Part shown: piece by piece, positions 1-60,258 of the stretch
Position numbering within the stretch: position 1 is the first letter of the stretch
How the letters are laid out: every line of letters begins with the position of its first letter
Made by a program: the position numbers and the translations under genes
Origin: a virus
Taxonomy: Duplodnaviria; Caudoviricetes
Direction: 5' to 3' (one strand)
IMG/VR virus record: IMGVR_UViG_3300046002_006203
Coordinates: 1 to 60,258 of that record
DNA length: 60,258 bases
The notes under the pieces: model-generated
What the model was told of the DNA's origin: nothing
Database searches by the model: none
The model's input: only the letters and a program-made list of their open reading frames with translations

Positions 1-127
1 CCTGACCGGCAAAAGCGCAGTCAATGCCGAGTCAGGCATGAAGATCACCTTCACCAACGCTGGGGCAAAGAAGCTGTCTGGCCGCAAAGGCGATATCCTT
101 TTCCGTTCTGTGCCAGCATTGCGCGCT
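1..127 (+). repeat. 127-bp terminal direct repeat, copy 1 (circular assembly overlap)
   Basis: Identical to 60132-60258; lies inside a reading frame that continues across the join. Confidence 0.97.
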
Positions 128-3100
128 ATCATCGAAAATGGGGTTGTCGCGTCCACATCACCGGAAACCAAAGGCCGCCAGCACATCAAGGCGTGGCACC
201 ACATTTCCGCAACGGTCGTCATTGATGGGAAGCCGCGCGACCTGATCGCCCATGTCTTTGAAACACAGGACGGCAGTTTTCACTATGACCTTTCGCGGGA
301 TATGAGCGACGGGGCTAGGTTCATGCGCCTGAGCGCGGATACCTCGATTGCGGAAGACCGCTACGGTTTGGAAGACAACCCCGTCGAGGTGAATATAGAC
401 TTTGCGCCCGAAGTTGGCAAGGCTGATGGATCGGTTCCCGTGGGAGCGATGCGCGGCATAACGGCATCCTTGAACAAGGAACTCGCCAAATCCGGCCTTA
501 CTGGCAAGGTTTACCCGATCTTGGTTCGCCGGTTGCTTGGCGAATCCGGTGTTGAAATCGCTGGGCGCCAGCAGGGCCACAAGATCGAAATCAACGAGGC
601 CGTCAGCGACAAGATCGGCGTGCTGCGCCATGAAATCGTCCACGCCCTGCGCGATGATGCGCTCTGGGATAAGCCATTCGGCCTGTTCACCGGCGCGGAG
701 TGGAAAACCCTTGTCGCCCATGCCCGCGCCAACGAGGACATGATGGCGCGCATTGCCAAGGCCTATCCGAACCTGAACACCGCAGGCCAGATCGAGGAAG
801 TTGTGGCCGAACTCTACCGCGAGTGGGCGCAGGACCACGACACCAAGTCGGCAGTCGGCAAAGCCTTCGACAAGATCCGCGCCATGTTCCGCGCATTTGC
901 TTCGGCCCTGCGCGGCGAAGGGTTTGATGATGCGGCCCTTGTCATGGAGCGGATCGCGCGCGGCAAGATCGGTGGGCGCGGGCCGGATGGTCCGATGGGC
1001 GGCGGCAAGAAGGCCGCGCCTGAAATGCGCGCGCCCAGCGTTGAAAGCGCAGCCTTCAAGGCATGGTTCGCCAACAGCAAGGTGATAGACGGCGATGGAA
1101 AGCCGCTGGTGGTTTATCATGCCACAAACGCTGACTTTAATGCCTTTGATCGCGCTAAACTTGGTAGGAATGTTACGGCTGCCAGCACCAAAATGGCGGC
1201 AACTGCAAAGATTGGACACTGGTTTTCAGATCACGACATATCGTCGGATGCCGCAATGGCAGTTGTCATGCCGACATACCTTTCAATTGCAAATCCAATT
1301 GAAACTGATCTGTTGTCACTAGCTGATGCAATCGAATCTGCTGGCGGCCCAAAGCGGTTTATTCTGGCGGCACGAGAACAAGGCCATGACGGGGCTATCG
1401 TGGTCGATGAAGAGTTTGGTGGGAAGTCATATGTTGCCTTCTCACCAACTCAGATCAAATCCGCATTCAATCGCGGCACTTGGGACGCATCCAACCCAAA
1501 GATTTCTGAAATGCGTCTGGACCTTCTGAAATCGAAGGCGACTGCGCTGGTAGGCACCGGCCACTGGCGCAGCCCGTCTGACTGGCTGACCGATGCGATG
1601 AACGGCAAGAGCGGCTATAACACCCTGTCATTGGTCCCAAGCCGCCCGCTGTTCAGTGAACTTGGAAAGTGGTCATTCGGTGCCAAGGCTTACCTCAAGG
1701 CCAAAGAGGGGATGGATGCGCTCCGCAACGAATGGCACGCACGGGCCGATGTGGTATCGCAGGCATGGTTGAAGATCGCCCGCAAGAACCAGAAGGCCAA
1801 TGAGTCCTTCATGGAACTGATGCACCTGTCCACTATCGAGGGGATCGACCCGTCGCGCGTGGATACTTGGGAACACCCGTTCTATGGCGTCGCCAAGGCA
1901 TCTATCGCCCGTCTGGGTGACAAGGCTCCTGACTGGGCCAAGGACGCTGTGCGGGCCACTGAGCGGCACCACGCATCCTACAAGAACCTGACCGTCCTGT
2001 ATGACGCGCTGCCTGCCGAGTTTCAGGCGATGTATCGGAAGGTGCGGAACGAATACGACGATCTTGGCGACGACTTTGAAAAGGCCGTGATCGACAATAT
2101 CCGCCAAGGCACCAAGATCGGCATCAAGCGGGCCGAGCGGGCCTATCAAAAGGAGTTGGCGCGGATCAAGGACGAGGGATTGACCGGCGACGAGAAGGCC
2201 GAGGCAGAGGAAAAGGCCAAGCAGGCCCATGACGCGGTGAAATCGCGCGGCGGCTGGGCATCGGAAGCGCGGATCGGGATGCTGCGGCAGACCTTCGAGT
2301 CCAATCGGTTGAAGGGGCCATATTTCCCGCTGGCGCGCTTCGGTGATTTCTTCGTCACCACCCGCGACCACACCGGCAAGGTTGTGTCCTTCGCCCGCTT
2401 TGAAAGCGTCAAGGATCAGAAGGCGTTTCAGGCCGAGCAAGAGGCGCTCTATCCGGGCAAGGTCCAGATCGGCACCATGTCCAACAAGGAAGAGTTGAAG
2501 TCGCAGGTTGACCCCAACTTTGTGGCCGATGTGGAGCGGATGCTTGCAGAGTCCGGCGCTTCTTCCGAGGTTATGGATGCCGTCTGGCAACGCTGGCTGG
2601 AGACATTGCCGGATCAGTCAATCCGCACATCGAAGATCCACCGCAAGAACCAAGCTGGTTTCGCCAAGGATGCCTTCCGCGCGTTTGGCAAGCATATGTT
2701 CCACGGCGCGCACCAACTGGCACGCCTGCGCTACGGCATGGTGATGGAGGAACACCTGAACGATGCCGAGGACGAGGCGCGCAAGGCAAAAGACCCCAAC
2801 CGCGCTGGCCTGATCGTCAACGAAATGCGCCGCCGCCATGAGTTCACCATGAACCCGCAGGGCAACGCTGTGGTAGCGTCCATGTCTGGGCTGGCCTTCA
2901 TCTGGTATCTGGGAGCAACGCCAGCCGCCGCCCTTGCCAACGTGTCCCAGACAACCGTTGTCGGCATCCCGATCTTGGCCGCGCGCTTCACCAAGGCGGG
3001 TTTCTCCGGGGCCATGTCCCAGATCGCCAAGGCGACCAAGGATTTTGCCAACGGGAAGGGCCATGCTGACAAGTCGGCAAACCTGACCGACGCCGAGCGC

Positions 3101-4393
3101 GACGCCTTCCGCCAAGCCTACAAGCGCGGCACCATCGACAAGACGCAGGCGCATGATCTGGCATCGGTGGCCGAAACAGGCATCGAATACAACGCGCGCC
3201 GCGAGAAGGTGATGCGCGTGATCGGCGCCATGTTCCACCACACCGAGCGGTTCAACCGCGAAGTGACCTTCCTCGCAAGCTACCGGCTGGCCGTGGCCGA
3301 TGGGCTGGCCCATGAGGAAGCGATTGACGCCGCCGCAGATTCGACGTGGAAAATCCACTTCGACTACCAGAATACGAGCCGCCCGCGCATCATGCAGAGC
3401 GATATCGGGAAGTTGCTCACGGTCTTCCGCAACTACTCTGTGAATATGCTGTGGCGTCTTTTCCGCGATACACATCAAGCACTTAACGGTGCAAGCAAGG
3501 AGGAACGGGCGGAGGCGCGCACCCAACTGATCGGGCTTTCGCTGTCAATGATGGCGCACGCCGGTATCAAGGGCGTCTGGGGCTACGGCCTGATTATGAT
3601 GCTGCTGGGCATGTTCTTCTCTGGCGGTAGCGATGATGCCGAGGAATGGTTGCAAGACGCATTGCTGATGGAGGGCGACTCCGCTGGTGTCGCGGCTTGG
3701 AACTATGCCATGGGGGCCGCGCTGCAAGGCATCCCCGGCCAAGTCGCAAGGATAAACCTGACGGACCGGATCGGTATGCCAAACCTGTGGTTCCGTGGCG
3801 CCGACCGCGACCTTGAGGGCGAGGATCTCTACGCGCACTATGTAGGGGAATTGCTGGGTCCGGTCTTCGGGATTGGCGAGGGCGTCTTCCGTGGTGTGTC
3901 GTTGGCTGCGGATGGCAACCTGTGGCGCGGGACCGAGGCGGCATCCCCGAAAGTGATCCGCGACTTGATGAAGGGGTATCGCTTCGCTGCCGATGGCGCG
4001 CTGACTCTGAACGGCGACGATATCGTGGCCGATGTTTCGCCCTACCAGATCATCATGCAGGTCAACGGTTTCACCCCCGCCCAGATCGCGGAGCGTTACG
4101 ATATCAATAACCGCCTCAAGAATGGGGAAAAGCAGATCGTTGACGAGCGCACCGGCATTCAGCGTGAGGCTGGCGATGCGCTGCGGTCTGGCGCGGGGCT
4201 TTCGGAATCCATGATTGAGAAGATCCGCGACTTCAACCGGCGATACCCTGAATATCCGATCACCGGCGAAACCATCGGGCAGTCGATCAAGAGCCGGATG
4301 CGGGCCAGCAGCCGCAACGAATCCGGCATTGCGTTGAACCCGAAATTGAACGACCGGCTTCGGTCAGAAGAGCCTCCGGCGATATACAACTAG
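2..4393 (+). CDS. darB: C-terminal part of the giant DarB-like protein (LPD3-like, HExxH zincin, ADP-ribosyltransferase-like, PLxRFG domains)
   Basis: In frame with the 47266 ORF via the terminal overlap; HEIVH 629-643; FKAWF..PLVVYHAT..YVAFSPTQIKS ~1050-1500; YFPLARFG 2321-2344. Confidence 0.88.
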   Translation: MTGKSAVNAESGMKITFTNAGAKKLSGRKGDILFRSVPALRAIIENGVVASTSPETKGRQHIKAWHHISATVVIDGKPRDLIAHVFETQDGSFHYDLSRDMSDGARFMRLSADTSIAEDRYGLEDNPVEVNIDFAPEVGKADGSVPVGAMRGITASLNKELAKSGLTGKVYPILVRRLLGESGVEIAGRQQGHKIEINEAVSDKIGVLRHEIVHALRDDALWDKPFGLFTGAEWKTLVAHARANEDMMARIAKAYPNLNTAGQIEEVVAELYREWAQDHDTKSAVGKAFDKIRAMFRAFASALRGEGFDDAALVMERIARGKIGGRGPDGPMGGGKKAAPEMRAPSVESAAFKAWFANSKVIDGDGKPLVVYHATNADFNAFDRAKLGRNVTAASTKMAATAKIGHWFSDHDISSDAAMAVVMPTYLSIANPIETDLLSLADAIESAGGPKRFILAAREQGHDGAIVVDEEFGGKSYVAFSPTQIKSAFNRGTWDASNPKISEMRLDLLKSKATALVGTGHWRSPSDWLTDAMNGKSGYNTLSLVPSRPLFSELGKWSFGAKAYLKAKEGMDALRNEWHARADVVSQAWLKIARKNQKANESFMELMHLSTIEGIDPSRVDTWEHPFYGVAKASIARLGDKAPDWAKDAVRATERHHASYKNLTVLYDALPAEFQAMYRKVRNEYDDLGDDFEKAVIDNIRQGTKIGIKRAERAYQKELARIKDEGLTGDEKAEAEEKAKQAHDAVKSRGGWASEARIGMLRQTFESNRLKGPYFPLARFGDFFVTTRDHTGKVVSFARFESVKDQKAFQAEQEALYPGKVQIGTMSNKEELKSQVDPNFVADVERMLAESGASSEVMDAVWQRWLETLPDQSIRTSKIHRKNQAGFAKDAFRAFGKHMFHGAHQLARLRYGMVMEEHLNDAEDEARKAKDPNRAGLIVNEMRRRHEFTMNPQGNAVVASMSGLAFIWYLGATPAAALANVSQTTVVGIPILAARFTKAGFSGAMSQIAKATKDFANGKGHADKSANLTDAERDAFRQAYKRGTIDKTQAHDLASVAETGIEYNARREKVMRVIGAMFHHTERFNREVTFLASYRLAVADGLAHEEAIDAAADSTWKIHFDYQNTSRPRIMQSDIGKLLTVFRNYSVNMLWRLFRDTHQALNGASKEERAEARTQLIGLSLSMMAHAGIKGVWGYGLIMMLLGMFFSGGSDDAEEWLQDALLMEGDSAGVAAWNYAMGAALQGIPGQVARINLTDRIGMPNLWFRGADRDLEGEDLYAHYVGELLGPVFGIGEGVFRGVSLAADGNLWRGTEAASPKVIRDLMKGYRFAADGALTLNGDDIVADVSPYQIIMQVNGFTPAQIAERYDINNRLKNGEKQIVDERTGIQREAGDALRSGAGLSESMIEKIRDFNRRYPEYPITGETIGQSIKSRMRASSRNESGIALNPKLNDRLRSEEPPAIYN

Positions 4394-4431
4394 CGCCGGA
4401 GCGCAATATCTGGTATCCATCGCCTCGTAGG

Positions 4432-4489
4432 CGCATAGGACGTGCGGCGGTCAATAGGGTTTATCCCAGCAGATCGAGAGCGTCATATG
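4432..4489 (+). promoter_or_regulatory. Lysis-operon leader: GGA-loop hairpin and alternative start-sequestering stem
   Basis: CGCAT-AGGAC-GTGCG (4432-46); CATAG.GACGT (4434-43) can pair with GCGTC.A.TATG (4480-89). Confidence 0.7.
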
Positions 4490-4552
4490 TTTGCAAGCAC
4501 ACAGAATTTGCGCTGCAACTATTCCGCACCTCCAGCATTGGGGGCGCAATAG
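4487..4552 (+). CDS. 21-aa leader uORF coupled to the holin
   Basis: GAGAG then ATG 4487; MFASTQNLRCNYSAPPALGAQ; its TAG overlaps the holin GTG at 4552. Confidence 0.4.
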   Translation: MFASTQNLRCNYSAPPALGAQ

Positions 4553-4935
4553 TGCAGGGCGAACCAATCACATTTTGGGACAACATTATCGCCTTCTTTG
4601 GGGCGATCTGTTTTTGGCTGACCGGAGAGAGCGGGCGCGTCTTGGTCGCGTCTGGCCTCGGCGGCTTGGTTCGCTGGTTCTCGATGGAGAAGCGCCGGAT
4701 CAGAACTGGCGTCATGTCCATCGTCGGCGGTGCAATCTGCGGGTTCTACCTGTGGCCCATCATCCTGCGTATCCCTACGGTCTGGGGCGCGGAAATTATT
4801 GATAAAGCGCCTGAAAATATCGCCATGGCTGGTTTCTTGGCGGGGACTATCGGCGTTTCGGCTGTGAAAATCATCACGGCAATCGTGGAGGCGCGCGGCC
4901 TGAAACTCGCACAGGGGAGTGACCCAGATGCGTGA
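4552..4935 (+). CDS. Putative holin
   Basis: 127 aa with several hydrophobic segments, directly upstream of the endolysin. Confidence 0.7.
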   Translation: MQGEPITFWDNIIAFFGAICFWLTGESGRVLVASGLGGLVRWFSMEKRRIRTGVMSIVGGAICGFYLWPIILRIPTVWGAEIIDKAPENIAMAGFLAGTIGVSAVKIITAIVEARGLKLAQGSDPDA

Positions 4936-5035
4936 TCGGCCAGTGCGGAAGGTCTTGCGTGAAGAGGCCCGCACTTGGGGCGTCATTGCAATCATCTTGC
5001 TGATCTATCTGGGGGCGCACGCATGGACTACCTGA
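4928..5035 (+). CDS. 35-aa single-TM protein (antiholin or lysis accessory candidate)
   Basis: MRDRPVRKVLREEARTWGVIAIILLIYLGAHAWTT; GGGAG upstream; overlaps both neighbours. Confidence 0.5.
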   Translation: MRDRPVRKVLREEARTWGVIAIILLIYLGAHAWTT

Positions 5036-5634
5036 CGACTTTCAAAGGCAAAGCAAAGCCTATCGACCCTGTGGACTATGGCCGCCTTGGTCGCCTTTTG
5101 TCTGTTGGAGAGGACGAATTGCGCGCGGTGGTCGAGGTGGAATGCCGTGGCTCTGGGTTCGATGCGCTTGGCCGCCCGAAGATGCTTTTCGAGCCGCATG
5201 TGTTCTGGCGCGAACTTGGCGAACAGAAGCGCGTCGTCGCGTTCAATCAGGGACTCGCTTATCCGAAGTGGGGAACCAAGCCATACCCCAAGGACAGTTA
5301 CCCCCACCTTGAGGCCGCGATGAAGATCGACCGGCCCTGCGCCCTGCGTGCAGCGTCGTGGGGGCTGGGGCAGATCCTCGGCGTGAACCACAAGGCCGCT
5401 GGCTATGCCAGTGCGGAAGCGATGGTTCTGGCCTTCCTTGACGACGAGGAAAAGCACCTTGAGGCTATGGTGCGATTCATCTTGGCCGAGAACCTTGATG
5501 ATGATCTTCGCCGCCACGATTGGAGCGGATTCGCGCGGGGCTACAATGGCCCGAAGTATGCCACCCATGGGTATCATACCAATCTTGCGGCGGCTTACGC
5601 CAAGTGGGTCGCGCGCCCTGATGTGAAGGCATAG
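5023..5634 (+). CDS. Endolysin, N-acetylmuramidase (DUF3380-like)
   Basis: AVVEVE..G.GF, LFEPHVF, SWGLGQILG.NH, W..FARGYNGP.Y motifs. Confidence 0.9.
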   Translation: MDYLTTFKGKAKPIDPVDYGRLGRLLSVGEDELRAVVEVECRGSGFDALGRPKMLFEPHVFWRELGEQKRVVAFNQGLAYPKWGTKPYPKDSYPHLEAAMKIDRPCALRAASWGLGQILGVNHKAAGYASAEAMVLAFLDDEEKHLEAMVRFILAENLDDDLRRHDWSGFARGYNGPKYATHGYHTNLAAAYAKWVARPDVKA

Positions 5635-5638
5635 GGCG

Positions 5639-5911
5639 ATGAACCAGACCATCATCATTGCGGCCCTTCTGATGGTCCTTGGCGCGGGCGGGGCAGGCTA
5701 TGTCAAAGGTCAGCGCGATAACGAGGCGCGGCATGTTGCGGCGGCGCTGGAGCAGGCCGAGGCCGATGCAGAGGCCGCGCGCAAACTTGCGGCAGCCGAG
5801 CAAGAGGCGCGGCTCCTCGCGCGGGAATTGGAGGATCGAGCCTATGCGGACCCTGTTGCTGTGCCTGTGTGCCTGTCTGCTGACAGGGTGCGGCGGCTCA
5901 ATCTCCGCTAG
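5639..5911 (+). CDS. i-spanin (Rz-like)
   Basis: N-terminal TM followed by an Ala-rich coiled coil and a C-terminal Cys; after the endolysin. Confidence 0.75.
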   Translation: MNQTIIIAALLMVLGAGGAGYVKGQRDNEARHVAAALEQAEADAEAARKLAAAEQEARLLARELEDRAYADPVAVPVCLSADRVRRLNLR

Positions 5912-6047
5912 GCCCGCTGTTCCCCCCTGCGCTGATCCTGTGGTGCTGCCGGATCGGGCGCTGTCGGATCGGGACGTGGAGGTGATGTGGGGCCGTGACC
6001 GATCTGCGCTGCGCGAGTGCGCCGCGCGTCTGAAATCTCAACTCTGA
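5844..6047 (+). CDS. o-spanin lipoprotein (Rz1-like)
   Basis: GGAGGA RBS; lipobox LLTGC; Pro-rich; overlaps the 3' end of Rz. Confidence 0.8.
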   Translation: MRTLLLCLCACLLTGCGGSISARPAVPPCADPVVLPDRALSDRDVEVMWGRDRSALRECAARLKSQL

Positions 6048-6064
6048 TCTGAAAGGAAACACTC

Positions 6065-6487
6065 ATGTCGTTCCAATTTTCCGTGGCGGCGCGCAACGCA
6101 CAACTTGATGCTATCGAGACGGCCATCGGTGCCTCGGCCATCTTGAAAATCCGCACGGGCGCTGTGCCTGCGACCTGTGCCACGGCGGATGCTGGCACGG
6201 TGCTTGCCACGCTGGCGCTGCCTGCTGACTGGATGGCTGCCGCATCGGCTGGGGCCAAGGCGCTGGCGGGGACGTGGCAAGATGCCTCGGCAGATGCGAC
6301 CGGCACGGCGGCGCATTTTCGGATCTACGCCAGCGACGGCGTGACGTGCCATTGGCAGGGAACCGTCTCGCAGGACGCGGCCAATGGGGGGACCGGCGAT
6401 CTCAAATTGGCTCAGGCCACGGCTGATCTGGTTGCGGGTCAGCAACTCACGATCACGGCTATGACCCTGACCGCCAGCGGTGCCTGA
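6065..6487 (+). CDS. Virion structural protein (fibre-associated)
   Basis: AAAGGA RBS; Ala/Thr/Gly beta-rich 140 aa; heads a fibre module. Confidence 0.6.
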   Translation: MSFQFSVAARNAQLDAIETAIGASAILKIRTGAVPATCATADAGTVLATLALPADWMAAASAGAKALAGTWQDASADATGTAAHFRIYASDGVTCHWQGTVSQDAANGGTGDLKLAQATADLVAGQQLTITAMTLTASGA

Positions 6488-6488
6488 C

Positions 6489-6719
6489 ATGGCTGGAACG
6501 GGGTATTTCGCGCAGGTCGAGGCGGATGGGTTGGTCACGGACCTGCGGCGCGTCTCGTCAGAGCGGATCGCGGCAAACCCCGACCTCTATCCGGGCATCT
6601 GGATCGAGGTGCCTGACATGGCACAATATCCGGCGGCAGGCTGGGTCTGGGCAGATGGGGTATTCACGCCCCCGCCCGCATCGGAACGGCCGGTGTTGAA
6701 TTGGGATGATACAGCATGA
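6489..6719 (+). CDS. Small fibre-associated or chaperone-like protein
   Basis: YFAQVEADGLV...GWVWADGVFTPP, similar in style to the N-terminus of 42511..42936. Confidence 0.55.
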   Translation: MAGTGYFAQVEADGLVTDLRRVSSERIAANPDLYPGIWIEVPDMAQYPAAGWVWADGVFTPPPASERPVLNWDDTA

Positions 6720-8287
6720 CAGCGGCAACAGGCGGCACAGTCACCTATGCCAATATCGGCGGGGTGGATTACACCATCCACACATTCACGGCTGACGGCA
6801 CGTTCACGGTCAGCACGGGCGGGTCTGACATTGAATATCTGCTTGTCGCTGGCGGCGGGTCGGGCGGATTTCTTGTAGCTGAAACCGGCGTCGGCGGCGG
6901 TGGCGCTGGCGGCGTCCTGCATAATTCAGGGTCGCCCATTGCACTCTCTGCCGGGGCATTTCCGATTGTCGTCGGTGTGGGCGGTGCGCGTCGGTCTACG
7001 GCTGGTGCTGGTAATAATGGCGCTTCAAGCACGTTCAACGGATTGTCGGCTATCGGCGGCGGTGGTGGGGGATGGGGGACCACGACTGCGGGCGGTAATG
7101 GTGGGTCTGGCGGCGGCGGCGGGCGCACCACCAATCAAGGCACCGGCACGGCGGGTCAGGGCAATAATGGCGGCAAGGGCATCACAAGTGCTGGGCCGAC
7201 CAGATACCACGGCGGCGGCGGCGGCGGCGCTGGCGCTGTCGGTGCCGATGCTTCCGCCGCGTCCAGCGGCGCGGGTGGCAACGGTGTCACCATCAATTTC
7301 AACGGCGTCTCAACGACCTATGGCGGTGGTGGCGGTGGGTCGGGCTATCTCACTCCCGCAGCGGGTGGGTCTGGTGGCGGCACGGCGGGTCAGCGTGGCG
7401 CTGCCAGTGCGGACGGGACTGATGGACTTGGCGGCGGGTCTGGCGGGTCTAATACGACATACAGCGGTAAGGGCGGCGACGGTGCCGTGGTCATCCGCTA
7501 TCCCACGCCGCCATCAGGCGTCACGGGGACCGGCAGCGGCACAGCCAGCGTAACAGGATCGGGTGAGGCTTCGGTAGCAGTTGCCGCCTCTGGTTCTGGC
7601 ACGGCCAGTATCTCGGGGTCCGGTGAGGCCGCAGTTGCCGTCACCGGCATCGGGGCGGGGCTTGCCTCTGTCACCGGCGACGGGACGGCTACGGTGGGTG
7701 TGGCTGGCGCTGGCGCTGGTAATGTTGCCGTAACAGGCACGGGCGCGGGGGCAGTCGCCATATCCGGCGCTGGGGCTGGCACAGCCGATGTCAGCGGGTC
7801 TGGTGCAGCGGTAGTGCAGGTCAGTGCCGTTGGGGTGGGTCTAGCCTCGGTATCAGGATCAGCTACCGCCACGGCTGAGGTTGCTGGCCCCACAGGTGTT
7901 GGCGCGGGTGAGGCTTCCGTCTCTGGCGCTGGCACCGGCACTGTGGCGGTTGTGGGCATCGGGGCGGGCGATGCGTCCATATCGGGGGCAGGCACGGCCA
8001 CGGTGCAGGTTTCGGCGGATGGGGCCGGTTCTGTCTCGGTCGATGGATCTGGCACAGCGGCGGTGCAGGTTCAGGCCGTTGGTGCTGGTGTCGCCTCGAT
8101 CACGGGGCATGGATACGGTGATGCCATAACGCTCACCGCTACCGCGGAAGTCTTGGCTGTTGTCGGCGTGAAATTGGCTGCCGGTGCGGTGCGTAGCTAT
8201 GCCGCGTCAGGTATGTATCGGCGTCAAATCGAGGCTGCATCCCGCGTTTCGGCGCACACACTCAACGCAATTTGGAGGGCAGCATGA
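6716..8287 (+). CDS. Glycine-rich fibre protein with ~10 tandem 20-aa repeats
   Basis: HTFT.DGTF..LLVAGGG.GG ... GG.G.VVIRY Gly-rich domain, then repeats like GxGAGxASVSGxGxAxVxVx. Confidence 0.7.
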   Translation: MTAATGGTVTYANIGGVDYTIHTFTADGTFTVSTGGSDIEYLLVAGGGSGGFLVAETGVGGGGAGGVLHNSGSPIALSAGAFPIVVGVGGARRSTAGAGNNGASSTFNGLSAIGGGGGGWGTTTAGGNGGSGGGGGRTTNQGTGTAGQGNNGGKGITSAGPTRYHGGGGGGAGAVGADASAASSGAGGNGVTINFNGVSTTYGGGGGGSGYLTPAAGGSGGGTAGQRGAASADGTDGLGGGSGGSNTTYSGKGGDGAVVIRYPTPPSGVTGTGSGTASVTGSGEASVAVAASGSGTASISGSGEAAVAVTGIGAGLASVTGDGTATVGVAGAGAGNVAVTGTGAGAVAISGAGAGTADVSGSGAAVVQVSAVGVGLASVSGSATATAEVAGPTGVGAGEASVSGAGTGTVAVVGIGAGDASISGAGTATVQVSADGAGSVSVDGSGTAAVQVQAVGAGVASITGHGYGDAITLTATAEVLAVVGVKLAAGAVRSYAASGMYRRQIEAASRVSAHTLNAIWRAA

Positions 8288-8574
8288 TTAAGTCATGGGC
8301 GGCTGATACTCTCGTAATCGACGTTCCCGTCACATTTGAAGCGGGGGCGGCAATTTCGGATCTGACTGGGGGTGCCGCCATTGCGGTGGCGTCCCATGAG
8401 GATGGCGCGATTCAGAACGGAGCCGCCACTGTTGTTGGCGCGGCACTGGTAAGGGTGGTGTTCACGGCTGGCTCTCTTGCCGCAGGGATTTGGAACTTGC
8501 AGGTCAGGGTGACGGTATCGAGCGTTGTCAGGACTCTGGTGGATACAGACATGAGCATTGCTCCAAGCCTTTAA
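8284..8574 (+). CDS. Small beta-sandwich structural protein
   Basis: 96 aa, ATGA overlap, ends the module; LAAGIWNLQVRVT. Confidence 0.5.
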   Translation: MIKSWAADTLVIDVPVTFEAGAAISDLTGGAAIAVASHEDGAIQNGAATVVGAALVRVVFTAGSLAAGIWNLQVRVTVSSVVRTLVDTDMSIAPSL

Positions 8575-8898
8575 TCAATCATCCTCCAGATCGAGCGTTC
8601 CGTTTGCCAACCGTTCAAGCACGTCTGACAGCGCGTTCTGCACAGCATCTATAATCTCGCCCCGCATCTGTGCGGCACGGCGTTTCTTCGTGGCGCTGGG
8701 GTGTTCCAGCACCGGCACGGCCCCGTCTGCGATTGTCACCTGCCGTTCCAGTTCATCCCATACCGCATCACAGGCCGAGGCGTGGGTTTCTACAGCCTCG
8801 CGCAATGACCGCTTCCACAGGGTCTTGTCGTCGCGCGCCTTGATCGCAGCGCGGGCGAGGGCCAGCAGGTGCAGGTGATCGGGGGATAGGGCGGTCAT
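8575..8898 (-). CDS. Hypothetical protein
   Basis: ATGA-coupled last gene of the leftward operon. Confidence 0.6.
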   Translation of the reverse strand: MTALSPDHLHLLALARAAIKARDDKTLWKRSLREAVETHASACDAVWDELERQVTIADGAVPVLEHPSATKKRRAAQMRGEIIDAVQNALSDVLERLANGTLDLEDD

Positions 8899-9167
8899 GG
8901 CAATTCCCCTTCGCACTTCATCTCCGGCATCTTCCCGTCGAGGTGCGCGGCTTCCTTCTTGGCCGGATCGGCATTGTGCCATTCGCAGGTATCTGACCCA
9001 CGCGGTTCATGGCCGAAGCTACCGTCGATGAAACCGTGTGCCGTTCTGCGGCCTGATCTGCCGCCCCAGAAATGGCACAGCCCCCAATCACGTTCTTCTG
9101 CGCGGAAATTGTTGCTGCGCTCCCACCAGCGGCATGACGAACAGCGCCGTGTATTTGCTCTGGTCAT
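8895..9167 (-). CDS. Cys-rich hypothetical protein
   Basis: CSSCRWW..WGLC..DTCEW; coupled overlaps. Confidence 0.6.
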   Translation of the reverse strand: MTRANTRRCSSCRWWERSNNFRAEERDWGLCHFWGGRSGRRTAHGFIDGSFGHEPRGSDTCEWHNADPAKKEAAHLDGKMPEMKCEGELP

Positions 9168-9451
9168 GGCTGCACCTGTGCTGGCAGGGACCGCAGCCAA
9201 TCGTTGACCTCGGCGGCGGGCAGGATTGTGGGGCTGGCCGATCTGGCGGCGGGCTGGGGCGCTTGCATCCGCTTCCAGTAGGATTCCTTCGCCAGATAGA
9301 GCGACTTGATCCGCTCGTCTGTGTTGCGGTTGCGGTATTGCGCTGGGGCCAGATCCATGCCGATGGCTTCTTCGATGATCTTTTCCAGCACATCGGCCTT
9401 CATCTTACGGGCCATGTTTTCTGTCAGGAGTGCGTAACTGGGCGCGGTCAA
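9164..9451 (-). CDS. Hypothetical protein
   Basis: 4-nt overlaps with both neighbours. Confidence 0.6.
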   Translation of the reverse strand: MTAPSYALLTENMARKMKADVLEKIIEEAIGMDLAPAQYRNRNTDERIKSLYLAKESYWKRMQAPQPAARSASPTILPAAEVNDWLRSLPAQVQP

Positions 9452-9777
9452 AATGCTACATCCCCATCAATGCCGGTGGCGGATTCCAGATCATGCGCGG
9501 GCAGCGGGTTTGCCTCGCGGTATGCCGTGACCAGATCGAACACGCGGCCCCATCCGCCCAATGCCTCAAGGCCGTCCTCTGCCGCGTGGGGGTCCATCAC
9601 CAGAGCGCGGGCCAGCAGGGTTTCGAGTTCGGCAATGCGGGCGGCAGTTCCAGCGGGGTGCGCTTCCCATTCGGCGGAACTGTCATTGCCTCGCGCAAGG
9701 TCTACGCCGATCACCAAAGGGTGTTCGGCATGTGTCCCCGCCTTCACCTTCTCGGCCAGCCGTGTGAGAGCGCTCAT
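9448..9777 (-). CDS. Hypothetical protein
   Basis: GGAGG-type RBS; coupled overlaps. Confidence 0.6.
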   Translation of the reverse strand: MSALTRLAEKVKAGTHAEHPLVIGVDLARGNDSSAEWEAHPAGTAARIAELETLLARALVMDPHAAEDGLEALGGWGRVFDLVTAYREANPLPAHDLESATGIDGDVAF

Positions 9778-10295
9778 GCGTCACCGCCATTCACGGCGGC
9801 AAGAGCGGCGCGCAAATCGAGAACCGCGCCAGACATCAGACGCAGCAGTTCAACAACTGGAATGTCGGGCTTTAAGGCATCGGTCAGATCACGCTCGGCA
9901 CGCTCTGCTGCCTCCACCAGCGCCGCATCTGTCTGCGCGTCACGGGGGTCGGGCCGCATGTCTATGGTGGATCGAATGGCGGCTTCATTGTGCGCGTCAG
10001 CGGCGGCAATGGCGGCATCGTTGTCTACGCACTCTATCCATTTCTCGCCGTCAAACCATTGCCCATCGACAACGCTGTAAGAACCAAGAAGCCCTGTTAT
10101 AGCGTTATGGCATCCGTTGCTTTCCTCCCACACCAGCGGCTTGACCGTCACCCGCTGACGGCAATCAGCGTTGACGGCAGGATCGGCGGTCTGGCTGGCG
10201 GCAACGGCGGGGATGGCATTTATTCTTTTTTGTGAGATGTATGGCGATGCAGCAAGCGCATCACCGCGCCGGATCAGATCGTCTGAATTGGTCAT
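9774..10295 (-). CDS. Hypothetical phage protein
   Basis: GGAGG RBS; DDLIRRGDAL and VKPLVWE motifs typical of phage early genes. Confidence 0.65.
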   Translation of the reverse strand: MTNSDDLIRRGDALAASPYISQKRINAIPAVAASQTADPAVNADCRQRVTVKPLVWEESNGCHNAITGLLGSYSVVDGQWFDGEKWIECVDNDAAIAAADAHNEAAIRSTIDMRPDPRDAQTDAALVEAAERAERDLTDALKPDIPVVELLRLMSGAVLDLRAALAAVNGGDA

Positions 10296-10477
10296 AGCCA
10301 TGTTCCTCCGTAAAAAACCAACGCGATACCACCGAGAAACATCGCAATTCCAAAGACAAATGCACTGGTGGTGTCATTCCTACTGCCGCCATATGTTGGC
10401 ATTGCGCCCGCGATGAATGTGAGAACACCGACAGCCGATAGAAGAACGCCAAGGATACCTATCAAAATCCCCATCAC
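10292..10477 (-). CDS. Small two-TM membrane protein
   Basis: Two hydrophobic segments; coupled overlaps. Confidence 0.6.
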   Translation of the reverse strand: MMGILIGILGVLLSAVGVLTFIAGAMPTYGGSRNDTTSAFVFGIAMFLGGIALVFYGGTWL

Positions 10478-10830
10478 ACCCCACCTTTCTCAATCTCGGC
10501 CAGCACGGCGCGGGCTTCGTCCTCACAGTTGTCGCTGGCCCCTTCGGCCATCTTCCGCAGCGCCTCCACCGCCTTCGCCAGTTTGGCCTTGGTGTCGCGA
10601 GCCTCCCACGCAGCGTTCAGTGCATCGACAACCCATTGCTGCATGTCTGCCTGCATCTGTGACGCCGTGGCCATGTCCATACCAAGCGCAGCGTGGCCCT
10701 TGCCTGTCAGGTATCCCCAACCGCGCTGGTCCAGAACGTGACAATCGTCGCCGTGCTTATCCTTACCGACGATCCGACCAGTGCCTTTGATGATCTTGAA
10801 CGGCCCATCGCAAAATGGTTTCGCGCTCAT
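10474..10830 (-). CDS. Hypothetical phage protein
   Basis: AAGGAG RBS; RGWGYLTGKG..ALG motif. Confidence 0.65.
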   Translation of the reverse strand: MSAKPFCDGPFKIIKGTGRIVGKDKHGDDCHVLDQRGWGYLTGKGHAALGMDMATASQMQADMQQWVVDALNAAWEARDTKAKLAKAVEALRKMAEGASDNCEDEARAVLAEIEKGGV

Positions 10831-11306
10831 GCTTTTGCTCCTTTGATTGCGGCGCGGATAACTTGTTGGCACATAGACCAGTCTCCCGAAACGCCACGGA
10901 TTACATTCGCCGCCTCCCGCATCCCCTGTTCCCGCGCTTCTGCCCGCACAGCGTCCAGCGCGGCGGATTGGTAGGGGGTGGCGAGGGCGCGGATTTCATT
11001 TTCAATATCAATAGCCGTTACTCTGGCTGTGTTGGTATGACTGAATGGCCCTCCGGCTGGTGCAGGAGTATTCTTGTGCGCTTCCTGTGCCGCCCGCTCA
11101 TACGCCGCAGCGGTTTCGGCGCGGGATTGCGTCAGGGCGGAATTATCCAAAAGCGCCTCAAGGTCTGACGCCAGAAGCACCACTTCACCATCGCACCCAA
11201 CGTCATACGAGTGGATATCCCCGTATGCGGTCTGCGCGGATTTCTTCCTGCGCTCAAGGTATGCTGCGACTCTCAGCCGTGCGTTCAGATCATCGGTCAT
11301 GGTCAC
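10827..11306 (-). CDS. Hypothetical protein
   Basis: Coupled overlaps. Confidence 0.6.
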   Translation of the reverse strand: MTMTDDLNARLRVAAYLERRKKSAQTAYGDIHSYDVGCDGEVVLLASDLEALLDNSALTQSRAETAAAYERAAQEAHKNTPAPAGGPFSHTNTARVTAIDIENEIRALATPYQSAALDAVRAEAREQGMREAANVIRGVSGDWSMCQQVIRAAIKGAKA

Positions 11307-11521
11307 TCCCCCAGCAAAATGGTGACGCGATCAGCCCGATATCCGAGCCGGTCCATCTGTTCGCGCCACAGGGCGAGATCCTCTGGGCGGCCAAGGTGGG
11401 TGTTCATGGCGCTGATTGCCTCATGCCGTGTGCGGCGCACTGTCGAGGCGAAGATGATGCGCTCTCCCGTTCCCTTCTTGGGGCGCGTAACGGCCCATGC
11501 TGTGATTTTTCCGGTGTCCAA
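11303..11521 (-). CDS. Hypothetical protein (probable TTG start)
   Basis: GAAGGGG upstream of TTG; the longer start would run through the att arm repeats. Confidence 0.5.
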   Translation of the reverse strand: MDTGKITAWAVTRPKKGTGERIIFASTVRRTRHEAISAMNTHLGRPEDLALWREQMDRLGYRADRVTILLGE

Positions 11522-11545
11522 GGAGTTGCCCCTTCGCTCTTGTGT

Positions 11546-11765
11546 TGCGACACACTTTGCATCACAATCAGCGACACGGCAAGCTATACTGTCCTTATTT
11601 TGTTGCATTTATTTTTAAGTAGGAAGGACTGTCTCTCCGCCATCATCCCGCTGCATCGCAAACGATAACGCCTTGATAATAAAGGTAATTTATCGTCTAA
11701 AAGCCTCCAGCAGCAAAGTTTTCAGCAAAAAGTGCAGCACATCACGCTACACAATCGGCACTACA
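11546..11765. other. Candidate attP: core CTGTCTCTCCGCCA (11629-11642, tRNA-Ser-like 3' end) flanked by two triads of arm-type repeats
   Basis: Directly upstream of int; triads of tGCnnCACa at a 12-bp period at 11546/11558/11570 and 11733/11745/11757. Confidence 0.7.
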
Positions 11766-11808
11766 TGCCCCCTTGAAAACTCCCTCGGAGTTGTCGCAAA
11801 GTGCGAAC

Positions 11809-13077
11809 ATGAAACTCATGCGCCGCAACGAAACCCTCCATATCCGCAAGCGAGTCCCACGACGCTATCGCAGCATCGAGGAGCGCGAGTTCTTCTGGGT
11901 TTCGCTGCACACCGACAGCGAGGCGGTGGCGCGGCAGAAGGCGCCGATCATCTGGGCGGAAATGATCGAGGCTTGGGAGTCCAAACTGGCTGGTGACACC
12001 TCAGATGCGGATGCGCGGATCGCGGCGGCCAAGAACTTGGCGGCAAGGCGCGGGTATCGCTACCTTGACGCTCTATCAGTCGCCCGCCTGCCAATCGCGG
12101 AATTGATCGACCGGATCGAGCATGTTGTCACGCCAAGCGGAAAGGCTGACGTGATCGAAGCGGATGCGCTGCTCGGTGCAACCCCGCAGCCTGAAATCAC
12201 CGTGACAAAGGCGCTGGATCAATTCTGGACCATCGCCAAGGCAAAGACACTGGGCAAGTCCGAAGATCAGATCCGGCGCTGGGAAAACCCGCGCAAGAAG
12301 GCGGTGGCAAACTTCGTCAAGATCATGGGAAACCTGCCCATCGCGTCGATCACCACCTATGACATGGTGCGATTCCGCGAGTGGTGGGTGGACCGGATCG
12401 CGGCGGGCGAGGTCAGCGCCAACAGCGCCAACAAAGACCTGATCCACCTGACTGCGATGATCCGCGATGTGGCGCGCGCCAATGATCTGAAACTGTCCTT
12501 CTCCACCGAAAAGCTGATGTTGGACGAGGGCAAGAAGAACCAGCGGCCCGCGTTCTCGCCGGAATGGATCAAGGATCGGCTCTTGGCCCCCAAGGCGCTG
12601 GACGGCCTCAACGCCGAGGCGCGCTGTATCATGCTTGGCATGGTGAATACCGGCTACCGGCCCAGCGAAGGCGCCATGCTGACGGCGGCCCAGATCCGAC
12701 TGGACGGGCCGGTTCCCTACATTCAGATTGAGGCAGTCGGCCGCCAGCTTAAATCCCACAACGCGGAGCGCCGGATTCCCCTCACTGGGGTAAGCCTTGA
12801 GGCGTTCCGGCTGTTCCCCAACGGCTTCCCGCGCTATGCCGACAACCCGTCGCTGTCCGATACGGTGAACAAGTTCCTGCGCGAGAACAAGCTGATGGAA
12901 ACGGATCAGCACACGCTTTACGGCCTGCGCCACTCGTTTGAGGACCGGCTCTTGGCCGCCGGTGTCGATGAACGGATCAGGCGCGATCTTATGGGCCATT
13001 CGCTTGATCGAGAGCGTTACGGCAAGGGCGCGACGCTGGAGCATCTGGCAGCCCTGCTGGAGCCTATCGCGCTTTAG
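11809..13077 (+). CDS. int: Tyrosine integrase (alphaproteobacterial type with N-terminal arm-binding domain)
   Basis: TGYRPSE (R), LKS..AER (K), YGLRHSF (H-x-x-R-like box II), LMGH, C-terminal Y (RYG). Confidence 0.93.
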   Translation: MKLMRRNETLHIRKRVPRRYRSIEEREFFWVSLHTDSEAVARQKAPIIWAEMIEAWESKLAGDTSDADARIAAAKNLAARRGYRYLDALSVARLPIAELIDRIEHVVTPSGKADVIEADALLGATPQPEITVTKALDQFWTIAKAKTLGKSEDQIRRWENPRKKAVANFVKIMGNLPIASITTYDMVRFREWWVDRIAAGEVSANSANKDLIHLTAMIRDVARANDLKLSFSTEKLMLDEGKKNQRPAFSPEWIKDRLLAPKALDGLNAEARCIMLGMVNTGYRPSEGAMLTAAQIRLDGPVPYIQIEAVGRQLKSHNAERRIPLTGVSLEAFRLFPNGFPRYADNPSLSDTVNKFLRENKLMETDQHTLYGLRHSFEDRLLAAGVDERIRRDLMGHSLDRERYGKGATLEHLAALLEPIAL

Positions 13078-13253
13078 GTGGCAGCAATCAAAGCGCGGGC
13101 GCGGGTCAGCGGATCAGCAGATGCGCGCGCCTCGGCCTTCTCAATTTCATCCACAAGGCGCTCAATGATCGGCTTTACGGCGGGCCGCTTGGCATAAAGT
13201 TCGAGGACCACAGACAGGCTGCGGCGCAGGCGCCCAATATCATCCACGTCCAT
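13074..13253 (-). CDS. Small helical protein convergent with int (possible recombination directionality factor)
   Basis: 59 aa, overlaps the int stop; paralogous to 27126..27272. Confidence 0.6.
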   Translation of the reverse strand: MDVDDIGRLRRSLSVVLELYAKRPAVKPIIERLVDEIEKAEARASADPLTRARALIAAT

Positions 13254-13377
13254 GCCCCTTCTTTCCTGTAACAACTTTCAAAGAGGTATCCCCTTTTGAT
13301 TTCATCTGATCCAATTCGGCGCGTAGGGCCGAAACCTGATCGAAAAGCATAAGGATGGCCTGCTGTTCAGGCGTCAT
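13240..13377 (-). CDS. Hypothetical coiled-coil protein
   Basis: AGAGGA RBS; 45 aa. Confidence 0.5.
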   Translation of the reverse strand: MTPEQQAILMLFDQVSALRAELDQMKSKGDTSLKVVTGKKGHGRG

Positions 13378-13396
13378 GCCATCCTCTTTGAGTGGA

Positions 13397-13591
13397 TCAT
13401 TCGACCAGCCGAACATCATCAACCGGCGCATCGGTGTCGTAATACTCGGCATCGCAGACAGGGCAGCGCCAGACCGATTCTGACGCGGGCCACTTGTCGC
13501 CGCCCCTGCATCCTTCGCAGTCCTGATCGGCATAGTGTTCATCGGCTGCGATCATGTTTCCGTCGAGCGGGTGGCGGTCAGGGTGCGCCAT
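13397..13591 (-). CDS. Small Zn-ribbon protein
   Basis: CEGC...WRCPVC. Confidence 0.6.
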   Translation of the reverse strand: MAHPDRHPLDGNMIAADEHYADQDCEGCRGGDKWPASESVWRCPVCDAEYYDTDAPVDDVRLVE

Positions 13592-13787
13592 TGGTTTCAT
13601 CCTTCATCTGGCGGCGCGTCACCATGAACAGGCCTTTCGGACCAGTCCCGCACTTCGGGCAACGCGCGGCCTTGGTTGATTTGGAAAACTCCTTCACGTC
13701 CATCGGGAAGCGGCCAGCCACGATGTATTCGTCGCAGGGCTTGCACCAGATATTCAGGTTCTTTGGGTCGAGGGGTTCGGTTGTCAT
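13578..13787 (-). CDS. Small Zn-ribbon protein
   Basis: CKPC...CPKC. Confidence 0.6.
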   Translation of the reverse strand: MTTEPLDPKNLNIWCKPCDEYIVAGRFPMDVKEFSKSTKAARCPKCGTGPKGLFMVTRRQMKDETNGAP

Positions 13788-14173
13788 GCGCCTTCTCCGC
13801 GCAAGATTGGCAGCATGGCGTCGATGCGCTTGGCAGCCTCGCTCTGTGACATGCCGTCCTCCCAAAGCAGGGCGAGGACTTCGCGCAACTCGCGTTCTAT
13901 GGGGCCATAAGTTTCATGGGCAATGGCGCGCACAGCCCGCTGCCGCGTGCGCTGCATTGCACTGTCCCCACCCTGACTCGTTCTGATTTCTTGTTCAGCA
14001 ATGCGCTGATCGAAGAACATATCGGCGTGAAAGCGCACGATTACATCATGCAAGCATTCATCTGTGCTGCTTTCATCTTTCACGGAAAAGACGCGTGACG
14101 GTTTCATGCGCCACGGCGCAATCCCAAGGATCTTGTGGCGAAGGTGCGTTATGAACGGAAGTTCCATAGTCAT
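13784..14173 (-). CDS. Hypothetical protein
   Basis: GGAGGT RBS; coupled overlaps. Confidence 0.6.
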   Translation of the reverse strand: MTMELPFITHLRHKILGIAPWRMKPSRVFSVKDESSTDECLHDVIVRFHADMFFDQRIAEQEIRTSQGGDSAMQRTRQRAVRAIAHETYGPIERELREVLALLWEDGMSQSEAAKRIDAMLPILRGEGA

Positions 14174-14664
14174 GCCGCACCTCCCATCACAGCGCGCGCG
14201 TGCCTGCCGCCGACTGGATGCCTTCCGACGCAATCGACCATTTCAGCATTGATGAACTGCGCCTGTTCGGAGCGGGCGGCCACCTCCAAGGCGCGGCGCA
14301 GTCTAATTTGCATGAAGTCATTCAGATGAATGACATTGCTTTTCCGGCCAGTTGGACGGCGTGAAAGCCCAAGGCGCGCAACGTGATTTCTGACGGTTCT
14401 CGCGCTGACGCGAAAATGCTGCGCGATTTCAACAAGCATGACGCCATCGTTCCACATTTGCTCGAACAGATTGCTGTCGGAAATTGATGGGACCGGCCCC
14501 ATTGGCCGATGCGGAAGCCCCCTGCATTCGGCGCGGCTCGTCACGGCAGCGCCGCTGATCCCTAGAATGGAGCCGACTTCGGCAAGCGTCAGACTCCGAT
14601 CCCCCCATAGGCGGCGAAACTCGGCATCGCTTACAGACTTCCCGCGTTTGCGATTGTCAGCCAT
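14170..14664 (-). CDS. Tandem HTH DNA-binding protein
   Basis: Two HTH-like repeats (LAEVGSILGISGAAV; LVEIAQHFRVSARTV). Confidence 0.7.
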   Translation of the reverse strand: MADNRKRGKSVSDAEFRRLWGDRSLTLAEVGSILGISGAAVTSRAECRGLPHRPMGPVPSISDSNLFEQMWNDGVMLVEIAQHFRVSARTVRNHVARLGLSRRPTGRKSNVIHLNDFMQIRLRRALEVAARSEQAQFINAEMVDCVGRHPVGGRHARAVMGGAA

Positions 14665-15628
14665 TCCCGCCCCCGATCTGCGGGAAGCCGTTGTGTTCGA
14701 CGCCATCCAGAAGGCGACCGGCGCGGGCTTTGCCGATGCGGCGCGTGGCCTGCTGCGCTGTTGCTGTGCCGCGCGCAACTGCGCGCTGATCTTCGCCGTG
14801 CCAAGGCTGTCCGGTCGGCTTGAGATCTAGCCCAAAGGCGGGACCATATTCCCCCCACTGCTTAAACAGGAAAGCCACGCCAGCCGCCGCGCATTGATCG
14901 CGCAGGGACCGCGCCCAATCTGGGTGCATCGGGCGGGCATGGGGGCCGCTCTCGCCGCCGACGATCACCCAGTCGATAGGCCACATTACCTTGATACCAT
15001 GAGCGGCATTCATTTGGCGCAGATCCACCGGCCCCAGCAACGGCTCTGCGCTGATGAAGCGCACGGCGGCGGGGCAGGCCAGCAGATGCGGGATGCGAAG
15101 ATCTGCGCTTGCCTGATCGCTGATCGAGGTTCCAAGCCAGACGTTACGCAGCGGCCAGTGGTCACGCTGCGCCTCGGCTGTGCCGCGCGCCAAAACCTCT
15201 GTCGGCAGGACTGCGGCCCATGCTGGGCCTGTCAGGTATTTCCGCGCCCGCTCTGGGCGTTTGGTCAGAACCTGAAACGTGTGCTGCGGGGCCAGCGCCA
15301 TGACGGCGAACACGCGGTCCAGCCATTCATCCGGCACGTTTTCGTGGAACAGATCGCCGTGGGCGCAGACGAAAATCTTGCGCGGCTTTTTCCAGCGCAG
15401 GGGCTGGTCGAGCCATTGCTCGTTGAACCGAACCTCGCCCGTGAACTTGGACTCCCCCGCCGCGTTCTTGCGCGCCAGCCCCTTGCGGCTGGGGTGGTTG
15501 CCGATGGCGGGCCATGACGTGATCAGGTGCGCGGCATAGCAATGGCGGCAGCCCTCATCGACCAAGGTGCAGCCGGTGATGATGTTCCACGTTGCGTCAG
15601 TCCACTCGATCTTGGATGTGTCAGCCAT
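14657..15628 (-). CDS. Phage Gp37/Gp68 (DUF5131) family protein
   Basis: SKIEWTDATWN..GC....GC.HCYA; FQVLTKRP; ISAEPLLGP; WVIVGGESG; FKQWGE. Confidence 0.92.
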   Translation of the reverse strand: MADTSKIEWTDATWNIITGCTLVDEGCRHCYAAHLITSWPAIGNHPSRKGLARKNAAGESKFTGEVRFNEQWLDQPLRWKKPRKIFVCAHGDLFHENVPDEWLDRVFAVMALAPQHTFQVLTKRPERARKYLTGPAWAAVLPTEVLARGTAEAQRDHWPLRNVWLGTSISDQASADLRIPHLLACPAAVRFISAEPLLGPVDLRQMNAAHGIKVMWPIDWVIVGGESGPHARPMHPDWARSLRDQCAAAGVAFLFKQWGEYGPAFGLDLKPTGQPWHGEDQRAVARGTATAQQATRRIGKARAGRLLDGVEHNGFPQIGGGNG

Positions 15629-15894
15629 TACTGCATCCCCAGCGCGGATTTATACATTTCGAGAACTGCCTCTTCCTCGGCCACCTCGTCGGGCTTGCGC
15701 TTCCGCAGGGCGATCACCTTCCGCATGATCTTGGTGTCGTAGCCACGACCCTTTGCTTCCGCGAAGAGTTCCTTCTCCTGCTCGGCAATGTCCTTTTTCT
15801 CGGCAGCCAGTTGCTCGGCGCGCTCGATGAACTGGCGCAACTCGTCGGCTGTGACGCTGTAGGCATCGCCTGAATTGTGTCCGGTGGTTGCCAT
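15628..15894 (-). CDS. gapR: GapR-like (DUF2312) DNA-binding protein
   Basis: LRQFIERAEQL..EKKDI...EAKGRGYDTKIMRKVIALRKR..EEEAVLEMYKSALGM. Confidence 0.9.
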   Translation of the reverse strand: MATTGHNSGDAYSVTADELRQFIERAEQLAAEKKDIAEQEKELFAEAKGRGYDTKIMRKVIALRKRKPDEVAEEEAVLEMYKSALGMQ

Positions 15895-16289
15895 TACGGC
15901 TTGCTCCTTGGTGTTCTGGGTTCGCTGATGGTTTCGCCGGTCTGCCGAAGCGTGACCTTTCCGTTCAGGCTCTTGCGGAACTTGCTGGCCTTGGACCCAG
16001 CGACGATATGTCGGGTCTGGCGATATTCGCCGTTGTGCTTCTTGGCGACGCGCTTGGCCTTGGCGATGCGAGTCACATCCTGCTTGGTCTTGACCGCGTG
16101 GCAATGGACGTGGGCAGGCTTGAGGTTCGTCAGATCCTCCTTGCCGCCAAGGGCGAAGGGAACCTGATGTTCGACTTCCATCTTCTCCGTGGCGAGGTCG
16201 ATCACCTCGCCACAGATATGACAGCGGCCATCCGCAGCCTCGTAGATTGCGAAGCGCATTGCCTTGCTGATGCTGCGGCGCTTTGCCAT
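15894..16289 (-). CDS. HNH endonuclease
   Basis: CHIC...EVEH..LGG...NL..AHVHCH..KT. Confidence 0.85.
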   Translation of the reverse strand: MAKRRSISKAMRFAIYEAADGRCHICGEVIDLATEKMEVEHQVPFALGGKEDLTNLKPAHVHCHAVKTKQDVTRIAKAKRVAKKHNGEYRQTRHIVAGSKASKFRKSLNGKVTLRQTGETISEPRTPRSKP

Positions 16290-17560
16290 TAGCCGCGCGC
16301 CTTCACTTCGATATCCATCTTGGTGCCTTCTTCCATCAGTATGGAGTGCAGCACCGGCTTTTCGTCGCGCCAGCGGTCCAGATCACCGGACCAAAGGTCC
16401 ATCGCGTTCTCCATGCCGCCCATGGCATCAATGTCGGCAAGGAACTGCTTCACGGTCGAACCTGAGCGGATTGCGTCCTCGTCCTCGGCGGGAGGCGCAT
16501 CGGTTTCTTCGGTCACTTCCACCGCGTCTTCGGCCTCGGCCACGTCCTGCGCGTCGAACAGATCGGCCTTCACCTCTTGCTTGGCCTCTTCCTGCTTGGC
16601 GCGGGCTGCTGCGTCGCGCTTGTCCTGCATGGCTTGGCGGGCAGCATCGTCGGCGCGGTTGATCTCAGCGTCGCTGTGGTCAGCCTCTTTCTGGGCCTCT
16701 TTAGCCTCGTCCTTCACCTCGGCAGGCTTGGGTTTCGTCTCGGCGGTTGCGCGCCGCGCTGTGCCGCGTGCGGCCTCGGCTGCCTTTGCCGCGCCGGTCA
16801 CGGCTGGGAAGTATTCCTCAACGGTCGCTTCCTTGGCCCGAATGTCCCGATAGATCGTCGTGAGCGTGCCGATTTCTTCCAGCCCGATATCGTCAAGCCC
16901 CTGCACTTCGAGGCAAGAGAAGATCTGATCCGGCGTGATGCCCCAAGCCGCAAACGCCTTGATCGCCTCGTCGCGGCGCACCACAAGGGTTTTCACATCG
17001 CCCTTGATTACATGCTCGGCGGCCTCATAAGCCTTGCGCCAGATCGCTTTCGGCACGCCTTTCAGGACCGCCTCGCGCAGCGCCACAGATGCGGCAGCAT
17101 TTCCGGTCACGGCGATCATGTCGTCATTGAACAGCTTGCCGTTCCTGTCGCTGATCCGGCGCTGGACTTGCGCCACCCGCTTCATGCCGGTTTCGAGGTC
17201 GTGGAACACGCCTTCCGCGATCACCACCTTCTCCATCCGGTCCACCGCGACCACGCGGCTGCCGATCTGGCAGTTGCCCCACTGGGAGGCGATGATTTCG
17301 GCCAAGCGGACGGACGGGCCGGTGATCGGCTTGCCGCCACGGGGGAGCGCGTAAACGCATTCCTGCGCGGTTTCAGAGTCCAGCGTTGCCAGCGACAGGA
17401 TATTGGTCATGGCGCGCTGGATCGAGCGCGGATAGGCCTTTGCCGTGGTCACGGCCTGATTGAGTTCGGCGGTGGCGAGTTGCACCACCATTGCCGTTCC
17501 GCCCGTTTCGATGGGGGCTTTCGCTTCGCCGGTGTCAAACCGTGCGTCAAGGTTCTGCAT
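16289..17560 (-). CDS. Conserved-looking early protein, possible recombination or annealing protein
   Basis: 423 aa; globular N-terminus with an acidic, Ala-rich tail; recombination-module position. Confidence 0.5.
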   Translation of the reverse strand: MQNLDARFDTGEAKAPIETGGTAMVVQLATAELNQAVTTAKAYPRSIQRAMTNILSLATLDSETAQECVYALPRGGKPITGPSVRLAEIIASQWGNCQIGSRVVAVDRMEKVVIAEGVFHDLETGMKRVAQVQRRISDRNGKLFNDDMIAVTGNAAASVALREAVLKGVPKAIWRKAYEAAEHVIKGDVKTLVVRRDEAIKAFAAWGITPDQIFSCLEVQGLDDIGLEEIGTLTTIYRDIRAKEATVEEYFPAVTGAAKAAEAARGTARRATAETKPKPAEVKDEAKEAQKEADHSDAEINRADDAARQAMQDKRDAAARAKQEEAKQEVKADLFDAQDVAEAEDAVEVTEETDAPPAEDEDAIRSGSTVKQFLADIDAMGGMENAMDLWSGDLDRWRDEKPVLHSILMEEGTKMDIEVKARG

Positions 17561-17571
17561 TGGATCGGTCC

Positions 17572-18348
17572 TTATGCTGCGGAGGTGGTGGTGTGGCGGG
17601 TGACGCCCTTGATCGAGCCTTCAACCCAGTCCTTCGAGCGCACAGCCTGATTGGCGAGGCGTTGAAGCAACTCGGCCACCTCGGGGTGTTCGCGGAAGTG
17701 CATGTAGACGGCGTTCTGGCTCTCGATCTTGGCGTAGGCAGTTTCCCGAAGGCTCATGCCGCGCCCTGCGCCGGTGGCGCTGTCCACCTTGGCGCGGGCT
17801 GCGGGCTTTTCGGCCTTCTTCTGTTCCTTGGCTGCGTCCTCTTTGGCCTTCTCAGCCTCGGCCAGCGCCAGAGAGTCGCCGCGCGATTCCGCCAACTGGG
17901 CAGCGGCAAACGCATCTGCGGCGGCCTTGCGGGCAGCGGCGGCGCGTTCTTCCTGCTCACGCTTGAGGCGCGCGTCTTCTTCAATCAGCCATGCGGCGCT
18001 GATTGCCTTCTGCTTCTCGGCAGCCTTGGTCAGCGCGGCGGTAAAGACCGTGAAAGCGTCCTGCACGGCCTGCGCGTTGTCGTCGTGCGGCTTCTTCTCG
18101 TCCTTGCGGATGCCATCGACCACCTTGAAGCCTTCGCGCAAGGCGGCCACCACGTCAGCAACCTCTTGCGCGTGATCGGCGTCCTTGATCGGGCCGCGTG
18201 CGGTCATTTCATCGGCGCGCTTCAACAGCGTGGCGGCGGTGGCCTTGGCCTTCTCAAGCGATTCAGGCTTGAACGGCGGCGCGGGCGGCGGGTTGTTTCC
18301 TCCCATCACAGCGCGCGGGTTTTCGGTTTCTGCGGATTCAACAGTCAT
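17572..18348 (-). CDS. Coiled-coil phage protein (GGNNPP motif)
   Basis: 258 aa, helical; recombination-module position. Confidence 0.65.
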   Translation of the reverse strand: MTVESAETENPRAVMGGNNPPPAPPFKPESLEKAKATAATLLKRADEMTARGPIKDADHAQEVADVVAALREGFKVVDGIRKDEKKPHDDNAQAVQDAFTVFTAALTKAAEKQKAISAAWLIEEDARLKREQEERAAAARKAAADAFAAAQLAESRGDSLALAEAEKAKEDAAKEQKKAEKPAARAKVDSATGAGRGMSLRETAYAKIESQNAVYMHFREHPEVAELLQRLANQAVRSKDWVEGSIKGVTRHTTTSAA

Positions 18349-18734
18349 TGCGGCTTCACTCCTTGGGTGATGAGGTCAATTTTGCGGTAGGGATCGTGCA
18401 TGGCCGGTGTCGCGGCGATGCGGGCGAACAGGGTGCGGTATTCGGGGGCGGTGATCGGCGTCAGCCACGTCCAGAGGTCGGCAAGCTGGGTCTGGGTCAG
18501 CGGGTTCCCGTTGATTTCGCCACAGATCCGTTCGGGGGCGGTCAACTCGCCGGTTTCCTCGTCAATCTCGCGCTGGCAGAAGATCTGCACGGCAGCCCAT
18601 GGGCCACCCTTGCGAAGCCGCGTGCGAAACCAGCCACACTCAGGAAGCCCCTCGAATGTCGCAGGGCTGTCACCGGCCACGGCGGCGCGGTGCCATGCGT
18701 AAAGCTGGGCGGCTGGCGAGGGCTGGCGGATCAT
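18345..18734 (-). CDS. Hypothetical phage protein
   Basis: PECGWFRTRLRKGGPW motif; coupled overlap. Confidence 0.65.
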   Translation of the reverse strand: MIRQPSPAAQLYAWHRAAVAGDSPATFEGLPECGWFRTRLRKGGPWAAVQIFCQREIDEETGELTAPERICGEINGNPLTQTQLADLWTWLTPITAPEYRTLFARIAATPAMHDPYRKIDLITQGVKPQ

Positions 18735-18877
18735 ACTGCCACCCCGTCAACGATGCGGTCAGTCTCGGTCGCTAGCTTGCGAAGATCGGCGGCGCGCGGG
18801 TCTTTGGCCTTCGATGCGGCGCGGGCGGCGGAATAGGCGGCCTCGTTCAGTGCGTGCAGGGCATCTTGCAGGGTCAC
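18731..18877 (-). CDS. 48-aa hypothetical protein (not in the ORF track)
   Basis: GGAGG RBS, GTG start, 4-nt overlaps; MTLQDALHALNEAAY... Confidence 0.55.
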   Translation of the reverse strand: MTLQDALHALNEAAYSAARAASKAKDPRAADLRKLATETDRIVDGVAV

Positions 18878-19194
18878 AGCACGCCCTCCCTGTTGGCCAG
18901 TTCAAGCAGCCGGATCGCGGCGTAGATCGCGTCCATGTCGCCATCCATCAGCGCGCGGCGATGGTGAATCTCGCGCAAGGCCTGCGCGGTGGTCCAAGCC
19001 GAGAATATGGAGGTCAGAACGGGCCGCGTCGCAGCGGCAGGCTGGGCCACGATCTGTGCCAGCACGCCTTGAGCCGCATCGAGGTTGGCCCAGTCCGTGC
19101 CATCGAGCGGCTCGGTGCGGGGTGCATTCCGGTTTGCGACGTGGTTTACGCGCAGCAGGGCGGTTCCGATCATGGTTGCGTTGGCGCTGCTCAC
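18874..19194 (-). CDS. Hypothetical protein
   Basis: GGAG then GTG start with GTGA overlap. Confidence 0.55.
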   Translation of the reverse strand: MSSANATMIGTALLRVNHVANRNAPRTEPLDGTDWANLDAAQGVLAQIVAQPAAATRPVLTSIFSAWTTAQALREIHHRRALMDGDMDAIYAAIRLLELANREGVL

Positions 19195-19310
19195 TTCGGC
19201 GGCTCCAACTCGTAATCGCCCCAGCCCATGTTCATGGCAGCGCGGCGGCATTGGCCCTCGGTGCGATATCGCAGCCAGCGGCCAGTTTTGCAGTCAGTGA
19301 CAACCCACAC
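19191..19310 (-). CDS. 39-aa hypothetical protein (not in the ORF track)
   Basis: GGAG RBS; MWVVTDCKTGRWLRYRTEGQC...; fills the operon gap. Confidence 0.45.
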   Translation of the reverse strand: MWVVTDCKTGRWLRYRTEGQCRRAAMNMGWGDYELEPPK

Positions 19311-19312
19311 GG

Positions 19313-19507
19313 TCAATCTCCCCTAAGCCCCATCCATGCGTAGCCAGTGACCCCATCGGGGCCGCTCACGGATGGATCTGAAATTTCGTGAAGCAGAGGT
19401 TCGCGGTGGATTTGCTCGGCGCGCAGTCGCTTGAACGCCGCAACTTCGGCCTCATGCTTCTGGCGCTCTTCCGCCGCGAACTCTCGGTAGTAATCATCGG
19501 TCGGCAT
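19313..19507 (-). CDS. Hypothetical protein
   Basis: TGATG coupling to the upstream gene. Confidence 0.55.
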   Translation of the reverse strand: MPTDDYYREFAAEERQKHEAEVAAFKRLRAEQIHREPLLHEISDPSVSGPDGVTGYAWMGLRGD

Positions 19508-19743
19508 CACGCACGCCCAGCGTAATGCCCGTGGCGGCTGATCCGATCCCCAATGCGCTCTGCACGCATCGGGTTGCGGTTCGTGGTCAGGATGCGGCCC
19601 AGCATTTCACTCGCCGCATCATCGCTCAGGCCCATCAAGGCCGCCGCGATCTGGTCTTCACGCGCCTTGAGGGCGCGATCGTTATAGGCTTTGGGCGGGT
19701 CATAATCCCGCCCGCGTCCTCCGAGGTCTTGCCGTGTTTGCAT
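19507..19743 (-). CDS. First gene of the PL operon, hypothetical
   Basis: GGAG RBS just downstream of PL. Confidence 0.6.
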   Translation of the reverse strand: MQTRQDLGGRGRDYDPPKAYNDRALKAREDQIAAALMGLSDDAASEMLGRILTTNRNPMRAERIGDRISRHGHYAGRA

Positions 19744-19769
19744 GATCGACTCCATTGGTAATGAGGTTC

Positions 19770-19823
19770 ACCGTAGCGAATAACGCTACTTCACGCAAGC
19801 CACCTTGTAGGGAATATCGCTAC
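19770..19823 (-). promoter_or_regulatory. PL promoter with operators OL1/OL2
   Basis: TTGCGT-N17-TACGGT on the minus strand; 17-bp palindromes GTAGCGAATAACGCTAC (19773-89) and GTAGGGAATATCGCTAC (19807-23). Confidence 0.8.
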
Positions 19824-19839
19824 GAGCGAATCGGGCAAG

Positions 19840-19872
19840 AAAAAAGCCCAGCCAGATCTATCTGGTTGGGCT
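19840..19872 (-). terminator. Intrinsic terminator after cI
   Basis: AGCCCAACCAGA/TCTGGCTGGGCT stem followed by a T-run on the minus strand. Confidence 0.8.
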
Positions 19873-19898
19873 GAATTTCGCGGGATTCTGGATGCAAC

Positions 19899-20549
19899 CT
19901 ATGGCGTTGCTGTGACCACCAGTTCGGCTGGAAGGGCTAGAATGACGCGGGCCGCCCACTTTATCGACCTATCCCACGCCGAGTCGGCGGATGGATTCAG
20001 GGCGATCAAGTGGAACAGATCCGGTTCCGTGCCGCGCTTGACCAGTTTCACCCATCCATTGCCATCTGTGTCCTCCAGCACGCACGGCCTGCCTATATCC
20101 TCTTCCAGAATGCCATCGTGAACAGACCGGCTGAAAAACAGGACATGACCGGGCTGATACATCGGAGCCATAGAGTCGCCTTCAACTTCAACCGCAACCA
20201 TAGATCGCTCAGGGAGAATGTCGGGCGCAATGACGTGATAAAGCCCGTCACCCTTGGTAAACGCGTCAACCAGAGGGACGTAAGCACCGGCCCCAACTCG
20301 CCCAGCTACGGCAATCAGTCTGGGTTGTGCTTCTCGGCCCACACTCGGCATCGGCGTGCCGGTGATTTCGGCAATCGCAAGCGCCTCATCAGCCGATACC
20401 GACCTTTTTCCAAGCACCATCTTGTTGACCTTGGATCGGTCAATCGTCTGGCGCAGGCGCATAGTCAGCGCCTCGGCCAGTGCGGCCTGAGAAAGCCCGC
20501 TCCGCTCAAGGGCGGATGCTACCCATTTAGACATGCCTGCCGGTGTCAT
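19899..20549 (-). CDS. cI: CI-like repressor (HTH plus S24 autopeptidase)
   Basis: N-terminal HTH, VGAG cleavage site, VEGDSMAP (Ser), WVK (Lys); GGAGG RBS. Confidence 0.9.
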   Translation of the reverse strand: MTPAGMSKWVASALERSGLSQAALAEALTMRLRQTIDRSKVNKMVLGKRSVSADEALAIAEITGTPMPSVGREAQPRLIAVAGRVGAGAYVPLVDAFTKGDGLYHVIAPDILPERSMVAVEVEGDSMAPMYQPGHVLFFSRSVHDGILEEDIGRPCVLEDTDGNGWVKLVKRGTEPDLFHLIALNPSADSAWDRSIKWAARVILALPAELVVTATP

Positions 20550-20611
20550 AGACCTGCCTCCTGCGCCGCGACCCCCTGAAAATCCAATAGCCCCAAGCGC
20601 CAGCGGGCGCT

Positions 20612-20664
20612 GTCACGATTATCGCTACAGTCCGCTTGCGTGTCGTAGCGCATTTCGCTACATT
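20612..20664 (+). promoter_or_regulatory. PR promoter with operators OR1/OR2
   Basis: TTGCGT(20636)-N17-TACATT(20659); operators GTCACGATTATCGCTAC (20612-28) and GTAGCGCATTTCGCTAC (20645-61). Confidence 0.8.
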
Positions 20665-20672
20665 GCCTCTTT

Positions 20673-20912
20673 ATGGAACCTGCAAACAAAATACTCACCC
20701 GTCTTGGTGGCCCGACAGCCGTGGCAAAGTTCATCGGCGTGCATCGGGTCACGGTATCAAAATGGCAGTCTTCCCGCGAAAGCGGGGGGACTGGTGGGAT
20801 GATCCCTATGCGCCAGATCCCGCGTCTCATGGATATGGCAAAATCACTCGGCATCGCACTGGACGGGAATGACTTCCTGCCATTCGCAAGCAATGGCGGG
20901 GTGGCACGATGA
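20673..20912 (+). CDS. cro: Cro-like repressor (probably leaderless)
   Basis: LGGPTAVAKFIGVHRVTVSKW..GTGG.IP; divergent from cI; ATG 8 nt after the -10 box, no SD. Confidence 0.85.
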   Translation: MEPANKILTRLGGPTAVAKFIGVHRVTVSKWQSSRESGGTGGMIPMRQIPRLMDMAKSLGIALDGNDFLPFASNGGVAR

Positions 20913-21190
20913 TTGCCACAGGGACATTCCCCGCTATCCGTGAGATAGTGTCATATCGCGCCAGCTTCCCCGACCGATGGAAGGAATTTCTGCGCCAGAA
21001 CTTCCCCAGCGCAGCGCGTGCGGCGAAGTCGTTTGCTGTTGACGACAAGACGGCGCGCGACTGGTGGCATGGGCGCACGGCCCCGTCAGGCTTTGTCGTG
21101 GCTCTTGCCTTCAAGCGGATGCCGACCGAAGCCGCCCGGCTCTTGGGAGGATGGGCCTCCAGACTGATCTGGGGGGCGTCCCATGGATAG
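20909..21190 (+). CDS. HTH protein in the CII position
   Basis: AAKSFAVDDKTARDWWHGRTAPSG. Confidence 0.6.
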   Translation: MIATGTFPAIREIVSYRASFPDRWKEFLRQNFPSAARAAKSFAVDDKTARDWWHGRTAPSGFVVALAFKRMPTEAARLLGGWASRLIWGASHG

Positions 21191-21416
21191 CCCGAAGCAC
21201 AAGCCCGGACAGGGAGCGCAGAAGTTGGCCGCATGGCTGACGCTGCGGGGTGTATCGCGCGCAGACTTCTCTGCCGCCTCTGGCCTGTCCTTGTCCTACA
21301 TCGCGGAAATCCTGCTGGGCCGGAAGAACGCGGGCCGCAACGCCATCGAGAAGATCAGCGCGGCCACTGGCGGAGAGGTGCCGCCGTCTGTCTGGTTTGG
21401 GGGTGGCAATGGATAG
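21183..21416 (+). CDS. XRE-type HTH protein
   Basis: SRADFSAASGLSLSYIAEILLG..KISAATGGEV..W. Confidence 0.75.
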   Translation: MDSPKHKPGQGAQKLAAWLTLRGVSRADFSAASGLSLSYIAEILLGRKNAGRNAIEKISAATGGEVPPSVWFGGGNG

Positions 21417-21768
21417 CCAGAAGCCAGCCCTAGACCGCGACAAGGCTATTGGGTTCATCGAACTCTGGACGCAGGGCGTCTCGGCACAAACGATTGCCAA
21501 GTTTCTCGGTGACGACGCCGCGCCGGTGGAAGAAATCGCGGCACTTCTCGCCCTGCCGCCCCGCACTAAGAAGAAGGGCAAGAAGGTCGCGCCCCCTGCG
21601 CCAGAGCCGGAGTCACCCGAAGCCAAGCAGGCCCGCGAGTTGCAGACATTGCTCCGCACCGAGGGCAAATACGCGGCGCTGGACGAGTGGGCTGCCGCCC
21701 AGACCCCACCTTTGACCCTCATACAAGCAACGCAGCGGTGGCACCGTGCAAGGGCTGGGGGGAGGTAA
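21409..21768 (+). CDS. Hypothetical protein
   Basis: Coupled overlaps; ELWTQGVSAQTIA HTH-like start. Confidence 0.6.
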   Translation: MDSQKPALDRDKAIGFIELWTQGVSAQTIAKFLGDDAAPVEEIAALLALPPRTKKKGKKVAPPAPEPESPEAKQARELQTLLRTEGKYAALDEWAAAQTPPLTLIQATQRWHRARAGGR

Positions 21769-22739
21769 TGCGGAAGCCCACTTCGCAGGACAATTTTGAC
21801 GCCAGATCGGCGCGCACCCGCCAGCCGTTGCCGCTCTGGTCCGGTGCGTTTGACCGTGCGACCCATGAACTTGGGCCGGAAATTATCGGGGCATATCTGC
21901 TGATCCTCATAGCGATGTGGGAGGCAAAGTCATGCGATATCTCTACAGACGAAAGGCTGCTTGCGCGGGTCGCGAGAGTAAGCCCGACGATATGGCGCAG
22001 GAAGCTTGCGCCTATAATCACCCCCATGCTTTCCGAAGAAAACGGCAGGTTTTTCTCCGAAAAACTGAAAGAAAACGCTGGAAAAACCGAAGATTTTTGC
22101 ACCCAACAACATGCGAAAAAGTATGGAAAAATAGCGACTAAGCCTTTGAAAAATAAGGAGCCGGAGCAAACCATGGATGAACCAGAGTTAAACCATGGTT
22201 CATCCTCGGAAAATCCTAAACCTATAACCTATAACCATATAAAGGAGGAGGAAGAGGGCGCGAGTGCGCGCGAATCCTTGTCGATTTTCGAAGAGGTGAT
22301 GCTGGCAGTCGGGATCGACCCTGCCACCCCGCCGAAGTTTTGGCGCGGCGCTCCGGCGAAAACCCACGTCCTCGGATGGCAGCTTGTCCATGACCTGACC
22401 GACGACGAATTGGTCGAGGCGGCCCGCCTGTCACGATCCGACCACCCAGAGCCGCCAGACGGCCCGAAGGCGCTGGATCGCTACGTTGCGGCCTATGCCA
22501 AGGCCAAGGCCAGCGCCGGTGCTGTGAAAGCCAACCCTGCCAAGCCGGATCGGTATGCGCCGGTCCCAACTAGCCACACTGCAACCGACCGTGGCGCGGT
22601 GATGCACTTCTGGGCCGAAAGCCTGAACGCAGGCCGGTTCGTATCCCCATCGTCCATCAAACCCGACTTGGCCCGCGCCATGATCGAGGCCCAGCTTGTC
22701 ACCCAAGAAACTCTGAAATCGAAAGGAATTGCGTTTTGA
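21768..22739 (+). CDS. Replication initiator (DUF1376/YdaU-like)
   Basis: LPLW...T.EL..E.IGAYLLILIAMW...LARVA; internal AT-rich repeat region; lambda O position. Confidence 0.75.
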   Translation: MRKPTSQDNFDARSARTRQPLPLWSGAFDRATHELGPEIIGAYLLILIAMWEAKSCDISTDERLLARVARVSPTIWRRKLAPIITPMLSEENGRFFSEKLKENAGKTEDFCTQQHAKKYGKIATKPLKNKEPEQTMDEPELNHGSSSENPKPITYNHIKEEEEGASARESLSIFEEVMLAVGIDPATPPKFWRGAPAKTHVLGWQLVHDLTDDELVEAARLSRSDHPEPPDGPKALDRYVAAYAKAKASAGAVKANPAKPDRYAPVPTSHTATDRGAVMHFWAESLNAGRFVSPSSIKPDLARAMIEAQLVTQETLKSKGIAF

Positions 22740-23098
22740 GCAACGAGGGACAGTTCATCATCACATCGGCCAACCCGCGCTTCGAGTCGATCTACGCCGC
22801 CGCGCTGAAAAAGGCAGTCATTCGGGAGCGCAATATCCGTGCATCGCGTGGCGTCGCGCCGCCTGTGGATCGGCCCCGCACGCACCACACTGGCATTGCC
22901 TCCTATGCCCGCATCGCATCCGTCATGTCCGACGAACCAAAGACCGTTTCCGAGATTGCCGCAGCCGCCGAAATGCACGCCGAGACGGCGCGGAAATACC
23001 TGTCGCGCCACCTCGCGGCTGGAACGGTGACGCTTGGCATCCCCCGCTTTGACGGATCACGCGACCTGCTCACATATGTCCGTGGGTGCCAGAAGTGA
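22736..23098 (+). CDS. Winged-helix protein
   Basis: PKTVSEIAAAAEMHAETARKYL. Confidence 0.6.
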   Translation: MSNEGQFIITSANPRFESIYAAALKKAVIRERNIRASRGVAPPVDRPRTHHTGIASYARIASVMSDEPKTVSEIAAAAEMHAETARKYLSRHLAAGTVTLGIPRFDGSRDLLTYVRGCQK

Positions 23099-23322
23099 CC
23101 GCCGTTGCGCCGCTCAGGGCAGCCGTGTCTCGCGATGGGTCAACCGTCCTGATGGTGCGCGGCCAGTGGCGGCAGTCGATCAAGGCTGCCGATTTGGGCG
23201 GCTGGATCAAGTTTTACACCACCCTGCGCGACCGCGAGAAGGGCCGCTATGCCGGTTTCCATGCCGAGCCGGTGTCGGTCCTCAAGGCGCTTGAGGCGAA
23301 GATCAAGGAGCGCAGCCAGTGA
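23086..23322 (+). CDS. Hypothetical protein
   Basis: Operon-coupled. Confidence 0.55.
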   Translation: MPEVTAVAPLRAAVSRDGSTVLMVRGQWRQSIKAADLGGWIKFYTTLRDREKGRYAGFHAEPVSVLKALEAKIKERSQ

Positions 23323-23537
23323 GGTATGCAAAGCCAACGGACAAGCGCCTTGTGGAAGAACTGCGGGCAATGACGGCCAAGGGTGGCGAGTATCAGCCTG
23401 TCAAGTGCTGGTCGCCGGATGGGCCGTCATACTGGGTTTCGACTGCGGCAAGCGCGCACGACGTAGCTGGTTCTCTCGTCTGCGACGGGATGCCAGAGGC
23501 TGACTATTGGCCTATGGTAGAGGCGCGCAAGCAATGA
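23319..23537 (+). CDS. Hypothetical protein
   Basis: AAGGAG RBS; GTGA overlap. Confidence 0.55.
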   Translation: MRYAKPTDKRLVEELRAMTAKGGEYQPVKCWSPDGPSYWVSTAASAHDVAGSLVCDGMPEADYWPMVEARKQ

Positions 23538-24184
23538 ACGTCCATTCCAACATCATCAAAGACTGGGCCGAGTTGCGGCCATACGGGCGCGGCTTTGACT
23601 TCATCATGGCCGATCCGCCATGGAAGTTCGTCCATAGGTCCAAGAAGGGCGAAACCGCCAAGAGCGCGGACGGACAGTATCAATGCCAGTCGCTTGACTG
23701 GATCAAGTCGCTGCCGGTGGCTGACCTTCTGGTCGGTGAAAACTGCGTCATGTGGCTCTGGGCCACCAACCCCATGCTGCCGCAGGCCTTCGAGGTTCTG
23801 GCCGCATGGGGGTTCACCTTCAAGACCTCCGGCCACTGGTCGAAAAAGACCAAGCACGGCAAGCAGGCCTTCGGCACCGGCTATATCCTGCGCTGCGCCG
23901 GAGAACCGTTCCTGATTGGCACGCGCGGCAAGCCCAAGACCGCCCGCAATGTCCGCTCGGTGATCGAAGGCAAGATCCGCAAGCACAGCCAGAAGCCAGA
24001 AGAGGCGTTCCGCGCCGCCGAGGCAATGATGCCAGCCCGCCTGTATCCGGCTGGCGTGCAGCGGCTGGAACTCTTCTCACGCACCGCCCGCCCCAACTGG
24101 AAGCACTGGGGCGACCAATCAGACTCAATCCCATTGCAGGAGAACGCACATGAGCAGCAAAATTCGCACATTCCGCCAAGATAG
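23534..24184 (+). CDS. MT-A70 family adenine methyltransferase
   Basis: IMADPPW, LWATNP, WGF, HSQKPE, LELFSR, WGDQ. Confidence 0.92.
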   Translation: MNVHSNIIKDWAELRPYGRGFDFIMADPPWKFVHRSKKGETAKSADGQYQCQSLDWIKSLPVADLLVGENCVMWLWATNPMLPQAFEVLAAWGFTFKTSGHWSKKTKHGKQAFGTGYILRCAGEPFLIGTRGKPKTARNVRSVIEGKIRKHSQKPEEAFRAAEAMMPARLYPAGVQRLELFSRTARPNWKHWGDQSDSIPLQENAHEQQNSHIPPR

Positions 24185-24356
24185 ACCGAAGGATTGGCTG
24201 CAAGAACACCCCGAAGAAACATGGCGCTGCGATATTTTCCCGCCTGATGGGTCGGATCACCACGGGATCGGGCCGACCGAAGCGCAGGCCATCATGTCAG
24301 CCGCTTTTGCCTATCTGGGGTGGACTGCTAAACGCCAGAAAGGCGGTGACGCATGA
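24150..24356 (+). CDS. Hypothetical protein
   Basis: AGGAG RBS. Confidence 0.55.
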   Translation: MSSKIRTFRQDRPKDWLQEHPEETWRCDIFPPDGSDHHGIGPTEAQAIMSAAFAYLGWTAKRQKGGDA

Positions 24357-24568
24357 CCACTTATCACGTCTGCGGCGAACACTCGCTTCTCTACAAGCAA
24401 GACGGGATGCGGAACTATGGGGTTCTGGCGAGCAAGCCGCAACTTGGCGGATATGACCCCATGTCTGGCACCTGCACGCCGGATGAAAGCAAACTGCGCC
24501 CCGCGACAACCAAGGACTTCGATCACTTCCGCGTCTGCTGGAATGGTCACATTGGGGGCGAGGCATGA
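24353..24568 (+). CDS. Hypothetical protein
   Basis: ATGA coupling. Confidence 0.55.
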   Translation: MTTYHVCGEHSLLYKQDGMRNYGVLASKPQLGGYDPMSGTCTPDESKLRPATTKDFDHFRVCWNGHIGGEA

Positions 24569-24780
24569 CGGCAATCCCGCACACCTACACCGCGTCGATC
24601 AACCCGCGCTATCATGGCAAGATCACCGTCGAGGACCGCCGCCGCCTGCGCGCTGAGATTGCAGCCCGCAACGTCAACTTCCGCACCATGCACAAGACTA
24701 TCCGCATCGGGCGTTTCATCCGGCTGGAGCGCACCCACGCATGGGGGATTCAAGCCGTGTTCCAGATGGTGCGGGCATGA
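24565..24780 (+). CDS. Hypothetical protein
   Basis: ATGA coupling. Confidence 0.55.
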   Translation: MTAIPHTYTASINPRYHGKITVEDRRRLRAEIAARNVNFRTMHKTIRIGRFIRLERTHAWGIQAVFQMVRA

Positions 24781-25037
24781 GCAAATCCCGCCTCGTCGCC
24801 AAGCTGCGCCAGAACGACGAATACCCCGCTATCAAGAAGTTCTTGAAGCAGGTCGGATTCGATCACGAGGTTCACAACCCCACGGGATCAGGCCACCCGT
24901 TCATCACGATCCGGCTGCCCCACGGCGCAATCCTCAAGCACCACATCAACTGCACCCCGTCAAACGCCGGTGGAAACGTGCGCGCGGCCTTGGCAGGGCT
25001 GCGCCGCGCACTCAGGACCGCAGGCTATGACCTGTAG
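24777..25037 (+). CDS. HicA-like small basic protein
   Basis: LKQVGF....TGSGH....G....TPS...LRR pattern. Confidence 0.45.
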   Translation: MSKSRLVAKLRQNDEYPAIKKFLKQVGFDHEVHNPTGSGHPFITIRLPHGAILKHHINCTPSNAGGNVRAALAGLRRALRTAGYDL

Positions 25038-25041
25038 GTGG

Positions 25042-25365
25042 TCAGTAACAGACCATTTCCCCCGAGTAATCCTCGTAGCAGCTATAGGCATTGCCGTCTG
25101 CGTCGGTGCCAAACATGCCGTTACTCGTGCGGGTTTGCGACCAAGACCGGCCATCGGAGTCAGACCCATAGGTGAAATTGCCGGTCGTGGTCTGGCTCCA
25201 GTTCGATCCAGTTCGCGTGTTGTTGCCGAATGTTGTGCCGCCGTATGTTTGGTAGCTGGTGCCGTCATCGCAAGTCGTGATGCCGCCATAGGTGTAGCAT
25301 TCGGCGCTGGCGGTCCCTGCAATGGAAATAAGCGCAGCGGCAGTCGCAAAAGCAAAGCGTTTCAA
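25042..25365 (-). CDS. Secreted Thr/Gly/Tyr-rich beta-repeat protein (moron)
   Basis: Sec signal ending ASA; repeats G.SW/Y.QT.G..T.G; terminal Cys pairs. Confidence 0.7.
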   Translation of the reverse strand: MKRFAFATAAALISIAGTASAECYTYGGITTCDDGTSYQTYGGTTFGNNTRTGSNWSQTTTGNFTYGSDSDGRSWSQTRTSNGMFGTDADGNAYSCYEDYSGEMVCY

Positions 25366-25386
25366 TTCGTTACCCTTTCGTGGTGG

Positions 25387-25749
25387 TTAATGGCATGGCC
25401 ACTGCTCGGATGCAGCGAAAAACAAGGCATAATGCGCGGGCTGACCGCCCCATTGCGCGCGAAAATCGGGGTCTTCCATTTTCAACCGAAACTGATCCAC
25501 CAGATCAAACCCGTTCTTGTCTCCAAGATCGAGGGCAAGAAACCCCTCCGAATTTCCCTTTCCCTTCCTGTCGAGTCGGCATCTGTCGTTCAGCATTGTT
25601 GCCACGCCAACGGAATAGCCTGCACAGAAGTTTACACCGCCCATGTCCTCGCCGTTGCAGAGGGACTCGAAGAGTTCTGCCGTCAATTCCTCGGCAGACG
25701 CCGTTCCTGTGAGTGCAAGAGCGACGGCCAAGGCGCGGAAAATCATCAT
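25387..25749 (-). CDS. Secreted Rap1a/Tai-like immunity-family protein
   Basis: Signal peptide; LC...FCAGYSVGV...C...A.....WPC Cys pattern. Confidence 0.55.
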   Translation of the reverse strand: MMIFRALAVALALTGTASAEELTAELFESLCNGEDMGGVNFCAGYSVGVATMLNDRCRLDRKGKGNSEGFLALDLGDKNGFDLVDQFRLKMEDPDFRAQWGGQPAHYALFFAASEQWPCH

Positions 25750-25947
25750 TCAGGCAATCCCATTCTCTGCAAGTGCCTCGTCAAGCAGGGCGCGGATAGC
25801 CTCCGGCCTTGTCTGTTCAGGATTTTGAGCAAGGCGGTATTCGTCAACCCGCGCAAGCAGATCGGGTTGAATACGCACGCCAATCAGTTCGCCAAGCCCC
25901 GTAGCTGGCCTGCCACGCTTGCGCTTTTCTGTTATCGTTTTTTCCAT
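25750..25947 (-). CDS. Ribbon-helix-helix regulator
   Basis: KRGRPATG...IGVRIQPDLLARVDEY....TRPEAIRALL. Confidence 0.8.
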   Translation of the reverse strand: MEKTITEKRKRGRPATGLGELIGVRIQPDLLARVDEYRLAQNPEQTRPEAIRALLDEALAENGIA

Positions 25948-26049
25948 TGCTTCCTGCATTATTTTACGATAACGATAAATGCAGGCCAAGGCAAGTGCTG
26001 CAAACACCGCCTCGGCCCTAACCGAAACCCGATCCCAAGGAGATCGCGT

Positions 26050-26325
26050 ATGGCTGACGCCACCCTTACATCCCGTCGCGGGATTTTGAAAATGATTCCC
26101 ACCGTGACTGTGGCCGCATCGGCAGGGGTTTTCCCCTGTTTTGCTGATGCAACCGGCGCTGACTCCGCGCAAATCGCCCAATCCCTGCTGTCCAGCATCG
26201 AGACGCCCGCTGGCGCGTCCCTTCTGGCGGTCACGATCCGCGCCACCGGCGCAATCGAAGCATCCTGCATGTCGCGCGAAGGCGCGCTGCTCCACCGCAA
26301 CCCCGCCACCGGCACTTGGATCTGA
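26050..26325 (+). CDS. Small protein with a twin-arginine-like N-terminus
   Basis: AAGGAG RBS; TSRRGILK plus a hydrophobic stretch. Confidence 0.6.
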   Translation: MADATLTSRRGILKMIPTVTVAASAGVFPCFADATGADSAQIAQSLLSSIETPAGASLLAVTIRATGAIEASCMSREGALLHRNPATGTWI

Positions 26326-26336
26326 GGAGAACGCAC

Positions 26337-27122
26337 ATGGGTAACGAAAAGCATACCGATCTTGACGCAGTTCTGGCCCCCGTTGTCTTTGCCAAGGACG
26401 GTGAAGTGTTTGCCACCAGCCGCGATGTGGCGACGTTTTTCGCCAAAGAACATCGCAGCATCCTTCGGGATATCGACGCTCTGATCGCATCTGAGGCCAG
26501 TTTGGCCCTGCACAGTTTTGTGCAGGGCTACTACACGGTTCCGCAAACTGGCGATCAACGCCACCGCATGTTTGAAATGGACCGCACCGGCTTCACGCTG
26601 TTGGCGATGGGCTTCAACGGCGACAAAGCTCTCCGCTTCAAGATGCGCTACATCAAAGCCTTCGACGCGATGGAGAAAGAACTCCGCGCCCGCCCTGCGG
26701 CCCCGTCCATCGACTTGAACGACCCGTCGCAACTCCGCACCCTTCTTCTGAACTATTCCGAGAAAACGGAACGCTTGGAGAAGCGCGTCGAGGAACTCTT
26801 GCCCTCCGAACAGGCGCTGGATCGCATTGCACAGGCTGACGGTTCTCTTTGCATCACGGATGCGGCCAAGGCGTTGCAGATGCGCCCGACCGACTTGTTC
26901 CGCTATCTGCGCGAGAACGGCTGGATTTACCGGCGCGCAGGAGGATCTGGCGACTTGGGATACCAGTCCAAGACCGTCGCCGGATTGCTCGAACACAAGG
27001 TCACGACTGTTCTGCGCGCTGACGGAAGCGAGAAAGTGACGGAACAGGTCAGAGTCACGGCGCGCGGGTTGGCAAAACTGGCGAAAATCCTGCCGCCTGC
27101 TGTCACTGACCGGATGATCTGA
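26337..27122 (+). CDS. Antirepressor: Rha domain plus KilAC/ANT domain
   Basis: TSRDVA.FF.KEH..ILRDI; GFTLLAMGF.G.KA..FK..YI.AF..ME; ADGSLCITDAAKAL..QVRVTARGL. Confidence 0.88.
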   Translation: MGNEKHTDLDAVLAPVVFAKDGEVFATSRDVATFFAKEHRSILRDIDALIASEASLALHSFVQGYYTVPQTGDQRHRMFEMDRTGFTLLAMGFNGDKALRFKMRYIKAFDAMEKELRARPAAPSIDLNDPSQLRTLLLNYSEKTERLEKRVEELLPSEQALDRIAQADGSLCITDAAKALQMRPTDLFRYLRENGWIYRRAGGSGDLGYQSKTVAGLLEHKVTTVLRADGSEKVTEQVRVTARGLAKLAKILPPAVTDRMI

Positions 27123-27125
27123 CCA

Positions 27126-27272
27126 ATGGCACAGGATGAAGCAGTCACAATGGAACGGTTGGTGCGCGCTCGGCGCATCATCCGCCGCCTGATGAAATCC
27201 CGCCCCAGCGCCAAGCCCATACTTGACCGGCTGAACATGGAAATCCGCGCACTCCGCAAGGTGGCAAAATGA
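27126..27272 (+). CDS. 48-aa basic protein, paralogue of 13074..13253 (not in the ORF track)
   Basis: RLVRARRIIRRLMKSRPSAKPILDRLNMEI vs RLRRSLSVVLELYAKRPAVKPIIERLVDEI. Confidence 0.6.
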   Translation: MAQDEAVTMERLVRARRIIRRLMKSRPSAKPILDRLNMEIRALRKVAK

Positions 27273-27308
27273 CCGGACTCATTCGCGCCTGCCTTCTCGC
27301 CCCCGCTG

Positions 27309-27343
27309 TCGTCCTGACCCTTTGGACGATGTTTTCTTTCTTC
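27309..27343 (+). terminator. Possible intrinsic terminator
   Basis: TCGTCC/GGACGA stem followed by TGTTTTCTTTCTT. Confidence 0.4.
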
Positions 27344-27363
27344 CTGTTGCTGGAGCCGACCCT

Positions 27364-27591
27364 ATGAAGCGCATCCCCATCACCGACGCCAATTTCACGG
27401 AGCGCGCAGGCCGGTATCTGGCGCTGATCGAGTGGGCGCGCAGCCGGTATTCCGAAAAGGGCATCCTGCGCGTGATCCACCTCGGCCAGCCCACCATCTA
27501 CGCCCGCATCGAGGACATGGCCGCCGCCCGCTACATCGGCACCTCGGAGCATTACCCCACCGTCACCCTCAAAGCCGCCCGCGCCGCCTGA
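27364..27591 (+). CDS. Hypothetical protein
   Basis: GGAG RBS; strong GC3 bias. Confidence 0.65.
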   Translation: MKRIPITDANFTERAGRYLALIEWARSRYSEKGILRVIHLGQPTIYARIEDMAAARYIGTSEHYPTVTLKAARAA

Positions 27592-27603
27592 AAGGACAAT
27601 CCC

Positions 27604-27966
27604 ATGTATGCACTCGATTTCGCCAATGAAGCAGAAGCCAACTGCGACGCCTTTGAGGCTATCGCATCCGGCACGGTTCACCACGCTGACGACGACGCCT
27701 GCGACCCCACCACCGTTACCAAGGTGGTCAAGATCACCGACCGCATGTTCCGCTGGGGCATGGCCGAAAACCTCGCCAACAGCGACGCCCCGAAAGGCCC
27801 GCGCCGCATCGAGGACTATGTGGCCGAATATCTGGCCGATCTGCACGCCCAGCCTTCCTGCGGCTGCGAATACGACTGCTGCGGCCATCGCAGCGGCCAC
27901 GCCGACGCCTACCACATCGCGGGCGCGCTCTACTGCGTCCAGATCCACACCTCCCGCAACTATTGA
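27604..27966 (+). CDS. Cys/His-rich hypothetical protein
   Basis: AAAGGA RBS; CGCEYDCCGH motif. Confidence 0.7.
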   Translation: MYALDFANEAEANCDAFEAIASGTVHHADDDACDPTTVTKVVKITDRMFRWGMAENLANSDAPKGPRRIEDYVAEYLADLHAQPSCGCEYDCCGHRSGHADAYHIAGALYCVQIHTSRNY

Positions 27967-27976
27967 GGCTTGCCCC

Positions 27977-28432
27977 ATGAAAACGATTAACAGCCCCGCC
28001 GCCCCGAAATCCGCAGAACACGACCACCCGTTCCGCATCGGCATCCATTGCAAGGAGTGCCGCAGCACCCAGATTTGCCGCGATGCTGTCGCCCGCTGGA
28101 GCGAGCCGGAACAGGTCTGGGAACTGTCCAGCACCCAAGACAACGTGACCTGCGACGATTGCGGCTGCGAAACCACCGTCAACCGTCTGCGCGACATGGA
28201 GGGCATGGATGCAGGGCCGGTCACGCCGCAAGACTGCTACGAGGGCGAGACGTTTGAAGCCGTGCAAGTGATCGAGCCGCTGCACGCCCTTGCCCGCGCC
28301 TTCATGGCGGCCAAGCCGCAGTTCGCTCCCGCATCGCTGGATGAATGGCTGGCCGACCACGATCAAGAGTTGTCGCAGCTTGAGCGCCGCACCGGCTACG
28401 CCATCCTGAATCAGATCAACGCGCTGGAGTAA
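27977..28432 (+). CDS. Zn-ribbon hypothetical protein
   Basis: CKEC.S..I..DA.ARW....Q.WEL...CDDC. Confidence 0.7.
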   Translation: MKTINSPAAPKSAEHDHPFRIGIHCKECRSTQICRDAVARWSEPEQVWELSSTQDNVTCDDCGCETTVNRLRDMEGMDAGPVTPQDCYEGETFEAVQVIEPLHALARAFMAAKPQFAPASLDEWLADHDQELSQLERRTGYAILNQINALE

Positions 28433-28438
28433 CAGAGC

Positions 28439-29065
28439 ATGCCTAATTTCATCCTAGACACCACGCTCGACGCGACAATCTTGGTCGAGGCACCGGACGA
28501 AAACACCGCCCGCCAAATGCTGCATGACGTGATCGGCGCGGAGGTCGCCCAAGCCAACCTCGGCGCATGGCCGAATGGCGACCCGTGCCTTGCCGCTGTG
28601 CAGATCAAGCCCTACGCGCGGGTGACGCTGCTAGATGCCGAGGTGGCCGCCCCTGACCTGATCGAACCCAAACAATCACGCCGCAAACCGCCCAAAGGCC
28701 ACCGCTTCACCAACGGCTGGGATGGGGAGCGCACCACCGGCACCGCCATTGGCACGATCTGGTGGGATTATTTGCACGGATCTGGCGATGTGACGCTTTC
28801 GCCCGAGTTCGACGCCATGGACTATGTGAGCAAGATCGACGCATTGCAGGACGCCATCGGGCTGATGAACCGTGAAAAGGCAACGCTGATGGAGGCAGAG
28901 GCAATCAGGTGGGAAGCGGAAAGGCTGAATCGATCCATCGCTGAAATCAACGCGCACGTTCCGCACCGTATCGTCCTGCGTGCCTCTGGCGAAGGACACT
29001 CGACCCCCACCGCGTCAATGCTGACCCGTGCCGCATTTCAGGAAGATGATGGCGAGATAGACTGA
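28439..29065 (+). CDS. Hypothetical protein
   Basis: Last gene before the terminator. Confidence 0.65.
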   Translation: MPNFILDTTLDATILVEAPDENTARQMLHDVIGAEVAQANLGAWPNGDPCLAAVQIKPYARVTLLDAEVAAPDLIEPKQSRRKPPKGHRFTNGWDGERTTGTAIGTIWWDYLHGSGDVTLSPEFDAMDYVSKIDALQDAIGLMNREKATLMEAEAIRWEAERLNRSIAEINAHVPHRIVLRASGEGHSTPTASMLTRAAFQEDDGEID

Positions 29066-29098
29066 AACCCGCCTCACGCAAAAGACCCGAATAATCCG

Positions 29099-29128
29099 GC
29101 CCCCTGACACACAATCAGGGGGCTTTTT
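29099..29128 (+). terminator. Intrinsic terminator
   Basis: GCCCCCTGA/TCAGGGGGC stem followed by TTTTT. Confidence 0.85.
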
Positions 29129-29186
29129 CATGCCGCAAGCCCACCAGTTGATTACTCCGCCGTTTTGCATCACATTACGCAGCACA

Positions 29187-29210
29187 ACGGACGGAGCAAC
29201 AGGACGTGGC
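29187..29210 (+). promoter_or_regulatory. terS leader with three GGA motifs; last in a hairpin containing the GTG start
   Basis: ACGGACGGAGCAAC-AGGAC-GTGGC. Confidence 0.5.
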
Positions 29211-30000
29211 CCAGAAGCCGGAACTCAGTGACAGACAGGAGCGATTTGTTCGGGAATATCTCATTTCCGGCAATGCCTCTGACGCTTATCGCAGGGCCGG
29301 ATACTCGGCGCGCGATGCAGACTCGGCAGGCCCAAGGCTGTTGGGAAATGTCCGTATCAAGGCCGCCATCGCCAAATTGACCAAAAAACGGCTGGAAAAG
29401 CTGGATATTACAGCCGATTCCGTGCTGGCCCGATACCGCGACATTGCCGATGCCGACACCACCAAACTGACAGGATACCATGTCGGAGCGTGTCGATACT
29501 GCTGGGGCGAGGGACACGCCTACCACTGGAAAACTGAGCGCGAGTTCAACGAGGCTCTGGCACAAGCCAAGATCAAGCTGCCCAAGGGAGCCACGCCGGA
29601 GCAAGAGGAGGTGTTGCTTCCGAAGATCGACGGAGGCTTTGGCTATCGCATCACGGCAAACCCATGCCCATCCTGCCCAGAGTGTGCGGGGCTTGGCGTC
29701 ACCTATACCAGATTTGCTGACACCTCGACGCTGACCGGCGCGGAGAAGCAGCTATACGAGGCTGTTGAGCAAACCAAGGACGGCATCAAGTTCAAGCTGG
29801 CCGACCGCGACAAGGCCCGCGACATGATCGCCCGCCATGTGGGCCTGGCAACCGAGAAGGTCGAGCATGGCGTGAACGACGCGCTGGCTCAACTTCTGGC
29901 TGGCGCGCAAGGAACCGCCCTGCCCATCGCCCCATCGCCCTATTCAGCATCACCAGATGCCGACGATGGTGATCGTGACGACGAGGACGAGCCAGCATGA
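29206..30000 (+). CDS. terS: Terminase small subunit with Zn-finger insert
   Basis: LSDRQERFVREYL..GNA..AY.RAGYS; CRYC..CPEC; upstream of terL. Confidence 0.9.
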   Translation: MAQKPELSDRQERFVREYLISGNASDAYRRAGYSARDADSAGPRLLGNVRIKAAIAKLTKKRLEKLDITADSVLARYRDIADADTTKLTGYHVGACRYCWGEGHAYHWKTEREFNEALAQAKIKLPKGATPEQEEVLLPKIDGGFGYRITANPCPSCPECAGLGVTYTRFADTSTLTGAEKQLYEAVEQTKDGIKFKLADRDKARDMIARHVGLATEKVEHGVNDALAQLLAGAQGTALPIAPSPYSASPDADDGDRDDEDEPA

Positions 30001-31637
30001 GTGCCATGGGCCGTGTCTCTGTCGATCCTGATTTCAAGCCTCAGACCGAGGCCGACTGGGCGATGTGCCTGCAAGATCCGATGTGGCGCATCTGTTCCGG
30101 CCAACTCTACAAGATTATGATTAAGGGCGACGCGGACACCGTGGGGCATGTGCAGCCCTTCCGGCCCAACATCAACCAGCGTGCGTTCCTGTCGGCCCTG
30201 CATTACCTCAATGTGATCCTCAAGGCTCGACAGCTTGGGTTCACCACCCTTATCTCGATCATCTGGCTCGACCACGCGCTGTTCAACGCCGATCAGCGAT
30301 GCGGGTTGATCGCACATACGCTGGAAGATGCGGCCTCGATCTTCCGTGACAAGGTGAAGTTCGCCTACGAGAACCTGCCAGCCCCGATCCGCTCCAAGTT
30401 CCCGTTGAAGCGCGATAGCGGAAAGGAATTGTTGTTTGCTCATAACAACAGCGCCATCCGCGTTGCTACCTCTATGCGCTCCGGCACCATCCACCGGCTG
30501 CACATTTCGGAAATGGGCAAGATTGCCGCTGCGCGCCCAGACCGCGCCAAGGAAATCACCACGGGTTCGCTGCCCACCGTTCCGGCCAACGGCATCGTCA
30601 TTATCGAGTCCACCGCCGAGGGCATGGCGGGCGAGTTCTACGACATTGCCACGCGGGCCGAGAAGCGCGCCATCCAAGAGCGCGCGCTCAAAGATCCGAT
30701 TTTGCCCACCGATTACCGATTCCACTTCTTCGCATGGTGGCAGCAACCCGAATACCGGCTGCCGCTCGATCAGGCGAAGCGCGTGCGGATCAGCGCCAAG
30801 GAACACGAATACTTCGATACCGTCGAAGGCCTCATGGATTGCGAAATCCACATCACCCAGCGCGCTTGGTATATCGCCAAGCGGGACAACAGCTTTGCCA
30901 CCACGCCCGAAGATATGTGGCGCGAGTTTCCGTCCACCCCCAAGGAATGCTGGCAGGCATCCACGGACGGCAAATACTACGCCACCGCCCTTGCCATCGC
31001 CCGCCGTGAAGGACGTATCGGCAAGGTTCCCCTGCTGCGCCATGTGCCGGTCAACAGTTTCTGGGATCTGGGCGCATCGGACGACACCTCGATCTGGCTG
31101 CATCAGCGGGTTGGCCGTGTGGATCACTGGGTCCGGTTCTACGAGGCCGCAGGCGCTGGCTATCTGCATTTCATCCTCTGGTTGGAGTCGCAGGGCTGCA
31201 TCTGGGGAACGCACTACCTGCCCCACGACGCCGATCAGAAGCGCCAGCAGAACCAGAAAGAGCCGTCAGAGTTCGCCATCGCCTCGCCGGTGATGATCCT
31301 GCGGGAAATGCGGCCGAGTTGGGATTTTCAGGTAGTGCCGCGCGTCCAGACCATCCAGCACGGCATTGATTTGGTCAGGCAGGATTTCTCAACCTACTGG
31401 TTTGACGAGGAGGGCTGCAAAGAGGGCTTGGCCCACATCGAAGCCTATAGCCGCGAGTGGAACACCCGCCTGCAATGCTGGCACGACCACCCGCGCCACG
31501 ACGAACACAGCCACGCCGCCGATGCGCTGCGCCAGAAGGCGCAGGGCTATTCGGCTGGCACACCCCTCACAGCCTCTAACCGCACCGCAAACACTGGCCG
31601 CGCTCCCCGCCGCCGCGCATCGGGAATGACCGCATGA
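29997..31637 (+). CDS. terL: Terminase large subunit
   Basis: ILKARQLGFTT, LHISE, IESTAEG, WDLG..D.T, HYLPHD, SHAADA. Confidence 0.95.
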   Translation: MSAMGRVSVDPDFKPQTEADWAMCLQDPMWRICSGQLYKIMIKGDADTVGHVQPFRPNINQRAFLSALHYLNVILKARQLGFTTLISIIWLDHALFNADQRCGLIAHTLEDAASIFRDKVKFAYENLPAPIRSKFPLKRDSGKELLFAHNNSAIRVATSMRSGTIHRLHISEMGKIAAARPDRAKEITTGSLPTVPANGIVIIESTAEGMAGEFYDIATRAEKRAIQERALKDPILPTDYRFHFFAWWQQPEYRLPLDQAKRVRISAKEHEYFDTVEGLMDCEIHITQRAWYIAKRDNSFATTPEDMWREFPSTPKECWQASTDGKYYATALAIARREGRIGKVPLLRHVPVNSFWDLGASDDTSIWLHQRVGRVDHWVRFYEAAGAGYLHFILWLESQGCIWGTHYLPHDADQKRQQNQKEPSEFAIASPVMILREMRPSWDFQVVPRVQTIQHGIDLVRQDFSTYWFDEEGCKEGLAHIEAYSREWNTRLQCWHDHPRHDEHSHAADALRQKAQGYSAGTPLTASNRTANTGRAPRRRASGMTA

Positions 31638-32116
31638 CGAAACGCCGCCGCCTCCGCCCCATCGAGCGCCCCACACTCGACCTGAACAAGCGCGCATGGG
31701 AGGCCAACATCAACGGCCACATCGTCGTCGGAACTTGGGTCAGGACCGAGGGCCGCAACTGGCAGCCCTGCATGGTGCTGCTGCATGGATCGCGTCCCAT
31801 CCGTCGTGGCAAGACCGTCCCTTGCGTCATTCCCCTCAATGAGTCGTGGCGGTGGGCGATGCACGGCGAGGTGGGCGACCCAGCGCATGTCGTTGCCCGC
31901 GTCATGGAGTGGCTGGCCTGCGGATACCTTGCGGGCGACCCCACCAGCAAGCGCGACTATCTCGCTGTCGTCGATGCGGTCAACAAGCGTCTGCCAGACC
32001 TGATCGCAATGCCCCCGCGCCCGAAAGGCGACCTCGACGTGATCGGGGAAGTCACGGGCATCAACAAAGTCACCGGCGAAATCATGTTCCAGACCGAGGT
32101 GACAAACGATGTTTGA
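31634..32116 (+). CDS. Hypothetical protein between terL and portal
   Basis: Coupled overlaps; 160 aa. Confidence 0.75.
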   Translation: MTKRRRLRPIERPTLDLNKRAWEANINGHIVVGTWVRTEGRNWQPCMVLLHGSRPIRRGKTVPCVIPLNESWRWAMHGEVGDPAHVVARVMEWLACGYLAGDPTSKRDYLAVVDAVNKRLPDLIAMPPRPKGDLDVIGEVTGINKVTGEIMFQTEVTNDV

Positions 32117-34331
32117 GTCCGACGACAAAACCCAACGCTACGAAGTCTCCGGTTCCGTGTCCTATGACCGCCGCCGCCAAGGTTCTCCGGGCGATGATTT
32201 CATGGAGCGGCTGGAGCGCGCGCGCACGCCTGCCCTGAAAACCAGCCTGCTGGACAGCAACCTTGCCAACTATCTGCACGCCAAACTGCTGGGCAGCTAC
32301 ACCCGCGAGCTGGACCGGCAGGCAGAAAACCGCCTCGATATGGCGATGGACGAGGATTTCTACGACCACATCCAGTTCACCGAAGAGGAAATTGCCATTC
32401 TGGCGGCACGGGGCCAAGCGCCAATCGTGTTCAACATGATCCAGACCACCGTGAACTGGGTTCTGGGGTCGCAGCGCCGCGCCCCGATGGATTACCGCAT
32501 CCTGCCGCGCAAAAAGGCCGGTCTGGAAAGCGCCGAGCGCAAGACCCAGCTTCTCAAGCATGTATCGGACACCAACCGTTCCGAATACGAGTGGTCAACC
32601 GCATTCGCCAAGGCGGTAAAGACCGGCCTTGGCTGGGTGGAAACCGGACAGGGCCGCCCCGAAGACGGGAATATCGTCTATGTGCGCGAGGAAGACTGGC
32701 GCTCGATGCTCTGGGATTCGACTGCGCGCCGGTATGACCTGCAAGATGCCCGCTACGAGTTCAGGACAAAGTGGCTGGACGTGGATATCGCGGCAAACCT
32801 GTGGCCGCACCGGCAGGGCATCATCGCCGCCGCCGCACAGAACGCCACCTCTGGCCTCTACGATCTGGACAACATGGGCGACGAGCCGATGGACAGCCAA
32901 GAGGTCGCCCATTTTCAGGACGTAGGGCCATCCAGTCGCGGCAATCAGAATTTCGCCACCGAGCGGGAGCGCGTGCGCGTGGTTGAAGGGTGGTTCAAGC
33001 GCCCGATTCCCAATGCCCAGATCATCCGTGGCGGCCAGTTCAATGGCGAGTTGTTCGACGAATGGAGCCAAGGCCACATCAACGACCTGTATTCCGGCGT
33101 CTCGACCCTTGTGACCCGCCCGCGCGAGGTGATCCACGTCGCCCTGTTCACCGATGCAGGCCTTCTGGATCTGCGCCGCAGCCCCTATCGCCACAACCGT
33201 TTCCCGTTCACCCCGCTCTGGGGCTATCGCCGCGCCCGCGATGGGATGCCCTACGGCATGATCCGTGGCCTGCGCGATATCCAGCGCGACCTGAACAAGC
33301 GTGCCTCCAAGGCTCTGCACCACCTCTCGACCACGCGCGTTTTGGTTGAGGATAGTGCCGTTGACGATATCGAAGTCCTGCGCGACGAGGCGGCCCGTCC
33401 TGATGCCGTGATCGTCTACAAGGCTGGCCGTGCAGCGCCGCAAGTCCACTCCGACACCGGCCTTGCCGCAGCCCACGTCGATCTGATGAACCGCGACGCC
33501 CAGATGATCCAGCAAGTCGGCGGCGTCACCGATGAAAACATGGGCCGCAAGACCAACGCGACCTCTGGCAAGGCCATCATCGCGCGCCAAGACCAAGGCC
33601 AACTCGCCACCTCGATGTTCTTCGACAACCTGCGCCAGTCGCGCCTGATCCATGGCGAGAAAGAACTGGTGATGGTCGAGCAATTCTACACCGACGAGGA
33701 CGTGTTCCGCGTCACAGATGCGCGCGGCAATCCCGACTATGTGGCGATCAATGACGGCGACCCGCGCAATGCCATTTCGGACCACAAGGCCGACTTTATC
33801 ATCAGCGAAGAGGATTGGCGCGCAACCGCCCGTCAGGCACAGGCTGAACAGTTGCTTGATCTGGCTGGCAAGCTGGCCGCGACTGCCCCGCAACTGGTGC
33901 TGAACATCCTCGATCTGGTGGTCGAAGCCCTCGACGTTCCCAAGCGCGACGAGTTGGTGAAGCGCATCAGGCAACTGACCGGCCAAGCCGACCCCGACGC
34001 AGATCCGAACAACCCGGACCCAGAAACGCTGGCGATGCAGGAGCAGAAGGCCAAGGAGTCCGCTCTGGCCGAGCGTCAAGCCATGGCCGCCATCGAAGAG
34101 GCCGAGGGCAAAGCCCGCAAGATCAACGCCGAGGCCATGAAAGCCACGGCATCCATCCCAGCAGATGCCATCGCCACGATGAAGGCGGCATTTGAGGCAG
34201 CACTTGCCATCGCTGGCGCCCCAGCCGTGTCCGCTGCCGCAGACCAGATCCTGTCCGACGCAATGGCGGCGGCTGGGATGCTGGGCCAGCAGCCCGCTGC
34301 CGCGCAACCCCAACCCCAACCTGCCATGTGA
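32109..34331 (+). CDS. Portal protein (P22/N4-like podoviral)
   Basis: DFYD..Q...RGQAPIVFN.I; PYGMIR..RD.Q..LNKR.SK; SGKAI.ARQ.QG; position. Confidence 0.9.
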   Translation: MFESDDKTQRYEVSGSVSYDRRRQGSPGDDFMERLERARTPALKTSLLDSNLANYLHAKLLGSYTRELDRQAENRLDMAMDEDFYDHIQFTEEEIAILAARGQAPIVFNMIQTTVNWVLGSQRRAPMDYRILPRKKAGLESAERKTQLLKHVSDTNRSEYEWSTAFAKAVKTGLGWVETGQGRPEDGNIVYVREEDWRSMLWDSTARRYDLQDARYEFRTKWLDVDIAANLWPHRQGIIAAAAQNATSGLYDLDNMGDEPMDSQEVAHFQDVGPSSRGNQNFATERERVRVVEGWFKRPIPNAQIIRGGQFNGELFDEWSQGHINDLYSGVSTLVTRPREVIHVALFTDAGLLDLRRSPYRHNRFPFTPLWGYRRARDGMPYGMIRGLRDIQRDLNKRASKALHHLSTTRVLVEDSAVDDIEVLRDEAARPDAVIVYKAGRAAPQVHSDTGLAAAHVDLMNRDAQMIQQVGGVTDENMGRKTNATSGKAIIARQDQGQLATSMFFDNLRQSRLIHGEKELVMVEQFYTDEDVFRVTDARGNPDYVAINDGDPRNAISDHKADFIISEEDWRATARQAQAEQLLDLAGKLAATAPQLVLNILDLVVEALDVPKRDELVKRIRQLTGQADPDADPNNPDPETLAMQEQKAKESALAERQAMAAIEEAEGKARKINAEAMKATASIPADAIATMKAAFEAALAIAGAPAVSAAADQILSDAMAAAGMLGQQPAAAQPQPQPAM

Positions 34332-34341
34332 GGATTGATCC

Positions 34342-35217
34342 ATGTCTGTGAAGCTGAACCTGACCGATACCGACCACATTCCCGAAGATTTCACGCTGGA
34401 AAGCCTGTCATCGTCTCTGACGGAGGGGGAAATCGCCGCTCTGAATGATGGCGAAGACCCAATCCTGACGCCGGAGGTCGATCCGGCAGAGGCCGAAGCC
34501 GCTGCGCTGGCCGACCAGCAGCAGGCCGACGCAGCAGCGCGCGCCGCGCAACAGCAGCAGGCTCCCGCGCCGCAGCAAATGCCGGATACTACCGCCGCCG
34601 AGGCCATCATTGCCAAGACGACTGCGGATATCGACGCGCTGGAGGACCGCTTTGACGCGGGCGAACTGTCTCTGCCCGAAAAGAAGGAGGCCATGCGTGC
34701 ATTGATCGCGCAGCAGGCACAAGCACAGGCGCAGCTTGAACGCGCGTCGGAAATTGCACAGCAAAATGTGCAGAGCGCCCGCGCCCAATTCTACAGCGCG
34801 CTGGACCAGTTCAAGGCCAAAGCCCCGTTCCTGTGGTCGGATGAACACCTTGGCGGCTGGGATGCGGCCCTGAAAACCGTCACCGGATCGCCCGCCTATG
34901 TCCAACTGTCGATGGAGCAGAAGATCAATCTCGCCCACGATATGTATGCGGCCAATTACAAGGCCATGTCGGGCGGCAAGGCTATTCCGGCCATCGCTGG
35001 CGGCAAGGCTCAGGACGGCTCCGCGCCCAAGGAAAAGCGCACGGACGAGCGCGATCCGGTGCAAACGCTGGGCGATTTCAACACCGACTCCAATGCCAGC
35101 ATCGAGGACGGCACCTTTGCCGTGATCGACCGCAAGATGGGTGAAGACCCCATCGCTGCCGAGAAAATGTTCAACCGCCTGACTCCTGACCAGCAGCAAG
35201 CCTACCTGAACGCCTGA
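34342..35217 (+). CDS. Scaffolding protein
   Basis: Acidic, helical; C-terminal LTPDQQQAYL; between portal and capsid. Confidence 0.7.
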   Translation: MSVKLNLTDTDHIPEDFTLESLSSSLTEGEIAALNDGEDPILTPEVDPAEAEAAALADQQQADAAARAAQQQQAPAPQQMPDTTAAEAIIAKTTADIDALEDRFDAGELSLPEKKEAMRALIAQQAQAQAQLERASEIAQQNVQSARAQFYSALDQFKAKAPFLWSDEHLGGWDAALKTVTGSPAYVQLSMEQKINLAHDMYAANYKAMSGGKAIPAIAGGKAQDGSAPKEKRTDERDPVQTLGDFNTDSNASIEDGTFAVIDRKMGEDPIAAEKMFNRLTPDQQQAYLNA

Positions 35218-35246
35218 TTGGCACGCGTATAGAAGAGGATACGGAT

Positions 35247-35420
35247 GTGCTGATGAAACGAGTCCACCTGTCAGAAGGCCCGCAGCGCATCCGCATCGGA
35301 GAGGCGATCATTCACATTCAGAAGATTGGCGAAAACCGCGTCACATTTATGATCGACGCTCCGAAAAATGTGCAGGTTGAAGCCCTAGATCGGCCAATCA
35401 CCAAGCCCATTGAAGAATGA
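35247..35420 (+). CDS. csrA: CsrA/RsmA-like RNA-binding protein, 57 aa (not in the ORF track)
   Basis: AGAGGA RBS, GTG start; MLMKRVHLSEGPQRIRIGEAIIHIQKIGENRVTFMIDAPKNVQV aligns by eye with the CsrA pattern ML...GE.I.IG..I...V.....VRIGI.AP..V.V. Confidence 0.7.
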   Translation: MLMKRVHLSEGPQRIRIGEAIIHIQKIGENRVTFMIDAPKNVQVEALDRPITKPIEE

Positions 35421-35506
35421 CCCCTATATATGGTATGGGGGGATACCACCACGCATAGGAAGTGCTTGGGTCAACCGTTTTTTGACCGAAGGAGCATGAC
35501 TTATGC
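35410..35506 (+). promoter_or_regulatory. Capsid-operon promoter and leader switch
   Basis: TTGAAG-N18-TATGGG; GCAT-AGGAA-GTGC (35453-65); alternative long stem covers the SD and ATG. Confidence 0.7.
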
Positions 35507-36603
35507 TTACGAATATGGGTGTTGGCGATCCGCGCGCCGTGAAACGCTGGGCGACCAGTCTCGCCGTTGATACCGACAAGCAGTCCTATTTCAGCCAGCG
35601 TTTTGTTGGCGAGGGCGAAAACAACATCATCGAACGCAAGGTGGATCTGGAAGACGACGCGGGCGACCGCATCCAGTTCGACCTTTCGATGCGCCTGCGC
35701 GGCGGCATGACCTTCGGCGATGATGTGATCGAAGGCTCCGAAGAGGCGCTGACGTTCTACTCGGATGAAGTCCGCATCGACCAAGCGCGTAAGGGCGCAT
35801 CGGCGGGTGGTCGCATGACCCGCAAGCGCACGCTGCAAAACCTGCGCCGGATCGCCAAGGACCGCACCTCCGAATACATGGCTGAATGGATTGACGAAGG
35901 CTTCTTTGTCTACCTGTCGGGCGACTCGACGTTCTCGGCAGTGAACCAAGACGCCAAGTTCGGTGAGGCATTCGCTGGCAACGCCGTGACCGCGCCCGAC
36001 GCCTCGCACATCGTCTATGGCGGCGCTGCAACCTCGAAGGCAACCATCGCAGCGACCGACAAAATGTCGATGGCTCTGCTGGAGCGCCTGTCGGTGAAGC
36101 CTCGCATGATGAACGCGGTGAACCCCGATGTGGTCAAGCTGTCGCCCATCACCGTGGACGGGGCCAAGCGGTTCGTCGTCCTCATGTCGCCGTTCCAAGC
36201 GCACGCGCTCCGCACCGAAACCGGCGATCTGTCGTGGCAGAAGATTTCGCAGGCGCTGGCAACCTCGGAAGGCCGCAACTCGCCCATCGTCAAGGGCGGC
36301 ATGGGCCTCGTCAACGGCTTGGTCTTGCACGAGCATGAAACTGTGCGCCGGTTCAGCGATTACGGTGCCGGTTCCAACATCGCCGCTGCCCGCGCCCTGT
36401 TGCTGGGCCGCCAAGCTGGCGTCGTGGCCTACGGTGCCGGTGGCAATGGCACTCGCATGACGTGGGTGGAGAAGATGTTCGACGCCGACAACCAAGTCGC
36501 AATTTACTGCGGCGTCATTATGGGCATCAAGAAGACCGTGTTCAACGGCCTCGACTTCGGCGTTGTCGCTGTCGATACCGCCTGCGCTGATCCCAACGCC
36601 TGA
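35503..36603 (+). CDS. Major capsid protein (N4-gp56/DUF4043-like)
   Basis: DL..DAGDRIQFDL..L.G...GD...EG.EE.L; position after the scaffold; AAGGAG RBS. Confidence 0.9.
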   Translation: MLTNMGVGDPRAVKRWATSLAVDTDKQSYFSQRFVGEGENNIIERKVDLEDDAGDRIQFDLSMRLRGGMTFGDDVIEGSEEALTFYSDEVRIDQARKGASAGGRMTRKRTLQNLRRIAKDRTSEYMAEWIDEGFFVYLSGDSTFSAVNQDAKFGEAFAGNAVTAPDASHIVYGGAATSKATIAATDKMSMALLERLSVKPRMMNAVNPDVVKLSPITVDGAKRFVVLMSPFQAHALRTETGDLSWQKISQALATSEGRNSPIVKGGMGLVNGLVLHEHETVRRFSDYGAGSNIAAARALLLGRQAGVVAYGAGGNGTRMTWVEKMFDADNQVAIYCGVIMGIKKTVFNGLDFGVVAVDTACADPNA

Positions 36604-36677
36604 TCGCTCTGATGCTGGCGGCCCCGTGACTGGGGCTGCCACCACCCAATCCCACGCCAGCACAAGGAATCCCTCCC

Positions 36678-37121
36678 ATGGCGATCAAACAGACCAAGTT
36701 TTTCAAGGGCATGTCGCGCACGCCGGTTGGGCATCCCCACAAGGCGGGCCACACCACCACCCACCTGTTCACCCATGTTTTCACCGAGGCTGTCGCTACC
36801 ACCGATATCCTCGAATTGATCCCGCTGGCCCCCGGCTTGCGCGTGGTCGAATGCACCGTCAACACCGAGAACATCGCGGCCACCAACCTGACCGTTGGCA
36901 TCATGTCGGGCAGTGTCGGCTCTCTGGATGCGGCGCGCACGTCTGGTGATGAACTTGTCGCGGCGCAAGTCTCCGGCACCGAGTATTCCTCGTCGCTGCT
37001 GAAACTGGCCGCGCTGGCTAAGAACGGCGACACCGCCAAGTCGATTGGCCTCAAGGTCAGTGCTGACGTGGCAGCCGGTGCGACGAAGAAGCTGCACGTC
37101 AAACTCGTCGTCTCGTCCTGA
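36678..37121 (+). CDS. Virion structural (decoration-like) protein
   Basis: Follows the capsid gene; beta-rich 147 aa. Confidence 0.65.
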   Translation: MAIKQTKFFKGMSRTPVGHPHKAGHTTTHLFTHVFTEAVATTDILELIPLAPGLRVVECTVNTENIAATNLTVGIMSGSVGSLDAARTSGDELVAAQVSGTEYSSSLLKLAALAKNGDTAKSIGLKVSADVAAGATKKLHVKLVVSS

Positions 37122-37206
37122 TCTGCAACCCGTAATCGCGGGTGACGCCTTGGCCTGTCATATGGGCCAAGGCATTTCCACAACCCCAGCATCGTAGGAA
37201 CCTGCC

Positions 37207-37740
37207 ATGTCCGACTTTCCCGCAATGATCGTTGAGTCCATCCTGAAACGCGCCGGTGGGTCCGTTATCCCCATGGGCAACGTCAAATATCACTTCAAAG
37301 ATGATGGTCAGGATCGGCATGTCGCCATCGTCTCGGACCCCGATCACTTCGCCAAATTCATCAGCATCACCGAAGGCTTCCGCATTGTGGGCGTGGCCGA
37401 AGCCGCGACCGCCATCCCCGCCGTTGCGCTCGGCGTCCAGCCCGCGCCCGTGGCCCCCGTTGTGGCCCCCGTTGTGGCTCCTGTCGCCACCACGATCACC
37501 CCGACGCCCGCACCGGCCCAGACCGTGACCGATACCGTCGCCGCTGCTGAACAGGTCACGGAAGGCGCGCCGGTGCCTGACACCTCTGCACAGGTCATGC
37601 TGGAAAGCCTGTCGCTGGAAGAACTGCGCGCCGTTTTCCAGACCGAAGTGGGCCGCAAGCCTTCCGAAAAGGCCAAGGCCGACACCCTGATTGCAATGAT
37701 CGAGTCCACCCGCGCCGAGCGCATCGCCGCAGGCAAGTAA
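37207..37740 (+). CDS. Virion-associated hypothetical protein
   Basis: Globular N-terminus, P/A/V/T linker, small C-terminal helical domain. Confidence 0.65.
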   Translation: MSDFPAMIVESILKRAGGSVIPMGNVKYHFKDDGQDRHVAIVSDPDHFAKFISITEGFRIVGVAEAATAIPAVALGVQPAPVAPVVAPVVAPVATTITPTPAPAQTVTDTVAAAEQVTEGAPVPDTSAQVMLESLSLEELRAVFQTEVGRKPSEKAKADTLIAMIESTRAERIAAGK

Positions 37741-37776
37741 GGCCGGTCAATCGAACCCATAGTGGAGGCGTGAGCC

Positions 37777-38493
37777 GTGACTTTTACAGCCGCCGATGTT
37801 TTCGCCTCCGCTTCCTCGACCCTGCTTGACCCGTCCTATCGCCGCTGGACTGTTCCGACCCTGCGCGATTACCTGAATGATGGCCTGCGCGCGATCATCA
37901 ACGCCAAGCCCAATGCCAACACCAAGACCGTCACGCTGACTCTCGTCGCTGGGTCGCTCCAATCCCTTCCGGCCACCTATACCGTGCTGTCGCGCGTGAC
38001 CCGCAATCTGACCATCGCCCATGGCGTAGCGGGCGGCCCAGCCGGTGCAGCCGCGATCCGCCCGCTGCGAAGCCGCGATCTGCTGGATGCCATGATCCCC
38101 GACTGGCAGAGCAACGACAGCCTGCAACACGATATCGTCAAGCACGTCATTTATGATCTGGCTGACCCGCGCCGCTTCTATGTGGCCCCCGCGAATGACG
38201 GGACTGGCAAGGTTGAGGCGGTTGTGGGCGCATATCCCGCGATCATCGGCCCCGCAGCGTCAAACCCCGATCAGGCATCATCCTATGCCGCCGCCGTTGT
38301 GGATCTGCCCGACCTCTACAAGAATCCGCTCGTGGATTACGTCCTCTATCGCGCCTTTTCGATGGACTCTGGCGTGCAGGCCTCAGAGGCCCGCGCGCAA
38401 AAGCACATGGCAGAGTTCCAGAATGCAATCAGCCAAACCGCCCAAGGCGAAGCCGCAATGACGCTCGGCGCAACCCTGCAAGCTGGAGGCTAA
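37777..38493 (+). CDS. Head-tail adaptor-like protein
   Basis: L.D....RWT...L..YLNDG; LVDYVLYRAFSMD. Confidence 0.7.
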   Translation: MTFTAADVFASASSTLLDPSYRRWTVPTLRDYLNDGLRAIINAKPNANTKTVTLTLVAGSLQSLPATYTVLSRVTRNLTIAHGVAGGPAGAAAIRPLRSRDLLDAMIPDWQSNDSLQHDIVKHVIYDLADPRRFYVAPANDGTGKVEAVVGAYPAIIGPAASNPDQASSYAAAVVDLPDLYKNPLVDYVLYRAFSMDSGVQASEARAQKHMAEFQNAISQTAQGEAAMTLGATLQAGG

Positions 38494-38504
38494 GGGACAC
38501 CATC

Positions 38505-39170
38505 ATGTCAGCGCCCAACACCCCCCTGTCCGCGTTCCTGCCCTATGTCCTGCCATATGTGGCAGCCTGTCCTGATCCGGTGGCCGAGTTTCACCTTCGC
38601 ATGGCTGCAATCGAGTTCTGTGAGCGCACCCGCTGCTGGCGGCACATCATCACTGTGGCCGTGGCAGCGAACAACCAGACCATCGCGGCCCCGAAATACT
38701 CGACCATCCACGAAATCGAGCAGGCCACATTCAATGGCAAGCCGCTCAATCCGACCCAATACACCGATGCCCAGCCCGACGAGTTGACCGGCCTGACTTC
38801 CACCGGCGAACCAGTCAACATCACCCAGATCGAAAGCGGGGTAGTGGCGCTCTATCCGTTCAAGACCGGCACGCTCCGCCTCTCTGCGTTCTTGAAGCCC
38901 ATGCACGGCAGCGCCTTCGGCCTGAACCGCCTCGACCCGCTGTCAGACGCCTACAACGTGGTGCCTGAGTTCATGCTCCGCCAGCACGCGGAAACCATCG
39001 CACGCGGCGCGCTGGCCCGCATCTACGCCCTGCCGGATGAGAAGTTCTCCAACACCAACAACGCGCTGTTCTACGCCAAAATGTTCGATGAAGCGTGCGG
39101 CCGCAATTTTGCATCGCACCTCAAAGGCCAGCAGCGCGCGCCGATCCGCACCAAAGCACAGTGGATGTGA
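38505..39170 (+). CDS. Second adaptor or tail-tube-like protein
   Basis: AAIEFCERTRCW; E.IA.GALAR. Confidence 0.65.
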   Translation: MSAPNTPLSAFLPYVLPYVAACPDPVAEFHLRMAAIEFCERTRCWRHIITVAVAANNQTIAAPKYSTIHEIEQATFNGKPLNPTQYTDAQPDELTGLTSTGEPVNITQIESGVVALYPFKTGTLRLSAFLKPMHGSAFGLNRLDPLSDAYNVVPEFMLRQHAETIARGALARIYALPDEKFSNTNNALFYAKMFDEACGRNFASHLKGQQRAPIRTKAQWM

Positions 39171-39173
39171 TCC

Positions 39174-40895
39174 ATGAAGATCGCGCTTGCCAACTTCCAA
39201 GGTGAAATCCCGCGCCTCGAACCGCGTGCGCTTCCGATCAACTATGCCTCAGTGTCCAAGAACACCAACTTCGACAACGGAATCCTTAGCCCGCTGCGGT
39301 CAACAAGCGTGTCCCATACCTTTGGCGCTGATGTGTCGTCCTTCTACCTCTTCAACGCGACATGGCTTGGCTGGTCTGGGATTGTCGATGTGGCCCCCGC
39401 GCCGGTCGCATCTGACCGCATCTATTACACCGGCGATGGCGCTCCGAAGGTGCGCGATGGTGCAACTGTCTATGCTCTGGCCCTGCCAGCGCCCGTCGCG
39501 GCCCCGACTGTCGTAAACCTGACCTCGCCAGATCCAAACTTTCTGGAGGCGACGTATTTCAGCTATACCTACGTCACGTCGCTGGGCGAAGAGTCGGCCC
39601 CGTCGCCGCTGTCGGCTGTTCTGGATACCTCTGCTGGCATCGTGGTGCGCGTCAACGGCTTCACCGCCCCGCCCGCTGGCCGCGCGATCACCACCTTCCG
39701 AATCTACCGCAGCCAAACATCGGCCACGGGCGCGACCGCCTTCTTCTTTGTGGCCGATCTTCCCATTGCCTCTTCGCTCTACGACCACGACATGACGGCA
39801 ACCCCGCTTGGCGAGTTGATTTCGTCCACGGACTTCGACACCCCGCCCGATACCCTGACCGGACTGACCGCCATGCCAAACGGCATGATGGCGGCCTTCA
39901 CCGGCAAGGACGTGTATTTCTGCGAACCTTACAAGCCGCACGCATGGCCTGAAAAGTATGTCCTGACCATGGACTATACCATCGTCGGGCTGTCTGCATT
40001 TGGATCAAACCTTGCCGTTCTGACCACCGGAACGCCCTATATCCTGCAAGGCACGCACCCCGACTCCATGGCCTCCGAGAAGATGGAAAGCGGTCTGCCC
40101 TGCCTGTCACGGCGTGGGATTGTCGATGTTGGTTATGCGGCGATCTATCCGTCAACTGAAGGGCTGGCGATGATTTCCTCTACCGATGTGAAGGTCATAT
40201 CGAAGGGGGTGTTCACACGGGAGCAATGGCGGTCCTTCTCTCCTGATACCATCGTGGCTGAGCGGTTCCGCGGTCAATACCTGTTTCTCCGCAATGTCTC
40301 AGCCTTCACCGTCTACAACGGCAATGGTCCGTCCGGTTACACCGAGTTGGAGCGCACCGATCTGGTAGGATCTGGCCCGACTCTGGCCGGTGATCCGCTG
40401 TCCTATGTGGTGATTTCAGGCGGGACGCCGGATTCCAGCTTTGGCGAACAGCGCCTTGGCATCATTGATCTGGAAGGCGAGTCCCCCTTCTTTGTCCAAA
40501 CCGATCTGGCCCGACCGAAGGCCATGCTCAATGACGTGAGCAGCGGCAACCTGTTCTTGCTCGACACAGACGCGCGATCCGTGAAGCTGTGGGAAGACCC
40601 GTCAGCCGCCCCCTCGGTGGCAAACTGGCAATCCAAGCTGTTCTCGTCCTTCATGCCAGCCTCAATTGGCGCAGTCTTTGTCCGCACCGCACGCCCCCTG
40701 CTGACCGAGGATAGCTTCGCCGTCCGCATCTATGCCGATGGCGTTCTGGTGGACACCATATCGCAGGCCAACAGCGCCGAGCGCGTGGCTGCATTCGGTC
40801 TGGCGCAGGAATGGGTGTTCGAGGTCGCAAGCAATGTGCCGGTGGTGTCTGTGACCGCAGCATCGACCATTGATGAACTGATGGAGGCGGCATGA
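39174..40895 (+). CDS. Tail nozzle or stabilisation protein
   Basis: F.GEIPR..P..LP; YTYVT..GEESAPSP; MPNGMMAAF.G..VYFCEPY.PHAWP. Confidence 0.75.
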   Translation: MKIALANFQGEIPRLEPRALPINYASVSKNTNFDNGILSPLRSTSVSHTFGADVSSFYLFNATWLGWSGIVDVAPAPVASDRIYYTGDGAPKVRDGATVYALALPAPVAAPTVVNLTSPDPNFLEATYFSYTYVTSLGEESAPSPLSAVLDTSAGIVVRVNGFTAPPAGRAITTFRIYRSQTSATGATAFFFVADLPIASSLYDHDMTATPLGELISSTDFDTPPDTLTGLTAMPNGMMAAFTGKDVYFCEPYKPHAWPEKYVLTMDYTIVGLSAFGSNLAVLTTGTPYILQGTHPDSMASEKMESGLPCLSRRGIVDVGYAAIYPSTEGLAMISSTDVKVISKGVFTREQWRSFSPDTIVAERFRGQYLFLRNVSAFTVYNGNGPSGYTELERTDLVGSGPTLAGDPLSYVVISGGTPDSSFGEQRLGIIDLEGESPFFVQTDLARPKAMLNDVSSGNLFLLDTDARSVKLWEDPSAAPSVANWQSKLFSSFMPASIGAVFVRTARPLLTEDSFAVRIYADGVLVDTISQANSAERVAAFGLAQEWVFEVASNVPVVSVTAASTIDELMEAA

Positions 40896-41437
40896 CAAAC
40901 CCCCGTGGCACATTCCGCGAAGAGCGCCTTGATGAACTGGCTGGCACGCGCGGCAAGGATGAAAGCCGCGCCGTCCGCAAGGGTGAGGTGGAAGGTGAAG
41001 CATTCGGGGCGGCGAAGTCGTTGCTGGCCTTGAACCTGTTTAGCCGCAGCGCATCCCTTGGCGCTGATGTGGCCCTAACTGTGGCAAACCAGTGGTATGA
41101 TGGACCGTTCATCGCGCTGACTTCCGGTCTGTGGATCGTGATGGCGCAGGCGCAACATCGCAATGATGCAGCAGTTGGCTCAAGTGGGCAGTTCGTGGCG
41201 CGGATCTGGGATGGCGCGGCGGTGCTGTCGGCTTCTGAAATGACCCATGACACCGCATCCGGCTCCGCACGCACGCTCTTTATGACAGCAATAGTCTCAA
41301 TCAAGGCCAACAAGCTGCTGACCTTGCAGGCGCGCTCGAATGTCGGAAGCGCAAACCTGAAACTCAAGGCCACAGCCCCCGCCGCTGGGGCTGATCTTGT
41401 CGCAACCCGCATCACTGCAATGCGCTTCGGAGGCTGA
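40892..41437 (+). CDS. Tail-associated protein
   Basis: GGAGG RBS; E.LDELAG.RG....AVR N-terminus. Confidence 0.65.
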   Translation: MTNPRGTFREERLDELAGTRGKDESRAVRKGEVEGEAFGAAKSLLALNLFSRSASLGADVALTVANQWYDGPFIALTSGLWIVMAQAQHRNDAAVGSSGQFVARIWDGAAVLSASEMTHDTASGSARTLFMTAIVSIKANKLLTLQARSNVGSANLKLKATAPAAGADLVATRITAMRFGG

Positions 41438-41440
41438 CCC

Positions 41441-42502
41441 ATGGTCGATGTTCTCGCTCGTTTCCTTCTCCGCTGCGGCACAAGCACGCTATGGGCTTCG
41501 GTGAACCCGACCCTTGCCGCTGGTGAGCCTGCCTTTGAAACCGACACCAAGATGATGTGCGTGGGGGATGGCGTCACCGTCTACACCTCGCTGCCCAAGT
41601 TTTCTTCTGCAAGCGCGGTCGGTCAGTCCATTCTGACGGCGGCAGACGTGGCGGCTGTCCAGACTGCCATCGGGGCAAGCGCGCTAGGTAAGACGCTTTT
41701 GACTGCGGCTGATGCTGCCGCCGTGCGAACAGCCATCGGATCAGTCATTGGCACCGACGTTCAGGCCCATAATGCCAATCTAGCGGCTCTGGCTGCCATT
41801 GCCGGTATCGAAGGCGATCTGATTTATCGCAGTGCGACTGGATGGGCGCGACTTTCTAAAGGCATAGCCGGTCAGGTTCTCGCGCAAAATGCTGGACTGA
41901 CTGCGCCTGAGTGGATCACGAAAAACGGTGATGTGAACCTGCAAGTCTTCACCGCGTCTGGAACCTACACCCCGACTGCCGGATACAAGAAGGCTCTTGT
42001 GATCTGCACTGGTGGGGGTCGAGGCGGTGGGAGTGGTCCGACAGGTTCGAATGGTCCGGGTGGCGACGGCGGCGCGACGGCTATAACTGTCATTGACATA
42101 TCTGCTGCAACCCCAAGCGCTGTTACAATCGGCGCGGGGGGCGCTGGTGCGACTTCTGGTGCTTCTACTGGAGCGCCCGGTTCGGCTGGCGGAACTACTT
42201 CGTTGGCCTCTCTGTGTTCAGCAACAGGCGGGGGAGTTACCTATGCGGTGACTGGAATCTTTGGGATTCAAGGTGCCGCTGGTGCCAATAGAGATCAGGA
42301 CGGAAACGGTGGGGCTTCATTTTGGGGTGGTGGTGCGCCATCAACAGTGGTCCCTACCGGCGCGTCTGGGGAAACAGGTCAGTCTGCAACTGTCTATGGC
42401 AGCGGTGGCGGCGGCGGCGCGGGCGGCTCTGGGTCTGGTGCGACCAAGGGCGCGGGCGGCACTGGCGCGGCAGGCGTCGCGTTCATTCTCGAATTCAAGT
42501 GA
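41441..42502 (+). CDS. Tail fibre (Gly-rich C-terminal domain)
   Basis: W...NP.LA.GE..FETDT....GDG attachment motif; FTASGTYTP..GGG..G Gly-rich domain. Confidence 0.75.
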   Translation: MVDVLARFLLRCGTSTLWASVNPTLAAGEPAFETDTKMMCVGDGVTVYTSLPKFSSASAVGQSILTAADVAAVQTAIGASALGKTLLTAADAAAVRTAIGSVIGTDVQAHNANLAALAAIAGIEGDLIYRSATGWARLSKGIAGQVLAQNAGLTAPEWITKNGDVNLQVFTASGTYTPTAGYKKALVICTGGGRGGGSGPTGSNGPGGDGGATAITVIDISAATPSAVTIGAGGAGATSGASTGAPGSAGGTTSLASLCSATGGGVTYAVTGIFGIQGAAGANRDQDGNGGASFWGGGAPSTVVPTGASGETGQSATVYGSGGGGGAGGSGSGATKGAGGTGAAGVAFILEFK

Positions 42503-42510
42503 GGCACAAG

Positions 42511-42936
42511 ATGAAGTTGGCAGAAATCAAAGACGGTGTGGTCGTCAACATCATCGTGGTTGATCCGAGTGCGATTCCAGACTGGTGCGCCGACTGGCCG
42601 ACCGCCGTAGGTGATGTTCGGATCGGCAGCGCTTATACTGATGGGGTGTTTTTATCCCAAGCAATAAATGACCCGCCTGCACCAACCATTGGAGAAATCC
42701 GCGCGCAGATGGTGTGCAGCCCGATGCAGGGGAAATTGGCGCTTGGGCAAGCCGAATGGTCCAAGATCGAATCCTACCGCGACATTGAAGCCACATGGGC
42801 GCAGCGTGTCGTTATCGACAGCGCGCAGGAATGGCGGCGGTTGAGCGAGGATATCCAGTTCTTCGGCTACCTGCTGCAATATACCGACGAGCAGATGGAC
42901 GCGCTTTTCATCGCAGCCATGCAGATTTCAGCCTGA
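42511..42936 (+). CDS. Tail fibre-associated or chaperone protein
   Basis: AEIKDGVVVNIIV..IG..Y.DG.F; C-terminal TDEQMDALF..A. Confidence 0.65.
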   Translation: MKLAEIKDGVVVNIIVVDPSAIPDWCADWPTAVGDVRIGSAYTDGVFLSQAINDPPAPTIGEIRAQMVCSPMQGKLALGQAEWSKIESYRDIEATWAQRVVIDSAQEWRRLSEDIQFFGYLLQYTDEQMDALFIAAMQISA

Positions 42937-42955
42937 CCAACAAGGAGCGCCTGCC

Positions 42956-43429
42956 ATGCACTTCTCCAAACGCGACCAACCGACCCTTCTGAAATACGGG
43001 CTTGAGGCCACCGGCGCCGTAGCCTTCCACAAGGATGCCATCGCCTTCGGGATCTACCCAGATCAGCCGACAGAAGACGTGGTGACGACTCTGCAAGGCG
43101 TCGGGGTGTTTCAGGATTTCACCACCGCCGAAGACGCGGAACTCCATATCGGCATGTTCGATGGCAAGCCGATGAACCGCACGATCATCAAGGCGTTCAC
43201 CAATCTGGCGTTCCACCCGCGCCTGTTCAATCTGCAACGCCTCTGGGTCAGCATTTCCGAGGACAACGCGACAGCGCAGGCAGCCGCCGTGCGCGTGGGC
43301 TTCCGGTTCGAGTTCCGAAAGCGGGGTGGATTTATGGGCGGCAAAGATGCTATCCTGCTGGCAATGGAGCGGCCCAACCCGATCCTCGCTGCTGCCAAGC
43401 GGAACGAAACCGAAGAAGTCGGCGTTTAA
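42956..43429 (+). CDS. GNAT-fold protein
   Basis: ISEDN..AQ....RVGFRFE...RGG....DAILLAM; usual podoviral position before the ejection genes. Confidence 0.7.
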   Translation: MHFSKRDQPTLLKYGLEATGAVAFHKDAIAFGIYPDQPTEDVVTTLQGVGVFQDFTTAEDAELHIGMFDGKPMNRTIIKAFTNLAFHPRLFNLQRLWVSISEDNATAQAAAVRVGFRFEFRKRGGFMGGKDAILLAMERPNPILAAAKRNETEEVGV

Positions 43430-43443
43430 CGCGAGGTAGAGTC

Positions 43444-44478
43444 ATGGGTAAGGCACCAAAGCCAGATCCGAACATCGGCATTGCAGCAAAGAAGTCGGCT
43501 GAAACCGGCGAAATGATGCTGAACTGGATGAAGGATCAGGCCCAGATCACGAATGGCTGGGCGACGGAAGATCGAGCGCGCGCAAAGACCGTGTTCGAGC
43601 CGATGCAAGATGCCTTCATTGCGGAGGCCAATGGCTTTGCATCGCCGGAGCGCAAGCAGGCCGCAGCCGATGCCGCCGCAGCCGATGTGGGGCTGCAAGC
43701 CGCGCAGGCAGGTGAGATTCAGAAGCGTCAGGCCATGGCAATGGGCGTCAACCCCATGTCTGGCCGGTTCATCAACGCCAGCGCCAAGGCTGGGACCGAT
43801 GCCGCATTGGCCGGGGCTGGCGCGGGGAACCTTGCGCGCCGCTCTGTAGACGATCAGGGTCGCCAGCTTCGGGCCGCAGCGGTCAACATGGGGTCAGGGC
43901 TGGCGGTCAACCCCGCTCAGTCCATGGGTATCTCGAATGGGGCTGTTCAAGCTGGAGGCGGCGCTGCCATGCAGGGCTATGGGCAGCAGGGCAACCTTCT
44001 GAACATGGACTTCCAGAACCGGATGCAGGCCTATCAGCAGCAACAGGCTGGCATTGGCGGCCTGTTCGGGGCGCTTGGCTCCGTTGCGGGCGCTTTGCCT
44101 GCTGGGTTCTTTGCTTCCTCCAAGGAAATCAAGCACGACAAGGCTCCAGTCGATGCCCTCGGCGCGATCCGCGATATGCCGGTCGAGCAATGGACCTATA
44201 ACGAGGGCGAAGGTGACGGAGGCACGCATGTCGGCCCCTATGCCGAGGATTTCCAAGCCGCCACCGGCGTTGGCGATGGCAAGAGCATCGACGCGATCAC
44301 CATGATGGGCCTGACCATGGGGGCCGTGCGCGAACTCGATGAAAAGGTCACGCAACTGCAAACGATCATGGGCGGTAAAGGCAAGCCGGATGCCAAAGCG
44401 CCAGCAATGGCGATGGGGGCTATCCAGCCGCAACAGCCCAGCAACAAGTCGCAGCGTGCGGTGAGGATGGCAGCATGA
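43444..44478 (+). CDS. Ejection or pilot protein with peptidase-S74-like C-terminal domain
   Basis: MGKAPKPDP start, Ala/Gly/Gln-rich; SSKEIKHD..PVEQWTY..HVGPYAEDF. Confidence 0.7.
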   Translation: MGKAPKPDPNIGIAAKKSAETGEMMLNWMKDQAQITNGWATEDRARAKTVFEPMQDAFIAEANGFASPERKQAAADAAAADVGLQAAQAGEIQKRQAMAMGVNPMSGRFINASAKAGTDAALAGAGAGNLARRSVDDQGRQLRAAAVNMGSGLAVNPAQSMGISNGAVQAGGGAAMQGYGQQGNLLNMDFQNRMQAYQQQQAGIGGLFGALGSVAGALPAGFFASSKEIKHDKAPVDALGAIRDMPVEQWTYNEGEGDGGTHVGPYAEDFQAATGVGDGKSIDAITMMGLTMGAVRELDEKVTQLQTIMGGKGKPDAKAPAMAMGAIQPQQPSNKSQRAVRMAA

Positions 44479-45173
44479 GCCTGTCAGCGTTTACCGGCTT
44501 TGCCAGTGGCTTTGCCAACTCCTATGGCGCACGCCGCGACCGTGAGGAAAGGGACGCCACCAAGGCCCGTCAGGACGCGCTGATTGCGGCCTATGGTGGC
44601 GCTGCTGGGGCTGGCGGCACTGGATACGCGCCAACGGGCGGCTTCGGGGCCAATCCGCAGGGCGGCACATATCCGGGCATGGATGGCACGCTGTTTGGCC
44701 TGATCGACAAGACCGAGGGCGGAGGTGCCTATGACACGCTCTACGGCCACTCCCAGAACGGTGGACGATTCGACAACATCGACGTGACCAAGATGAGTCT
44801 GAATGACCTCTATGCGTTTTCGGACCCGTCTGGGGAATACGGGCAATGGGTGAAGGCGAACAACCCGAAGGGCAACGTCGCAACCCCCATGGGGCGGCAT
44901 CAGATCGTCGGCACCACATTGCGCGCGGCGGCCACGGAAATGGGCTTGTCGCCTGATACGATTTTCACGCCGCAGACTCAGGACGCGATTGCTAACCACC
45001 TCGCCGGAAAGCGGATCGGTGGCGCAAAATCACCCGCTGCCAAACGCGCGGCCCTTCGCGCCGAGTGGGACGGGTTCAATGGCGTCTCTGATACCGCACT
45101 TGATGCCGCCATTGCCCAGTATGAGGCCAATGGTGGGATGCTTAAACCGCGCCCGATGGGCGTTCCGATGTAA
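44475..45173 (+). CDS. Virion-associated lysozyme-fold peptidoglycan hydrolase
   Basis: LI...EGGG.YD..YG; MGRHQIVGTTL; F.P.TQD.IA; EW.G. Confidence 0.75.
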   Translation: MSLSAFTGFASGFANSYGARRDREERDATKARQDALIAAYGGAAGAGGTGYAPTGGFGANPQGGTYPGMDGTLFGLIDKTEGGGAYDTLYGHSQNGGRFDNIDVTKMSLNDLYAFSDPSGEYGQWVKANNPKGNVATPMGRHQIVGTTLRAAATEMGLSPDTIFTPQTQDAIANHLAGKRIGGAKSPAAKRAALRAEWDGFNGVSDTALDAAIAQYEANGGMLKPRPMGVPM

Positions 45174-45184
45174 GGACCATCCCG

Positions 45185-47170
45185 ATGAGCGCAGCATATG
45201 GCATTTCCAGCTTTGTCGATGGCTTCTTTCAGGGCCGCAACTGGCGCAACTCGCAAGAGGATCGCAAGGACGAGAAAGCACGCCAGAAAAAACTGGATGA
45301 AATCACCTTCGCCCGCGAGGCGCGCGCCGCTGATGAATACGGCTGGACCAAATCCCAGCGCGAGAAGGCCGCTGCCGACGAAGAGGCGCTTCGCAAGGCC
45401 TACGCCGAATCTGTAGATGCGGCAAACGGTTCCTTCGGCGCTACGCCGCCAGACGCAGCGCCCCAGTCTTCCCCTGTTGACCCCGTGACCGGCGTTGCAG
45501 CCAACCTTGGCATCCACATGGGCGCGATCCAGCCCAGCCAGCAGGGCCAGCCGCCGAATGAACTGCTTCCCGCAATGCGCGTTATGGCCGGTCAGGTGAT
45601 GCCGCAACCGGCTGGCCCGCGCCGCGCATCCGTTGAACCGGCTGGCCCTGCCTTTGAGCAGTCCGGTCGCGGCGTTCCGCCAAGCCCTGTGCAGCGCGCG
45701 GCATCATTGGCCCCTGAAACCTCTCCGCGCCCGCAGGAAAACCCCGCAGGCCGCTACGGCCCCGCATTTGAGCGGGTTGGTCGTGAAGGCCAGCAACGGG
45801 CGCAGCCGCAGCAGACTTCTACGCAGCAACCCCAACGCCAAGGGCCGGATGGCTATATCGTGGCCCCGGCTCCCAGTGCCGCCATTGCCGACGAACTCTA
45901 CCAGCAGGGACCGGCTGGCGTGCGGTATATCCAAGATCCGAACAGCAAAAGCGGGCCAGCCTTCGAGAAGACAGGGCGTAGTGCGGCACCAATCCCGATG
46001 GGGATCATGGAGCCAGACTATAACCACAAATGGGGTGAGGATGGAGGCTTGCTTTCTGATGCTGGCGAGGCGGCAAAGCGCGCGAACCGGGCTGTTGACG
46101 GCATTCCGCAAGGTGCTTTCAATCTGATACAGGACGCAGCAGGAGTAACGAATACCGCTCTGAATCCGTGGGTAAAATATGCCACCGGAACGGAACTGCC
46201 AATGCCACCTTCTTGGCAGGAAAATGGGAACGGTGGAGCAACCGGAAAATTTGACCCGCCAACGCAGCCCGCACAGCCCGCCGCCGCGGCTCCGCCCAAA
46301 GGTGTCGGCCCGCTCAAGGCCAACCTGCCCAAAGGAGCCACGCCGCAGCAGCAGGCATCGGCTGACTCTGCTGTCAATGCCATGGCTGAGGCCGCATCGC
46401 CTGCCGTTGAAGCCGCCGCCGCAGCAGCAGCGCCAGAAGTCGCAGCCATGGGCGCTATTGATCCATCCAAAGGCCCGACGCAGGCACAGAAGGACCGCGC
46501 TTCTGCCTCGTTCATGGAGCAATACATCAAGGTCGGCGCACCGATGGTGGTTGAGGAACTGTTGCGCCAAGGCAAGGTGGACAAGGCCCAAGAGTTTATG
46601 ACCTTCATCGAGCAGGGCAAGACCAAGGAGGCCATGAAGAACTGGGCGCAGGCTGCCTTTGCGATCACCAATGGAGACATTGACACCTTCGCTGAGAATA
46701 TCATCGAAGGTTACAGCTTGAGAGGCTATTACCCGGACGGCCTGTCCATCGTAAAAGACAAGTCCCATGCCATCAAAGGCAAGGACGGCACCACAAGTGG
46801 CTACATCGTCACGTTCAAGGATGATGCCACCGGAAATACGTTTGAACAGGTTTACGATAGCGTGGACGACATGGTGCTGGCTGGCATGACCATGTTGGAC
46901 CCGAAGAATGCCTTCGATCTTATCTCTGCCCAGAATGAGGCAGCGAAGGCGGCCGCATTGGGCGTGCAGGAGAAGGCCGACAAGAAGACCACCGAGCAGG
47001 ACAAGCAGGTGATCGACCTTATGACCGAGTTGATGAAGTCGCCCGAAAACATGGGAAAGCCCATCGAAGAGATCAAAGCGATGGCCGAGGCTGCTATCCG
47101 TGGCGCGCCCAAGCCCATCCCCGGTGGCGCTCGGTCAGGTGGCGCTCCGCCTATCGCATACCGCCCCTAA
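45185..47170 (+). CDS. Ejection (internal virion) protein
   Basis: 661 aa, P/Q/A-rich centre; position before DarB. Confidence 0.65.
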   Translation: MSAAYGISSFVDGFFQGRNWRNSQEDRKDEKARQKKLDEITFAREARAADEYGWTKSQREKAAADEEALRKAYAESVDAANGSFGATPPDAAPQSSPVDPVTGVAANLGIHMGAIQPSQQGQPPNELLPAMRVMAGQVMPQPAGPRRASVEPAGPAFEQSGRGVPPSPVQRAASLAPETSPRPQENPAGRYGPAFERVGREGQQRAQPQQTSTQQPQRQGPDGYIVAPAPSAAIADELYQQGPAGVRYIQDPNSKSGPAFEKTGRSAAPIPMGIMEPDYNHKWGEDGGLLSDAGEAAKRANRAVDGIPQGAFNLIQDAAGVTNTALNPWVKYATGTELPMPPSWQENGNGGATGKFDPPTQPAQPAAAAPPKGVGPLKANLPKGATPQQQASADSAVNAMAEAASPAVEAAAAAAAPEVAAMGAIDPSKGPTQAQKDRASASFMEQYIKVGAPMVVEELLRQGKVDKAQEFMTFIEQGKTKEAMKNWAQAAFAITNGDIDTFAENIIEGYSLRGYYPDGLSIVKDKSHAIKGKDGTTSGYIVTFKDDATGNTFEQVYDSVDDMVLAGMTMLDPKNAFDLISAQNEAAKAAALGVQEKADKKTTEQDKQVIDLMTELMKSPENMGKPIEEIKAMAEAAIRGAPKPIPGGARSGGAPPIAYRP

Positions 47171-47175
47171 GTCGC

Positions 47176-47270
47176 TTGCTGCAATCGCACCAAATGGGGT
47201 ATGGGTAACGAACACCGGCTGCCATAGGATGTGTCAGCCATAGATACGACCGTGAGGGAACGTCTATGGC
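47176..47270 (+). promoter_or_regulatory. darB promoter and leader switch
   Basis: TTGCTG-N18-TATGGG; GGCTG.C.CAT-AGGAT-GTG.T.CAGCC (47217-39); two GCCATAG strands complementary to the start region CTATGGC. Confidence 0.7.
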
Positions 47271-50200
47271 GATTGACTTTGGCTTTGGCCCTATGGGCGC
47301 TATTCCTGAACCTCTGACTCCCGACCAAAAGCGGAAGAAAGTCGAAGGGATCGCGCTCAAGACGCAGGTTCCGGCCAACGTCCTGATGGCTCTCGATGAA
47401 GCCGGTATCTCCGACCATGAGGGCGCTGCAACGCAGATCGCGGCGGCCATGGCTCAAGGCAAGCCGCTTGATGCCGCAGTGGCGGATATTGCAGGCAACC
47501 CCGACACCGCCAAGGCGCTTATGAGCCGTGCCTATGACATTGCCGATGCGCTCTACCCGCGCGCCGCAGCGCCAGCGGCAACACCTGACACCGGACGGCC
47601 AAAAGAGGCGAACCTTTTGCGGGATGTGGCAGGGGTATTGGCGGTCGGCGCATCTGATGGCGCCGCAATGGGCGTTGAGTATCTTGGGTCTGCTGCCGAT
47701 CAGGGCATTTCTGGTGCCGCCTATGCCGCGAACAAATACCTTGCGAACCCAATACTCGAAGGCATCACAGGCAAAAAGGACATGCTGCCGACAGCCAGCA
47801 AGCCGCTTGATGTTCCGATAGCGGCTACGGCTGCAAGGGTTATTGCAGGATGGCTGGGAGAAGAAGGGCTTTCCGGCTATCTCGATGAAAGCCTTGTTTC
47901 GCAAGCGGCTCTGGATGCAGAGCAAAACTTCATGCCAACGGGCGACATTACCGACCCTTCTACACTTGCATGGGGGAAAGATCCGACCATTCGGGGTGCG
48001 GTGATTTCAGGAGCGCGCGTGCTTGGCACAATGGTTCCCGTGATCGCGGCATCGCTGTTGAGCAAGAACCCGACAATTGCAGCCGGGGCGGTTGGTGGCT
48101 TGATGGCCGGTGGCGATGGGCAACGACTTGCGGCCGACACAGTTGACGCCAAATGGGCTGAGAAAATGCCTGATGGCCGGTCACGGCTGGAAGCCGAGAC
48201 GCCGCTTTTCCAGAAATACCAATCAGAAGGCATGACTCAGGAACAGGCAAAAGACCGGATCAGGTCCGATGCTATGGCGTGGTCTGGTAATCTTCAGGCC
48301 GTCGTTGGCGCGTTTGGCGGTGCAGCAACCGGCGCAATAGCACGCGGAGGGCTTGCTAGAGCGGCGGGTGGGGGGATGGCCCAACGTGCGTCCGTATCCG
48401 GCATTGGGGCTGGGCTTGAAGAAGGCGCCCAAGAGGTTACGGAGGGTGTCGCCGCCCGAACCGGCATCAACATAGGTGCCGGAACTGATATCAGTGTCAC
48501 CGCCGAGTCATTTCCCAACGCAGTCCTTGGCGCAATGGGCGGCGGGCCTTTTGGTGCTATCGCTGGCGCAGCAAATGGGCCGCCCCAGCCTGTCAACCAG
48601 CCTAATCCCATCCCTCCCCAAACCTCTGGCGATGGCAGCGCCAGGGGCCAGGCTCCCGATATTGGTGCAGACGCCGGTTTTGCACCCGTGTCGGGGGCCG
48701 ACCAAGGCTTTGGTGCGATTCCACCCGAAGCCGCTCCGGTGCAGCCCGCAGCCCCGACCGGCCCGATTTCGGCGGCAGCGGCTAAGGCTCCCGACATGAC
48801 CCCGCAGCCGGTGGCGCCGGAAGCCCCGCCCATGTTCCCTGACATGAAGGCAGGCGCGGAAGTCCGCTTGAAGGCACCGGATGGCAAGATCTACCCCGCC
48901 AAGTTTCAGCGGGAAGAAGGCGGGATGGCCGTTGTCCGCATCGGCGGAAGCGAAGTCAGCATGTCGCCGGAAGAGTTCGATATGGCGGTCTATTCGGCCC
49001 GCATTGACGACGTAGAGGCCGAAGCTGCTGTCACCGGCAAGCCGATCAAGACTGCGCCCACGGCAAGCCCTGACGAGATTTTCGGAAATGTCGGCCCCGC
49101 CGACCCAGTGAAGCCCGACCTGTCACGCCCTCCCGTGCTGGCCGGATCGCTTGCGGCCCAAGCGCAGGCGAAAGGCCCAGCGGTTGCCACGCCTCCAGTG
49201 ATCGCTGGGCCTGCTATTCCCGCTAATCCACCCGCCGACGCCGGAAACAAGGCAAGCGAATTGCCTTCGGCCTTGGGCAGCATGGGAAAGGGAATGGCCG
49301 ATGGCCTCTATGATATGCTCTGGTCCAACGTCGAAAAGGGCAGCGTCAAGGATGCCAGCGGGTCCACAGACCCTATCCTGAAAGCCGCCAAGCGCGTGCG
49401 CTCCGTCGCTGGCAACACCCTGACTCGTGAAAACTTCAAGGAGTTTGCCCAGTCGCATTTCGCAATGATGCAGTTGCCGATTGAACAGCGCAGCAAGGTC
49501 TATGCGGAACTGGTGGCGAAATACACACCGGCAACCGGAGGTCAGAAAGATGGCGAAGCAACCACAGCCACCGTTCCCAACCCCGCAGCAAGCGGCGGAT
49601 TGGCTGGCACGGCACAAAATGATCCTGCCATCGGAAGCGCAGGAGATCCGCAACCTGCTGTGGAAGCAGGACTCAATCTGGATCGGCCCACAGAGTCACC
49701 TGTATCCAGCAATGACCAAGATCGCGGTTCTGAATTGGCCGATGCCGAGCCTGTCGGTCCACTGACCGGCAAAGTCGGCCAGCATTTCGCTGCCGGTGAC
49801 GAGCCGTTTACGACGAGCGGACGCAAAACCACGCCATTCCCGAAGATCGACGCCGCCTCTGAACGCAAGACTGCCAACACGGTCAAGCGGGTTGAACAAT
49901 GGCTGATGGCAAACGCTCTGGCCGAGGCCGAAGCGCGCGGTGACGACTTCAACGCCACCATGTTCCGCGCCAATCTCGAAAAGCCCAGCCAGTCGGACAA
50001 GGACTCCGCAGAGGCTTATTTGTTCGATGATGCCATGTCGGCAAAGAACATGCCGCCCGCGCCGAAGATCACCAAGCCTCTGGTGGCCGACAAGCCAGCA
50101 GACAAGCCGGATGAAAAACCGGAAGAGAAAAAGGAACCGTCCCTGCGCTGGGACACAGCCAAGGATTCTGGCCGCATTCCAGACGGCTATAGCGTGGAGG

Positions 50201-53200
50201 TTCAGGACGGCGATGTGTTTGGCTTCTACGGGCCGAACCGCAAGCAATTCTTCCCCGCTGGCCGAACCTTCATGGCGGAACGGGATGCCTCACAACACGA
50301 ACGCGACGTTGATGTGATGCTTAACCGAATGACTCAGCGGGCGGCGAAGAACGCGGATCGTGACGCCGAGGATGATAAGAAGCCGGATCAACCGGCCACC
50401 CCTGAATCCGCGCCTGAGGACGGCGCCGATACATCCAATGCGGCCCAGATGGACGCCGCTGCCGCCGAGGCCGACCCCAATCCGACACCGGCGCAGGCCG
50501 AGGCTGGCAACTACAAGCACGGCCATATCATGTGGAACGGGCTGGATCTGACCATCGAGAATGCCAAGGGTTCAACCCGCACCGGCGTCTCTGCCGATGG
50601 GCAGGAGTGGTCCGTCACGATGCCAGCGCACTATGGCTACATCAAGCGCACCACCGGCGCGGATGGTGAGCATGTGGACGTTTACATCGGGGAATCGCCG
50701 GAAAGCGATTTCATCATGGTGGTCGATCAGGTTGACGCCGAAACCAAGGAGTTTGACGAGCATAAGGTAATCATCGGCATCACCAGCGCGGCCAATGGCA
50801 AGGCGCTCTATGAGGCAGGTTTCTCGGACGGCAAAGGCGCGGCCCGCTTCGGAGGCGCGCGGAAAATGACCGTGGACGAGTTCAAGACTTGGCTGGAGGA
50901 AGGCGACCTTTCAAAGCCGGTCACGAACAAGGTCAGGGCGGCGCCGGGGCCGAAGATCGAGGACTTCGGGCAGAAGATTGGCGGCGCACGCAAGGACAAG
51001 GCTGCGCGCTCCATTCAGGATCTTCGCGCAGACCGCAACACCGCCACCATGACGCTGACCGAGGCATTCCCTGAGCCGGATTATGAGGCGCTGGCCGCAA
51101 ATGGCGTCGATGTTGAACGTCTCGCCTTCGCTGCCGTGGCGCGGTCCACCATCGAGCGCAAGCCGGTGGCACAGAGATACTGGAAGATTTCTTACTGGGT
51201 GAAGGAGGTAGATGATCGCCGCATGATCGTGGCCGACCTTCTGGATGGTGTGATTGATCTTCCGACCGCAATGAGCCGTATCGGGTTCTCCGGTGAAGGC
51301 CAGCCTGCCTTGATTGATATGGTCAAGCGGTTCCCCGTGGACATGATTGCCGAGGCGGCATCCTACAAAGCGCACCCTAACACCACCCACTTTTCCTATT
51401 CGACGGACCCAGCAACTGGAATCCGCACCTCTGTCACGTCCAAACGCTTCGGGATTGGCCGCCCGAATGACAAGAGTTACCGGATCAGCGCGACCTATCC
51501 GACCATTGATGATGCGGTTGTGGAAATCAAAGCCATGATCGAGGCGGAGCGCAAAGCGCGTGCTGCGGCTGGGCCTCTCAAGCGCACACGCAAGCCGGTT
51601 GCCTTGGGTATATGGGCTGGCAATGGCAATCTCTTCTATATCGGGTTCAAGGTTACTGACTGGGTGCAGTTGGCCGGTCCATTTGCCACCCGCGAAGATG
51701 CCAAGACCCACCTGAGCGAGAACCGCGAGTCTTTGCAGGAAGAGGCCGAAGTGATGCGGGATGGACCGGCAGAGCGCCGCACCACCAACTCGCCGCGCGT
51801 CGGGCCGGATCACCGCACCGGCAATGTGACACCGGAGCAATTCCAGAAGGCATTTGGCTTCCGTGGCGTGGAATTTGGAAACTGGACCACCGGCACGGAT
51901 CGTCAGGTGCGCTTGAATGAAGCCTACGACGCCCTGATGGATATGGCCGGTGCGCTGAATATCCCGACCGAGGCAATCTCGCTCAATGGTGCGCTGTCTC
52001 TGGCCTTCGGTGCGCGTGGAAAAGGTGGGCGCAACCCCGCCGCCGCGCATTATGAACCCAGCTATGTGGTCATAAACCTGACCAAAGAGAACGGTGCAGG
52101 ATCGCTGGCGCATGAATGGTGGCACGCGATCGACAACCATCTTGCCAAGTTGGATGCCGTGGGCAGCGACACGCCTGCCGCCATGTCTGGCACCAAGTCA
52201 AAGCGCCGCGACGAATATGCGACCGACCGCGCCCGCCGCACCGGCAGCCTGTCCGAAGCCGAGTGGACCGCGCTCAAGAAGCTGAAAACTGCCCTGACGC
52301 AGAAATCTGCGCCATGGTTCCTCCGGTCCCAAGCCTTCGACCGCGCCCGCTCTGAACCCTACTTCTCTACCACCATCGAACTCGCGGCGCGCGGGTTTGA
52401 GCGTGTCGTCACGGACAACCTGCAAGCGCGCGGGATGAACAACGACTTCCTCGCCAACATCGAAGAGGGTGCTGGCGCATATCCGACCACCGCAGAGGCC
52501 CGCCGCCAAGGTGTGCGCGATGCCTTCAATGATGTGCTGGACGCAGTTTCAGCGCGCCTGTCCGAAGGTGGCGGCACCAAGGTCGAACTGCCGCCCATCG
52601 ACCCGCAGCTTATCGAGGATGGACCGCAGGCAGGGTTTGAGTGGGAAAGCCCGACCGGCATCAAGAAGATCACCGCCCGCAATGGCGATCAGGTGACGAT
52701 GGAAACTCAAAAGCGCGGCGGTGGTGTTTACACGGACGATTGGCCTCTCGCTCATGTCGAGGACATGATCGACGCCGACCAACAGGCCATGTCGCCGGAG
52801 GGCATCGCTGCGCGTGAGGTCAAGGAAAAGGCCGCCGCCATCGCAGAAGAAAAGCGCTCTGCCAATGAAGCGTTGTCGGGCAAGGCCGAGGAATTGGTGG
52901 GCCAATTCATCTGGTCGATTCCGAAGGCCAAGCGGGGCCGTATTCCCGAAACCATCCGCTATGGCTCCATCGGCCTGCGGACCGGATCAGACTCGGACGC
53001 GATCTACCTGCCAAAATTTGTTCATGTGGTGCGTCTGGTTGACGCTGGCTGGCGTGTCCGGTCTGGCTTTAAGGGTGTGGAAAACCTGTATTCGCCTGAC
53101 CGCACCAGTTACGACAAGGTTTTCGACAAGAACCTGCTGGCCTTCGCCAAATGGTATGGCGACAAACTGAACGACGAGGCTGACACCGCAGAGGCAGAGC

Positions 53201-56200
53201 GGCCCGATGCCGCGTCGGAAGAGGATCTGGCACACCTCTTTGGTAAGGACGCGCCGGAACCGCTCAACGCCCCTGAGTTGATTGATCCGCCGGAAGAAGA
53301 GCCTGCCTCTACCGAGCCTGCGCCACCCGTGCAAGAGCCTCCTGCTGATCCGGCACCCAAGCCCGCACCGAGCGGCTTGAAGGGGCTGACGGAGGCGGAA
53401 AACGAGCAGTTGGCGGCCCTTGAGGCCCAGTTCCTCGATATCTTCAAGACGCAGATGAACTCCGGCCTTGATCCGAAACTTGTATCGGTCGCGGCCCAGA
53501 TTGGCGCGCTCTATGTGAAGGCTGGCACGCGCCGGTTCCGCGCGCTGATCGACGCCATGATGCAGCGCCTTGGATTGACGCTGGAGCAGGCACAGCCCTA
53601 CGCCCGCAATGCCTACAACCAGATCCGCGACGATATGGAACTGGCTGGTGAAGATATCGCTGACATGGACAGCAGCGCGGACGTGATCGCAGAAGTCCGC
53701 AAGATGCGGATCGTGGAGGCAAAAGCAGGGGGAAAGCCCGCCTCGCAAGGTGATGCAGAACCTGCTACAGTCGCGCCAGAGGCACAGGAGGGCGCTGCCA
53801 ATGACCAAGCAGGAAGTGGCGATGCGAGTAATGGAGTCGTGGCGGACGGCGCACCCGAAAGTGGTGACGCTGTGGAAGCCGGAACTGCTCCAAGTGGAAG
53901 CGGACGCGATGGCGGGGATGATCTTGGCGGAAGCGAAGGCGAATACGTTCCCGCTGGACCGGATCGAACCCCAAGTGTCGGAAGCGATGGCCCTGATGCT
54001 GCGTTCCCCGCCGCCGATGCCAACGCGGCGTCAGCGCAAAGCGGCGTAACTCCGCGCTCTGGCGTCAGCCAAGGCAATTACCAGATCACGGACGCACTTG
54101 GCCTTGGCAAAGGCACGGACGGCCAGAAGATCGCTGGCAACATCGCGGCAATCCGCCTTGCCCAGAAGATCAAGGCTGAAAACCGCTTTGCGACCAAGGA
54201 AGAACAGGACACTCTGGCCCGCTATGTTGGATGGGGCGGCCTGAAAACGGTCTTTGACGTGAAGAAGGCCAAATCCACCGACCAGTGGGGCAAGGCGCAG
54301 CGTGAGTTGAAGGAACTGCTGTCACCGGCAGAATATCTGGATGCTTTCCAGACAGTTTCCAACGCGCACTATACCTCCAAGCCGGTTGTCGATGCGATGT
54401 GGCGCGCAATGCGTCACTTCGGGTTCAAGTCGGGCCGCGCTCTTGAGCCGACCGTGGGTGTTGGCAACTTCTTGGGCGCGCAGCCCGCCGATATGGCGCC
54501 GGTCACGGAATGGTTTGCCTCCGAACTGGACACCATCACCAGCCTGATCGCCTATCACCTCTATCCCGATGCAACGATCCTTCCGGCGACCGGCTTCCAA
54601 GACGCACCGTTCCGCGATGGCTCGTTTGATATCGTGATCGGAAACCCGCCCTTCGGTGGCGAGACGATCAGGGACCGCAACCCCGCGCGCAAGCACCTGT
54701 CGGGGATGAAGATCCACAACTACATCATCGCCAAGGCAGGGATTCACCTTCGCCAAGGCGGGATCATGTCGATGGTGGTCACGCATCGGTTCCTCGATAC
54801 CGACAACGCCGAGGCGCGCGATGTGCTGGCAAAGGGATTCCGTTTCGTGGGCGCAATCCGCCTGCCGAATGACGCCTTCCGCGACAACGCAGGCACCGAT
54901 GTTGTCACCGATATCATCTTCCTGCAAAAGCTGGCCGAGGGTCAGGAGCCGGATCTTGCCGCCGCGTGGCTCGACACCAACGGCACTATCACCGTGGACG
55001 GAAAGCCAATCCGCGTGAACCGTTACTTCCAAGATCACCCTGACCATATCCTTGGCAAATCGGCCATGGACGGCACGATGTATGCCAAGGGCGGGAAGAA
55101 TGGCACGGAATACACCGTCCACGGCGATGGCCGCGACGTTGCGGCTGCAATCGACCGCGTTCTGACCGAAGGCATGGCCGCAGAGAAGGGCATCCTTGGC
55201 GACCGCGCGAAGGCGCTGGAAGAGGCTATTGCAGCCGAGGACACCTCCAAGATGGCAATCGGCAGCATGGCAATGCTGGATGATGGCCGGATCATCCGCC
55301 GCGAAATGAACCGCAGCATTTCTGAGGTGACGGAGCAAACCTTCTGGGGCGAATACGCAGAGCAATGGTCCTTGGCCGCCGACGCCATTGCCCAGATCCG
55401 CGACAACATGCGGGCCGGGAAGAAGCCGGATCAGGACCATATCGACCAGCTTCTTGACCAGAAGGACGTTGCCTACCTCAAGAGCGGAAAGAAGGCTTCC
55501 AAGCCCAGCCGTGTCGAACAGGCTTTCTACGATATCGTGGATGCAATCATTGATGGCAAAGCCGAATGGGCATTTGACGAGCAACTGGACCTGATCCGCG
55601 ACCATTCCGACAATAAGCGGATCGGAGCCAAGCGGTTCAAGACGCTGACCGGCCTGCTGTCCCTGCGCCGCAATACCCTCGCCCTGATCCGCGCCGAGTA
55701 TCAGGATTCGCCCAAGATTGAGGCCATGCGGAAGTCTCTGGACGCGCAGTATGAGGCGTTTGTGGCAGCCCATGGGTTCATCAGCAATCCGGCTGTGTCT
55801 GGACTTCTGCAAGGCGATATCGGGCCGGAAGTCGGCTTGGAGTCCAAGTATTCCGAGGAACTCAAGGGCGAAGTGAACGGCAAAAAGGTTATCGTTGAGC
55901 CTGAGTCAGCCACCAAATCCTCGATCCTGTCGCGCCGCGTCAACTATCCGCACAAGACCAATTTCACGGCAAACACCCCCAGCGAAGCCCTGTTGATTTC
56001 CATGTCGGAGCGGGGCCGCGTGGACCTTGCATTCATGGCTGAAACTCTGGGGCGCGACGCTGCCGAGATTCGGGCCGAACTGTCGCAAGGCAACGATCCT
56101 GAAATCTTCTTCGACCCCGAAACCGAGACTTGGGAACACGCAGAGGCGTATCTGACCGGCAATGTCCGCGCCAAGATGCAGAAGGCCTATGCCGCTGGCA

Positions 56201-59200
56201 TGATGGTGAACGGCGACGCATTGAAGAAGGTGCAGCCCGCGCCAATGACTTCTGACCGCATCGTTCCGGCAATCCGCAGCCAGTGGATTCCAGAAGAGGT
56301 CTTTGAGGACTTCCTGTCCGATATCGGGCTGAAGGAGGCCAAGGTCACGATCATGCCACGGGCCGGTATGGTCACGGCAACGGCGCGCGAAACGTCTTCG
56401 CTCACCGATTACGGCCAGCAATTCAGCAACTCGCACAAAACCATTGTCGATATTTTCACGGCAGCCGTGAACGGCAAGACGCTGACCGTCAGCTACAAGG
56501 ATGAGAATGGCAACACCCGCAAGGATGAGGAAGGCACCAAGCAGGTTACAGCCCTGATCGAGCGCATGGGCAAAGAGTTCCGCGCATGGGCCTATCTCGA
56601 CCCCACCCGCACCGAGGCCATTGTCACGGCGTTCAACGAGAAGATGAATGTGTTCCGCAAGCGTGAGTTTGACGGCGAAAAATACCTGAAACTGGTGGGG
56701 GCCAATACCGGAGCCGGTGGGTTTGAACTCCGGCGCACCCAGAAGAATGGGGCATGGCGCATCATCCAGCAGGCATCCGTGCTACTGGATCACGTTGTCG
56801 GGGCAGGCAAGACCCTGACGCTTGTTGCTGGCATCATGGAGCGCCGCCGTTTGGGACTGTCGCGCAAACCCATGATCGCAGTCCCCAACCACCTTGTCAT
56901 GCAATGGACGCGCGATTTCTTGCAGTTTTACCCTGCCGCGCGCATCTTGGCGGCCACGCCGAAGGATTTTGAGGGGGAAAACCGCAAGCGCATGTTCGCA
57001 CGGATTGCCACAGGCGATTTCGATGCCGTTATCATCGGCCACTCGTCGCTTGGTTTCATCCAGCCGCCCGAATCCGATTTGCGCGACGTGATCCAAGACC
57101 AGATCGAAGAGTTGCAGCAGGTTCTCGATGAAGCCCGCCGCAATGGCGAAAGCAAGCGCACGCTGTCCCAGATCGCAAAGCGCCTGCAATCCTACGAGGA
57201 CAAGCTGGACGAGCTGTCCACCAAGAAGCGCGATGATCTTGGGTTCGACTTCGCGGAAATGGGCATCGACTACCTCGCAGTAGACGAGGCGCACGAGTTC
57301 AAGAACCTCGAATACAACACCGCCCAGCAACGCCTTGTCGGCATGAACAACCCGACCGGTTCCAAGCGCGCCTTTGACCTTCTGGTGAAGGTCCGCGGCA
57401 TCCAGAAGCGCAAGGGGGCCGTCCACTTCGCCACCGGCACGCCGGTTTCCAACTCGCTTGTCGAAGCCTATTCGATGATGAAATACCTCGCTTACGATGA
57501 ATTGAAGGCGGTGAATCTGGCGCATTTTGACGCTTGGTCTGCGGCCTTTGTCGAGGCGGAAACGCGGTTTGAATACACCGCGACCCAGAAGTTGAAAGAG
57601 CGTAAGGTTATGTCGCGCTTGGTCAACCTTGGCGTTCTGTCGCAGATCTATCGCGGCTTTGCGGACGTGATCGACCGCAATGACCTTGAGCGCATCTATG
57701 CCGAGCAGATCCGGTCTGAGAACGCAAAAAACGGCGAGAACAAGAGTGAGCGTTTCCCAACTCCACGAGTAAAGGGTGGCGCACGCCGGTTGCTGTCGGC
57801 CCCGCCGACCGAGTCGCAAAAGTTGGCAACGGATTGGTTTGTCTCCCGTATGGCAGCGATCAAGGCGCGCGCATCCGACAAGGAATACCCGAAGATTGAC
57901 AATGCGCTTTGGGTTCTGTCTGACGCGCGCAAATCGTCGTTGGATATCCGCACGCTGCGCGCCGCATCGCAGATGGACCGTGATGAAAACGGCAAGGTCA
58001 TGCGCGCATCGCGCGAAATCAAGCGCATCTATGACAAGTGGGATGAACAACGCGGGACGCAGCTTGTGTTCTCGGACCTGTCCACCCCGTCCAAGAATGC
58101 CGACAAGGCCGCAGAAAAGGCGATCCGCGACTTGCTGCGGGTTGCGCTTGGTGAGTCTGAGGCAAAGACCTTCTACGAGAAGATCAAAGACCTTCCTTTC
58201 ATGGAGCGGTTCGAGGCGGCATCCGAAGAGGCCGAGACAATCGCAAGCGATCCGATCACCGACGAAAAGCGGCAGGATGCGATATCGGCTTGGTTTGCCG
58301 ACAATCAGGATGCGGCGGGCCTGATGCTGACCGCAGAGACTGGGTTCTCCGTCTATGATGATATGCGGAAGGTGCTGATTGAGGAAATGGGCATTCCCGC
58401 CCATGAGATTGCCTTCATCCACGACTACAATACGGCAGAAGCCAAGGCCAAGCTGTTCAAAATGGTCAAATCCGGGCAAATCCGCGTGCTGTTTGGATCG
58501 ACACCGAAGATGGGCGCTGGAACAAACGTGCAAGAGCGGGCCGTTGCACTGCACCACGTCGATAGCCCATGGCGACCGTCTGATGTGGAGCAGCGCGAAG
58601 GCCGCGTGATCCGGCAGGGCAATGACCTATACGATGCAGACCCAGACGGCTTTGAAGTCGAGATTCTGGCCTACTCCACCACCGGCACCTCTGATGTGGT
58701 GCTGTGGCAAGTTCTGGAGCGCAAGGCACGCTCCATCGGCACCTTCCGTCAGGGCGAACTGGACGCGGTGGACGAGGGCGAAGGCGACGCGGACAGCTAT
58801 GCCGAGTTCATGGCGCAATCGACCGGCAATCCCGTCTTCAAGTTGAAGATGCAGGCTGAAAAGGATCTGGTCGAACTGACTGCGACCACCTCCGGCGCTC
58901 TTCTGAACCGCCAGCGCGCCAAAGACTTCGTGTCGTCCTTTGATCGCGTGCGCGGGGATAATGCGGCCGCACTAAAAAATGCCAAGGACACCGATCCGGC
59001 GTCGATTTCATACACCTTGCCGACCGGCGAAAAGATCGAAGGCGATGCTGCCGAGTTTACCGCGGCGATGAACGAGGCGCGCGAGGCGTTCCAAGCCGAG
59101 GTGGATGCTTGGGATGATGCCTTTGCCAAGGTCAAAACCCGTCGCGCGCAACTGAACGACGAGGGCAAGAGCCGCACCGAGGCCATGAAAATCCTCAAGG

Positions 59201-60258
59201 ACGAGGGTTTCGCCACGCTTGGGGACCGGCCACAGCGCCCCTCCATTGTCAGCCCAGCGATCACCGAGAAGTCAGGCTATGCCCGCGCCGCCAAGGCGAT
59301 GCTGGAGCATGTCGGGAAGATGCGCGGCGAGGGGCAGGCTGTTGGCAATTTGGCCGGTGGCCGGATCATCATCAGCCGCAAGCAAAACCCGCTGCACATC
59401 GGGGAATACTTCTTTACCGTCGATATCCAGTTTGCTGGCGGCATGACCATGAAGCTGGCCCATAGCGACGCCAAGTCGCCGGTGGAGTCGAGCAATCTGC
59501 GCGATGCACTGGCGCCCGATGCGATCCAGCGCAACATTGACGAGCGCAAGGCCATGCTGGAAAGCCGCATCGCCAGCATGGATCAAAGCCTTCCAGAAAA
59601 GAGGGCAATTGCCGCCCGTGAAATCGGGACGGAAGATCGTGAGGCCGCGCGCGAGGCGGTTGATTACTATGCTGTCGAGGTGAAGCTGGCCGAAGCGCGG
59701 GCCGACTTGGAGCGGGCCGAGCGCGGCGATAACATCTTCATCCAGACGGACTGGAAGCGCAGCCTAACCGATATGGACTCGTCGGTGGTGACAAAGACCC
59801 AGACCTTCGAGTTTGAGGGCGAGACGTTTGAAGGCACCGGCCTTGGCGCGAAGGCAAACGAGCCGTTCTCCACCAAGCAGATCACCTATTACGAGGCAAC
59901 CCGCCTGAGAAACGGGGAGCGCGTCATTCTGGTGGCGCATGATGTGAACGGCAAGGAAGAGCCGCTTCGCATCATCACAGTGCCTGAGCGTGCCAAGCGT
60001 GAAATGGCAGCCGCGAAGGAGTCGCGCTTCCTTGGTCGCAAGCCCGTCGCAACGCTGACCGGCAACGAACTGGGCGAGTGGGAGGACATGAAGCAACTCG
60101 GCAAGAAGGCCGAGGCTTGGTATCGTGAAAACCTGACCGGCAAAAGCGCAGTCAATGCCGAGTCAGGCATGAAGATCACCTTCACCAACGCTGGGGCAAA
60201 GAAGCTGTCTGGCCGCAAAGGCGATATCCTTTTCCGTTCTGTGCCAGCATTGCGCGCT
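47266..60258 (+). CDS. darB: Giant DarB-like polyvalent virion protein, N-terminal part (inorganic-pyrophosphatase-like, LPD5/LPD1-like zincin, N6-adenine methyltransferase, SNF2 helicase); continues across the join to 4393, ~5,752 aa total
   Basis: ATG 47266 after GAGGGA; no other ORF in this frame appears in the track; same frame as ATG 60169 (=38). Motifs: GNYKHGH..IENAKG..HYGYI..GADGEHVDVY (~50500-50700), HEWWH 52111, EPTVGVGNF 54445, NPPF 54643, GAGKT 56800, DEAH 57283, QREGRVIRQG 58591. Confidence 0.9.
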   Translation, partial: MAIDFGFGPMGAIPEPLTPDQKRKKVEGIALKTQVPANVLMALDEAGISDHEGAATQIAAAMAQGKPLDAAVADIAGNPDTAKALMSRAYDIADALYPRAAAPAATPDTGRPKEANLLRDVAGVLAVGASDGAAMGVEYLGSAADQGISGAAYAANKYLANPILEGITGKKDMLPTASKPLDVPIAATAARVIAGWLGEEGLSGYLDESLVSQAALDAEQNFMPTGDITDPSTLAWGKDPTIRGAVISGARVLGTMVPVIAASLLSKNPTIAAGAVGGLMAGGDGQRLAADTVDAKWAEKMPDGRSRLEAETPLFQKYQSEGMTQEQAKDRIRSDAMAWSGNLQAVVGAFGGAATGAIARGGLARAAGGGMAQRASVSGIGAGLEEGAQEVTEGVAARTGINIGAGTDISVTAESFPNAVLGAMGGGPFGAIAGAANGPPQPVNQPNPIPPQTSGDGSARGQAPDIGADAGFAPVSGADQGFGAIPPEAAPVQPAAPTGPISAAAAKAPDMTPQPVAPEAPPMFPDMKAGAEVRLKAPDGKIYPAKFQREEGGMAVVRIGGSEVSMSPEEFDMAVYSARIDDVEAEAAVTGKPIKTAPTASPDEIFGNVGPADPVKPDLSRPPVLAGSLAAQAQAKGPAVATPPVIAGPAIPANPPADAGNKASELPSALGSMGKGMADGLYDMLWSNVEKGSVKDASGSTDPILKAAKRVRSVAGNTLTRENFKEFAQSHFAMMQLPIEQRSKVYAELVAKYTPATGGQKDGEATTATVPNPAASGGLAGTAQNDPAIGSAGDPQPAVEAGLNLDRPTESPVSSNDQDRGSELADAEPVGPLTGKVGQHFAAGDEPFTTSGRKTTPFPKIDAASERKTANTVKRVEQWLMANALAEAEARGDDFNATMFRANLEKPSQSDKDSAEAYLFDDAMSAKNMPPAPKITKPLVADKPADKPDEKPEEKKEPSLRWDTAKDSGRIPDGYSVEVQDGDVFGFYGPNRKQFFPAGRTFMAERDASQHERDVDVMLNRMTQRAAKNADRDAEDDKKPDQPATPESAPEDGADTSNAAQMDAAAAEADPNPTPAQAEAGNYKHGHIMWNGLDLTIENAKGSTRTGVSADGQEWSVTMPAHYGYIKRTTGADGEHVDVYIGESPESDFIMVVDQVDAETKEFDEHKVIIGITSAANGKALYEAGFSDGKGAARFGGARKMTVDEFKTWLEEGDLSKPVTNKVRAAPGPKIEDFGQKIGGARKDKAARSIQDLRADRNTATMTLTEAFPEPDYEALAANGVDVERLAFAAVARSTIERKPVAQRYWKISYWVKEVDDRRMIVADLLDGVIDLPTAMSRIGFSGEGQPALIDMVKRFPVDMIAEAASYKAHPNTTHFSYSTDPATGIRTSVTSKRFGIGRPNDKSYRISATYPTIDDAVVEIKAMIEAERKARAAAGPLKRTRKPVALGIWAGNGNLFYIGFKVTDWVQLAGPFATREDAKTHLSENRESLQEEAEVMRDGPAERRTTNSPRVGPDHRTGNVTPEQFQKAFGFRGVEFGNWTTGTDRQVRLNEAYDALMDMAGALNIPTEAISLNGALSLAFGARGKGGRNPAAAHYEPSYVVINLTKENGAGSLAHEWWHAIDNHLAKLDAVGSDTPAAMSGTKSKRRDEYATDRARRTGSLSEAEWTALKKLKTALTQKSAPWFLRSQAFDRARSEPYFSTTIELAARGFERVVTDNLQARGMNNDFLANIEEGAGAYPTTAEARRQGVRDAFNDVLDAVSARLSEGGGTKVELPPIDPQLIEDGPQAGFEWESPTGIKKITARNGDQVTMETQKRGGGVYTDDWPLAHVEDMIDADQQAMSPEGIAAREVKEKAAAIAEEKRSANEALSGKAEELVGQFIWSIPKAKRGRIPETIRYGSIGLRTGSDSDAIYLPKFVHVVRLVDAGWRVRSGFKGVENLYSPDRTSYDKVFDKNLLAFAKWYGDKLNDEADTAEAERPDAASEEDLAHLFGKDAPEPLNAPELIDPPEEEPASTEPAPPVQEPPADPAPKPAPSGLKGLTEAENEQLAALEAQFLDIFKTQMNSGLDPKLVSVAAQIGALYVKAGTRRFRALIDAMMQRLGLTLEQAQPYARNAYNQIRDDMELAGEDIADMDSSADVIAEVRKMRIVEAKAGGKPASQGDAEPATVAPEAQEGAANDQAGSGDASNGVVADGAPESGDAVEAGTAPSGSGRDGGDDLGGSEGEYVPAGPDRTPSVGSDGPDAAFPAADANAASAQSGVTPRSGVSQGNYQITDALGLGKGTDGQKIAGNIAAIRLAQKIKAENRFATKEEQDTLARYVGWGGLKTVFDVKKAKSTDQWGKAQRELKELLSPAEYLDAFQTVSNAHYTSKPVVDAMWRAMRHFGFKSGRALEPTVGVGNFLGAQPADMAPVTEWFASELDTITSLIAYHLYPDATILPATGFQDAPFRDGSFDIVIGNPPFGGETIRDRNPARKHLSGMKIHNYIIAKAGIHLRQGGIMSMVVTHRFLDTDNAEARDVLAKGFRFVGAIRLPNDAFRDNAGTDVVTDIIFLQKLAEGQEPDLAAAWLDTNGTITVDGKPIRVNRYFQDHPDHILGKSAMDGTMYAKGGKNGTEYTVHGDGRDVAAAIDRVLTEGMAAEKGILGDRAKALEEAIAAEDTSKMAIGSMAMLDDGRIIRREMNRSISEVTEQTFWGEYAEQWSLAADAIAQIRDNMRAGKKPDQDHIDQLLDQKDVAYLKSGKKASKPSRVEQAFYDIVDAIIDGKAEWAFDEQLDLIRDHSDNKRIGAKRFKTLTGLLSLRRNTLALIRAEYQDSPKIEAMRKSLDAQYEAFVAAHGFISNPAVSGLLQGDIGPEVGLESKYSEELKGEVNGKKVIVEPESATKSSILSRRVNYPHKTNFTANTPSEALLISMSERGRVDLAFMAETLGRDAAEIRAELSQGNDPEIFFDPETETWEHAEAYLTGNVRAKMQKAYAAGMMVNGDALKKVQPAPMTSDRIVPAIRSQWIPEEVFEDFLSDIGLKEAKVTIMPRAGMVTATARETSSLTDYGQQFSNSHKTIVDIFTAAVNGKTLTVSYKDENGNTRKDEEGTKQVTALIERMGKEFRAWAYLDPTRTEAIVTAFNEKMNVFRKREFDGEKYLKLVGANTGAGGFELRRTQKNGAWRIIQQASVLLDHVVGAGKTLTLVAGIMERRRLGLSRKPMIAVPNHLVMQWTRDFLQFYPAARILAATPKDFEGENRKRMFARIATGDFDAVIIGHSSLGFIQPPESDLRDVIQDQIEELQQVLDEARRNGESKRTLSQIAKRLQSYEDKLDELSTKKRDDLGFDFAEMGIDYLAVDEAHEFKNLEYNTAQQRLVGMNNPTGSKRAFDLLVKVRGIQKRKGAVHFATGTPVSNSLVEAYSMMKYLAYDELKAVNLAHFDAWSAAFVEAETRFEYTATQKLKERKVMSRLVNLGVLSQIYRGFADVIDRNDLERIYAEQIRSENAKNGENKSERFPTPRVKGGARRLLSAPPTESQKLATDWFVSRMAAIKARASDKEYPKIDNALWVLSDARKSSLDIRTLRAASQMDRDENGKVMRASREIKRIYDKWDEQRGTQLVFSDLSTPSKNADKAAEKAIRDLLRVALGESEAKTFYEKIKDLPFMERFEAASEEAETIASDPITDEKRQDAISAWFADNQDAAGLMLTAETGFSVYDDMRKVLIEEMGIPAHEIAFIHDYNTAEAKAKLFKMVKSGQIRVLFGSTPKMGAGTNVQERAVALHHVDSPWRPSDVEQREGRVIRQGNDLYDADPDGFEVEILAYSTTGTSDVVLWQVLERKARSIGTFRQGELDAVDEGEGDADSYAEFMAQSTGNPVFKLKMQAEKDLVELTATTSGALLNRQRAKDFVSSFDRVRGDNAAALKNAKDTDPASISYTLPTGEKIEGDAAEFTAAMNEAREAFQAEVDAWDDAFAKVKTRRAQLNDEGKSRTEAMKILKDEGFATLGDRPQRPSIVSPAITEKSGYARAAKAMLEHVGKMRGEGQAVGNLAGGRIIISRKQNPLHIGEYFFTVDIQFAGGMTMKLAHSDAKSPVESSNLRDALAPDAIQRNIDERKAMLESRIASMDQSLPEKRAIAAREIGTEDREAAREAVDYYAVEVKLAEARADLERAERGDNIFIQTDWKRSLTDMDSSVVTKTQTFEFEGETFEGTGLGAKANEPFSTKQITYYEATRLRNGERVILVAHDVNGKEEPLRIITVPERAKREMAAAKESRFLGRKPVATLTGNELGEWEDMKQLGKKAEAWYRENLTGKSAVNAESGMKITFTNAGAKKLSGRKGDILFRSVPALRA
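49550..49765 (+). CDS. Putative nested (+1 frame) 71-aa gene inside the giant ORF
   Basis: GGAGG 49537-41, 8 nt before ATG; protein-like sequence MAKQPQPPFPTPQQAADWLARHKMILPSEA...; the host frame here is a low-complexity linker. Confidence 0.55.
   Translation: MAKQPQPPFPTPQQAADWLARHKMILPSEAQEIRNLLWKQDSIWIGPQSHLYPAMTKIAVLNWPMPSLSVH
53801..54049 (+). CDS. Putative nested (+1 frame) 82-aa gene inside the giant ORF
   Basis: AGGAGG 53786-91, 9 nt before ATG; helical-looking MTKQEVAMRVMESWRTAHPKVVTLWKPELL...; the host frame is a G/D/A/S linker. Confidence 0.6.
   Translation: MTKQEVAMRVMESWRTAHPKVVTLWKPELLQVEADAMAGMILAEAKANTFPLDRIEPQVSEAMALMLRSPPPMPTRRQRKAA
60132..60258 (+). repeat. 127-bp terminal direct repeat, copy 2
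   Basis: Identical to 1-127. Confidence 0.97.

Follow-up and report, generated by a model that had tools for sequence, protein, structure and literature searches.

How does a phage whose lysis genes lie directly 3′ of a giant virion gene gear the production of its holin to late expression? The window, by which we mean the whole 60,258-nucleotide stretch of DNA analyzed here, is the complete 60-kb genome of a Bcep22-like phage from lake water. Its terminal repeat measures 127 nt, and a giant DarB-like gene wraps across this repeat, starting at 47266 (ORF 47266..60258, without a 3′ end) and stopping at a TAG at 4391-4393. The lysis cassette follows directly, after a spacer of 158 nt between the giant gene and the holin. 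The features that frame this spacer are:

38..4393, + strand: giant DarB-like virion gene, 3′ part (phrog_10089, E 1.3e-257)
4372..4404, + strand: hairpin A, across the giant-gene stop codon (-18.7 kcal/mol, z -4.27, 0/200 shuffles equal)
4552..4935, + strand: holin, 127 aa, several TM segments, GTG start (phrog_13918, 1.5e-12; holin family phrog_2359, 2.3e-4)
4928..5035, + strand: 35-aa single-TM protein, overlapping the holin end and the endolysin start
5023..5634, + strand: endolysin (N-acetylmuramidase; PF11860, E 2.2e-50)
5639..6047, + strand: spanin pair (Rz-like spanin PHROGs)

The spanin pair comprises an i-spanin (5639-5911) and an overlapping o-spanin (5679-6047). The 35-aa protein has no family match in Pfam or PHROG, and its EEARTW-type motif and TM segment are kept in L002, L003, L005, L006, and L007. 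For the holin, 28 homologues were collected besides the window's own protein, and their N-termini agree. The relatives P0002-P0005 (65-84% identity) are known as proteins only; a first scan of the holin protein against the viral collection and a tblastn search against cultured phages gave no match. Hairpin A is predicted with pair probabilities of 0.97-1.0, but a U-tract is absent 3′ of its stem and the terminator scan makes no call there.

The holin start stands out for its inaccessibility. Its opening cost of 22.9 kcal/mol ranks first among 69 candidate starts, the next-highest being 18.3 kcal/mol and the majority lying at 7-16. The structure that covers it is:

4507..4563, + strand: hairpin C (-29.0 kcal/mol, z -4.77, 0/200 shuffles as good)

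Hairpin C sequesters the holin Shine-Dalgarno (SD) sequence and start inside an ORF at 4487-4552. In this fold, CCUCC at 4529-4533 pairs with the holin SD GGGGG at 4540-4544, and 4513-4523 pair with 4548-4557, which includes the TAG that ends the ORF and the holin GTG. Pair probabilities are 0.7-1.0, and the helix is stronger than that of the leader hairpin upstream (hairpin B, below); the whole 170-nt stretch is moderately structured against shuffles (z -2.1, 8/200 as good). Because the holin SD is strong (-8.4, stronger in only 4 of 56 genes), the masking conceals a good initiation site. With a ribosome over the 5′ arm of hairpin C, the calculated opening cost of the holin start becomes 8-13 kcal/mol. 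The terminator scan found no terminator-like site at 4507-4575, as a leader-peptide attenuator would have. Among near-identical strains, the spacer has a single variant site, A4521G, which converts an A-U pair of hairpin C to G.U and so keeps the pair while changing Tyr12 of the short ORF to Cys; in the 194 coding nt adjacent to the spacer, 10 sites vary, each of them a third codon position. The low variation of the spacer need not reflect constraint, since a recombination boundary near 4370 could account for it instead.

The ORF that spans this hairpin and its SD are:

4487..4552, + strand: mini-ORF, 21 codons plus TAG, its stop overlapping the holin GTG by 1 base
4474..4478, + strand: mini-ORF SD GAGAG, aligning with AGGAG of the head-gene leaders

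An earlier reading of this DNA from the letters alone, hereafter the sequence-only reading, had proposed that ATG 4487 opens a 21-codon ORF whose stop shares a base with the holin start, and this can be read directly in the sequence, where the TAG at 4550-4552 and the GTG at 4552-4554 share one G (TAGTG). By itself, the mini-ORF is weak evidence for translational coupling. An ATG ORF of at least 21 codons that ends on the holin start arises in about 4.5-6% of shuffled spacers (n=5000), and in 15% when TAGTG is held fixed. Overlap between neighboring genes is ordinary in this phage (8 of 30 close same-strand pairs), and the mini-ORF lacks coding bias, with a GC3 of 0.52 versus about 0.70-0.80 in genes. 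The duplex of GAGAG with the anti-SD is weak at -3.0 kcal/mol, 39 of 56 genes having a stronger SD, and the opening cost of ATG 4487 is an ordinary 11.8 kcal/mol. We counted this weak SD, together with the pairing of ATG 4487 in hairpin B, against coupling.

More telling is where ATG 4487 lies. The stretch that leads up to it resembles the major head-gene leader, and the relevant features are:

4406..4416, + strand: ATATCTGGTAT, conserved upstream box of the late leader, resembling an extended -10 promoter element
35416..35508, + strand: major head-gene leader, reference copy (ATG 35503; 61.2 bits, E 5.6e-12, scored with a model built from relatives only)
47182..47271, + strand: third, divergent leader copy, before giant-gene ATG 47266 (12-14 bits, E 0.5-1; alone non-significant)

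The spacer and the head-gene leader share common blocks with identical spacing, namely ATATnTGGTAT, 15 nt, CGCATAGGAnGTGC, 3 nt, and GGTCAA, and ATG 4487 aligns with the head-gene start codon. A pattern taken from the invariant columns of eight head-gene leaders has two exact matches in the window, at 4411 and 35431, and none in 100 shuffles; ATATNTGGTAT is likewise matched exactly at only two places there, 4406 and 35426. The covariance model built from relatives only gave the spacer copy 9.3 bits (E 4.3), and aligning the spacer locally with the genome likewise gave nothing significant (blastn E 0.2; ungapped score 15, with shuffles averaging 14.9), so the case for paralogy rests on the collinear motif blocks. 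Judged by these blocks, 4406-4489 is a paralogue of the major head-gene leader. TGGTA is invariant in 8/8 head-gene leaders, and we infer that the conserved upstream box is a promoter element; the box at 4406..4416 has no TTG -35 element, and the sigma-70 scan makes no call there. Predicted transcript starts lie near 4426, 35447, and 47210. A search against Rfam gave no match at gathering score in the whole window, the best near either leader being no better than E 2.

Two mutually exclusive structures can be drawn for the spacer copy of this leader:

4434..4489, + strand: hairpin B, the leader hairpin, pairing the AGGA arm with the region of ATG 4487
4432..4446, + strand: small hairpin with an AGGAC loop

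Hairpin B consists of the pairs 4434-4437/4486-4489, 4439-4443/4480-4484, 4448-4452/4472-4476, and 4457-4459/4465-4467 (-21.7 kcal/mol, z -2.9, 2/200 shuffles as good). The sequence-only reading had described such an alternative stem over ATG 4487, and it proves to be the minimum-energy fold, with 3/3 bases of the ATG paired (P 0.94-0.95). Its claim that this stem sequesters ATG 4487 rather than the holin start holds for the ATG only, since hairpin C separately sequesters the holin start. The small hairpin CGCAT-AGGAC-GTGCG, from the same reading, is also present; its stem of 5 bp includes one G.U pair and closes a loop of 5 nt. In isolation it folds with -7.9 kcal/mol (z -2.3, 6/200 shuffles as good), but in its sequence context the ensemble pair probabilities are about 0; according to the folding model, it is outcompeted thermodynamically and unpopulated at equilibrium. 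Small hairpins equivalent to it exist in the leader family, all members of which share the same AGGA and GTG bases.

Comparison among relatives bears on the choice between these structures. Homologous leader hairpins occur in 18 copies, that of Bcep22 included, with at least two bases of the start codon paired in 16 of the 18, and 94.7% of cells are paired in seven relatives versus 35-46% in slid controls. The base after GGA is paired in 14/18 copies, as C-G (6), A-U (5), or U-A (3). On this comparative evidence, the leader hairpin is a genuine conserved, covarying structure. The covariation links the nucleotide that follows GGA to the long hairpin's 3′ arm and so supports that hairpin and not the small one.

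A leader copy follows the giant-gene stop in all four phages with sequence beyond that stop, and the gene that its ATG opens differs among the relatives. In G011, a holin-like protein with multiple TM segments begins at the leader ATG, and an amidase and spanins come after it; comparison of this protein with the holin family detected no homology (hhalign probability 0.3). In G006, which also has a leader copy in front of its giant gene, the leader ATG starts an unrelated 115-aa gene, and in G010 it starts a 133-aa ORF. The stop/start overlap, whose conservation the sequence-only reading had offered as a check, recurs in G010, where the stop of the 133-aa ORF overlaps the GTG of a holin homologue. 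The mini-ORF with its masking hairpin does not recur, being found at none of 10 other holin-homologue loci (L001, L003-L011; opening costs 3.7-14.6). In G010 the holin start is unmasked, with an opening cost of 7.4, and hairpin C is thus lineage-specific. With model R1, L001 and the L003, L005, and L006 genomes gave no leader match. Two motif-scan matches were set aside: L029 is an unrelated AT-rich contig, and a second match in Bcep22 lies inside the giant gene and is probably due to chance.

The spacer is best explained as a two-part region controlling the lysis cassette. Its module 1 (4406-4489) would be a late-gene leader copy, with the box, an AGGA 5′ arm, and a long hairpin that holds the SD and start in its 3′ arm; module 2 (4487-4563) would be the 21-codon ORF, running from the leader ATG through hairpin C and ending on the holin GTG. 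Ribosomes would load inefficiently at ATG 4487, and translation of the mini-ORF would melt hairpin C. At TAGTG, the terminating ribosome would then reinitiate, or a fresh ribosome would take the exposed GGGGG, and either event would lead to holin synthesis. Holin output would in this way be a small, fixed fraction of late-leader activity. Translational coupling through the mini-ORF is the explanation that we favor, with moderate confidence, because ATG 4487 occupies the leader start position, because this position is a first-cistron start in three relatives, and because the hairpin that closes off the holin SD would open only when the mini-ORF is translated. That translation is probably the sole route by which lysis is switched on. 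The use of ATG 4487, the dependence of the holin on it, and any effect on timing are what we infer from this arrangement. The sequence-only reading had lysis timing relayed from a GGA switch to the holin by coupling. The coupling half of that proposal is supported by the position of the ATG, the starts in relatives, and the locked SD, whereas the GGA-switch half draws no such support, the small hairpin being outcompeted and the covariation backing the long one.

The masking could be put to use without any upstream translation. Hairpin C might act as a constitutive throttle that keeps holin translation low through breathing or ribosome standby, with the mini-ORF a passive, dispensable by-product of the leader ATG. 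The strength of the masking would suit such a device, as would a mini-ORF with a weak SD and no codon bias and the fact that G010 does without masking; structured holin starts are, moreover, known in lambda. We nevertheless consider this unlikely, in that a barrier of about 20 kcal/mol over a strong SD would allow almost no direct initiation, and the hairpin lies wholly within an ORF that begins at a conserved start position and ends exactly on the GTG. Less probable again is an evolutionary remnant, in which a G010-like 133-aa cistron was deleted and its 5′ end fused to the holin ribosome-binding site, leaving the ORF and the stop overlap with no selected role. The mini-ORF could be such a deletion remnant, since the corresponding position in G010 holds a full ORF with weak DNA similarity to it (a local match of about 20/24 nt, 4520-4542 versus codons 4-12 of the G010 ORF), and a degenerate mini-ORF SD fits as well. 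The outer helix of hairpin C, however, uses about 22 nt that are absent from G010, and the one variant site of the spacer preserves a base pair while neighboring synonymous sites vary. We regard as highly improbable a role in RNA processing or stability, in which hairpin C, of about 23 bp, or else hairpin A would divide the lysis mRNA from the transcript of the giant gene as a site of RNase III type or as a stabilizing one. Both are long, near-continuous helices without a U-tract, but such a role would leave unexplained why the SD and start are paired bases and why the ORF ends on the start.

The AGGA arm of the leader raises the matter of a ligand, for which the phage itself encodes a candidate:

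35253..35420, + strand: CsrA-like small protein, 55 aa (PF02599 23.4 bits, E 6e-5, below the cut-off of 27)

Ten of 10 family members match PF02599 (best 3.1e-8), and CsrA/Rsm chains make up all nine of the best PDB matches to the family profile, with E between 3.3e-5 and 0.047 for eight. The gene lies directly upstream of the head-gene leader and adjoins it in 12/12 genomes examined, which makes the protein a plausible candidate ligand of the AGGA leader. PF02599 was not found in four Paracoccaceae genomes with holin-homologue prophages, an absence that carries little weight here. As in CsrA/RsmE targets, a loop of 5 nt above a stem of 4-5 bp could display the AGGA, and the phage appears to encode a CsrA-family protein. 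Unlike in those systems, the equivalent of Arg44 is not conserved in the family (Ala in the window protein), the SD of the lysis copy (GAGAG) has no second GGA, although the head-gene leaders do have AGGAG, and the small hairpin is predicted to be unpopulated. It is a tentative and rather doubtful proposal that the CsrA-like protein binds the invariant AGGA of three late leaders (head, giant virion gene, and lysis) and shifts their closed and open forms, so that one regulator would time both morphogenesis and lysis while the mini-ORF relay scales holin output to a small fraction.

Bcep22 offers the nearest comparison for this part of the model. In the available portions of the sources, a 'CsrA-like regulator' gene is described upstream of the major head gene in Lessievirus (Bcep22-like) phages and is treated as a moron of unknown role, with no RNA target named there (PMC9144972, PMC10269572, PMC7366521). 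Bcep22 has the same gene order, with the CsrA-like gp54, and its spacer carries GCGCAGGATGTGCG, with the complement directly before the head-gene ATG; unlike in this phage, the Bcep22 holin leader is without the element. If the proposal is true, the leaders would be the first cis-targets for the CsrA genes of Bcep22-like phages, and a conserved, covarying AGGA leader beside a CsrA gene provides a concrete, testable target.

The coupling that we propose has counterparts in several known systems. The lysis gene of MS2 is activated by termination of coat translation, and in lambda S a stem-loop lies upstream of the dual start. In Salmonella, according to the available text of PMC8092293, the mgtQ small ORF opens the mgtB ribosome-binding site. 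Common to the MS2, mgtQ-mgtB, and phage arrangements would be a short upstream ORF overlapped by a stem-loop that buries the downstream start, which becomes exposed when the ORF is translated. What sets the phage arrangement apart, as predicted from sequence, is its target, a holin in a phage with dsDNA, together with the one-base overlap between stop and start and an upstream ORF whose start lies in a duplicated late leader. Termination-reinitiation at overlapping stop and start codons is described in the part of PMC9841429 available (citing Huber et al. 2019); the TAGTG overlap of one base and the strong SD that shortly precedes the restart codon resemble such pairs, except that the upstream partner here is a 21-codon ORF and not a full gene. 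The same source, in its available part, describes the dual-start motif of lambda S (PMC9841429). As in lambda S, an RNA structure at the holin start would tune holin production; unlike lambda S, this holin, which is of a different family, lacks both a further in-frame start and the Lys codon, GTG 4552 being the only start before residue 31. Our literature search found no paper describing a locked holin start reached through a mini-ORF. The rate of holin translation sets lysis time, an issue that the available text of a recent study addresses for lambda (bioRxiv 10.1101/2025.05.14.654169), and a locked holin start reached via a mini-ORF would, if true, represent a different gearing of lysis to late expression.

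The record of 60,258 bases represents a whole virus, with 127-nt terminal repeats and a completeness score of 100%; the G+C content of the window is 0.607. The major head protein is ≈50% identical to its counterparts in Bcep22, Parlo, PEp14, and Atu_ph08, and the giant ORF matches the DarB-like PHROG of Bcep22-type phages. The lysis genes follow this giant gene in the order listed here.

47266 to past the record end, + strand: giant gene (open ORF 47266–60258, resuming at 38–4393; TAG at 4391–4393)
3′ of the giant gene, same strand: spacer of 158 nt
4552–4935, same strand as the giant gene: holin
4928–5035, same strand, 3′ of the holin: conserved 35-aa single-TM ORF
3′ of the 35-aa ORF, same strand: muramidase (PF11860)
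3′ of the muramidase, same strand: spanin pair, overlapping genes

If read across the terminal repeat, the giant gene product would comprise ≈5,750 aa. A hairpin at 4372–4404 spans its stop codon (−18.7 kcal/mol, z −4.3), without a U-tract downstream. Sequence comparison supports the GTG start of the holin, which is the earliest start codon in its frame; 26 aligned homologues have their N-termini no more than a few residues away from it. The 35-aa ORF carries an EEARTW-type motif, overlaps both the holin stop and the endolysin start, and is kept beside holin homologues at loci L002, L003, L005, L006, and L007, with no family match; a role as holin partner or antiholin is possible. As an exact match, TGGGGGCGCA occurs only twice in the window (4539–4548 and 5010–5019), 3 nt 5′ of the holin start codon and 3 nt 5′ of the endolysin start codon.

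The sequence-only reading had proposed that a GGA switch in a small hairpin (4432–4446) relays lysis timing to the holin through a 21-codon mini-ORF, from ATG 4487 to a TAG overlapping the holin GTG. All of the sequence elements that it named can be read at the locus. Its alternative stem, a long leader hairpin (4434–4489), proves to be the fold of minimum energy (−21.7 kcal/mol, z −2.9; 2 of 200 shuffles do equally well) and sequesters ATG 4487, whose three bases are all paired with probabilities of 0.94–0.95. The sequence-only reading placed ATG 4487 rather than the holin start in this stem; the holin start is paired too, in a second hairpin, hairpin C (4507–4563; −29.0 kcal/mol, z −4.77, 0 of 200 shuffles as good). 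Hairpin C joins a CCUCC strand to the GGGGG Shine-Dalgarno sequence of the holin and 4513–4523 to 4548–4557, covering both the TAG and the GTG. The CCUCC strand also encodes the Pro-Pro of an Ala-Pro-Pro in the mini-ORF (4526–4534), a type of motif that can slow ribosomes.

At 69 candidate gene starts, the cost of opening the stretch from −15 to +5 was computed within 100 nt of context; each candidate is the first start codon of an ORF with a gene-like GC pattern, and some are surely wrong. The holin start, at 22.9 kcal/mol, ranks first; the second costs 18.3 and most cost 7–16 kcal/mol, and ATG 4487 is ordinary at 11.8 kcal/mol. A ribosome footprint on the 5′ arm of hairpin C is computed to leave a residual cost of 8–13 kcal/mol at the holin start. 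The holin Shine-Dalgarno sequence is among the strongest of the phage (−8.4; stronger in 4 of 56 genes), and that of the mini-ORF is weak (−3.0; stronger in 39 of 56).

A search for CsrA returned a sub-threshold CsrA-like ORF (35253–35420) directly 5′ of the head gene. The spacer 3′ of this ORF and the spacer before the holin share three blocks with identical spacing (ATATnTGGTAT, 15 nt, CGCATAGGAnGTGC, 3 nt, GGTCAA) and aligned ATGs; judging from these blocks, the 5′ half of the holin spacer is a copy of the head-gene leader. Among relatives collected via the leader motif and the head protein, the order of scaffold-like gene, CsrA-like gene, leader, and head gene recurs in 11 distinct metagenomic phages and Bcep22. 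A pattern of only the invariant columns of 8 head-gene leaders has exactly two matches in the window, at 4411 and 35431, and none in 100 shuffles. Under a covariance model built from 7 relatives, the window's head-gene leader scores 61.2 bits, against just 9.3 bits (E 4.3) for the spacer copy and 12 bits (E 1) for a divergent third copy that precedes the giant gene (47182–47271); plain local alignment of the spacer copy yields no significant match. The spacer copy scores low because it lacks the TGGTA/TACCA helix and differs at the apex.

The leader hairpin is conserved and covarying. RNAalifold recovers helices of GCA with UGC (start codon included), GGAnGU with ACn′UCC, and the apex, and 94.7% of cells are paired across 7 relatives versus 35–46% in slid controls, on an alignment that was itself adjusted to the model. 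When 18 copies (12 from head genes, 2 from giant genes, and 4 from after the giant gene) are folded individually without constraints, the base after GGA is paired in 14, as C-G (6), A-U (5), or U-A (3), and at least two start-codon bases are paired in 16. Rfam contains nothing resembling this family. The covariation speaks for the long hairpin rather than for the small GGA hairpin on which the proposed switch depended; the latter folds alone at −7.9 kcal/mol but has pair probabilities of 0.0 in context and no weight in the equilibrium fold. The AGGA and following GUG are nonetheless invariant in all leader copies, and most long-hairpin folds leave one G of the GUG unpaired. Upstream, a conserved box looks like an extended −10 promoter; in head-gene copies, a TTGAAC −35 element accompanies it at a distance of 18 nt. 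Since a sigma-70 scan does not call the box and the lysis copy lacks the TTG, a promoter role is only inference.

The gene neighboring the head-gene leader is, on profile evidence, a likely CsrA superfamily member: PF02599 is matched by 10 of 10 members of its family, and the family profile has only CsrA/Rsm chains among its nine best PDB matches, eight with E values of 3.3e-5 to 0.047. The equivalent of Arg44 is not conserved (Ala, Lys, or Arg). This divergent gene always sits between the scaffold-like gene and the head-gene leader, in the window, in Bcep22 (gp54), and at other loci (L012, L014, L016–L020, L030, L032, and L034 at the equivalent position). Phage CsrA genes are annotated without a named target in the accessible passages of PMC9144972, PMC10269572, PMC7366521, and PMC8310193. 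The CsrA-like protein is a tentative candidate for binding the leader, a pairing that we consider doubtful.

In three relatives that carry the leader after the giant gene, its ATG is a first-cistron start, given the ORFs that it opens. In G010, a complete provirus with a holin 44% identical to that of the window, it opens a 133-aa ORF of no known family (L002:1577–1978) whose TGA overlaps the GTG of the holin homologue; a small TM gene, an amidase, and spanins follow. The G010 holin start is unmasked (7.4 kcal/mol). The 133-aa product contains two hydrophobic stretches, and its sole match, a peptidase-like one, is not significant. In G011 the leader ATG opens a 130-aa multi-TM protein, unrelated to the holin by hhalign, followed by an amidase and spanins, and in G006 it opens a 115-aa gene before the contig ends. 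The leader thus heads the lysis cassette in three of four phages, the window counted. No leader was found before the Bcep22 holin or at the other holin-homologue loci (L001 and L003–L011, from other phage types), where opening the holin start costs 3.7–14.6 kcal/mol. At one of these, a Pseudogemmobacter prophage (L003:1855–1977), another short ORF, of 40 codons, is chained to the holin family without the leader; it sits between the holin homologue and a long gene upstream and overlaps each of them by ATGA.

The most economical reading, which we favor slightly, retains the proposed mini-ORF coupling. A copy of the late leader would head the lysis cassette, its first cistron shrunk to 21 codons; translation of this mini-ORF would unlock the holin start, which is strong yet buried, and the overlap with the stop codon would favor reinitiation there. 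A constitutive throttle, with hairpin C burying the holin start and the mini-ORF irrelevant, is rather unlikely. By itself the mini-ORF is unremarkable (GC3 0.52): shuffling produced an equivalent in 4.5% of 5000 spacers, and in 15% when TAGTG was kept fixed. That it is a deletion remnant, as a weak resemblance to the 5′ portion of the G010 ORF hints, is improbable, and a processing or stability site is very improbable.

Strain variation was compared in contigs of four runs (likeness of at least 80%). There are 10 variant sites in the final 194 nt of the giant gene, at third codon positions only, and one each in the 158-nt spacer and the first 249 nt of the holin. The spacer variant, A4521G in two runs, turns the hairpin C pair A4521-U4550 into G·U and Tyr12 of the mini-ORF into Cys, a single site that fits selection on structure rather than peptide. 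The reduced variation would also be expected from a recombination boundary near 4370.

In MS2, coupling proceeds by unmasking. Such coupling is a known mechanism, described in the accessible part of PMC8092293. Among the papers listed by full-text searches, none describes a dsDNA-phage holin unmasked via a leader-derived mini-ORF.

What the first reader, a model, noticed from the sequence alone, without database searches (positions are those of the whole stretch)
35221..35506. Candidate phage-encoded CsrA-like late regulon: RNA-binding protein plus GGA-hairpin/anti-start switches
Seen: a 57-aa CsrA-like ORF missing from the ORF track (35247-35420) ends the terS-scaffold gene run. The capsid leader contains GCAT-AGGAA-GTGC (35453-65). 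The same bases can instead form a long stem that buries the SD and ATG: GCATAGG/CTTATGC (35453-59/35500-06), GTGCTT/GAGCAT (35462-67/35492-97), GGTCAA/TTGACC. The CATAGGANGTG motif with the same either/or pairing recurs at 4434 (lysis) and 47223 (darB), each 22-25 nt after GGTAT, a putative -10 region. Established: CsrA/RsmA proteins bind ANGGA in hairpin loops and usually repress translation; most alphaproteobacteria lack CsrA; Mu Com activates mom by opening an inhibitory stem. Inference: the phage protein captures the GGA hairpin, frees the start codon and activates translation of capsid, DarB and lysis genes. No Q-like late regulator was recognised in the genome.
Basis: partly seen in the sequence, partly recalled or inferred. 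Interest (0 to 1): 0.92.

Follow-up and report, generated by a model that had tools for sequence, protein, structure and literature searches.

The report
Phage CsrA-like gene and late-leader switch
A 60-kb phage carries a small CsrA-type RNA-binding gene beside its capsid gene, and its capsid, lysis and DarB messages share a conserved 5' RNA element that folds back onto the start codon, which gives a testable role for a phage gene so far written off as an accessory.

Summary
ORF 35247-35420 is a divergent CsrA homologue. CATAGGANGTG occurs exactly three times (0.01 expected), before the capsid, lysis and darB genes. Each leader's lowest-energy fold is the long stem that buries the start codon.

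The gene is not new. It is annotated "CsrA-like regulator" in the same position in Bcep22, Parlo, PEp14, Itty13, Skulduggery and ZX1, and the papers read call it a moron of unknown role.

What appears new is the cis element. Of 82 distinct capsid leaders from relatives, 68 carry GCRY-(A/U)NGA(N)-GUGC 39-64 nt before the ATG. Its loop and 3' arm co-vary with a complementary stretch next to the ATG: exact 6-mer complement in 26 of 61 own leaders against 33 of 3286 mismatched pairings.

The same element precedes lysis and darB genes in relatives. Every complete genome checked also has a CsrA-like gene.

Weak points:
- No binding evidence exists.
- GGA is missing from 22 of 59 motif variants (AAGA, AUGA).
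- The small hairpin shows no significant covariation.
- Locking the small hairpin lowers the modelled cost of opening the start region by only about 4 kcal/mol.

Best reading: a translational switch opened by the CsrA-like protein (0.45). This is a new variant of a known kind.

The parts
35247..35420 (+). CsrA-like ORF, 57 aa from GTG 35247. Close relatives start at the ATG 35253 equivalent (P0003, 55 aa). It is the last gene of the terminase-portal-scaffold run.
   Evidence: The same position is annotated 'CsrA-like regulator' in Bcep22, Parlo, Itty13, PEp14, Skulduggery and ZX1.
35409..35436 (+). Promoter-like boxes for the capsid leader: ATTGAA (35409-14), a 16-nt spacer, then TGGTAT (35431-36). 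The -35-like box lies inside the last codons of the CsrA-like ORF.
   Evidence: Conserved as GTTGAA-N16-TGGTA(T) in the window-clade relatives (by eye). Not called by the E. coli consensus scan. The transcription start site is unknown.
35453..35465 (+). Hairpin 1 of the capsid leader: GCAU-AGGAA-GUGC, 4 bp with a pentaloop.
   Evidence: alone -3.1 kcal/mol. Family-wide, 98.9% of cells pair but covariation is not significant.
35468..35487 (+). Hairpin 2: GGGUCAA ... UUGACC, the apical stem of the closed fold.
   Evidence: Both arms change together in relatives (GGAUCA/UGAUCC in L002, GGGUCG/UGACUC in L008, by eye).
35489..35506 (+). Capsid translation start region: SD AAGGAG (35489-94), the anti-motif strand GAGCAU..CUUAUGC (35492-35506) and ATG 35503.
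   Evidence: Paired to 35453-35467 in the MFE fold. The cost to open it is 12.9 kcal/mol, or 8.9 with hairpin 1 locked.
35503..36603 (+). Major capsid gene.
   Evidence: Pfam Phage_capsid_3 at 1.3e-56 and phrog_334 at 2.1e-101.
4412..4489 (+). Lysis leader: GGTAT box (4412-16), hairpin CGCAU-AGGAC-GUGCG (4432-46), and anti-motif CGUCAUAUG (4481-89) containing ATG 4487.
   Evidence: (-25.0 kcal/mol). The ATG opens a 21-codon frame that ends at TAGTG on the GTG of holin-like ORF 4552-4935. An endolysin follows at 4975-5634.
47198..47270 (+). darB leader: GGTAT box (47198-202), extended hairpin GGCUG-c-CAU-AGGAU-GUG-u-CAGCC (47217-39), a duplicate strand GCCAUAGAU (47237-45), and anti-motif ACGUCUAUGGC (47260-70) containing ATG 47266.
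   Evidence: (-29.7 kcal/mol; hairpin alone -10.5). The gene is DarB-like.

Best explanation
The window is a complete genome of a Bcep22-like podophage of about 60 kb. Its last head-module gene before the capsid gene encodes a small CsrA-fold protein.

The capsid, lysis and darB messages each begin with a conserved 13-nt element, GCRY-(A/U)NGA(N)-GUGC, that has two mutually exclusive pairings:
- The stable default is a long hairpin in which the loop and 3' arm of the element pair with the bases between the Shine-Dalgarno sequence and the start codon, or with the start codon itself. Translation initiation is therefore held down.
- The alternative is a weak 4-bp hairpin that displays AGGAN in its loop.

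I infer that the CsrA-like dimer, made from the upstream portal-scaffold operon, binds this hairpin. Binding most likely happens as the hairpin emerges from the polymerase and keeps the element from pairing with the start region. That would raise translation of capsid, lysis and DarB proteins.

Shown here: the homology of the protein, the element, its three positions, the closed fold and its covariation, and the co-occurrence of gene and element across the family.

Inferred: that the protein is the factor that reads the element, and that the effect is activation.
For: 1. The protein is a CsrA homologue.
- Pfam CsrA gives 5.6e-5 for the window ORF.
- 13 of 17 phage homologues hit PF02599 at E<=0.01.
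- Their profile hits RsmE/CsrA structures at 5.5e-11 to 6.4e-10.
- The AF2 model has pLDDT 83.5. Its first ten Foldseek PDB ranks are all CsrA/RsmA/RsmE chains, with TM 0.50-0.65.

2. The element is non-random and sits at late leaders. Three exact copies are found against 0.01 expected. All three follow a GGTAT box.

3. The closed fold is the MFE in all three window leaders and in 8 of 8 relatives folded (-22.1 to -30.6 kcal/mol, z -1.1 to -5.95).

4. Covariation supports the closed fold.
- Motif-to-own-start duplexes average -12.06 kcal/mol against -8.91 for mismatched pairings (59 combinations, permutation p 5e-5).
- Mismatched pairs of the same loop class reach -11.55 against -8.61 for other classes.
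- An exact 6-mer complement is present in 26 of 61 own start regions against 33 of 3286 mismatched ones.

5. The primary sequence of the element is nearly invariant in phages whose capsid proteins are only about 50% identical and whose hosts span alpha-, beta- and gammaproteobacteria. The closed helix needs only complementarity, so this argues for a sequence-specific reader that travels with the phage.

6. Gene and element co-occur.
- 79 of 97 sources have the CsrA-like ORF in the DNA held.
- Of 13 with at least 1.4 kb upstream and no hit, 7 whole records were searched and 6 have the gene elsewhere. The miss is a 33%-complete fragment.
- In PBC5 and Atu_ph08 the gene stays behind portal and scaffold while the capsid gene has moved. 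It still carries the element.

7. The regulon is conserved.
- The element precedes the endolysin in Parlo and PEp14.
- It precedes the endolysin and darB in PBC5-type phages.
- It precedes darB and lysis genes in relatives G001 and G002.

8. Modelling: locking hairpin 1 lowers the cost of opening SD-2..AUG+12 by 4.0-4.5 kcal/mol in all three leaders.

9. Precedent: CsrA activates ymdA by destabilising an SD-sequestering structure (PMC7492729, abstract and outline read).
Against: - No binding or expression data exist.
- GGA, the hallmark of CsrA sites, is absent from 22 of 59 motif variants (AAGA 8, AUGA 14). Those phages also carry the gene, and loop type does not track protein type by eye.
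- Hairpin 1 is weak (-3.1 kcal/mol at the capsid leader). Its pairs change almost only on one side: one double change, and 41 of 500 shuffles do as well.
- With hairpin 1 forced, the capsid and darB start regions refold locally. The mean unpaired probability barely moves (0.30 to 0.33 and 0.36 to 0.38), and 9-10 kcal/mol is still needed to open them.
- In the AGACGU class, 0 of 8 leaders have the exact complement near the ATG. In PEp14 and ZX1 the partner strand lies upstream of the SD.
- The Bcep22 darB leader lacks the element.
- The window protein itself is below Pfam's cut-off. In the alignment it has Ala where most homologues and RsmE have the beta-5 Arg, with an Arg three residues later.
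- Co-occurrence has no negative cases, so it cannot show dependence.
Confidence: 0.45

Rival explanations
1. The leader is a protein-independent cis element. The long 5' hairpin stabilises the late messages or throttles their translation. It is opened by something other than the CsrA-like protein, such as ribosomes, a host RNase such as RNase III, or another phage factor. The CsrA-like protein acts on host or other targets, as the 'moron' reading in the literature assumes.
For: - The closed hairpin is the only state with significant covariation (against 88).
- GGA is missing in 22 of 59 motif variants.
- Hairpin-1 locking frees little in the model.
- Papers treat the gene as acting on the host (PMC9144972, PMC10269572 and PMC8310193, passages read).
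Against: - A purely structural hairpin does not explain why 9-10 positions of the 5' strand stay the same across alpha-, beta- and gammaproteobacterial phages while the rest of the leader is unalignable.
- The gene is a core gene fixed behind portal and scaffold in every complete genome checked. That is unlike a moron.
- The most abundant virion protein is unlikely to be left with a start region that costs about 13 kcal/mol to open.
Confidence: 0.3
2. The CsrA-like protein binds the element but acts as a canonical repressor or tuner. One subunit holds the 5' hairpin and the other the GGA of the Shine-Dalgarno sequence, which limits or delays capsid, lysis and DarB synthesis. Alternatively, it protects the 5' end of the messages from decay.
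For: - A hairpin GGA plus a second GGA in the SD (AAGGAG at 35489-94, GAGGGA before darB) 30-35 nt downstream is the classical CsrA repression layout (recalled).
- CsrA family members mostly repress (PMC7492729 abstract; PMC13443453 passage).
- The element lies about 10 nt from the presumed 5' end (by eye).
Against: - A conserved, co-varying structure that already shuts the start region makes a repressor redundant.
- The lysis SD (GAGAG) and many relatives' SDs (GAGG) have no GGA.
- Binding to the motif strand necessarily competes with the closed helix.
Confidence: 0.2
3. The motif works at the DNA level, as an operator or promoter-proximal site for a DNA-binding regulator, and the RNA pairings are incidental.
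For: - It always lies 15-25 nt downstream of a promoter-like box.
- Some database records name the gene a 'CsrA-like transcriptional regulator'.
Against: - The arms pair through G-U wobbles (GCGC/GUGC, GCAU/GUGC). These mean nothing in duplex DNA.
- The partner that co-varies lies 25-50 nt away next to the ATG.
- All copies are on the coding strand.
Confidence: 0.05

Closest known systems
'CsrA-like regulator' genes of Bcep22-like podophages (Bcep22 gp54, BcepIL02, DC1, JC1 gp47, CSP3 orf23, Parlo gp62, PEp14 gp9, Itty13, Skulduggery, Klebsiella LASTA/SopranoGao/ZX1, Ralstonia GP4)
   Same: This is the same gene family in the same position, directly upstream of the major capsid gene after portal and scaffold. 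The window ORF aligns with them.
   Different: The window protein is a divergent branch, 15-26% identical to the named phages' proteins. It has a 3-4 residue insertion after beta-1 and falls below Pfam's cut-off. The papers call the gene a moron with an unknown or host-directed role (PMC9144972, PMC10269572, PMC8310193, PMC7366521, passages read). None of the passages read mentions a leader element.
CsrA activation of E. coli ymdA (and Y. pestis hmsE)
   Same: A CsrA-family protein binds the 5' leader and destabilises a structure that hides the ribosome-binding site (PMC7492729 abstract; PMC10294631 title only).
   Different: Those cases involve a host global regulator with one leader each. 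Here a phage-borne paralogue would serve a dedicated element repeated on 3 or more late leaders and conserved across a phage family. Binding here is untested.
Phage Mu Com-mom translational activation
   Same: A small phage protein binds a hairpin just upstream of a stem that occludes the start region of a late gene and turns translation on (PMC6483171 abstract start; the mechanism is otherwise recalled).
   Different: Com is a zinc finger with one target. Here the protein has a CsrA fold and there are several targets, including the capsid gene.
Canonical CsrA/RsmE repression sites (GGA in a hairpin loop plus GGA in the SD)
   Same: The window's AGGAN pentaloop on a short stem resembles a CsrA site. 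The profile aligns with RsmE residues 1-46.
   Different: The family-wide consensus is (A/U)NGA(N), not GGA. The site is embedded in a bistable leader rather than simply overlapping the SD.

Membership tests
CsrA/RsmA family (Pfam PF02599) | The protein's own score is over Pfam's gathering cut-off. | tested here: not met
   23.5 bits against a 27-bit cut-off, E 5.6e-5, residues 13-44 on profile positions 10-42 of 53. The same result came from the whole-record search.
CsrA/RsmA family (Pfam PF02599) | Profile-level sequence homology to solved CsrA/Rsm proteins. | tested here: met
   A profile of 17 phage homologues that includes the window ORF hits 2jpp, 2bti, 1y00, 5z38, 1vpz and 7yr6 at 5.5e-11 to 6.4e-10 over positions 2-46. 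13 of 17 members hit PF02599 at E<=0.01.
CsrA/RsmA family (Pfam PF02599) | CsrA fold of the subunit. | tested here: met
   The AF2 model has pLDDT 83.5. Foldseek PDB ranks 1-10 are all CsrA/Rsm chains with TM 0.50-0.65 and rmsd 1.6-2.6 A over 41-47 columns. E-values are 0.036-0.19, none <=0.001, because the protein is short.
CsrA/RsmA family (Pfam PF02599) | Interleaved homodimer. | not tested
   No usable computational result (see Tried and rejected). This needs SEC-MALS or a structure.
CsrA/RsmA family (Pfam PF02599) | RNA-contact residues of beta-1 (Leu2, Leu4, Arg6) and beta-5 (Arg44). The list is recalled and comes from no call. | tested here: inconclusive
   Most phage homologues keep ML-L..(K/R) and V-P-I-x-R. 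The window protein keeps Leu2. It has K, V and H at the other beta-1 columns and Ala at the beta-5 Arg column, with an Arg three residues later.
CsrA/RsmA family (Pfam PF02599) | Binds GGA in hairpin loops. | not testable with these tools
   Only candidate sites can be shown: AGGAN pentaloops at 35457, 4437 and 47226.
Protein-opened translational switch (ymdA/CsrA, mom/Com type) | The start region is sequestered by a leader structure in the default state. | tested here: met
   MFE folds of the 3 window leaders and of 8 of 8 relatives. Own-versus-mismatched pairing tests support the helix.
Protein-opened translational switch (ymdA/CsrA, mom/Com type) | The alternative structure carrying the protein site is mutually exclusive with the sequestering helix. 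| tested here: inconclusive
   Hairpin 1 shares its loop and 3' arm with the closed helix, and 98.9% of cells pair. Covariation is not significant. Forcing it lowers the opening cost by only 4.0-4.5 kcal/mol.
Protein-opened translational switch (ymdA/CsrA, mom/Com type) | Protein binding raises translation. | not testable with these tools
   Needs gel shifts, toeprints and reporter fusions.
Any curated RNA family (Rfam 15) | Match at the gathering score. | tested here: not met
   0 matches in the whole window on both strands.

The most novel reading that the evidence does not exclude
A whole family of ~60-kb podophages infecting alpha-, beta- and gammaproteobacteria runs a private Csr-like system.

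- A core head-module gene encodes a CsrA-fold protein whose target is not the host.
- Its target is a dedicated (A/U)NGA(N) hairpin at the 5' end of the phage's own late messages.
- Binding flips a bistable leader and switches on capsid, lysis and DarB synthesis.
- The order of virion assembly and lysis would then be set after transcription, from ordinary sigma-70-type promoters, rather than by a late transcription factor.
- The relaxed loop (AAGA or AUGA in the Serratia, Klebsiella, Erwinia and P. aeruginosa phages) could keep the system insulated from the host's own CsrA.
Probability: 0.35. Interest if true: 0.85.

Novelty: new variant of a known kind. Interest (0 to 1): 0.7.

Why it matters
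Phage-borne csrA genes have been catalogued since about 2011. A 2025 functional-genomics paper still states that the role of CsrA in a phage life cycle had not been tested (PMC11879866, passage read; that phage is not in this family).

The literature read here treats the Bcep22-type gene as a moron that acts on the host. The data here make three points against that view:
- The gene is a fixed core gene of the head module.
- It has a concrete candidate target: a conserved, co-varying bistable leader on the capsid, lysis and DarB messages.
- The proposed mechanism can be tested in a week with gel shifts and reporter fusions.

If the reading is right, it would be the first phage-encoded CsrA with a defined function. 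It would also be an example of late-gene control by translation in a dsDNA phage family. In practice it would be a compact, orthogonal protein-RNA switch.

If it is wrong, the leader element still stands as an undescribed RNA structure (no Rfam match) found in hundreds of phage contigs (574 capsid relatives in IMG/VR).

Tried and rejected
- Close-homologue searches with the 57-aa ORF found little. tblastn against phage records gave only chance-level hits. The word-based search gave 2 near-identical proteins. The full HMMER scan gave 4 hits, one of them a 3235-aa tandem-repeat protein whose score is the sum of many weak repeats. I rejected that hit as meaningless.
I used a capsid alignment instead.
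- Dimer prediction (two copies, 52-row alignment) gave no verdict: median score 0.31, under the mark of 0.42. It is not used as evidence either way.
- Sequencing runs: no RNA holder is listed for 34800-36800, so no transcript start or level could be read.
- The E. coli-type promoter scan does not call the GGTAT box.
- A looser motif, GCRYWNGANGYGC, finds one more site at 11078 (-). It has no GGTAT box and its count is at chance level (3 found, 1.93 expected). I rejected it.
- I looked for a link between loop class and CsrA-like protein type. None is visible by eye. This was not tested with phylogenetic correction.
- I considered that the window's own csrA-like start region (GGAUGUGC at 35242-49) signals autoregulation. 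Relatives lack it, so I did not pursue it.
- The Gill et al. 2011 Bcep22 paper (PMC3187461) is not held. What it says about gp54 or promoters could not be read. Supplements were not opened.
- The claim that the leader element is not in print rests only on searches and on the passages read.
Full report
WHAT THE WINDOW IS

The window is a complete virus record of 60,258 bp with direct terminal repeats. Its terminase and capsid genes relate it to the Bcep22-like podophages. Megablast finds only Burkholderia and Ralstonia phages of that type. The capsid protein (Pfam Phage_capsid_3, 1.3e-56) is 47-51% identical to those of 69 phage records infecting Serratia, Pseudomonas, Erwinia, Klebsiella, Burkholderia, Ralstonia, Agrobacterium, Sinorhizobium and others. 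The closest cellular hit is a prophage (capsid 75% identical) in a Cypionkella MAG, a member of the Rhodobacterales. An alphaproteobacterial host is therefore plausible.

THE OBSERVATION

- The 57-aa ORF 35247-35420 exists.
- CATAGGANGTG occurs exactly three times, at 4434, 35454 and 47223, all on the + strand. The expectation is 0.01.
- With the GGTAT box upstream, 3 are found against 0.00 expected.
- The genes behind the three sites are the major capsid gene, a lysis cassette of holin-like, endolysin and Rz-like genes, and a DarB-like giant gene.
The motif strand pairs with the start codon region at -22.5 (capsid), -25.0 (lysis) and -29.7 kcal/mol (darB). The z-scores are -2.5 to -2.75.

THE PROTEIN

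On its own the ORF is a sub-threshold CsrA hit: 23.5 bits against a 27-bit cut-off, E 5.6e-5. It is not an orphan, however.
- Bcep22 gp54, in exactly the same place, is annotated "CsrA-like regulator". So are the equivalent genes of Parlo, Itty13, PEp14, Skulduggery and ZX1.
- A 17-member alignment of these ORFs with the window ORF gives 13 of 17 Pfam CsrA hits at E<=0.01.
- As a profile, that alignment hits solved CsrA/RsmE structures at 5.5e-11 to 6.4e-10 over residues 1-46.
- An AlphaFold model from a 52-row alignment has pLDDT 83.5. Its first ten Foldseek ranks in the PDB are all CsrA/Rsm chains with TM 0.50-0.65. The E-values are only 0.036-0.19 for so short a chain.

The protein is therefore a CsrA homologue, and the gene is already known in this phage family. 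The window branch is divergent. It has a 3-4 residue insertion after the first strand. It has Ala at the column where most homologues and RsmE have the beta-5 Arg. That this Arg matters for RNA binding is recalled, not tested here.

WHAT THE LITERATURE SAYS

- The JC1 and CSP3 papers call the gene a moron. They speculate about host effects. JC1 mass spectrometry found one peptide of it in virions (PMC9144972 and PMC10269572, passages read).
- A Bcc phage review links it to biofilm repression (PMC8310193, passages).
- Sobrero and Valverde list DC1, GP4 and others among 30 csrA-positive phages. They note that Burkholderia hosts lack a chromosomal csrA (PMC7366521, passages).
- A 2025 paper states that the role of CsrA in a phage life cycle had not been tested. 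It finds small plaques on knock-down in phage PTXU04 (PMC11879866, passages). PTXU04 did not appear among the homologues of this family.
- Four full-text searches found nothing about a leader element or a capsid target.
- The founding Bcep22 paper is not held.

THE CIS ELEMENT IN RELATIVES

I collected capsid loci from IMG/VR and from named phages. This gave 97 sources and 82 distinct capsid leaders.
- In 68 of the 82, a pattern of the form NNNN-(A/C/U)(G/A/U)GA(N)-G(U/C)G(C/U) lies 39-64 nt before the ATG (after dropping 5 rows where the expression caught another site). The usual form is GCGC-A(G/A/U)GA(N)-GUGC.
- Most of the remaining 14 show related variants by eye, such as GCGCAGGAGCUGC. 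One (L048) shows none.
- Upstream lies a promoter-like pair of boxes. In enterobacterial, Pseudomonas and Burkholderia phages it is a near-consensus sigma-70 promoter such as TTTGCA-N17-GATAAT. In the window clade it is GTTGAA-N16-TGGTA(T) (by eye). The element would therefore start about 10 nt into the transcript. No start site has been mapped.
- The loop is not always GGA. Among 59 distinct motif and start-region combinations, it is AGGA in 33, UGGA in 4, AUGA in 14 and AAGA in 8.

THE CLOSED HELIX CO-VARIES

In most leaders the bases just 5' of the ATG are the complement of the loop and 3' arm:
- GGAAGU with ACUUCC
- GGACGU with ACGUCC
- GGAUGUGC with GCACAUCC
- GAGUGC with GCACUC
- AAGAGUGC with GCACUCUU

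I tested this by pairing each leader's 5' part with its own start region and with those of all other leaders.
- For whole 5' regions the means are -18.67 against -13.46 kcal/mol (69 dereplicated leaders, permutation p 1e-4).
- For the motif alone against positions -18..+3 the means are -12.06 against -8.91 (59 combinations, p 5e-5).
- Mismatched pairs sharing the loop class do nearly as well as own pairs (-11.55). Other classes do not (-8.61).
- An exact Watson-Crick complement of the 6-mer core lies within -25..+3 in 26 of 61 own leaders. It does so in 33 of 3286 mismatched pairings with a different core.
- The AGACGU class is an exception, at 0 of 8. In PEp14 and ZX1 the partner strand lies upstream of the SD and the flanks close the helix at the ATG.
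- All 8 relatives folded give a long closed hairpin as the MFE (-22.1 to -30.6 kcal/mol, z -1.1 to -5.95).

The pairing through G-U wobbles, the distant co-varying partner and the strict strand bias show that the element works as RNA.

THE SMALL HAIRPIN IS LESS SECURE

On a 45-row alignment, 178 of 180 cells of the four proposed pairs are standard pairs. The changes are almost all one-sided (G-U to A-U, C-G to U-G), with a single double change. In the shuffle control, 41 of 500 shuffles do as well. The hairpin is weak on its own: -3.1, -6.2 and -10.5 kcal/mol in the window.

What speaks for a second, read-out state is indirect. A helix needs only complementarity. Yet 9-10 positions of the 5' strand are the same in phages of three proteobacterial classes whose leaders are otherwise unalignable.

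THE REGULON IS CONSERVED

- Parlo and PEp14 have a second copy 20-35 nt before the endolysin gene, after a TATAAT box.
- PBC5-type phages have copies before the capsid gene, before the divergent endolysin (an inverted copy), and before darB. PBC5 has four matches to the 12-mer pattern plus a 13-mer.
- In three relatives of the window clade the pattern falls on the capsid strand. It marks the capsid, a darB homologue and a lysis-type leader, each with a GGTAT-type box. darB and holin identity were confirmed by tblastn for L115, L120 and L112.
- The Bcep22 darB leader lacks the element. The capsid is therefore the constant member and the others vary.

GENE AND ELEMENT TRAVEL TOGETHER

- 79 of 97 sources show the CsrA-like ORF in the DNA held. 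It usually ends 31-137 nt before the capsid ATG.
- Five of the 18 misses have under 300 nt of upstream sequence.
- Of the other 13, seven whole records were searched. Six have the gene: PBC5 gp26 and Atu_ph08 gp17 directly after portal and scaffold, and four IMG/VR records at least 97% complete.
- The one miss is a 33%-complete fragment.
- In the PBC5 type the capsid gene has moved away but keeps the element, while the small gene stays with portal and scaffold.
- This makes it a core gene, not a moron. Because no genome has one without the other, co-occurrence cannot prove dependence.
- In the Cypionkella genome the only CsrA-profile match is the prophage's own gene.

HOW IT MOST LIKELY WORKS

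The default state is closed. The modelled cost to clear SD-2..AUG+12 is 12.9, 14.2 and 13.6 kcal/mol for the capsid, lysis and darB leaders. A capsid gene cannot stay that way, so something must open it.

The only recognisable RNA-binding protein fixed in this family is the CsrA homologue, and CsrA proteins read purine-rich loops of short hairpins. Binding to the 5' hairpin as it is transcribed would withhold the strand that closes the start region.

In the model, locking the hairpin lowers the opening cost by 4.0-4.5 kcal/mol in each leader. Local stems re-form, however, and the unpaired probability of the capsid and darB start regions hardly changes. The predicted effect is moderate, not all-or-none.

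I put this activation model at 0.45. A cis-only element with the protein working elsewhere gets 0.30. Binding with repression or stabilisation gets 0.20. A DNA-level site gets 0.05.

VERDICT

The CsrA-like gene is already known. The conserved bistable late-leader element and its link to that gene appear undescribed.

This is a new variant of a known kind: CsrA-type or Com-type opening of a sequestered start site, here phage-borne and serving several late genes. Interest is 0.7.

Noticed in passing
window 4487-4555: The ATG buried by the lysis-leader stem opens a 21-codon frame. Its TAG overlaps the GTG (TAGTG) of the holin-like ORF 4552-4935. The switch would therefore act on the holin through a short upstream frame.
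   Followed up: partly
window 29201-29208: AGGACGTG overlaps the GTG start of ORF 29206-30000, at the head of the packaging gene run. It could be a repressing site of the same protein. No fold or comparison was done.
   Followed up: no
window 35235-35255: The CsrA-like gene's own start region holds GAGGA and ACGGATGTGC. The latter shares GGATGTGC with the leader motif of relatives. The feature is absent from the relatives' start regions.
   Followed up: partly
window 35432-35447: The GGTAT box of the capsid leader is half of an inverted repeat, GGTAT-GGGGGG-ATACC. The repeat is not seen at the other two sites.
   Followed up: no
L016 (PBC5) and L015, L062, L077, L080, L093, L095, L096: In PBC5-type phages the capsid gene sits back to back with the endolysin gene. 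Each has its own copy of the element on opposite strands. PBC5 has matches to the 12-mer pattern at 961, 3949, 14018 and 32722. This suggests more than three regulated leaders.
   Followed up: partly
L009, L010, L011, L014 against L001 and the window: The named phages of Serratia, Klebsiella, Erwinia and P. aeruginosa have AAGA or AUGA loops. Bcep22 and the window clade have AGGA. That those hosts have their own CsrA is recalled. This may mean insulation from host CsrA, but Skulduggery (UGGA) and PBC5 (AUGA) do not fit neatly.
   Followed up: no
P0004 (3235 aa): A giant tandem-repeat protein scores 2.5e-27 against the 57-aa ORF through many weak repeat matches of about 24 bits (29-31% identity over 42 residues). 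This is an artefact of repetition, not a relative.
   Followed up: yes
L133/L134 (Cypionkella MAG contig): A prophage with a capsid 75% identical to the window's carries the same small ORF, boxes, hairpins and SD. The genome's only CsrA-profile match is that ORF.
   Followed up: partly
window 47266-60258 and 38-4393: The DarB-like frame runs off the end of the window. Its C-terminal part is at the start of the window (phrog_10089 at 3.1e-28 and 1.3e-257). This is consistent with terminal repeats in a permuted record.
   Followed up: partly

Follow-up and report, generated by a model that had tools for sequence, protein, structure and literature searches.

The window analysed here, the whole 60,258-nt phage record IMGVR_UViG_3300046002_006203, carries a giant DarB-like gene that is interrupted by the ends of the record. 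The record has 127-nt direct terminal repeats (1-127 = 60132-60258), and the ORF at 2..4393 is open at its 5' end in the matching frame, such that the two parts together encode 4331 + 1421 = 5752 aa. Pfam matches in the giant protein are to InPase, LPD5, LPD1, the Eco57I methylase, SNF2 (SNF2-rel_dom), ResIII, Helicase_C, and LPD3. An N6-adenine methylase is thereby fused to an SF2/SNF2 helicase and LPD domains, as in the polyvalent proteins with a DarB-type methylase-helicase dyad defined in the sections of Iyer et al. that we consulted (PMC5512222). The conserved module N-terminal to the methylase probably starts with the LPD36 domain of those authors, a name taken from the same sections and not from a profile match. 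Ahead of the module lie a conserved helical region, the "A domain", and a linker, and domains like the former also stand ahead of the linker in other loci. A small ORF, here termed X, is nested within the linker in the +1 frame of the giant gene (Table 1).

Table 1. Features of the giant DarB-like gene and nested gene X in the 60,258-nt window
Feature	Position	Strand	Remarks
Giant polyvalent (DarB-like) gene, first part	47266..60258	+	Reaches the record end, resumes at 128
Giant gene, continuation	128..4393	+	Same frame, across the 127-nt terminal repeat
"A domain", conserved helical	53377..53721	+	Directly upstream of the linker; aligns with L014 and L003
Host-frame linker, G/D/A/S/E-rich	53722..54069	+	Crosses X one base out of phase
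Shine-Dalgarno AGGAGG	53786..53791	+	9 nt ahead of the nested ATG at 53801
Nested gene X	53801..54049	+	82 codons + stop (54047-54049), +1 frame of the giant ORF; product P0001
Start of conserved module N-terminal to the methylase (GNYQIT...)	54070..54609	+	
Eco57I-type N6-adenine methylase motif region	54610..54834	+	Residues 2449-2523, E 3.3e-7
SNF2-related helicase domain	56767..57192	+	Residues 3168-3309, E 7e-10

An earlier note on this DNA had proposed an overprinted gene from the Shine-Dalgarno, its 9-nt spacing, the ATG, and the 82-codon +1 ORF. These sequence facts are right, and the pattern AGGAGG-N5-10-ATG occurs only once on the + strand of the entire window, at the start of X. The T of this ATG doubles as the third base of an Asn codon (AAT) in the host frame. 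Its account of composition, with G/C-ending codons in the nested frame and a G/D/A/S/E linker with A/T-ending codons in the main frame, also agrees with the per-frame values. GC1/2/3 was 0.651/0.458/0.795 for X and 0.64/0.464/0.697 for the whole giant gene, while the giant frame over the X bases gave 0.795/0.651/0.458, a GC3 within the lowest 1.1% of 83-codon windows. The length and openness of the ORF were rejected as proof of X, both being ordinary for the giant gene and for a linker of this composition. The giant gene holds 11 stop-free +1 stretches of at least 82 codons, among which that of X (120 codons from stop to stop) ranks fourth in length, and recoding of the linker amino acids left the +1 frame open in 35% of trials by synonymous permutation and in 85% with gene codon usage. 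Such values would suit a chance ORF, whereby a G/D/A/E-rich linker at 60% GC with few second-position T leaves the +1 frame open and AGGAGG represents Glu and Gly codons. The same can be said of tblastn searches with the window's 82-aa product, for which the best phage matches (E 0.05) fell in unrelated genes; in plasmids, this product, P0036, and P0136 returned zero matches. The significance of X comes from comparison with relatives and not from the window alone, hence the overprinted-gene reading holds, but on grounds other than those first put forward.

Because the window product is too diverged, only loci identified with the flanking host protein led to the X family; blastn of this part of the window matched nothing but the flanks. 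Among 32 homologous giant-gene loci, the X ORF was present in 19 (18 by three collection scans and L008 by profile) and absent from 13, which were AT-rich and of Firmicutes type. It was likewise absent from the Ralstonia phage Eline stretch. The ORF was found in the 11 cultured phages checked and was nested +1 in a long ORF at 77 of 78 further IMG/VR loci. Cultured carriers include Agrobacterium phage Atu_ph08 and Sinorhizobium phage PBC5. Using P0077 as the tblastn query, X was located inside the DarB-like gene in all 21 matching phage records, none of which annotates X as nested. Our literature search found no paper that describes nesting of a gene within a DarB-like or polyvalent one, and neither "overlapping" nor "frameshift" occurs in the text of Iyer et al. 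2017 as consulted (PMC5512222). The position of the module relative to the X stop was scored for 76 loci: its start fell at -30 to +150 nt in 47 and 330-573 nt downstream in 19, the other 10 having it elsewhere. At L063, X occurs without any giant ORF, beside a decayed module remnant.

The typical start in the homologous loci is M-T/N behind a GGAG-type Shine-Dalgarno. ATG was present at the X start in 26/26 loci of the first start survey, and a Shine-Dalgarno core 4-mer was found at the same place ahead of 25 of these 26 nested starts, versus 193 of 2298 control ATGs (8.4%). Across the further IMG/VR loci, ATG starts were found in 69 nested copies (70/78 overall), and the core was present in 65 of 70. 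Seven of the eight loci without a nearby Met have GTG at the homologous start, the remaining one being L075. The ribosome-binding site is therefore conserved. Nor is the +1 frame broken by stops in close homologs, as five relatives with 82-85% identity retain 82 codons from the same start (the P0147 entry has three extra N-terminal residues), and environmental contigs approximately 82-96% identical to the window contain zero indels across the X ORF. A profile built without the window recovered the window X (hhalign probability 81%, E 1.3e-5, residues 1-76), which was also detected by hmmsearch with an E of 2.8e-4 among 4778 six-frame pieces. The ORF is retained at a GC of 0.45-0.49 too (L021, L034, and L008).

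Codon-position identities and counts of changed codons both support the proposal in the earlier note that the nested frame is under selection. Across 10 core sequences, nested positions 1/2/3 showed identities of 0.602/0.641/0.519, the most conserved being the host third position; host positions 1/2/3 of the MTase control region gave 0.717/0.784/0.443. The 11 cultured phages gave 0.64/0.677/0.532 at nested positions, with a bootstrap P(pos2<=pos3) of 0/5000. The alignments for these position tests were built on the nested frame, with a slight bias toward X. Synonymous and non-synonymous changes were counted for 11 informative close pairs from ungapped nucleotide alignments. Changed codons (synonymous/non-synonymous) numbered 15/16 in the nested versus 3/27 in the host frame for L017-L018, 23/28 versus 2/53 for L001-L034, and 8/4 versus 2/11 for phages LASTA and SopranoGao. 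Substitutions thus concentrate at nested third positions, where they are mostly synonymous in X and nearly all non-synonymous in the giant frame. The window and L014 (nested identity 0.427/0.48/0.48; codons 6/29 nested versus 5/36 host) are too diverged for the codon-position pattern, so the case for the window copy is built on homology, close relatives, and fold. Among the differences listed between environmental contigs and the window, at least six sites lie within X, four at nested third, two at first, and zero at second positions. Judged by these substitution patterns, the X frame is under purifying selection.

The giant frame is evidently kept open by selection as well. Given the X protein and local codon usage, the median probability that the host frame stays open was 0.026 (0.096 for the window), yet it was open in 24 of 24 sequences. 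Selection on the giant frame here is for openness only; otherwise, it drifts as a disordered linker. Since G predominates and T is avoided as the third base of X codons, host codons over X start with G (54 of 83 first positions, against 3 of 83 with T). Codons starting with G encode Gly, Asp, Glu, Ala, and Val and are never stops, which accounts for both the composition and the low GC3 of the linker. AlphaFold2 modeling of the host-frame peptide over X (13 sequences) returned a pLDDT of 60.2, a pTM of 0.14, and zero secondary structure.

The X product, credited in the earlier note with an ordinary helical protein composition, was predicted by AlphaFold2 (61 sequences) to form a three-helix bundle with a pLDDT of 94.3 and a pTM of 0.83, bearing in mind that short helical proteins tend to score high confidence. 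The family to which X belongs is conserved and unnamed. Its members are small proteins (~75-135 aa) found in many phages in the same frame and at the same site, which is usually directly ahead of the methylase-helicase module. Searching 1.84 billion representatives returned 122 clusters at E<=1e-3, with lengths of 36-515 aa, and some members carry X in frame at their C-terminus, as in P0060, where it follows an HD domain. Scans of family members against Pfam, PHROG, and NCBIfam gave no family match, Foldseek of X against PDB and BFVD returned nothing at E<=1e-3, and the ESM Atlas search returned unnamed clusters only. In a wide structure search with VIA-align, the best match (Z 6.4) was generically helical. 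A search for longer fused forms of X returned none, which is weak evidence, and scans with P0036, P0053, and P0060 for possibly free-standing members found nothing. Some resemblance to TnpV (PF14198), a family for which we know of no function, was seen as weak same-register hits in 2 of 10 members (P0087, E 0.048, 14.1 bits; P0077, E 0.17, 12.3 bits) and in one Atlas cluster (score 0.79) with TnpV on 13% of its members. These scores are far under the curated 27-bit cut-off of TnpV, 0/13 members match, and the window gives no match; the sequence resemblance is a lead only.

We conclude that X is a real, selected, and separately encoded gene, with a probability of approximately 0.87, a figure that excludes its function. 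A chance ORF is highly improbable, as product, start, and Shine-Dalgarno are conserved over ~100 loci, substitutions track the +1 frame, the predicted fold is confident, and the ORF persists at the lower GC values given above. There is equally little to recommend the reading that the giant ORF is not one protein and X is an ordinary gene flanked by two others, with the host frame open by accident. Split forms do occur (phage PBC5, P0037, and P0050), as does X without a giant ORF at L063, but the host frame is open more often than codon usage predicts and spans X at 77/78 IMG/VR loci. Related giant proteins have, moreover, been detected in virions as one protein each; for JC1 gp69, 51 unique peptides are reported in the part of PMC9144972 consulted, although carriage of X by JC1 is not established.

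A slightly larger, still small, probability attaches to X being an alternative C-terminus reached by programmed +1 frameshifting, or normally an in-frame fusion from which the window arrangement is derived. PBC5 gp22, P0037, and P0050 carry X in frame with the domain upstream, and in the window no +1 stop occurs within the 38 codons ahead of the ATG. Against this, the start coincides with the first conserved residue behind a Shine-Dalgarno in the 25/26 and 65/70 loci described above, and the +1 frame is closed by a stop two codons ahead of the ATG in five cultured phages (Pavtok, LASTA, Stean, PEp14, and SopranoGao) and by one 5-7 codons ahead in VvAW1 and L020. Neither a host-frame stop nor a known +1 shift site at which ribosomes would pause was seen on reading the sequence, as opposed to a formal scan. 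X as a gene of its own, wholly inside the 5752-aa DarB-like gene of a ~60-kb phage and one base out of phase with it, would be translated separately from the giant-gene mRNA by internal initiation at the conserved Shine-Dalgarno and ATG, or GTG in some relatives.

What X does is a separate matter. The earlier note placed an overprinted gene under selection beside the methyltransferase domain, which is upheld by the conservation of ORF, start, and Shine-Dalgarno, by the codon patterns, and by the fold, and further proposed a chaperone, inhibitor, or partner role, for which position is the sole indication, with no family, fold, or named relative behind it. Tentatively, the three-helix product may serve the methylase-helicase part of the polyvalent protein as an accessory subunit produced in cis, with a possible role in folding, capsid loading, or the control of activity, loosely as Ulx aids DarB in phage P1. 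A complex prediction of X with the 440-residue module start scored 0.00 and bears neither way. A somewhat less favored possibility, which concerns function only and is compatible with X as a real gene, is that X is functionally unrelated to the giant protein, an independent early or anti-defence effector that shares its transcript and saves space. The compact ~60-kb genomes, the varying distance between X and the module, and the attachment of X to the C-terminal side of unrelated domains (HD in P0060, for instance) all speak for independence, whereas the location of X inside a DarB-like gene in all 21 tblastn-matched records and 77 of the 78 IMG/VR loci, and the zero plasmid matches for the three members tried, speak against it.

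Regarding origin, X may be the older frame, with the linker having arisen by read-through of X. In an extended and more speculative version, which we consider unlikely as a whole, the giant protein would derive from two neighbor genes fused through a resident X. An upstream frame change, by which ribosomes came to cross X one base out of phase, would have created, de novo, the disordered linker that joins an N-terminal effector half to the methylase-helicase half. X would then be the older, internally initiated, and obligatory partner, acting for instance in capsid loading or in holding the methylase-helicase in check, and the split arrangements of PBC5, P0037, and P0050 would be ancestral.

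In these phages, between a fifth and a third of the genome is devoted to the giant DarB-like polyvalent protein, which is regarded as a counter-defence machine delivered by injection. A second conserved gene is hidden within the genes for these proteins, also in cultured phages, and is not annotated as nested in any of the 21 matching phage records. If X partners the methylase-helicase module, a component has been missing from biochemical and structural work on these proteins. The locus also offers a clean natural case of dual coding, in which the small frame is constrained and the large protein tolerates a linker set by the codons of X, which is relevant to the origin of disordered linkers through overprinting and gene fusion.

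Among known systems, Rz1/Rz of lambda and many other phages also combines a small gene with a larger one on the same strand, the former lying within the latter in the +1 frame with its own start, and both products are made. In lysis, the lipoprotein Rz1 binds to Rz. X, too, is a small same-strand +1 gene wholly inside a larger phage gene with its own start. Unlike Rz1, its product is a soluble-looking, predicted three-helix protein, and unlike Rz, the host protein (5752 aa) contributes a disordered inter-domain linker to the overlap, with selection almost wholly on the embedded frame. The embedded spanin gene class to which Rz1 belongs is described in the part of PMC9144972 consulted. In phage P1, Ulx is a 17-kDa head protein that "aids DarB localization", according to the portion of PMC9024508 consulted. 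Homology of X to Ulx was rejected (hhalign probability 0.16%, E 0.37). Ulx, likewise small and encoded next to a DarB-type methylase-helicase gene, may nonetheless be a functional analogue. The ulx gene, however, stands on its own downstream of darB, and X is overprinted ahead of the module. Overprinted virus genes form a further point of comparison, and overlapping regions encode more disorder according to the parts consulted of two studies (bioRxiv 10.1101/229690; PMC8227390). As in classical overprinting, one of the two frames at this locus is ordered and constrained and the other disordered. In contrast to the classical cases, the disordered product here belongs to the large host protein and the ordered one comes from the small nested gene, which suggests that the linker is the younger frame.

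Just ahead of the methyltransferase domain of the giant DarB-like gene, the earlier note had placed an overprinted gene, described as an AGGAGG, a 9-nt spacer, an ATG, and an 82-codon ORF (hereafter X) in the +1 frame, and all of these were found in the sequence. X ends 21 nt upstream of the conserved start of the module preceding the methylase. The note had also reported many G/C-ending codons in the nested frame and a G/D/A/S/E linker with A/T-ending codons in the main (host) frame; per-frame GC3 bears out both, host GC3 across X being in the lowest 1.1% among 83-codon windows, and the host-frame translation over the same bases (NDQAGSGDASNGVVADGAPESGD...) is rich in G/D/A/S/E. The length and openness of X are not beyond chance expectation. 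The +1 frame of the giant gene has 123 stop-free stretches, 11 with at least 82 codons, among which the X stretch (120 codons, stop to stop) ranks fourth by length, and when the linker protein was recoded, the fraction of trials with +1 open ranged from 35% under synonymous permutation to 85% under gene codon usage. AGGAGG-N5-10-ATG occurs a single time on the + strand of the 60-kb window, at the X start, and the clearest gene-like own-frame GC profile among 18 out-of-frame open stretches of at least 80 codons in the giant gene is that of X; three stretches within the gene's first 2.5 kb have a weaker form of this pattern. A second +1 ORF, following a GGAG-type Shine-Dalgarno (SD) sequence in a low-complexity part of the giant gene, is also more gene-like in GC than its host frame, and a Pfam search with it gave no match.

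Coordinates and base composition of X, the giant gene, and other features (window positions unless a record is named)
Feature	Coordinates	Strand	Length	GC1/GC2/GC3
Terminal repeat	1-127 = 60132-60258		127 nt	
Giant gene	47266 to window end, continuing at 128-4393	+	5752 aa	0.64/0.464/0.697
SD sequence of X, AGGAGG	53786-53791	+	6 nt	
X, +1 frame	53801-54049 (TAA 54047-54049)	+	82 codons	0.651/0.458/0.795
Host frame over X bases	53801-54049	+		0.795/0.651/0.458
Helical domain before linker	53380-53709	+		
Second +1 ORF	49550-49765	+	71 codons	0.55/0.49/0.70
Open stretch holding second +1 ORF	49469-49762	+		
Host frame over second +1 ORF		+		0.70/0.54/0.49
Stretches with GC profiles like the second +1 ORF's, weaker	47525-47818; 48476-48796			
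Example of antisense open stretch	54322-55812	-	496 aa	
X in L063 (72-kb IMG/VR contig)	2492-2830		112 aa	
Open frame in L041 (Pseudomonas phage Itty13)	NC_070969.1 3621-9014		1797 codons	

The window is a complete virus record, and the giant ORF crosses its end in frame, occupying ~29% of the 60,131-bp unique genome. Its product has Pfam matches to InPase, LPD5, LPD1, Eco57I-type methylase, SNF2/ResIII, Helicase_C, and LPD3 and, judged by these domains, is a polyvalent protein with a DarB-type methylase-helicase dyad, as described in passages of Iyer et al. 2017 (PMC5512222). The helical domain before the linker matches an 'N-6 DNA methylase' gene of a Roseicitreum antarcticum plasmid (75.5% nucleotide identity), the match ending before X. 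On the minus strand of the window's part of the giant gene, the codon-register antisense frame is open in 23 stretches (mean 187 codons, longest 614); such long runs are ordinary at this GC content and are probably the origin of a misannotation in Itty13, where RefSeq gp01-gp03 lie on the opposite strand to an open frame encoding PBECR1, Eco57I methylase, and ResIII/SNF2, and a Pfam search of the 1153-aa CDS annotated there gave no match. The Itty13 giant gene has apparently been assigned to the wrong strand.

Relatives were sought with the part of the host protein that surrounds the linker; 32 loci were obtained, 5 viral, 8 from genomes, and 19 from metagenomes, some of them mutual duplicates. 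The host-frame linker could be aligned only with two of these, L014 and L003. In 18 of the 32 loci the X ORF occupies the corresponding position in the +1 frame, starting M-T or M-N (M-R in L003 and L010) and following the pattern MT..EM.Q..L.HW...YP......RQA.A.A.LT..EMDAL...G....AW.EA..LF.L.PPP, and L008 has it ~700 nt farther upstream; the 13 loci without X are all AT-rich (GC 0.25-0.375), distant Firmicutes-type homologues. A core profile of 10 sequences, from which the window, L014, and L003 were left out, retrieved the window's +1 piece at full length (E 2.8e-4) and that of L014 (E 1.9e-8) from a set of 4778 six-frame pieces covering all loci; hhalign aligned it with residues 1-76 of the window's X (probability 81%, E 1.3e-5). 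Matches to this profile also lie within the DarB-like gene of Itty13, Erwinia phage PEp14, Klebsiella phage SopranoGao, and Sinorhizobium phage PBC5, each time in its +1 frame. Tblastn with the X-family protein P0077 matched 21 phage records, representing 12 named phages, always under the giant gene; none has a separate nested gene annotated at X, and the older PBC5 GenBank record has over the match only a frame-sharing 'orf33: unknown'. By script-checked annotated coordinates, X is +1 in all nine phages with a continuous giant CDS (POI1126, Pavtok, VvAW1, Mwe-JY07, LASTA, Atu_ph08, Stean, PEp14, and SopranoGao). Scanning IMG/VR with an alignment of 20 sequences yielded 78 loci, including a few that are the same cultured phages; 69 have an ATG-started X nested +1 in an ORF of at least 600 codons and eight more are nested alike, seven of these having GTG at the homologous position and L075 having no start assigned. 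The remaining locus is L063, described below. Five database proteins 82-85% identical to the window's product share its 82 codons and start, P0147 among them being listed as 85 aa with three additional N-terminal residues, and contigs of four water metagenomes (~82-96% identity) have no indel across the ORF.

Codon-position identities and close-pair counts favor the +1 frame, in line with the suggestion that the nested frame is under selection. Nucleotide identity at nested positions 1, 2, and 3 (host 2, 3, and 1) was 0.602, 0.641, and 0.519 in the 10 core sequences and 0.64, 0.677, and 0.532 in 11 cultured-phage sequences; across 238 aligned codons of the methylase module of the same loci, a control, it was 0.717, 0.784, and 0.443 at host positions 1, 2, and 3. 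Inside X, then, conservation is highest at the host third position, which in the control is the least conserved of the three, and 0 of 5000 bootstraps of the cultured set inverted the ranking of nested positions 2 and 3. Changed codons in ungapped nucleotide alignments of close pairs, counted as synonymous/nonsynonymous in the nested vs. host frame, were 15/16 vs. 3/27 (loci L017-L018), 13/13 vs. 1/20 (PEp14-Stean), 8/4 vs. 2/11 (LASTA-SopranoGao), 23/28 vs. 2/53 (loci L001-L034), and 26/30 vs. 2/50 (Atu_ph08-PBC5); the window-L014 pair (6/29 vs. 5/36) is saturated and by itself uninformative. Among the differences listed for the water-metagenome contigs, as placed by hand, six fall in the X ORF, four at the nested third position and none at the second, and those in the flanks are mostly at the host third position. 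Given the X protein and locus codon usage, the chance of an open host frame was 0.026 per sequence (median; 0.096 for the window), yet the frame was open in 24 of 24 sequences; both frames are maintained across X. In the window, G occupies 54 and T 3 of the 83 host first positions, each of which is also a nested third position; with G so frequent and T so rare there, host codons across X cannot be stops and are mostly Gly/Asp/Glu/Ala/Val. The host third position is the X second position, and its GC matches the genome's normal GC2. The G/D/A/S/E linker with A/T-ending codons of the earlier note is therefore a shadow of X. The stretch is dual-coding, with amino-acid constraint in the small frame, and the giant frame need only stay open.

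An SD core (GGAG, GAGG, or AGGA, 5-13 nt before the start) precedes 25 of 26 nested starts vs. 193 of 2298 other ATGs of the same loci, and 65 of 70 starts in further IMG/VR loci; the ribosome-binding site is thus conserved. X could alternatively be a frameshift product of the giant gene, and in the window 38 +1-frame codons are open before its ATG. In Pavtok, LASTA, Stean, PEp14, and SopranoGao, however, the +1 frame has a stop two codons ahead of the ATG, so X is unreachable there by a far-upstream shift from the host frame. This arrangement favors internal initiation, by which X would be initiated independently from the giant gene's late transcript.

AlphaFold2 predicted three helices for the window's X (3-22, 27-48, and 52-66; mean pLDDT 94.3, pTM 0.83; 61-sequence alignment) and no secondary structure for the host-frame peptide (pLDDT 60.2, pTM 0.14; 13 sequences), the difference in alignment depth making this no strict control. 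When 1.84 billion representatives were searched exhaustively with a profile, 122 clusters matched at E<=1e-3, 50 of them at 1e-10 or better, with lengths of 36-515 aa. Most are small proteins matching from residue 1, typically on short contigs cutting the giant gene, and none of the matches is a giant protein that reads X in frame. A few have X fused in frame at the C-terminus, following the upstream helical domain in P0037 and P0050, like PBC5 gp22, and following an HD domain in P0060. The 515-aa entry P0119 starts as X and, ~45 residues in, continues as the linker and methylase module of the host frame, an apparent assembly frameshift in which the overlap is directly visible. Pfam, PHROG, and NCBIfam models and a fold search gave no match to X, family proteins are named only 'hypothetical protein', and sub-threshold matches of two members to TnpV in the same register are a lead only. 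P1 Ulx, listed in a table of PMC9024508 as a small head protein aiding DarB localization, has no homology to X, and its gene is downstream of darB. With three family members as queries, X was not found on plasmids.

PBC5 (NC_003324.1) has a split giant gene: its gp22 frame continues into X and ends at the X stop, and its methylase-helicase frame is open starting 268 nt ahead of the X ATG. The split is either genuine or due to a one-base error in an old sequence. In L063, X has no giant ORF; it is intact, with SD and ATG, and adjoins a decayed module remnant, an overlapping 241-codon frame in which no more than the initial ~40 residues of the module start are kept before the sequence degenerates. 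This locus may be a remnant where X outlasted the giant gene. The linker could have been born by read-through of an older X; split forms, linker disorder, and the direction of constraint fit a linker younger than X, for which bioRxiv 10.1101/229690 offers an overlapping-gene comparison. With modest confidence, we infer that X acts with the polyvalent protein. X was found only inside these giant genes, and the module starts -30 to +150 nt from the X stop in 47 of 76 loci, although it starts 330-573 nt downstream in 19 and elsewhere in 10.

No description of the nested gene, the X family, or its place in DarB-like giants was found in the literature searched, and the passages of PMC5512222 and PMC9144972 consulted do not mention such a gene. 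X is well supported as a gene, of the embedded kind that is well known in phages, Rz1 in Rz being an example.
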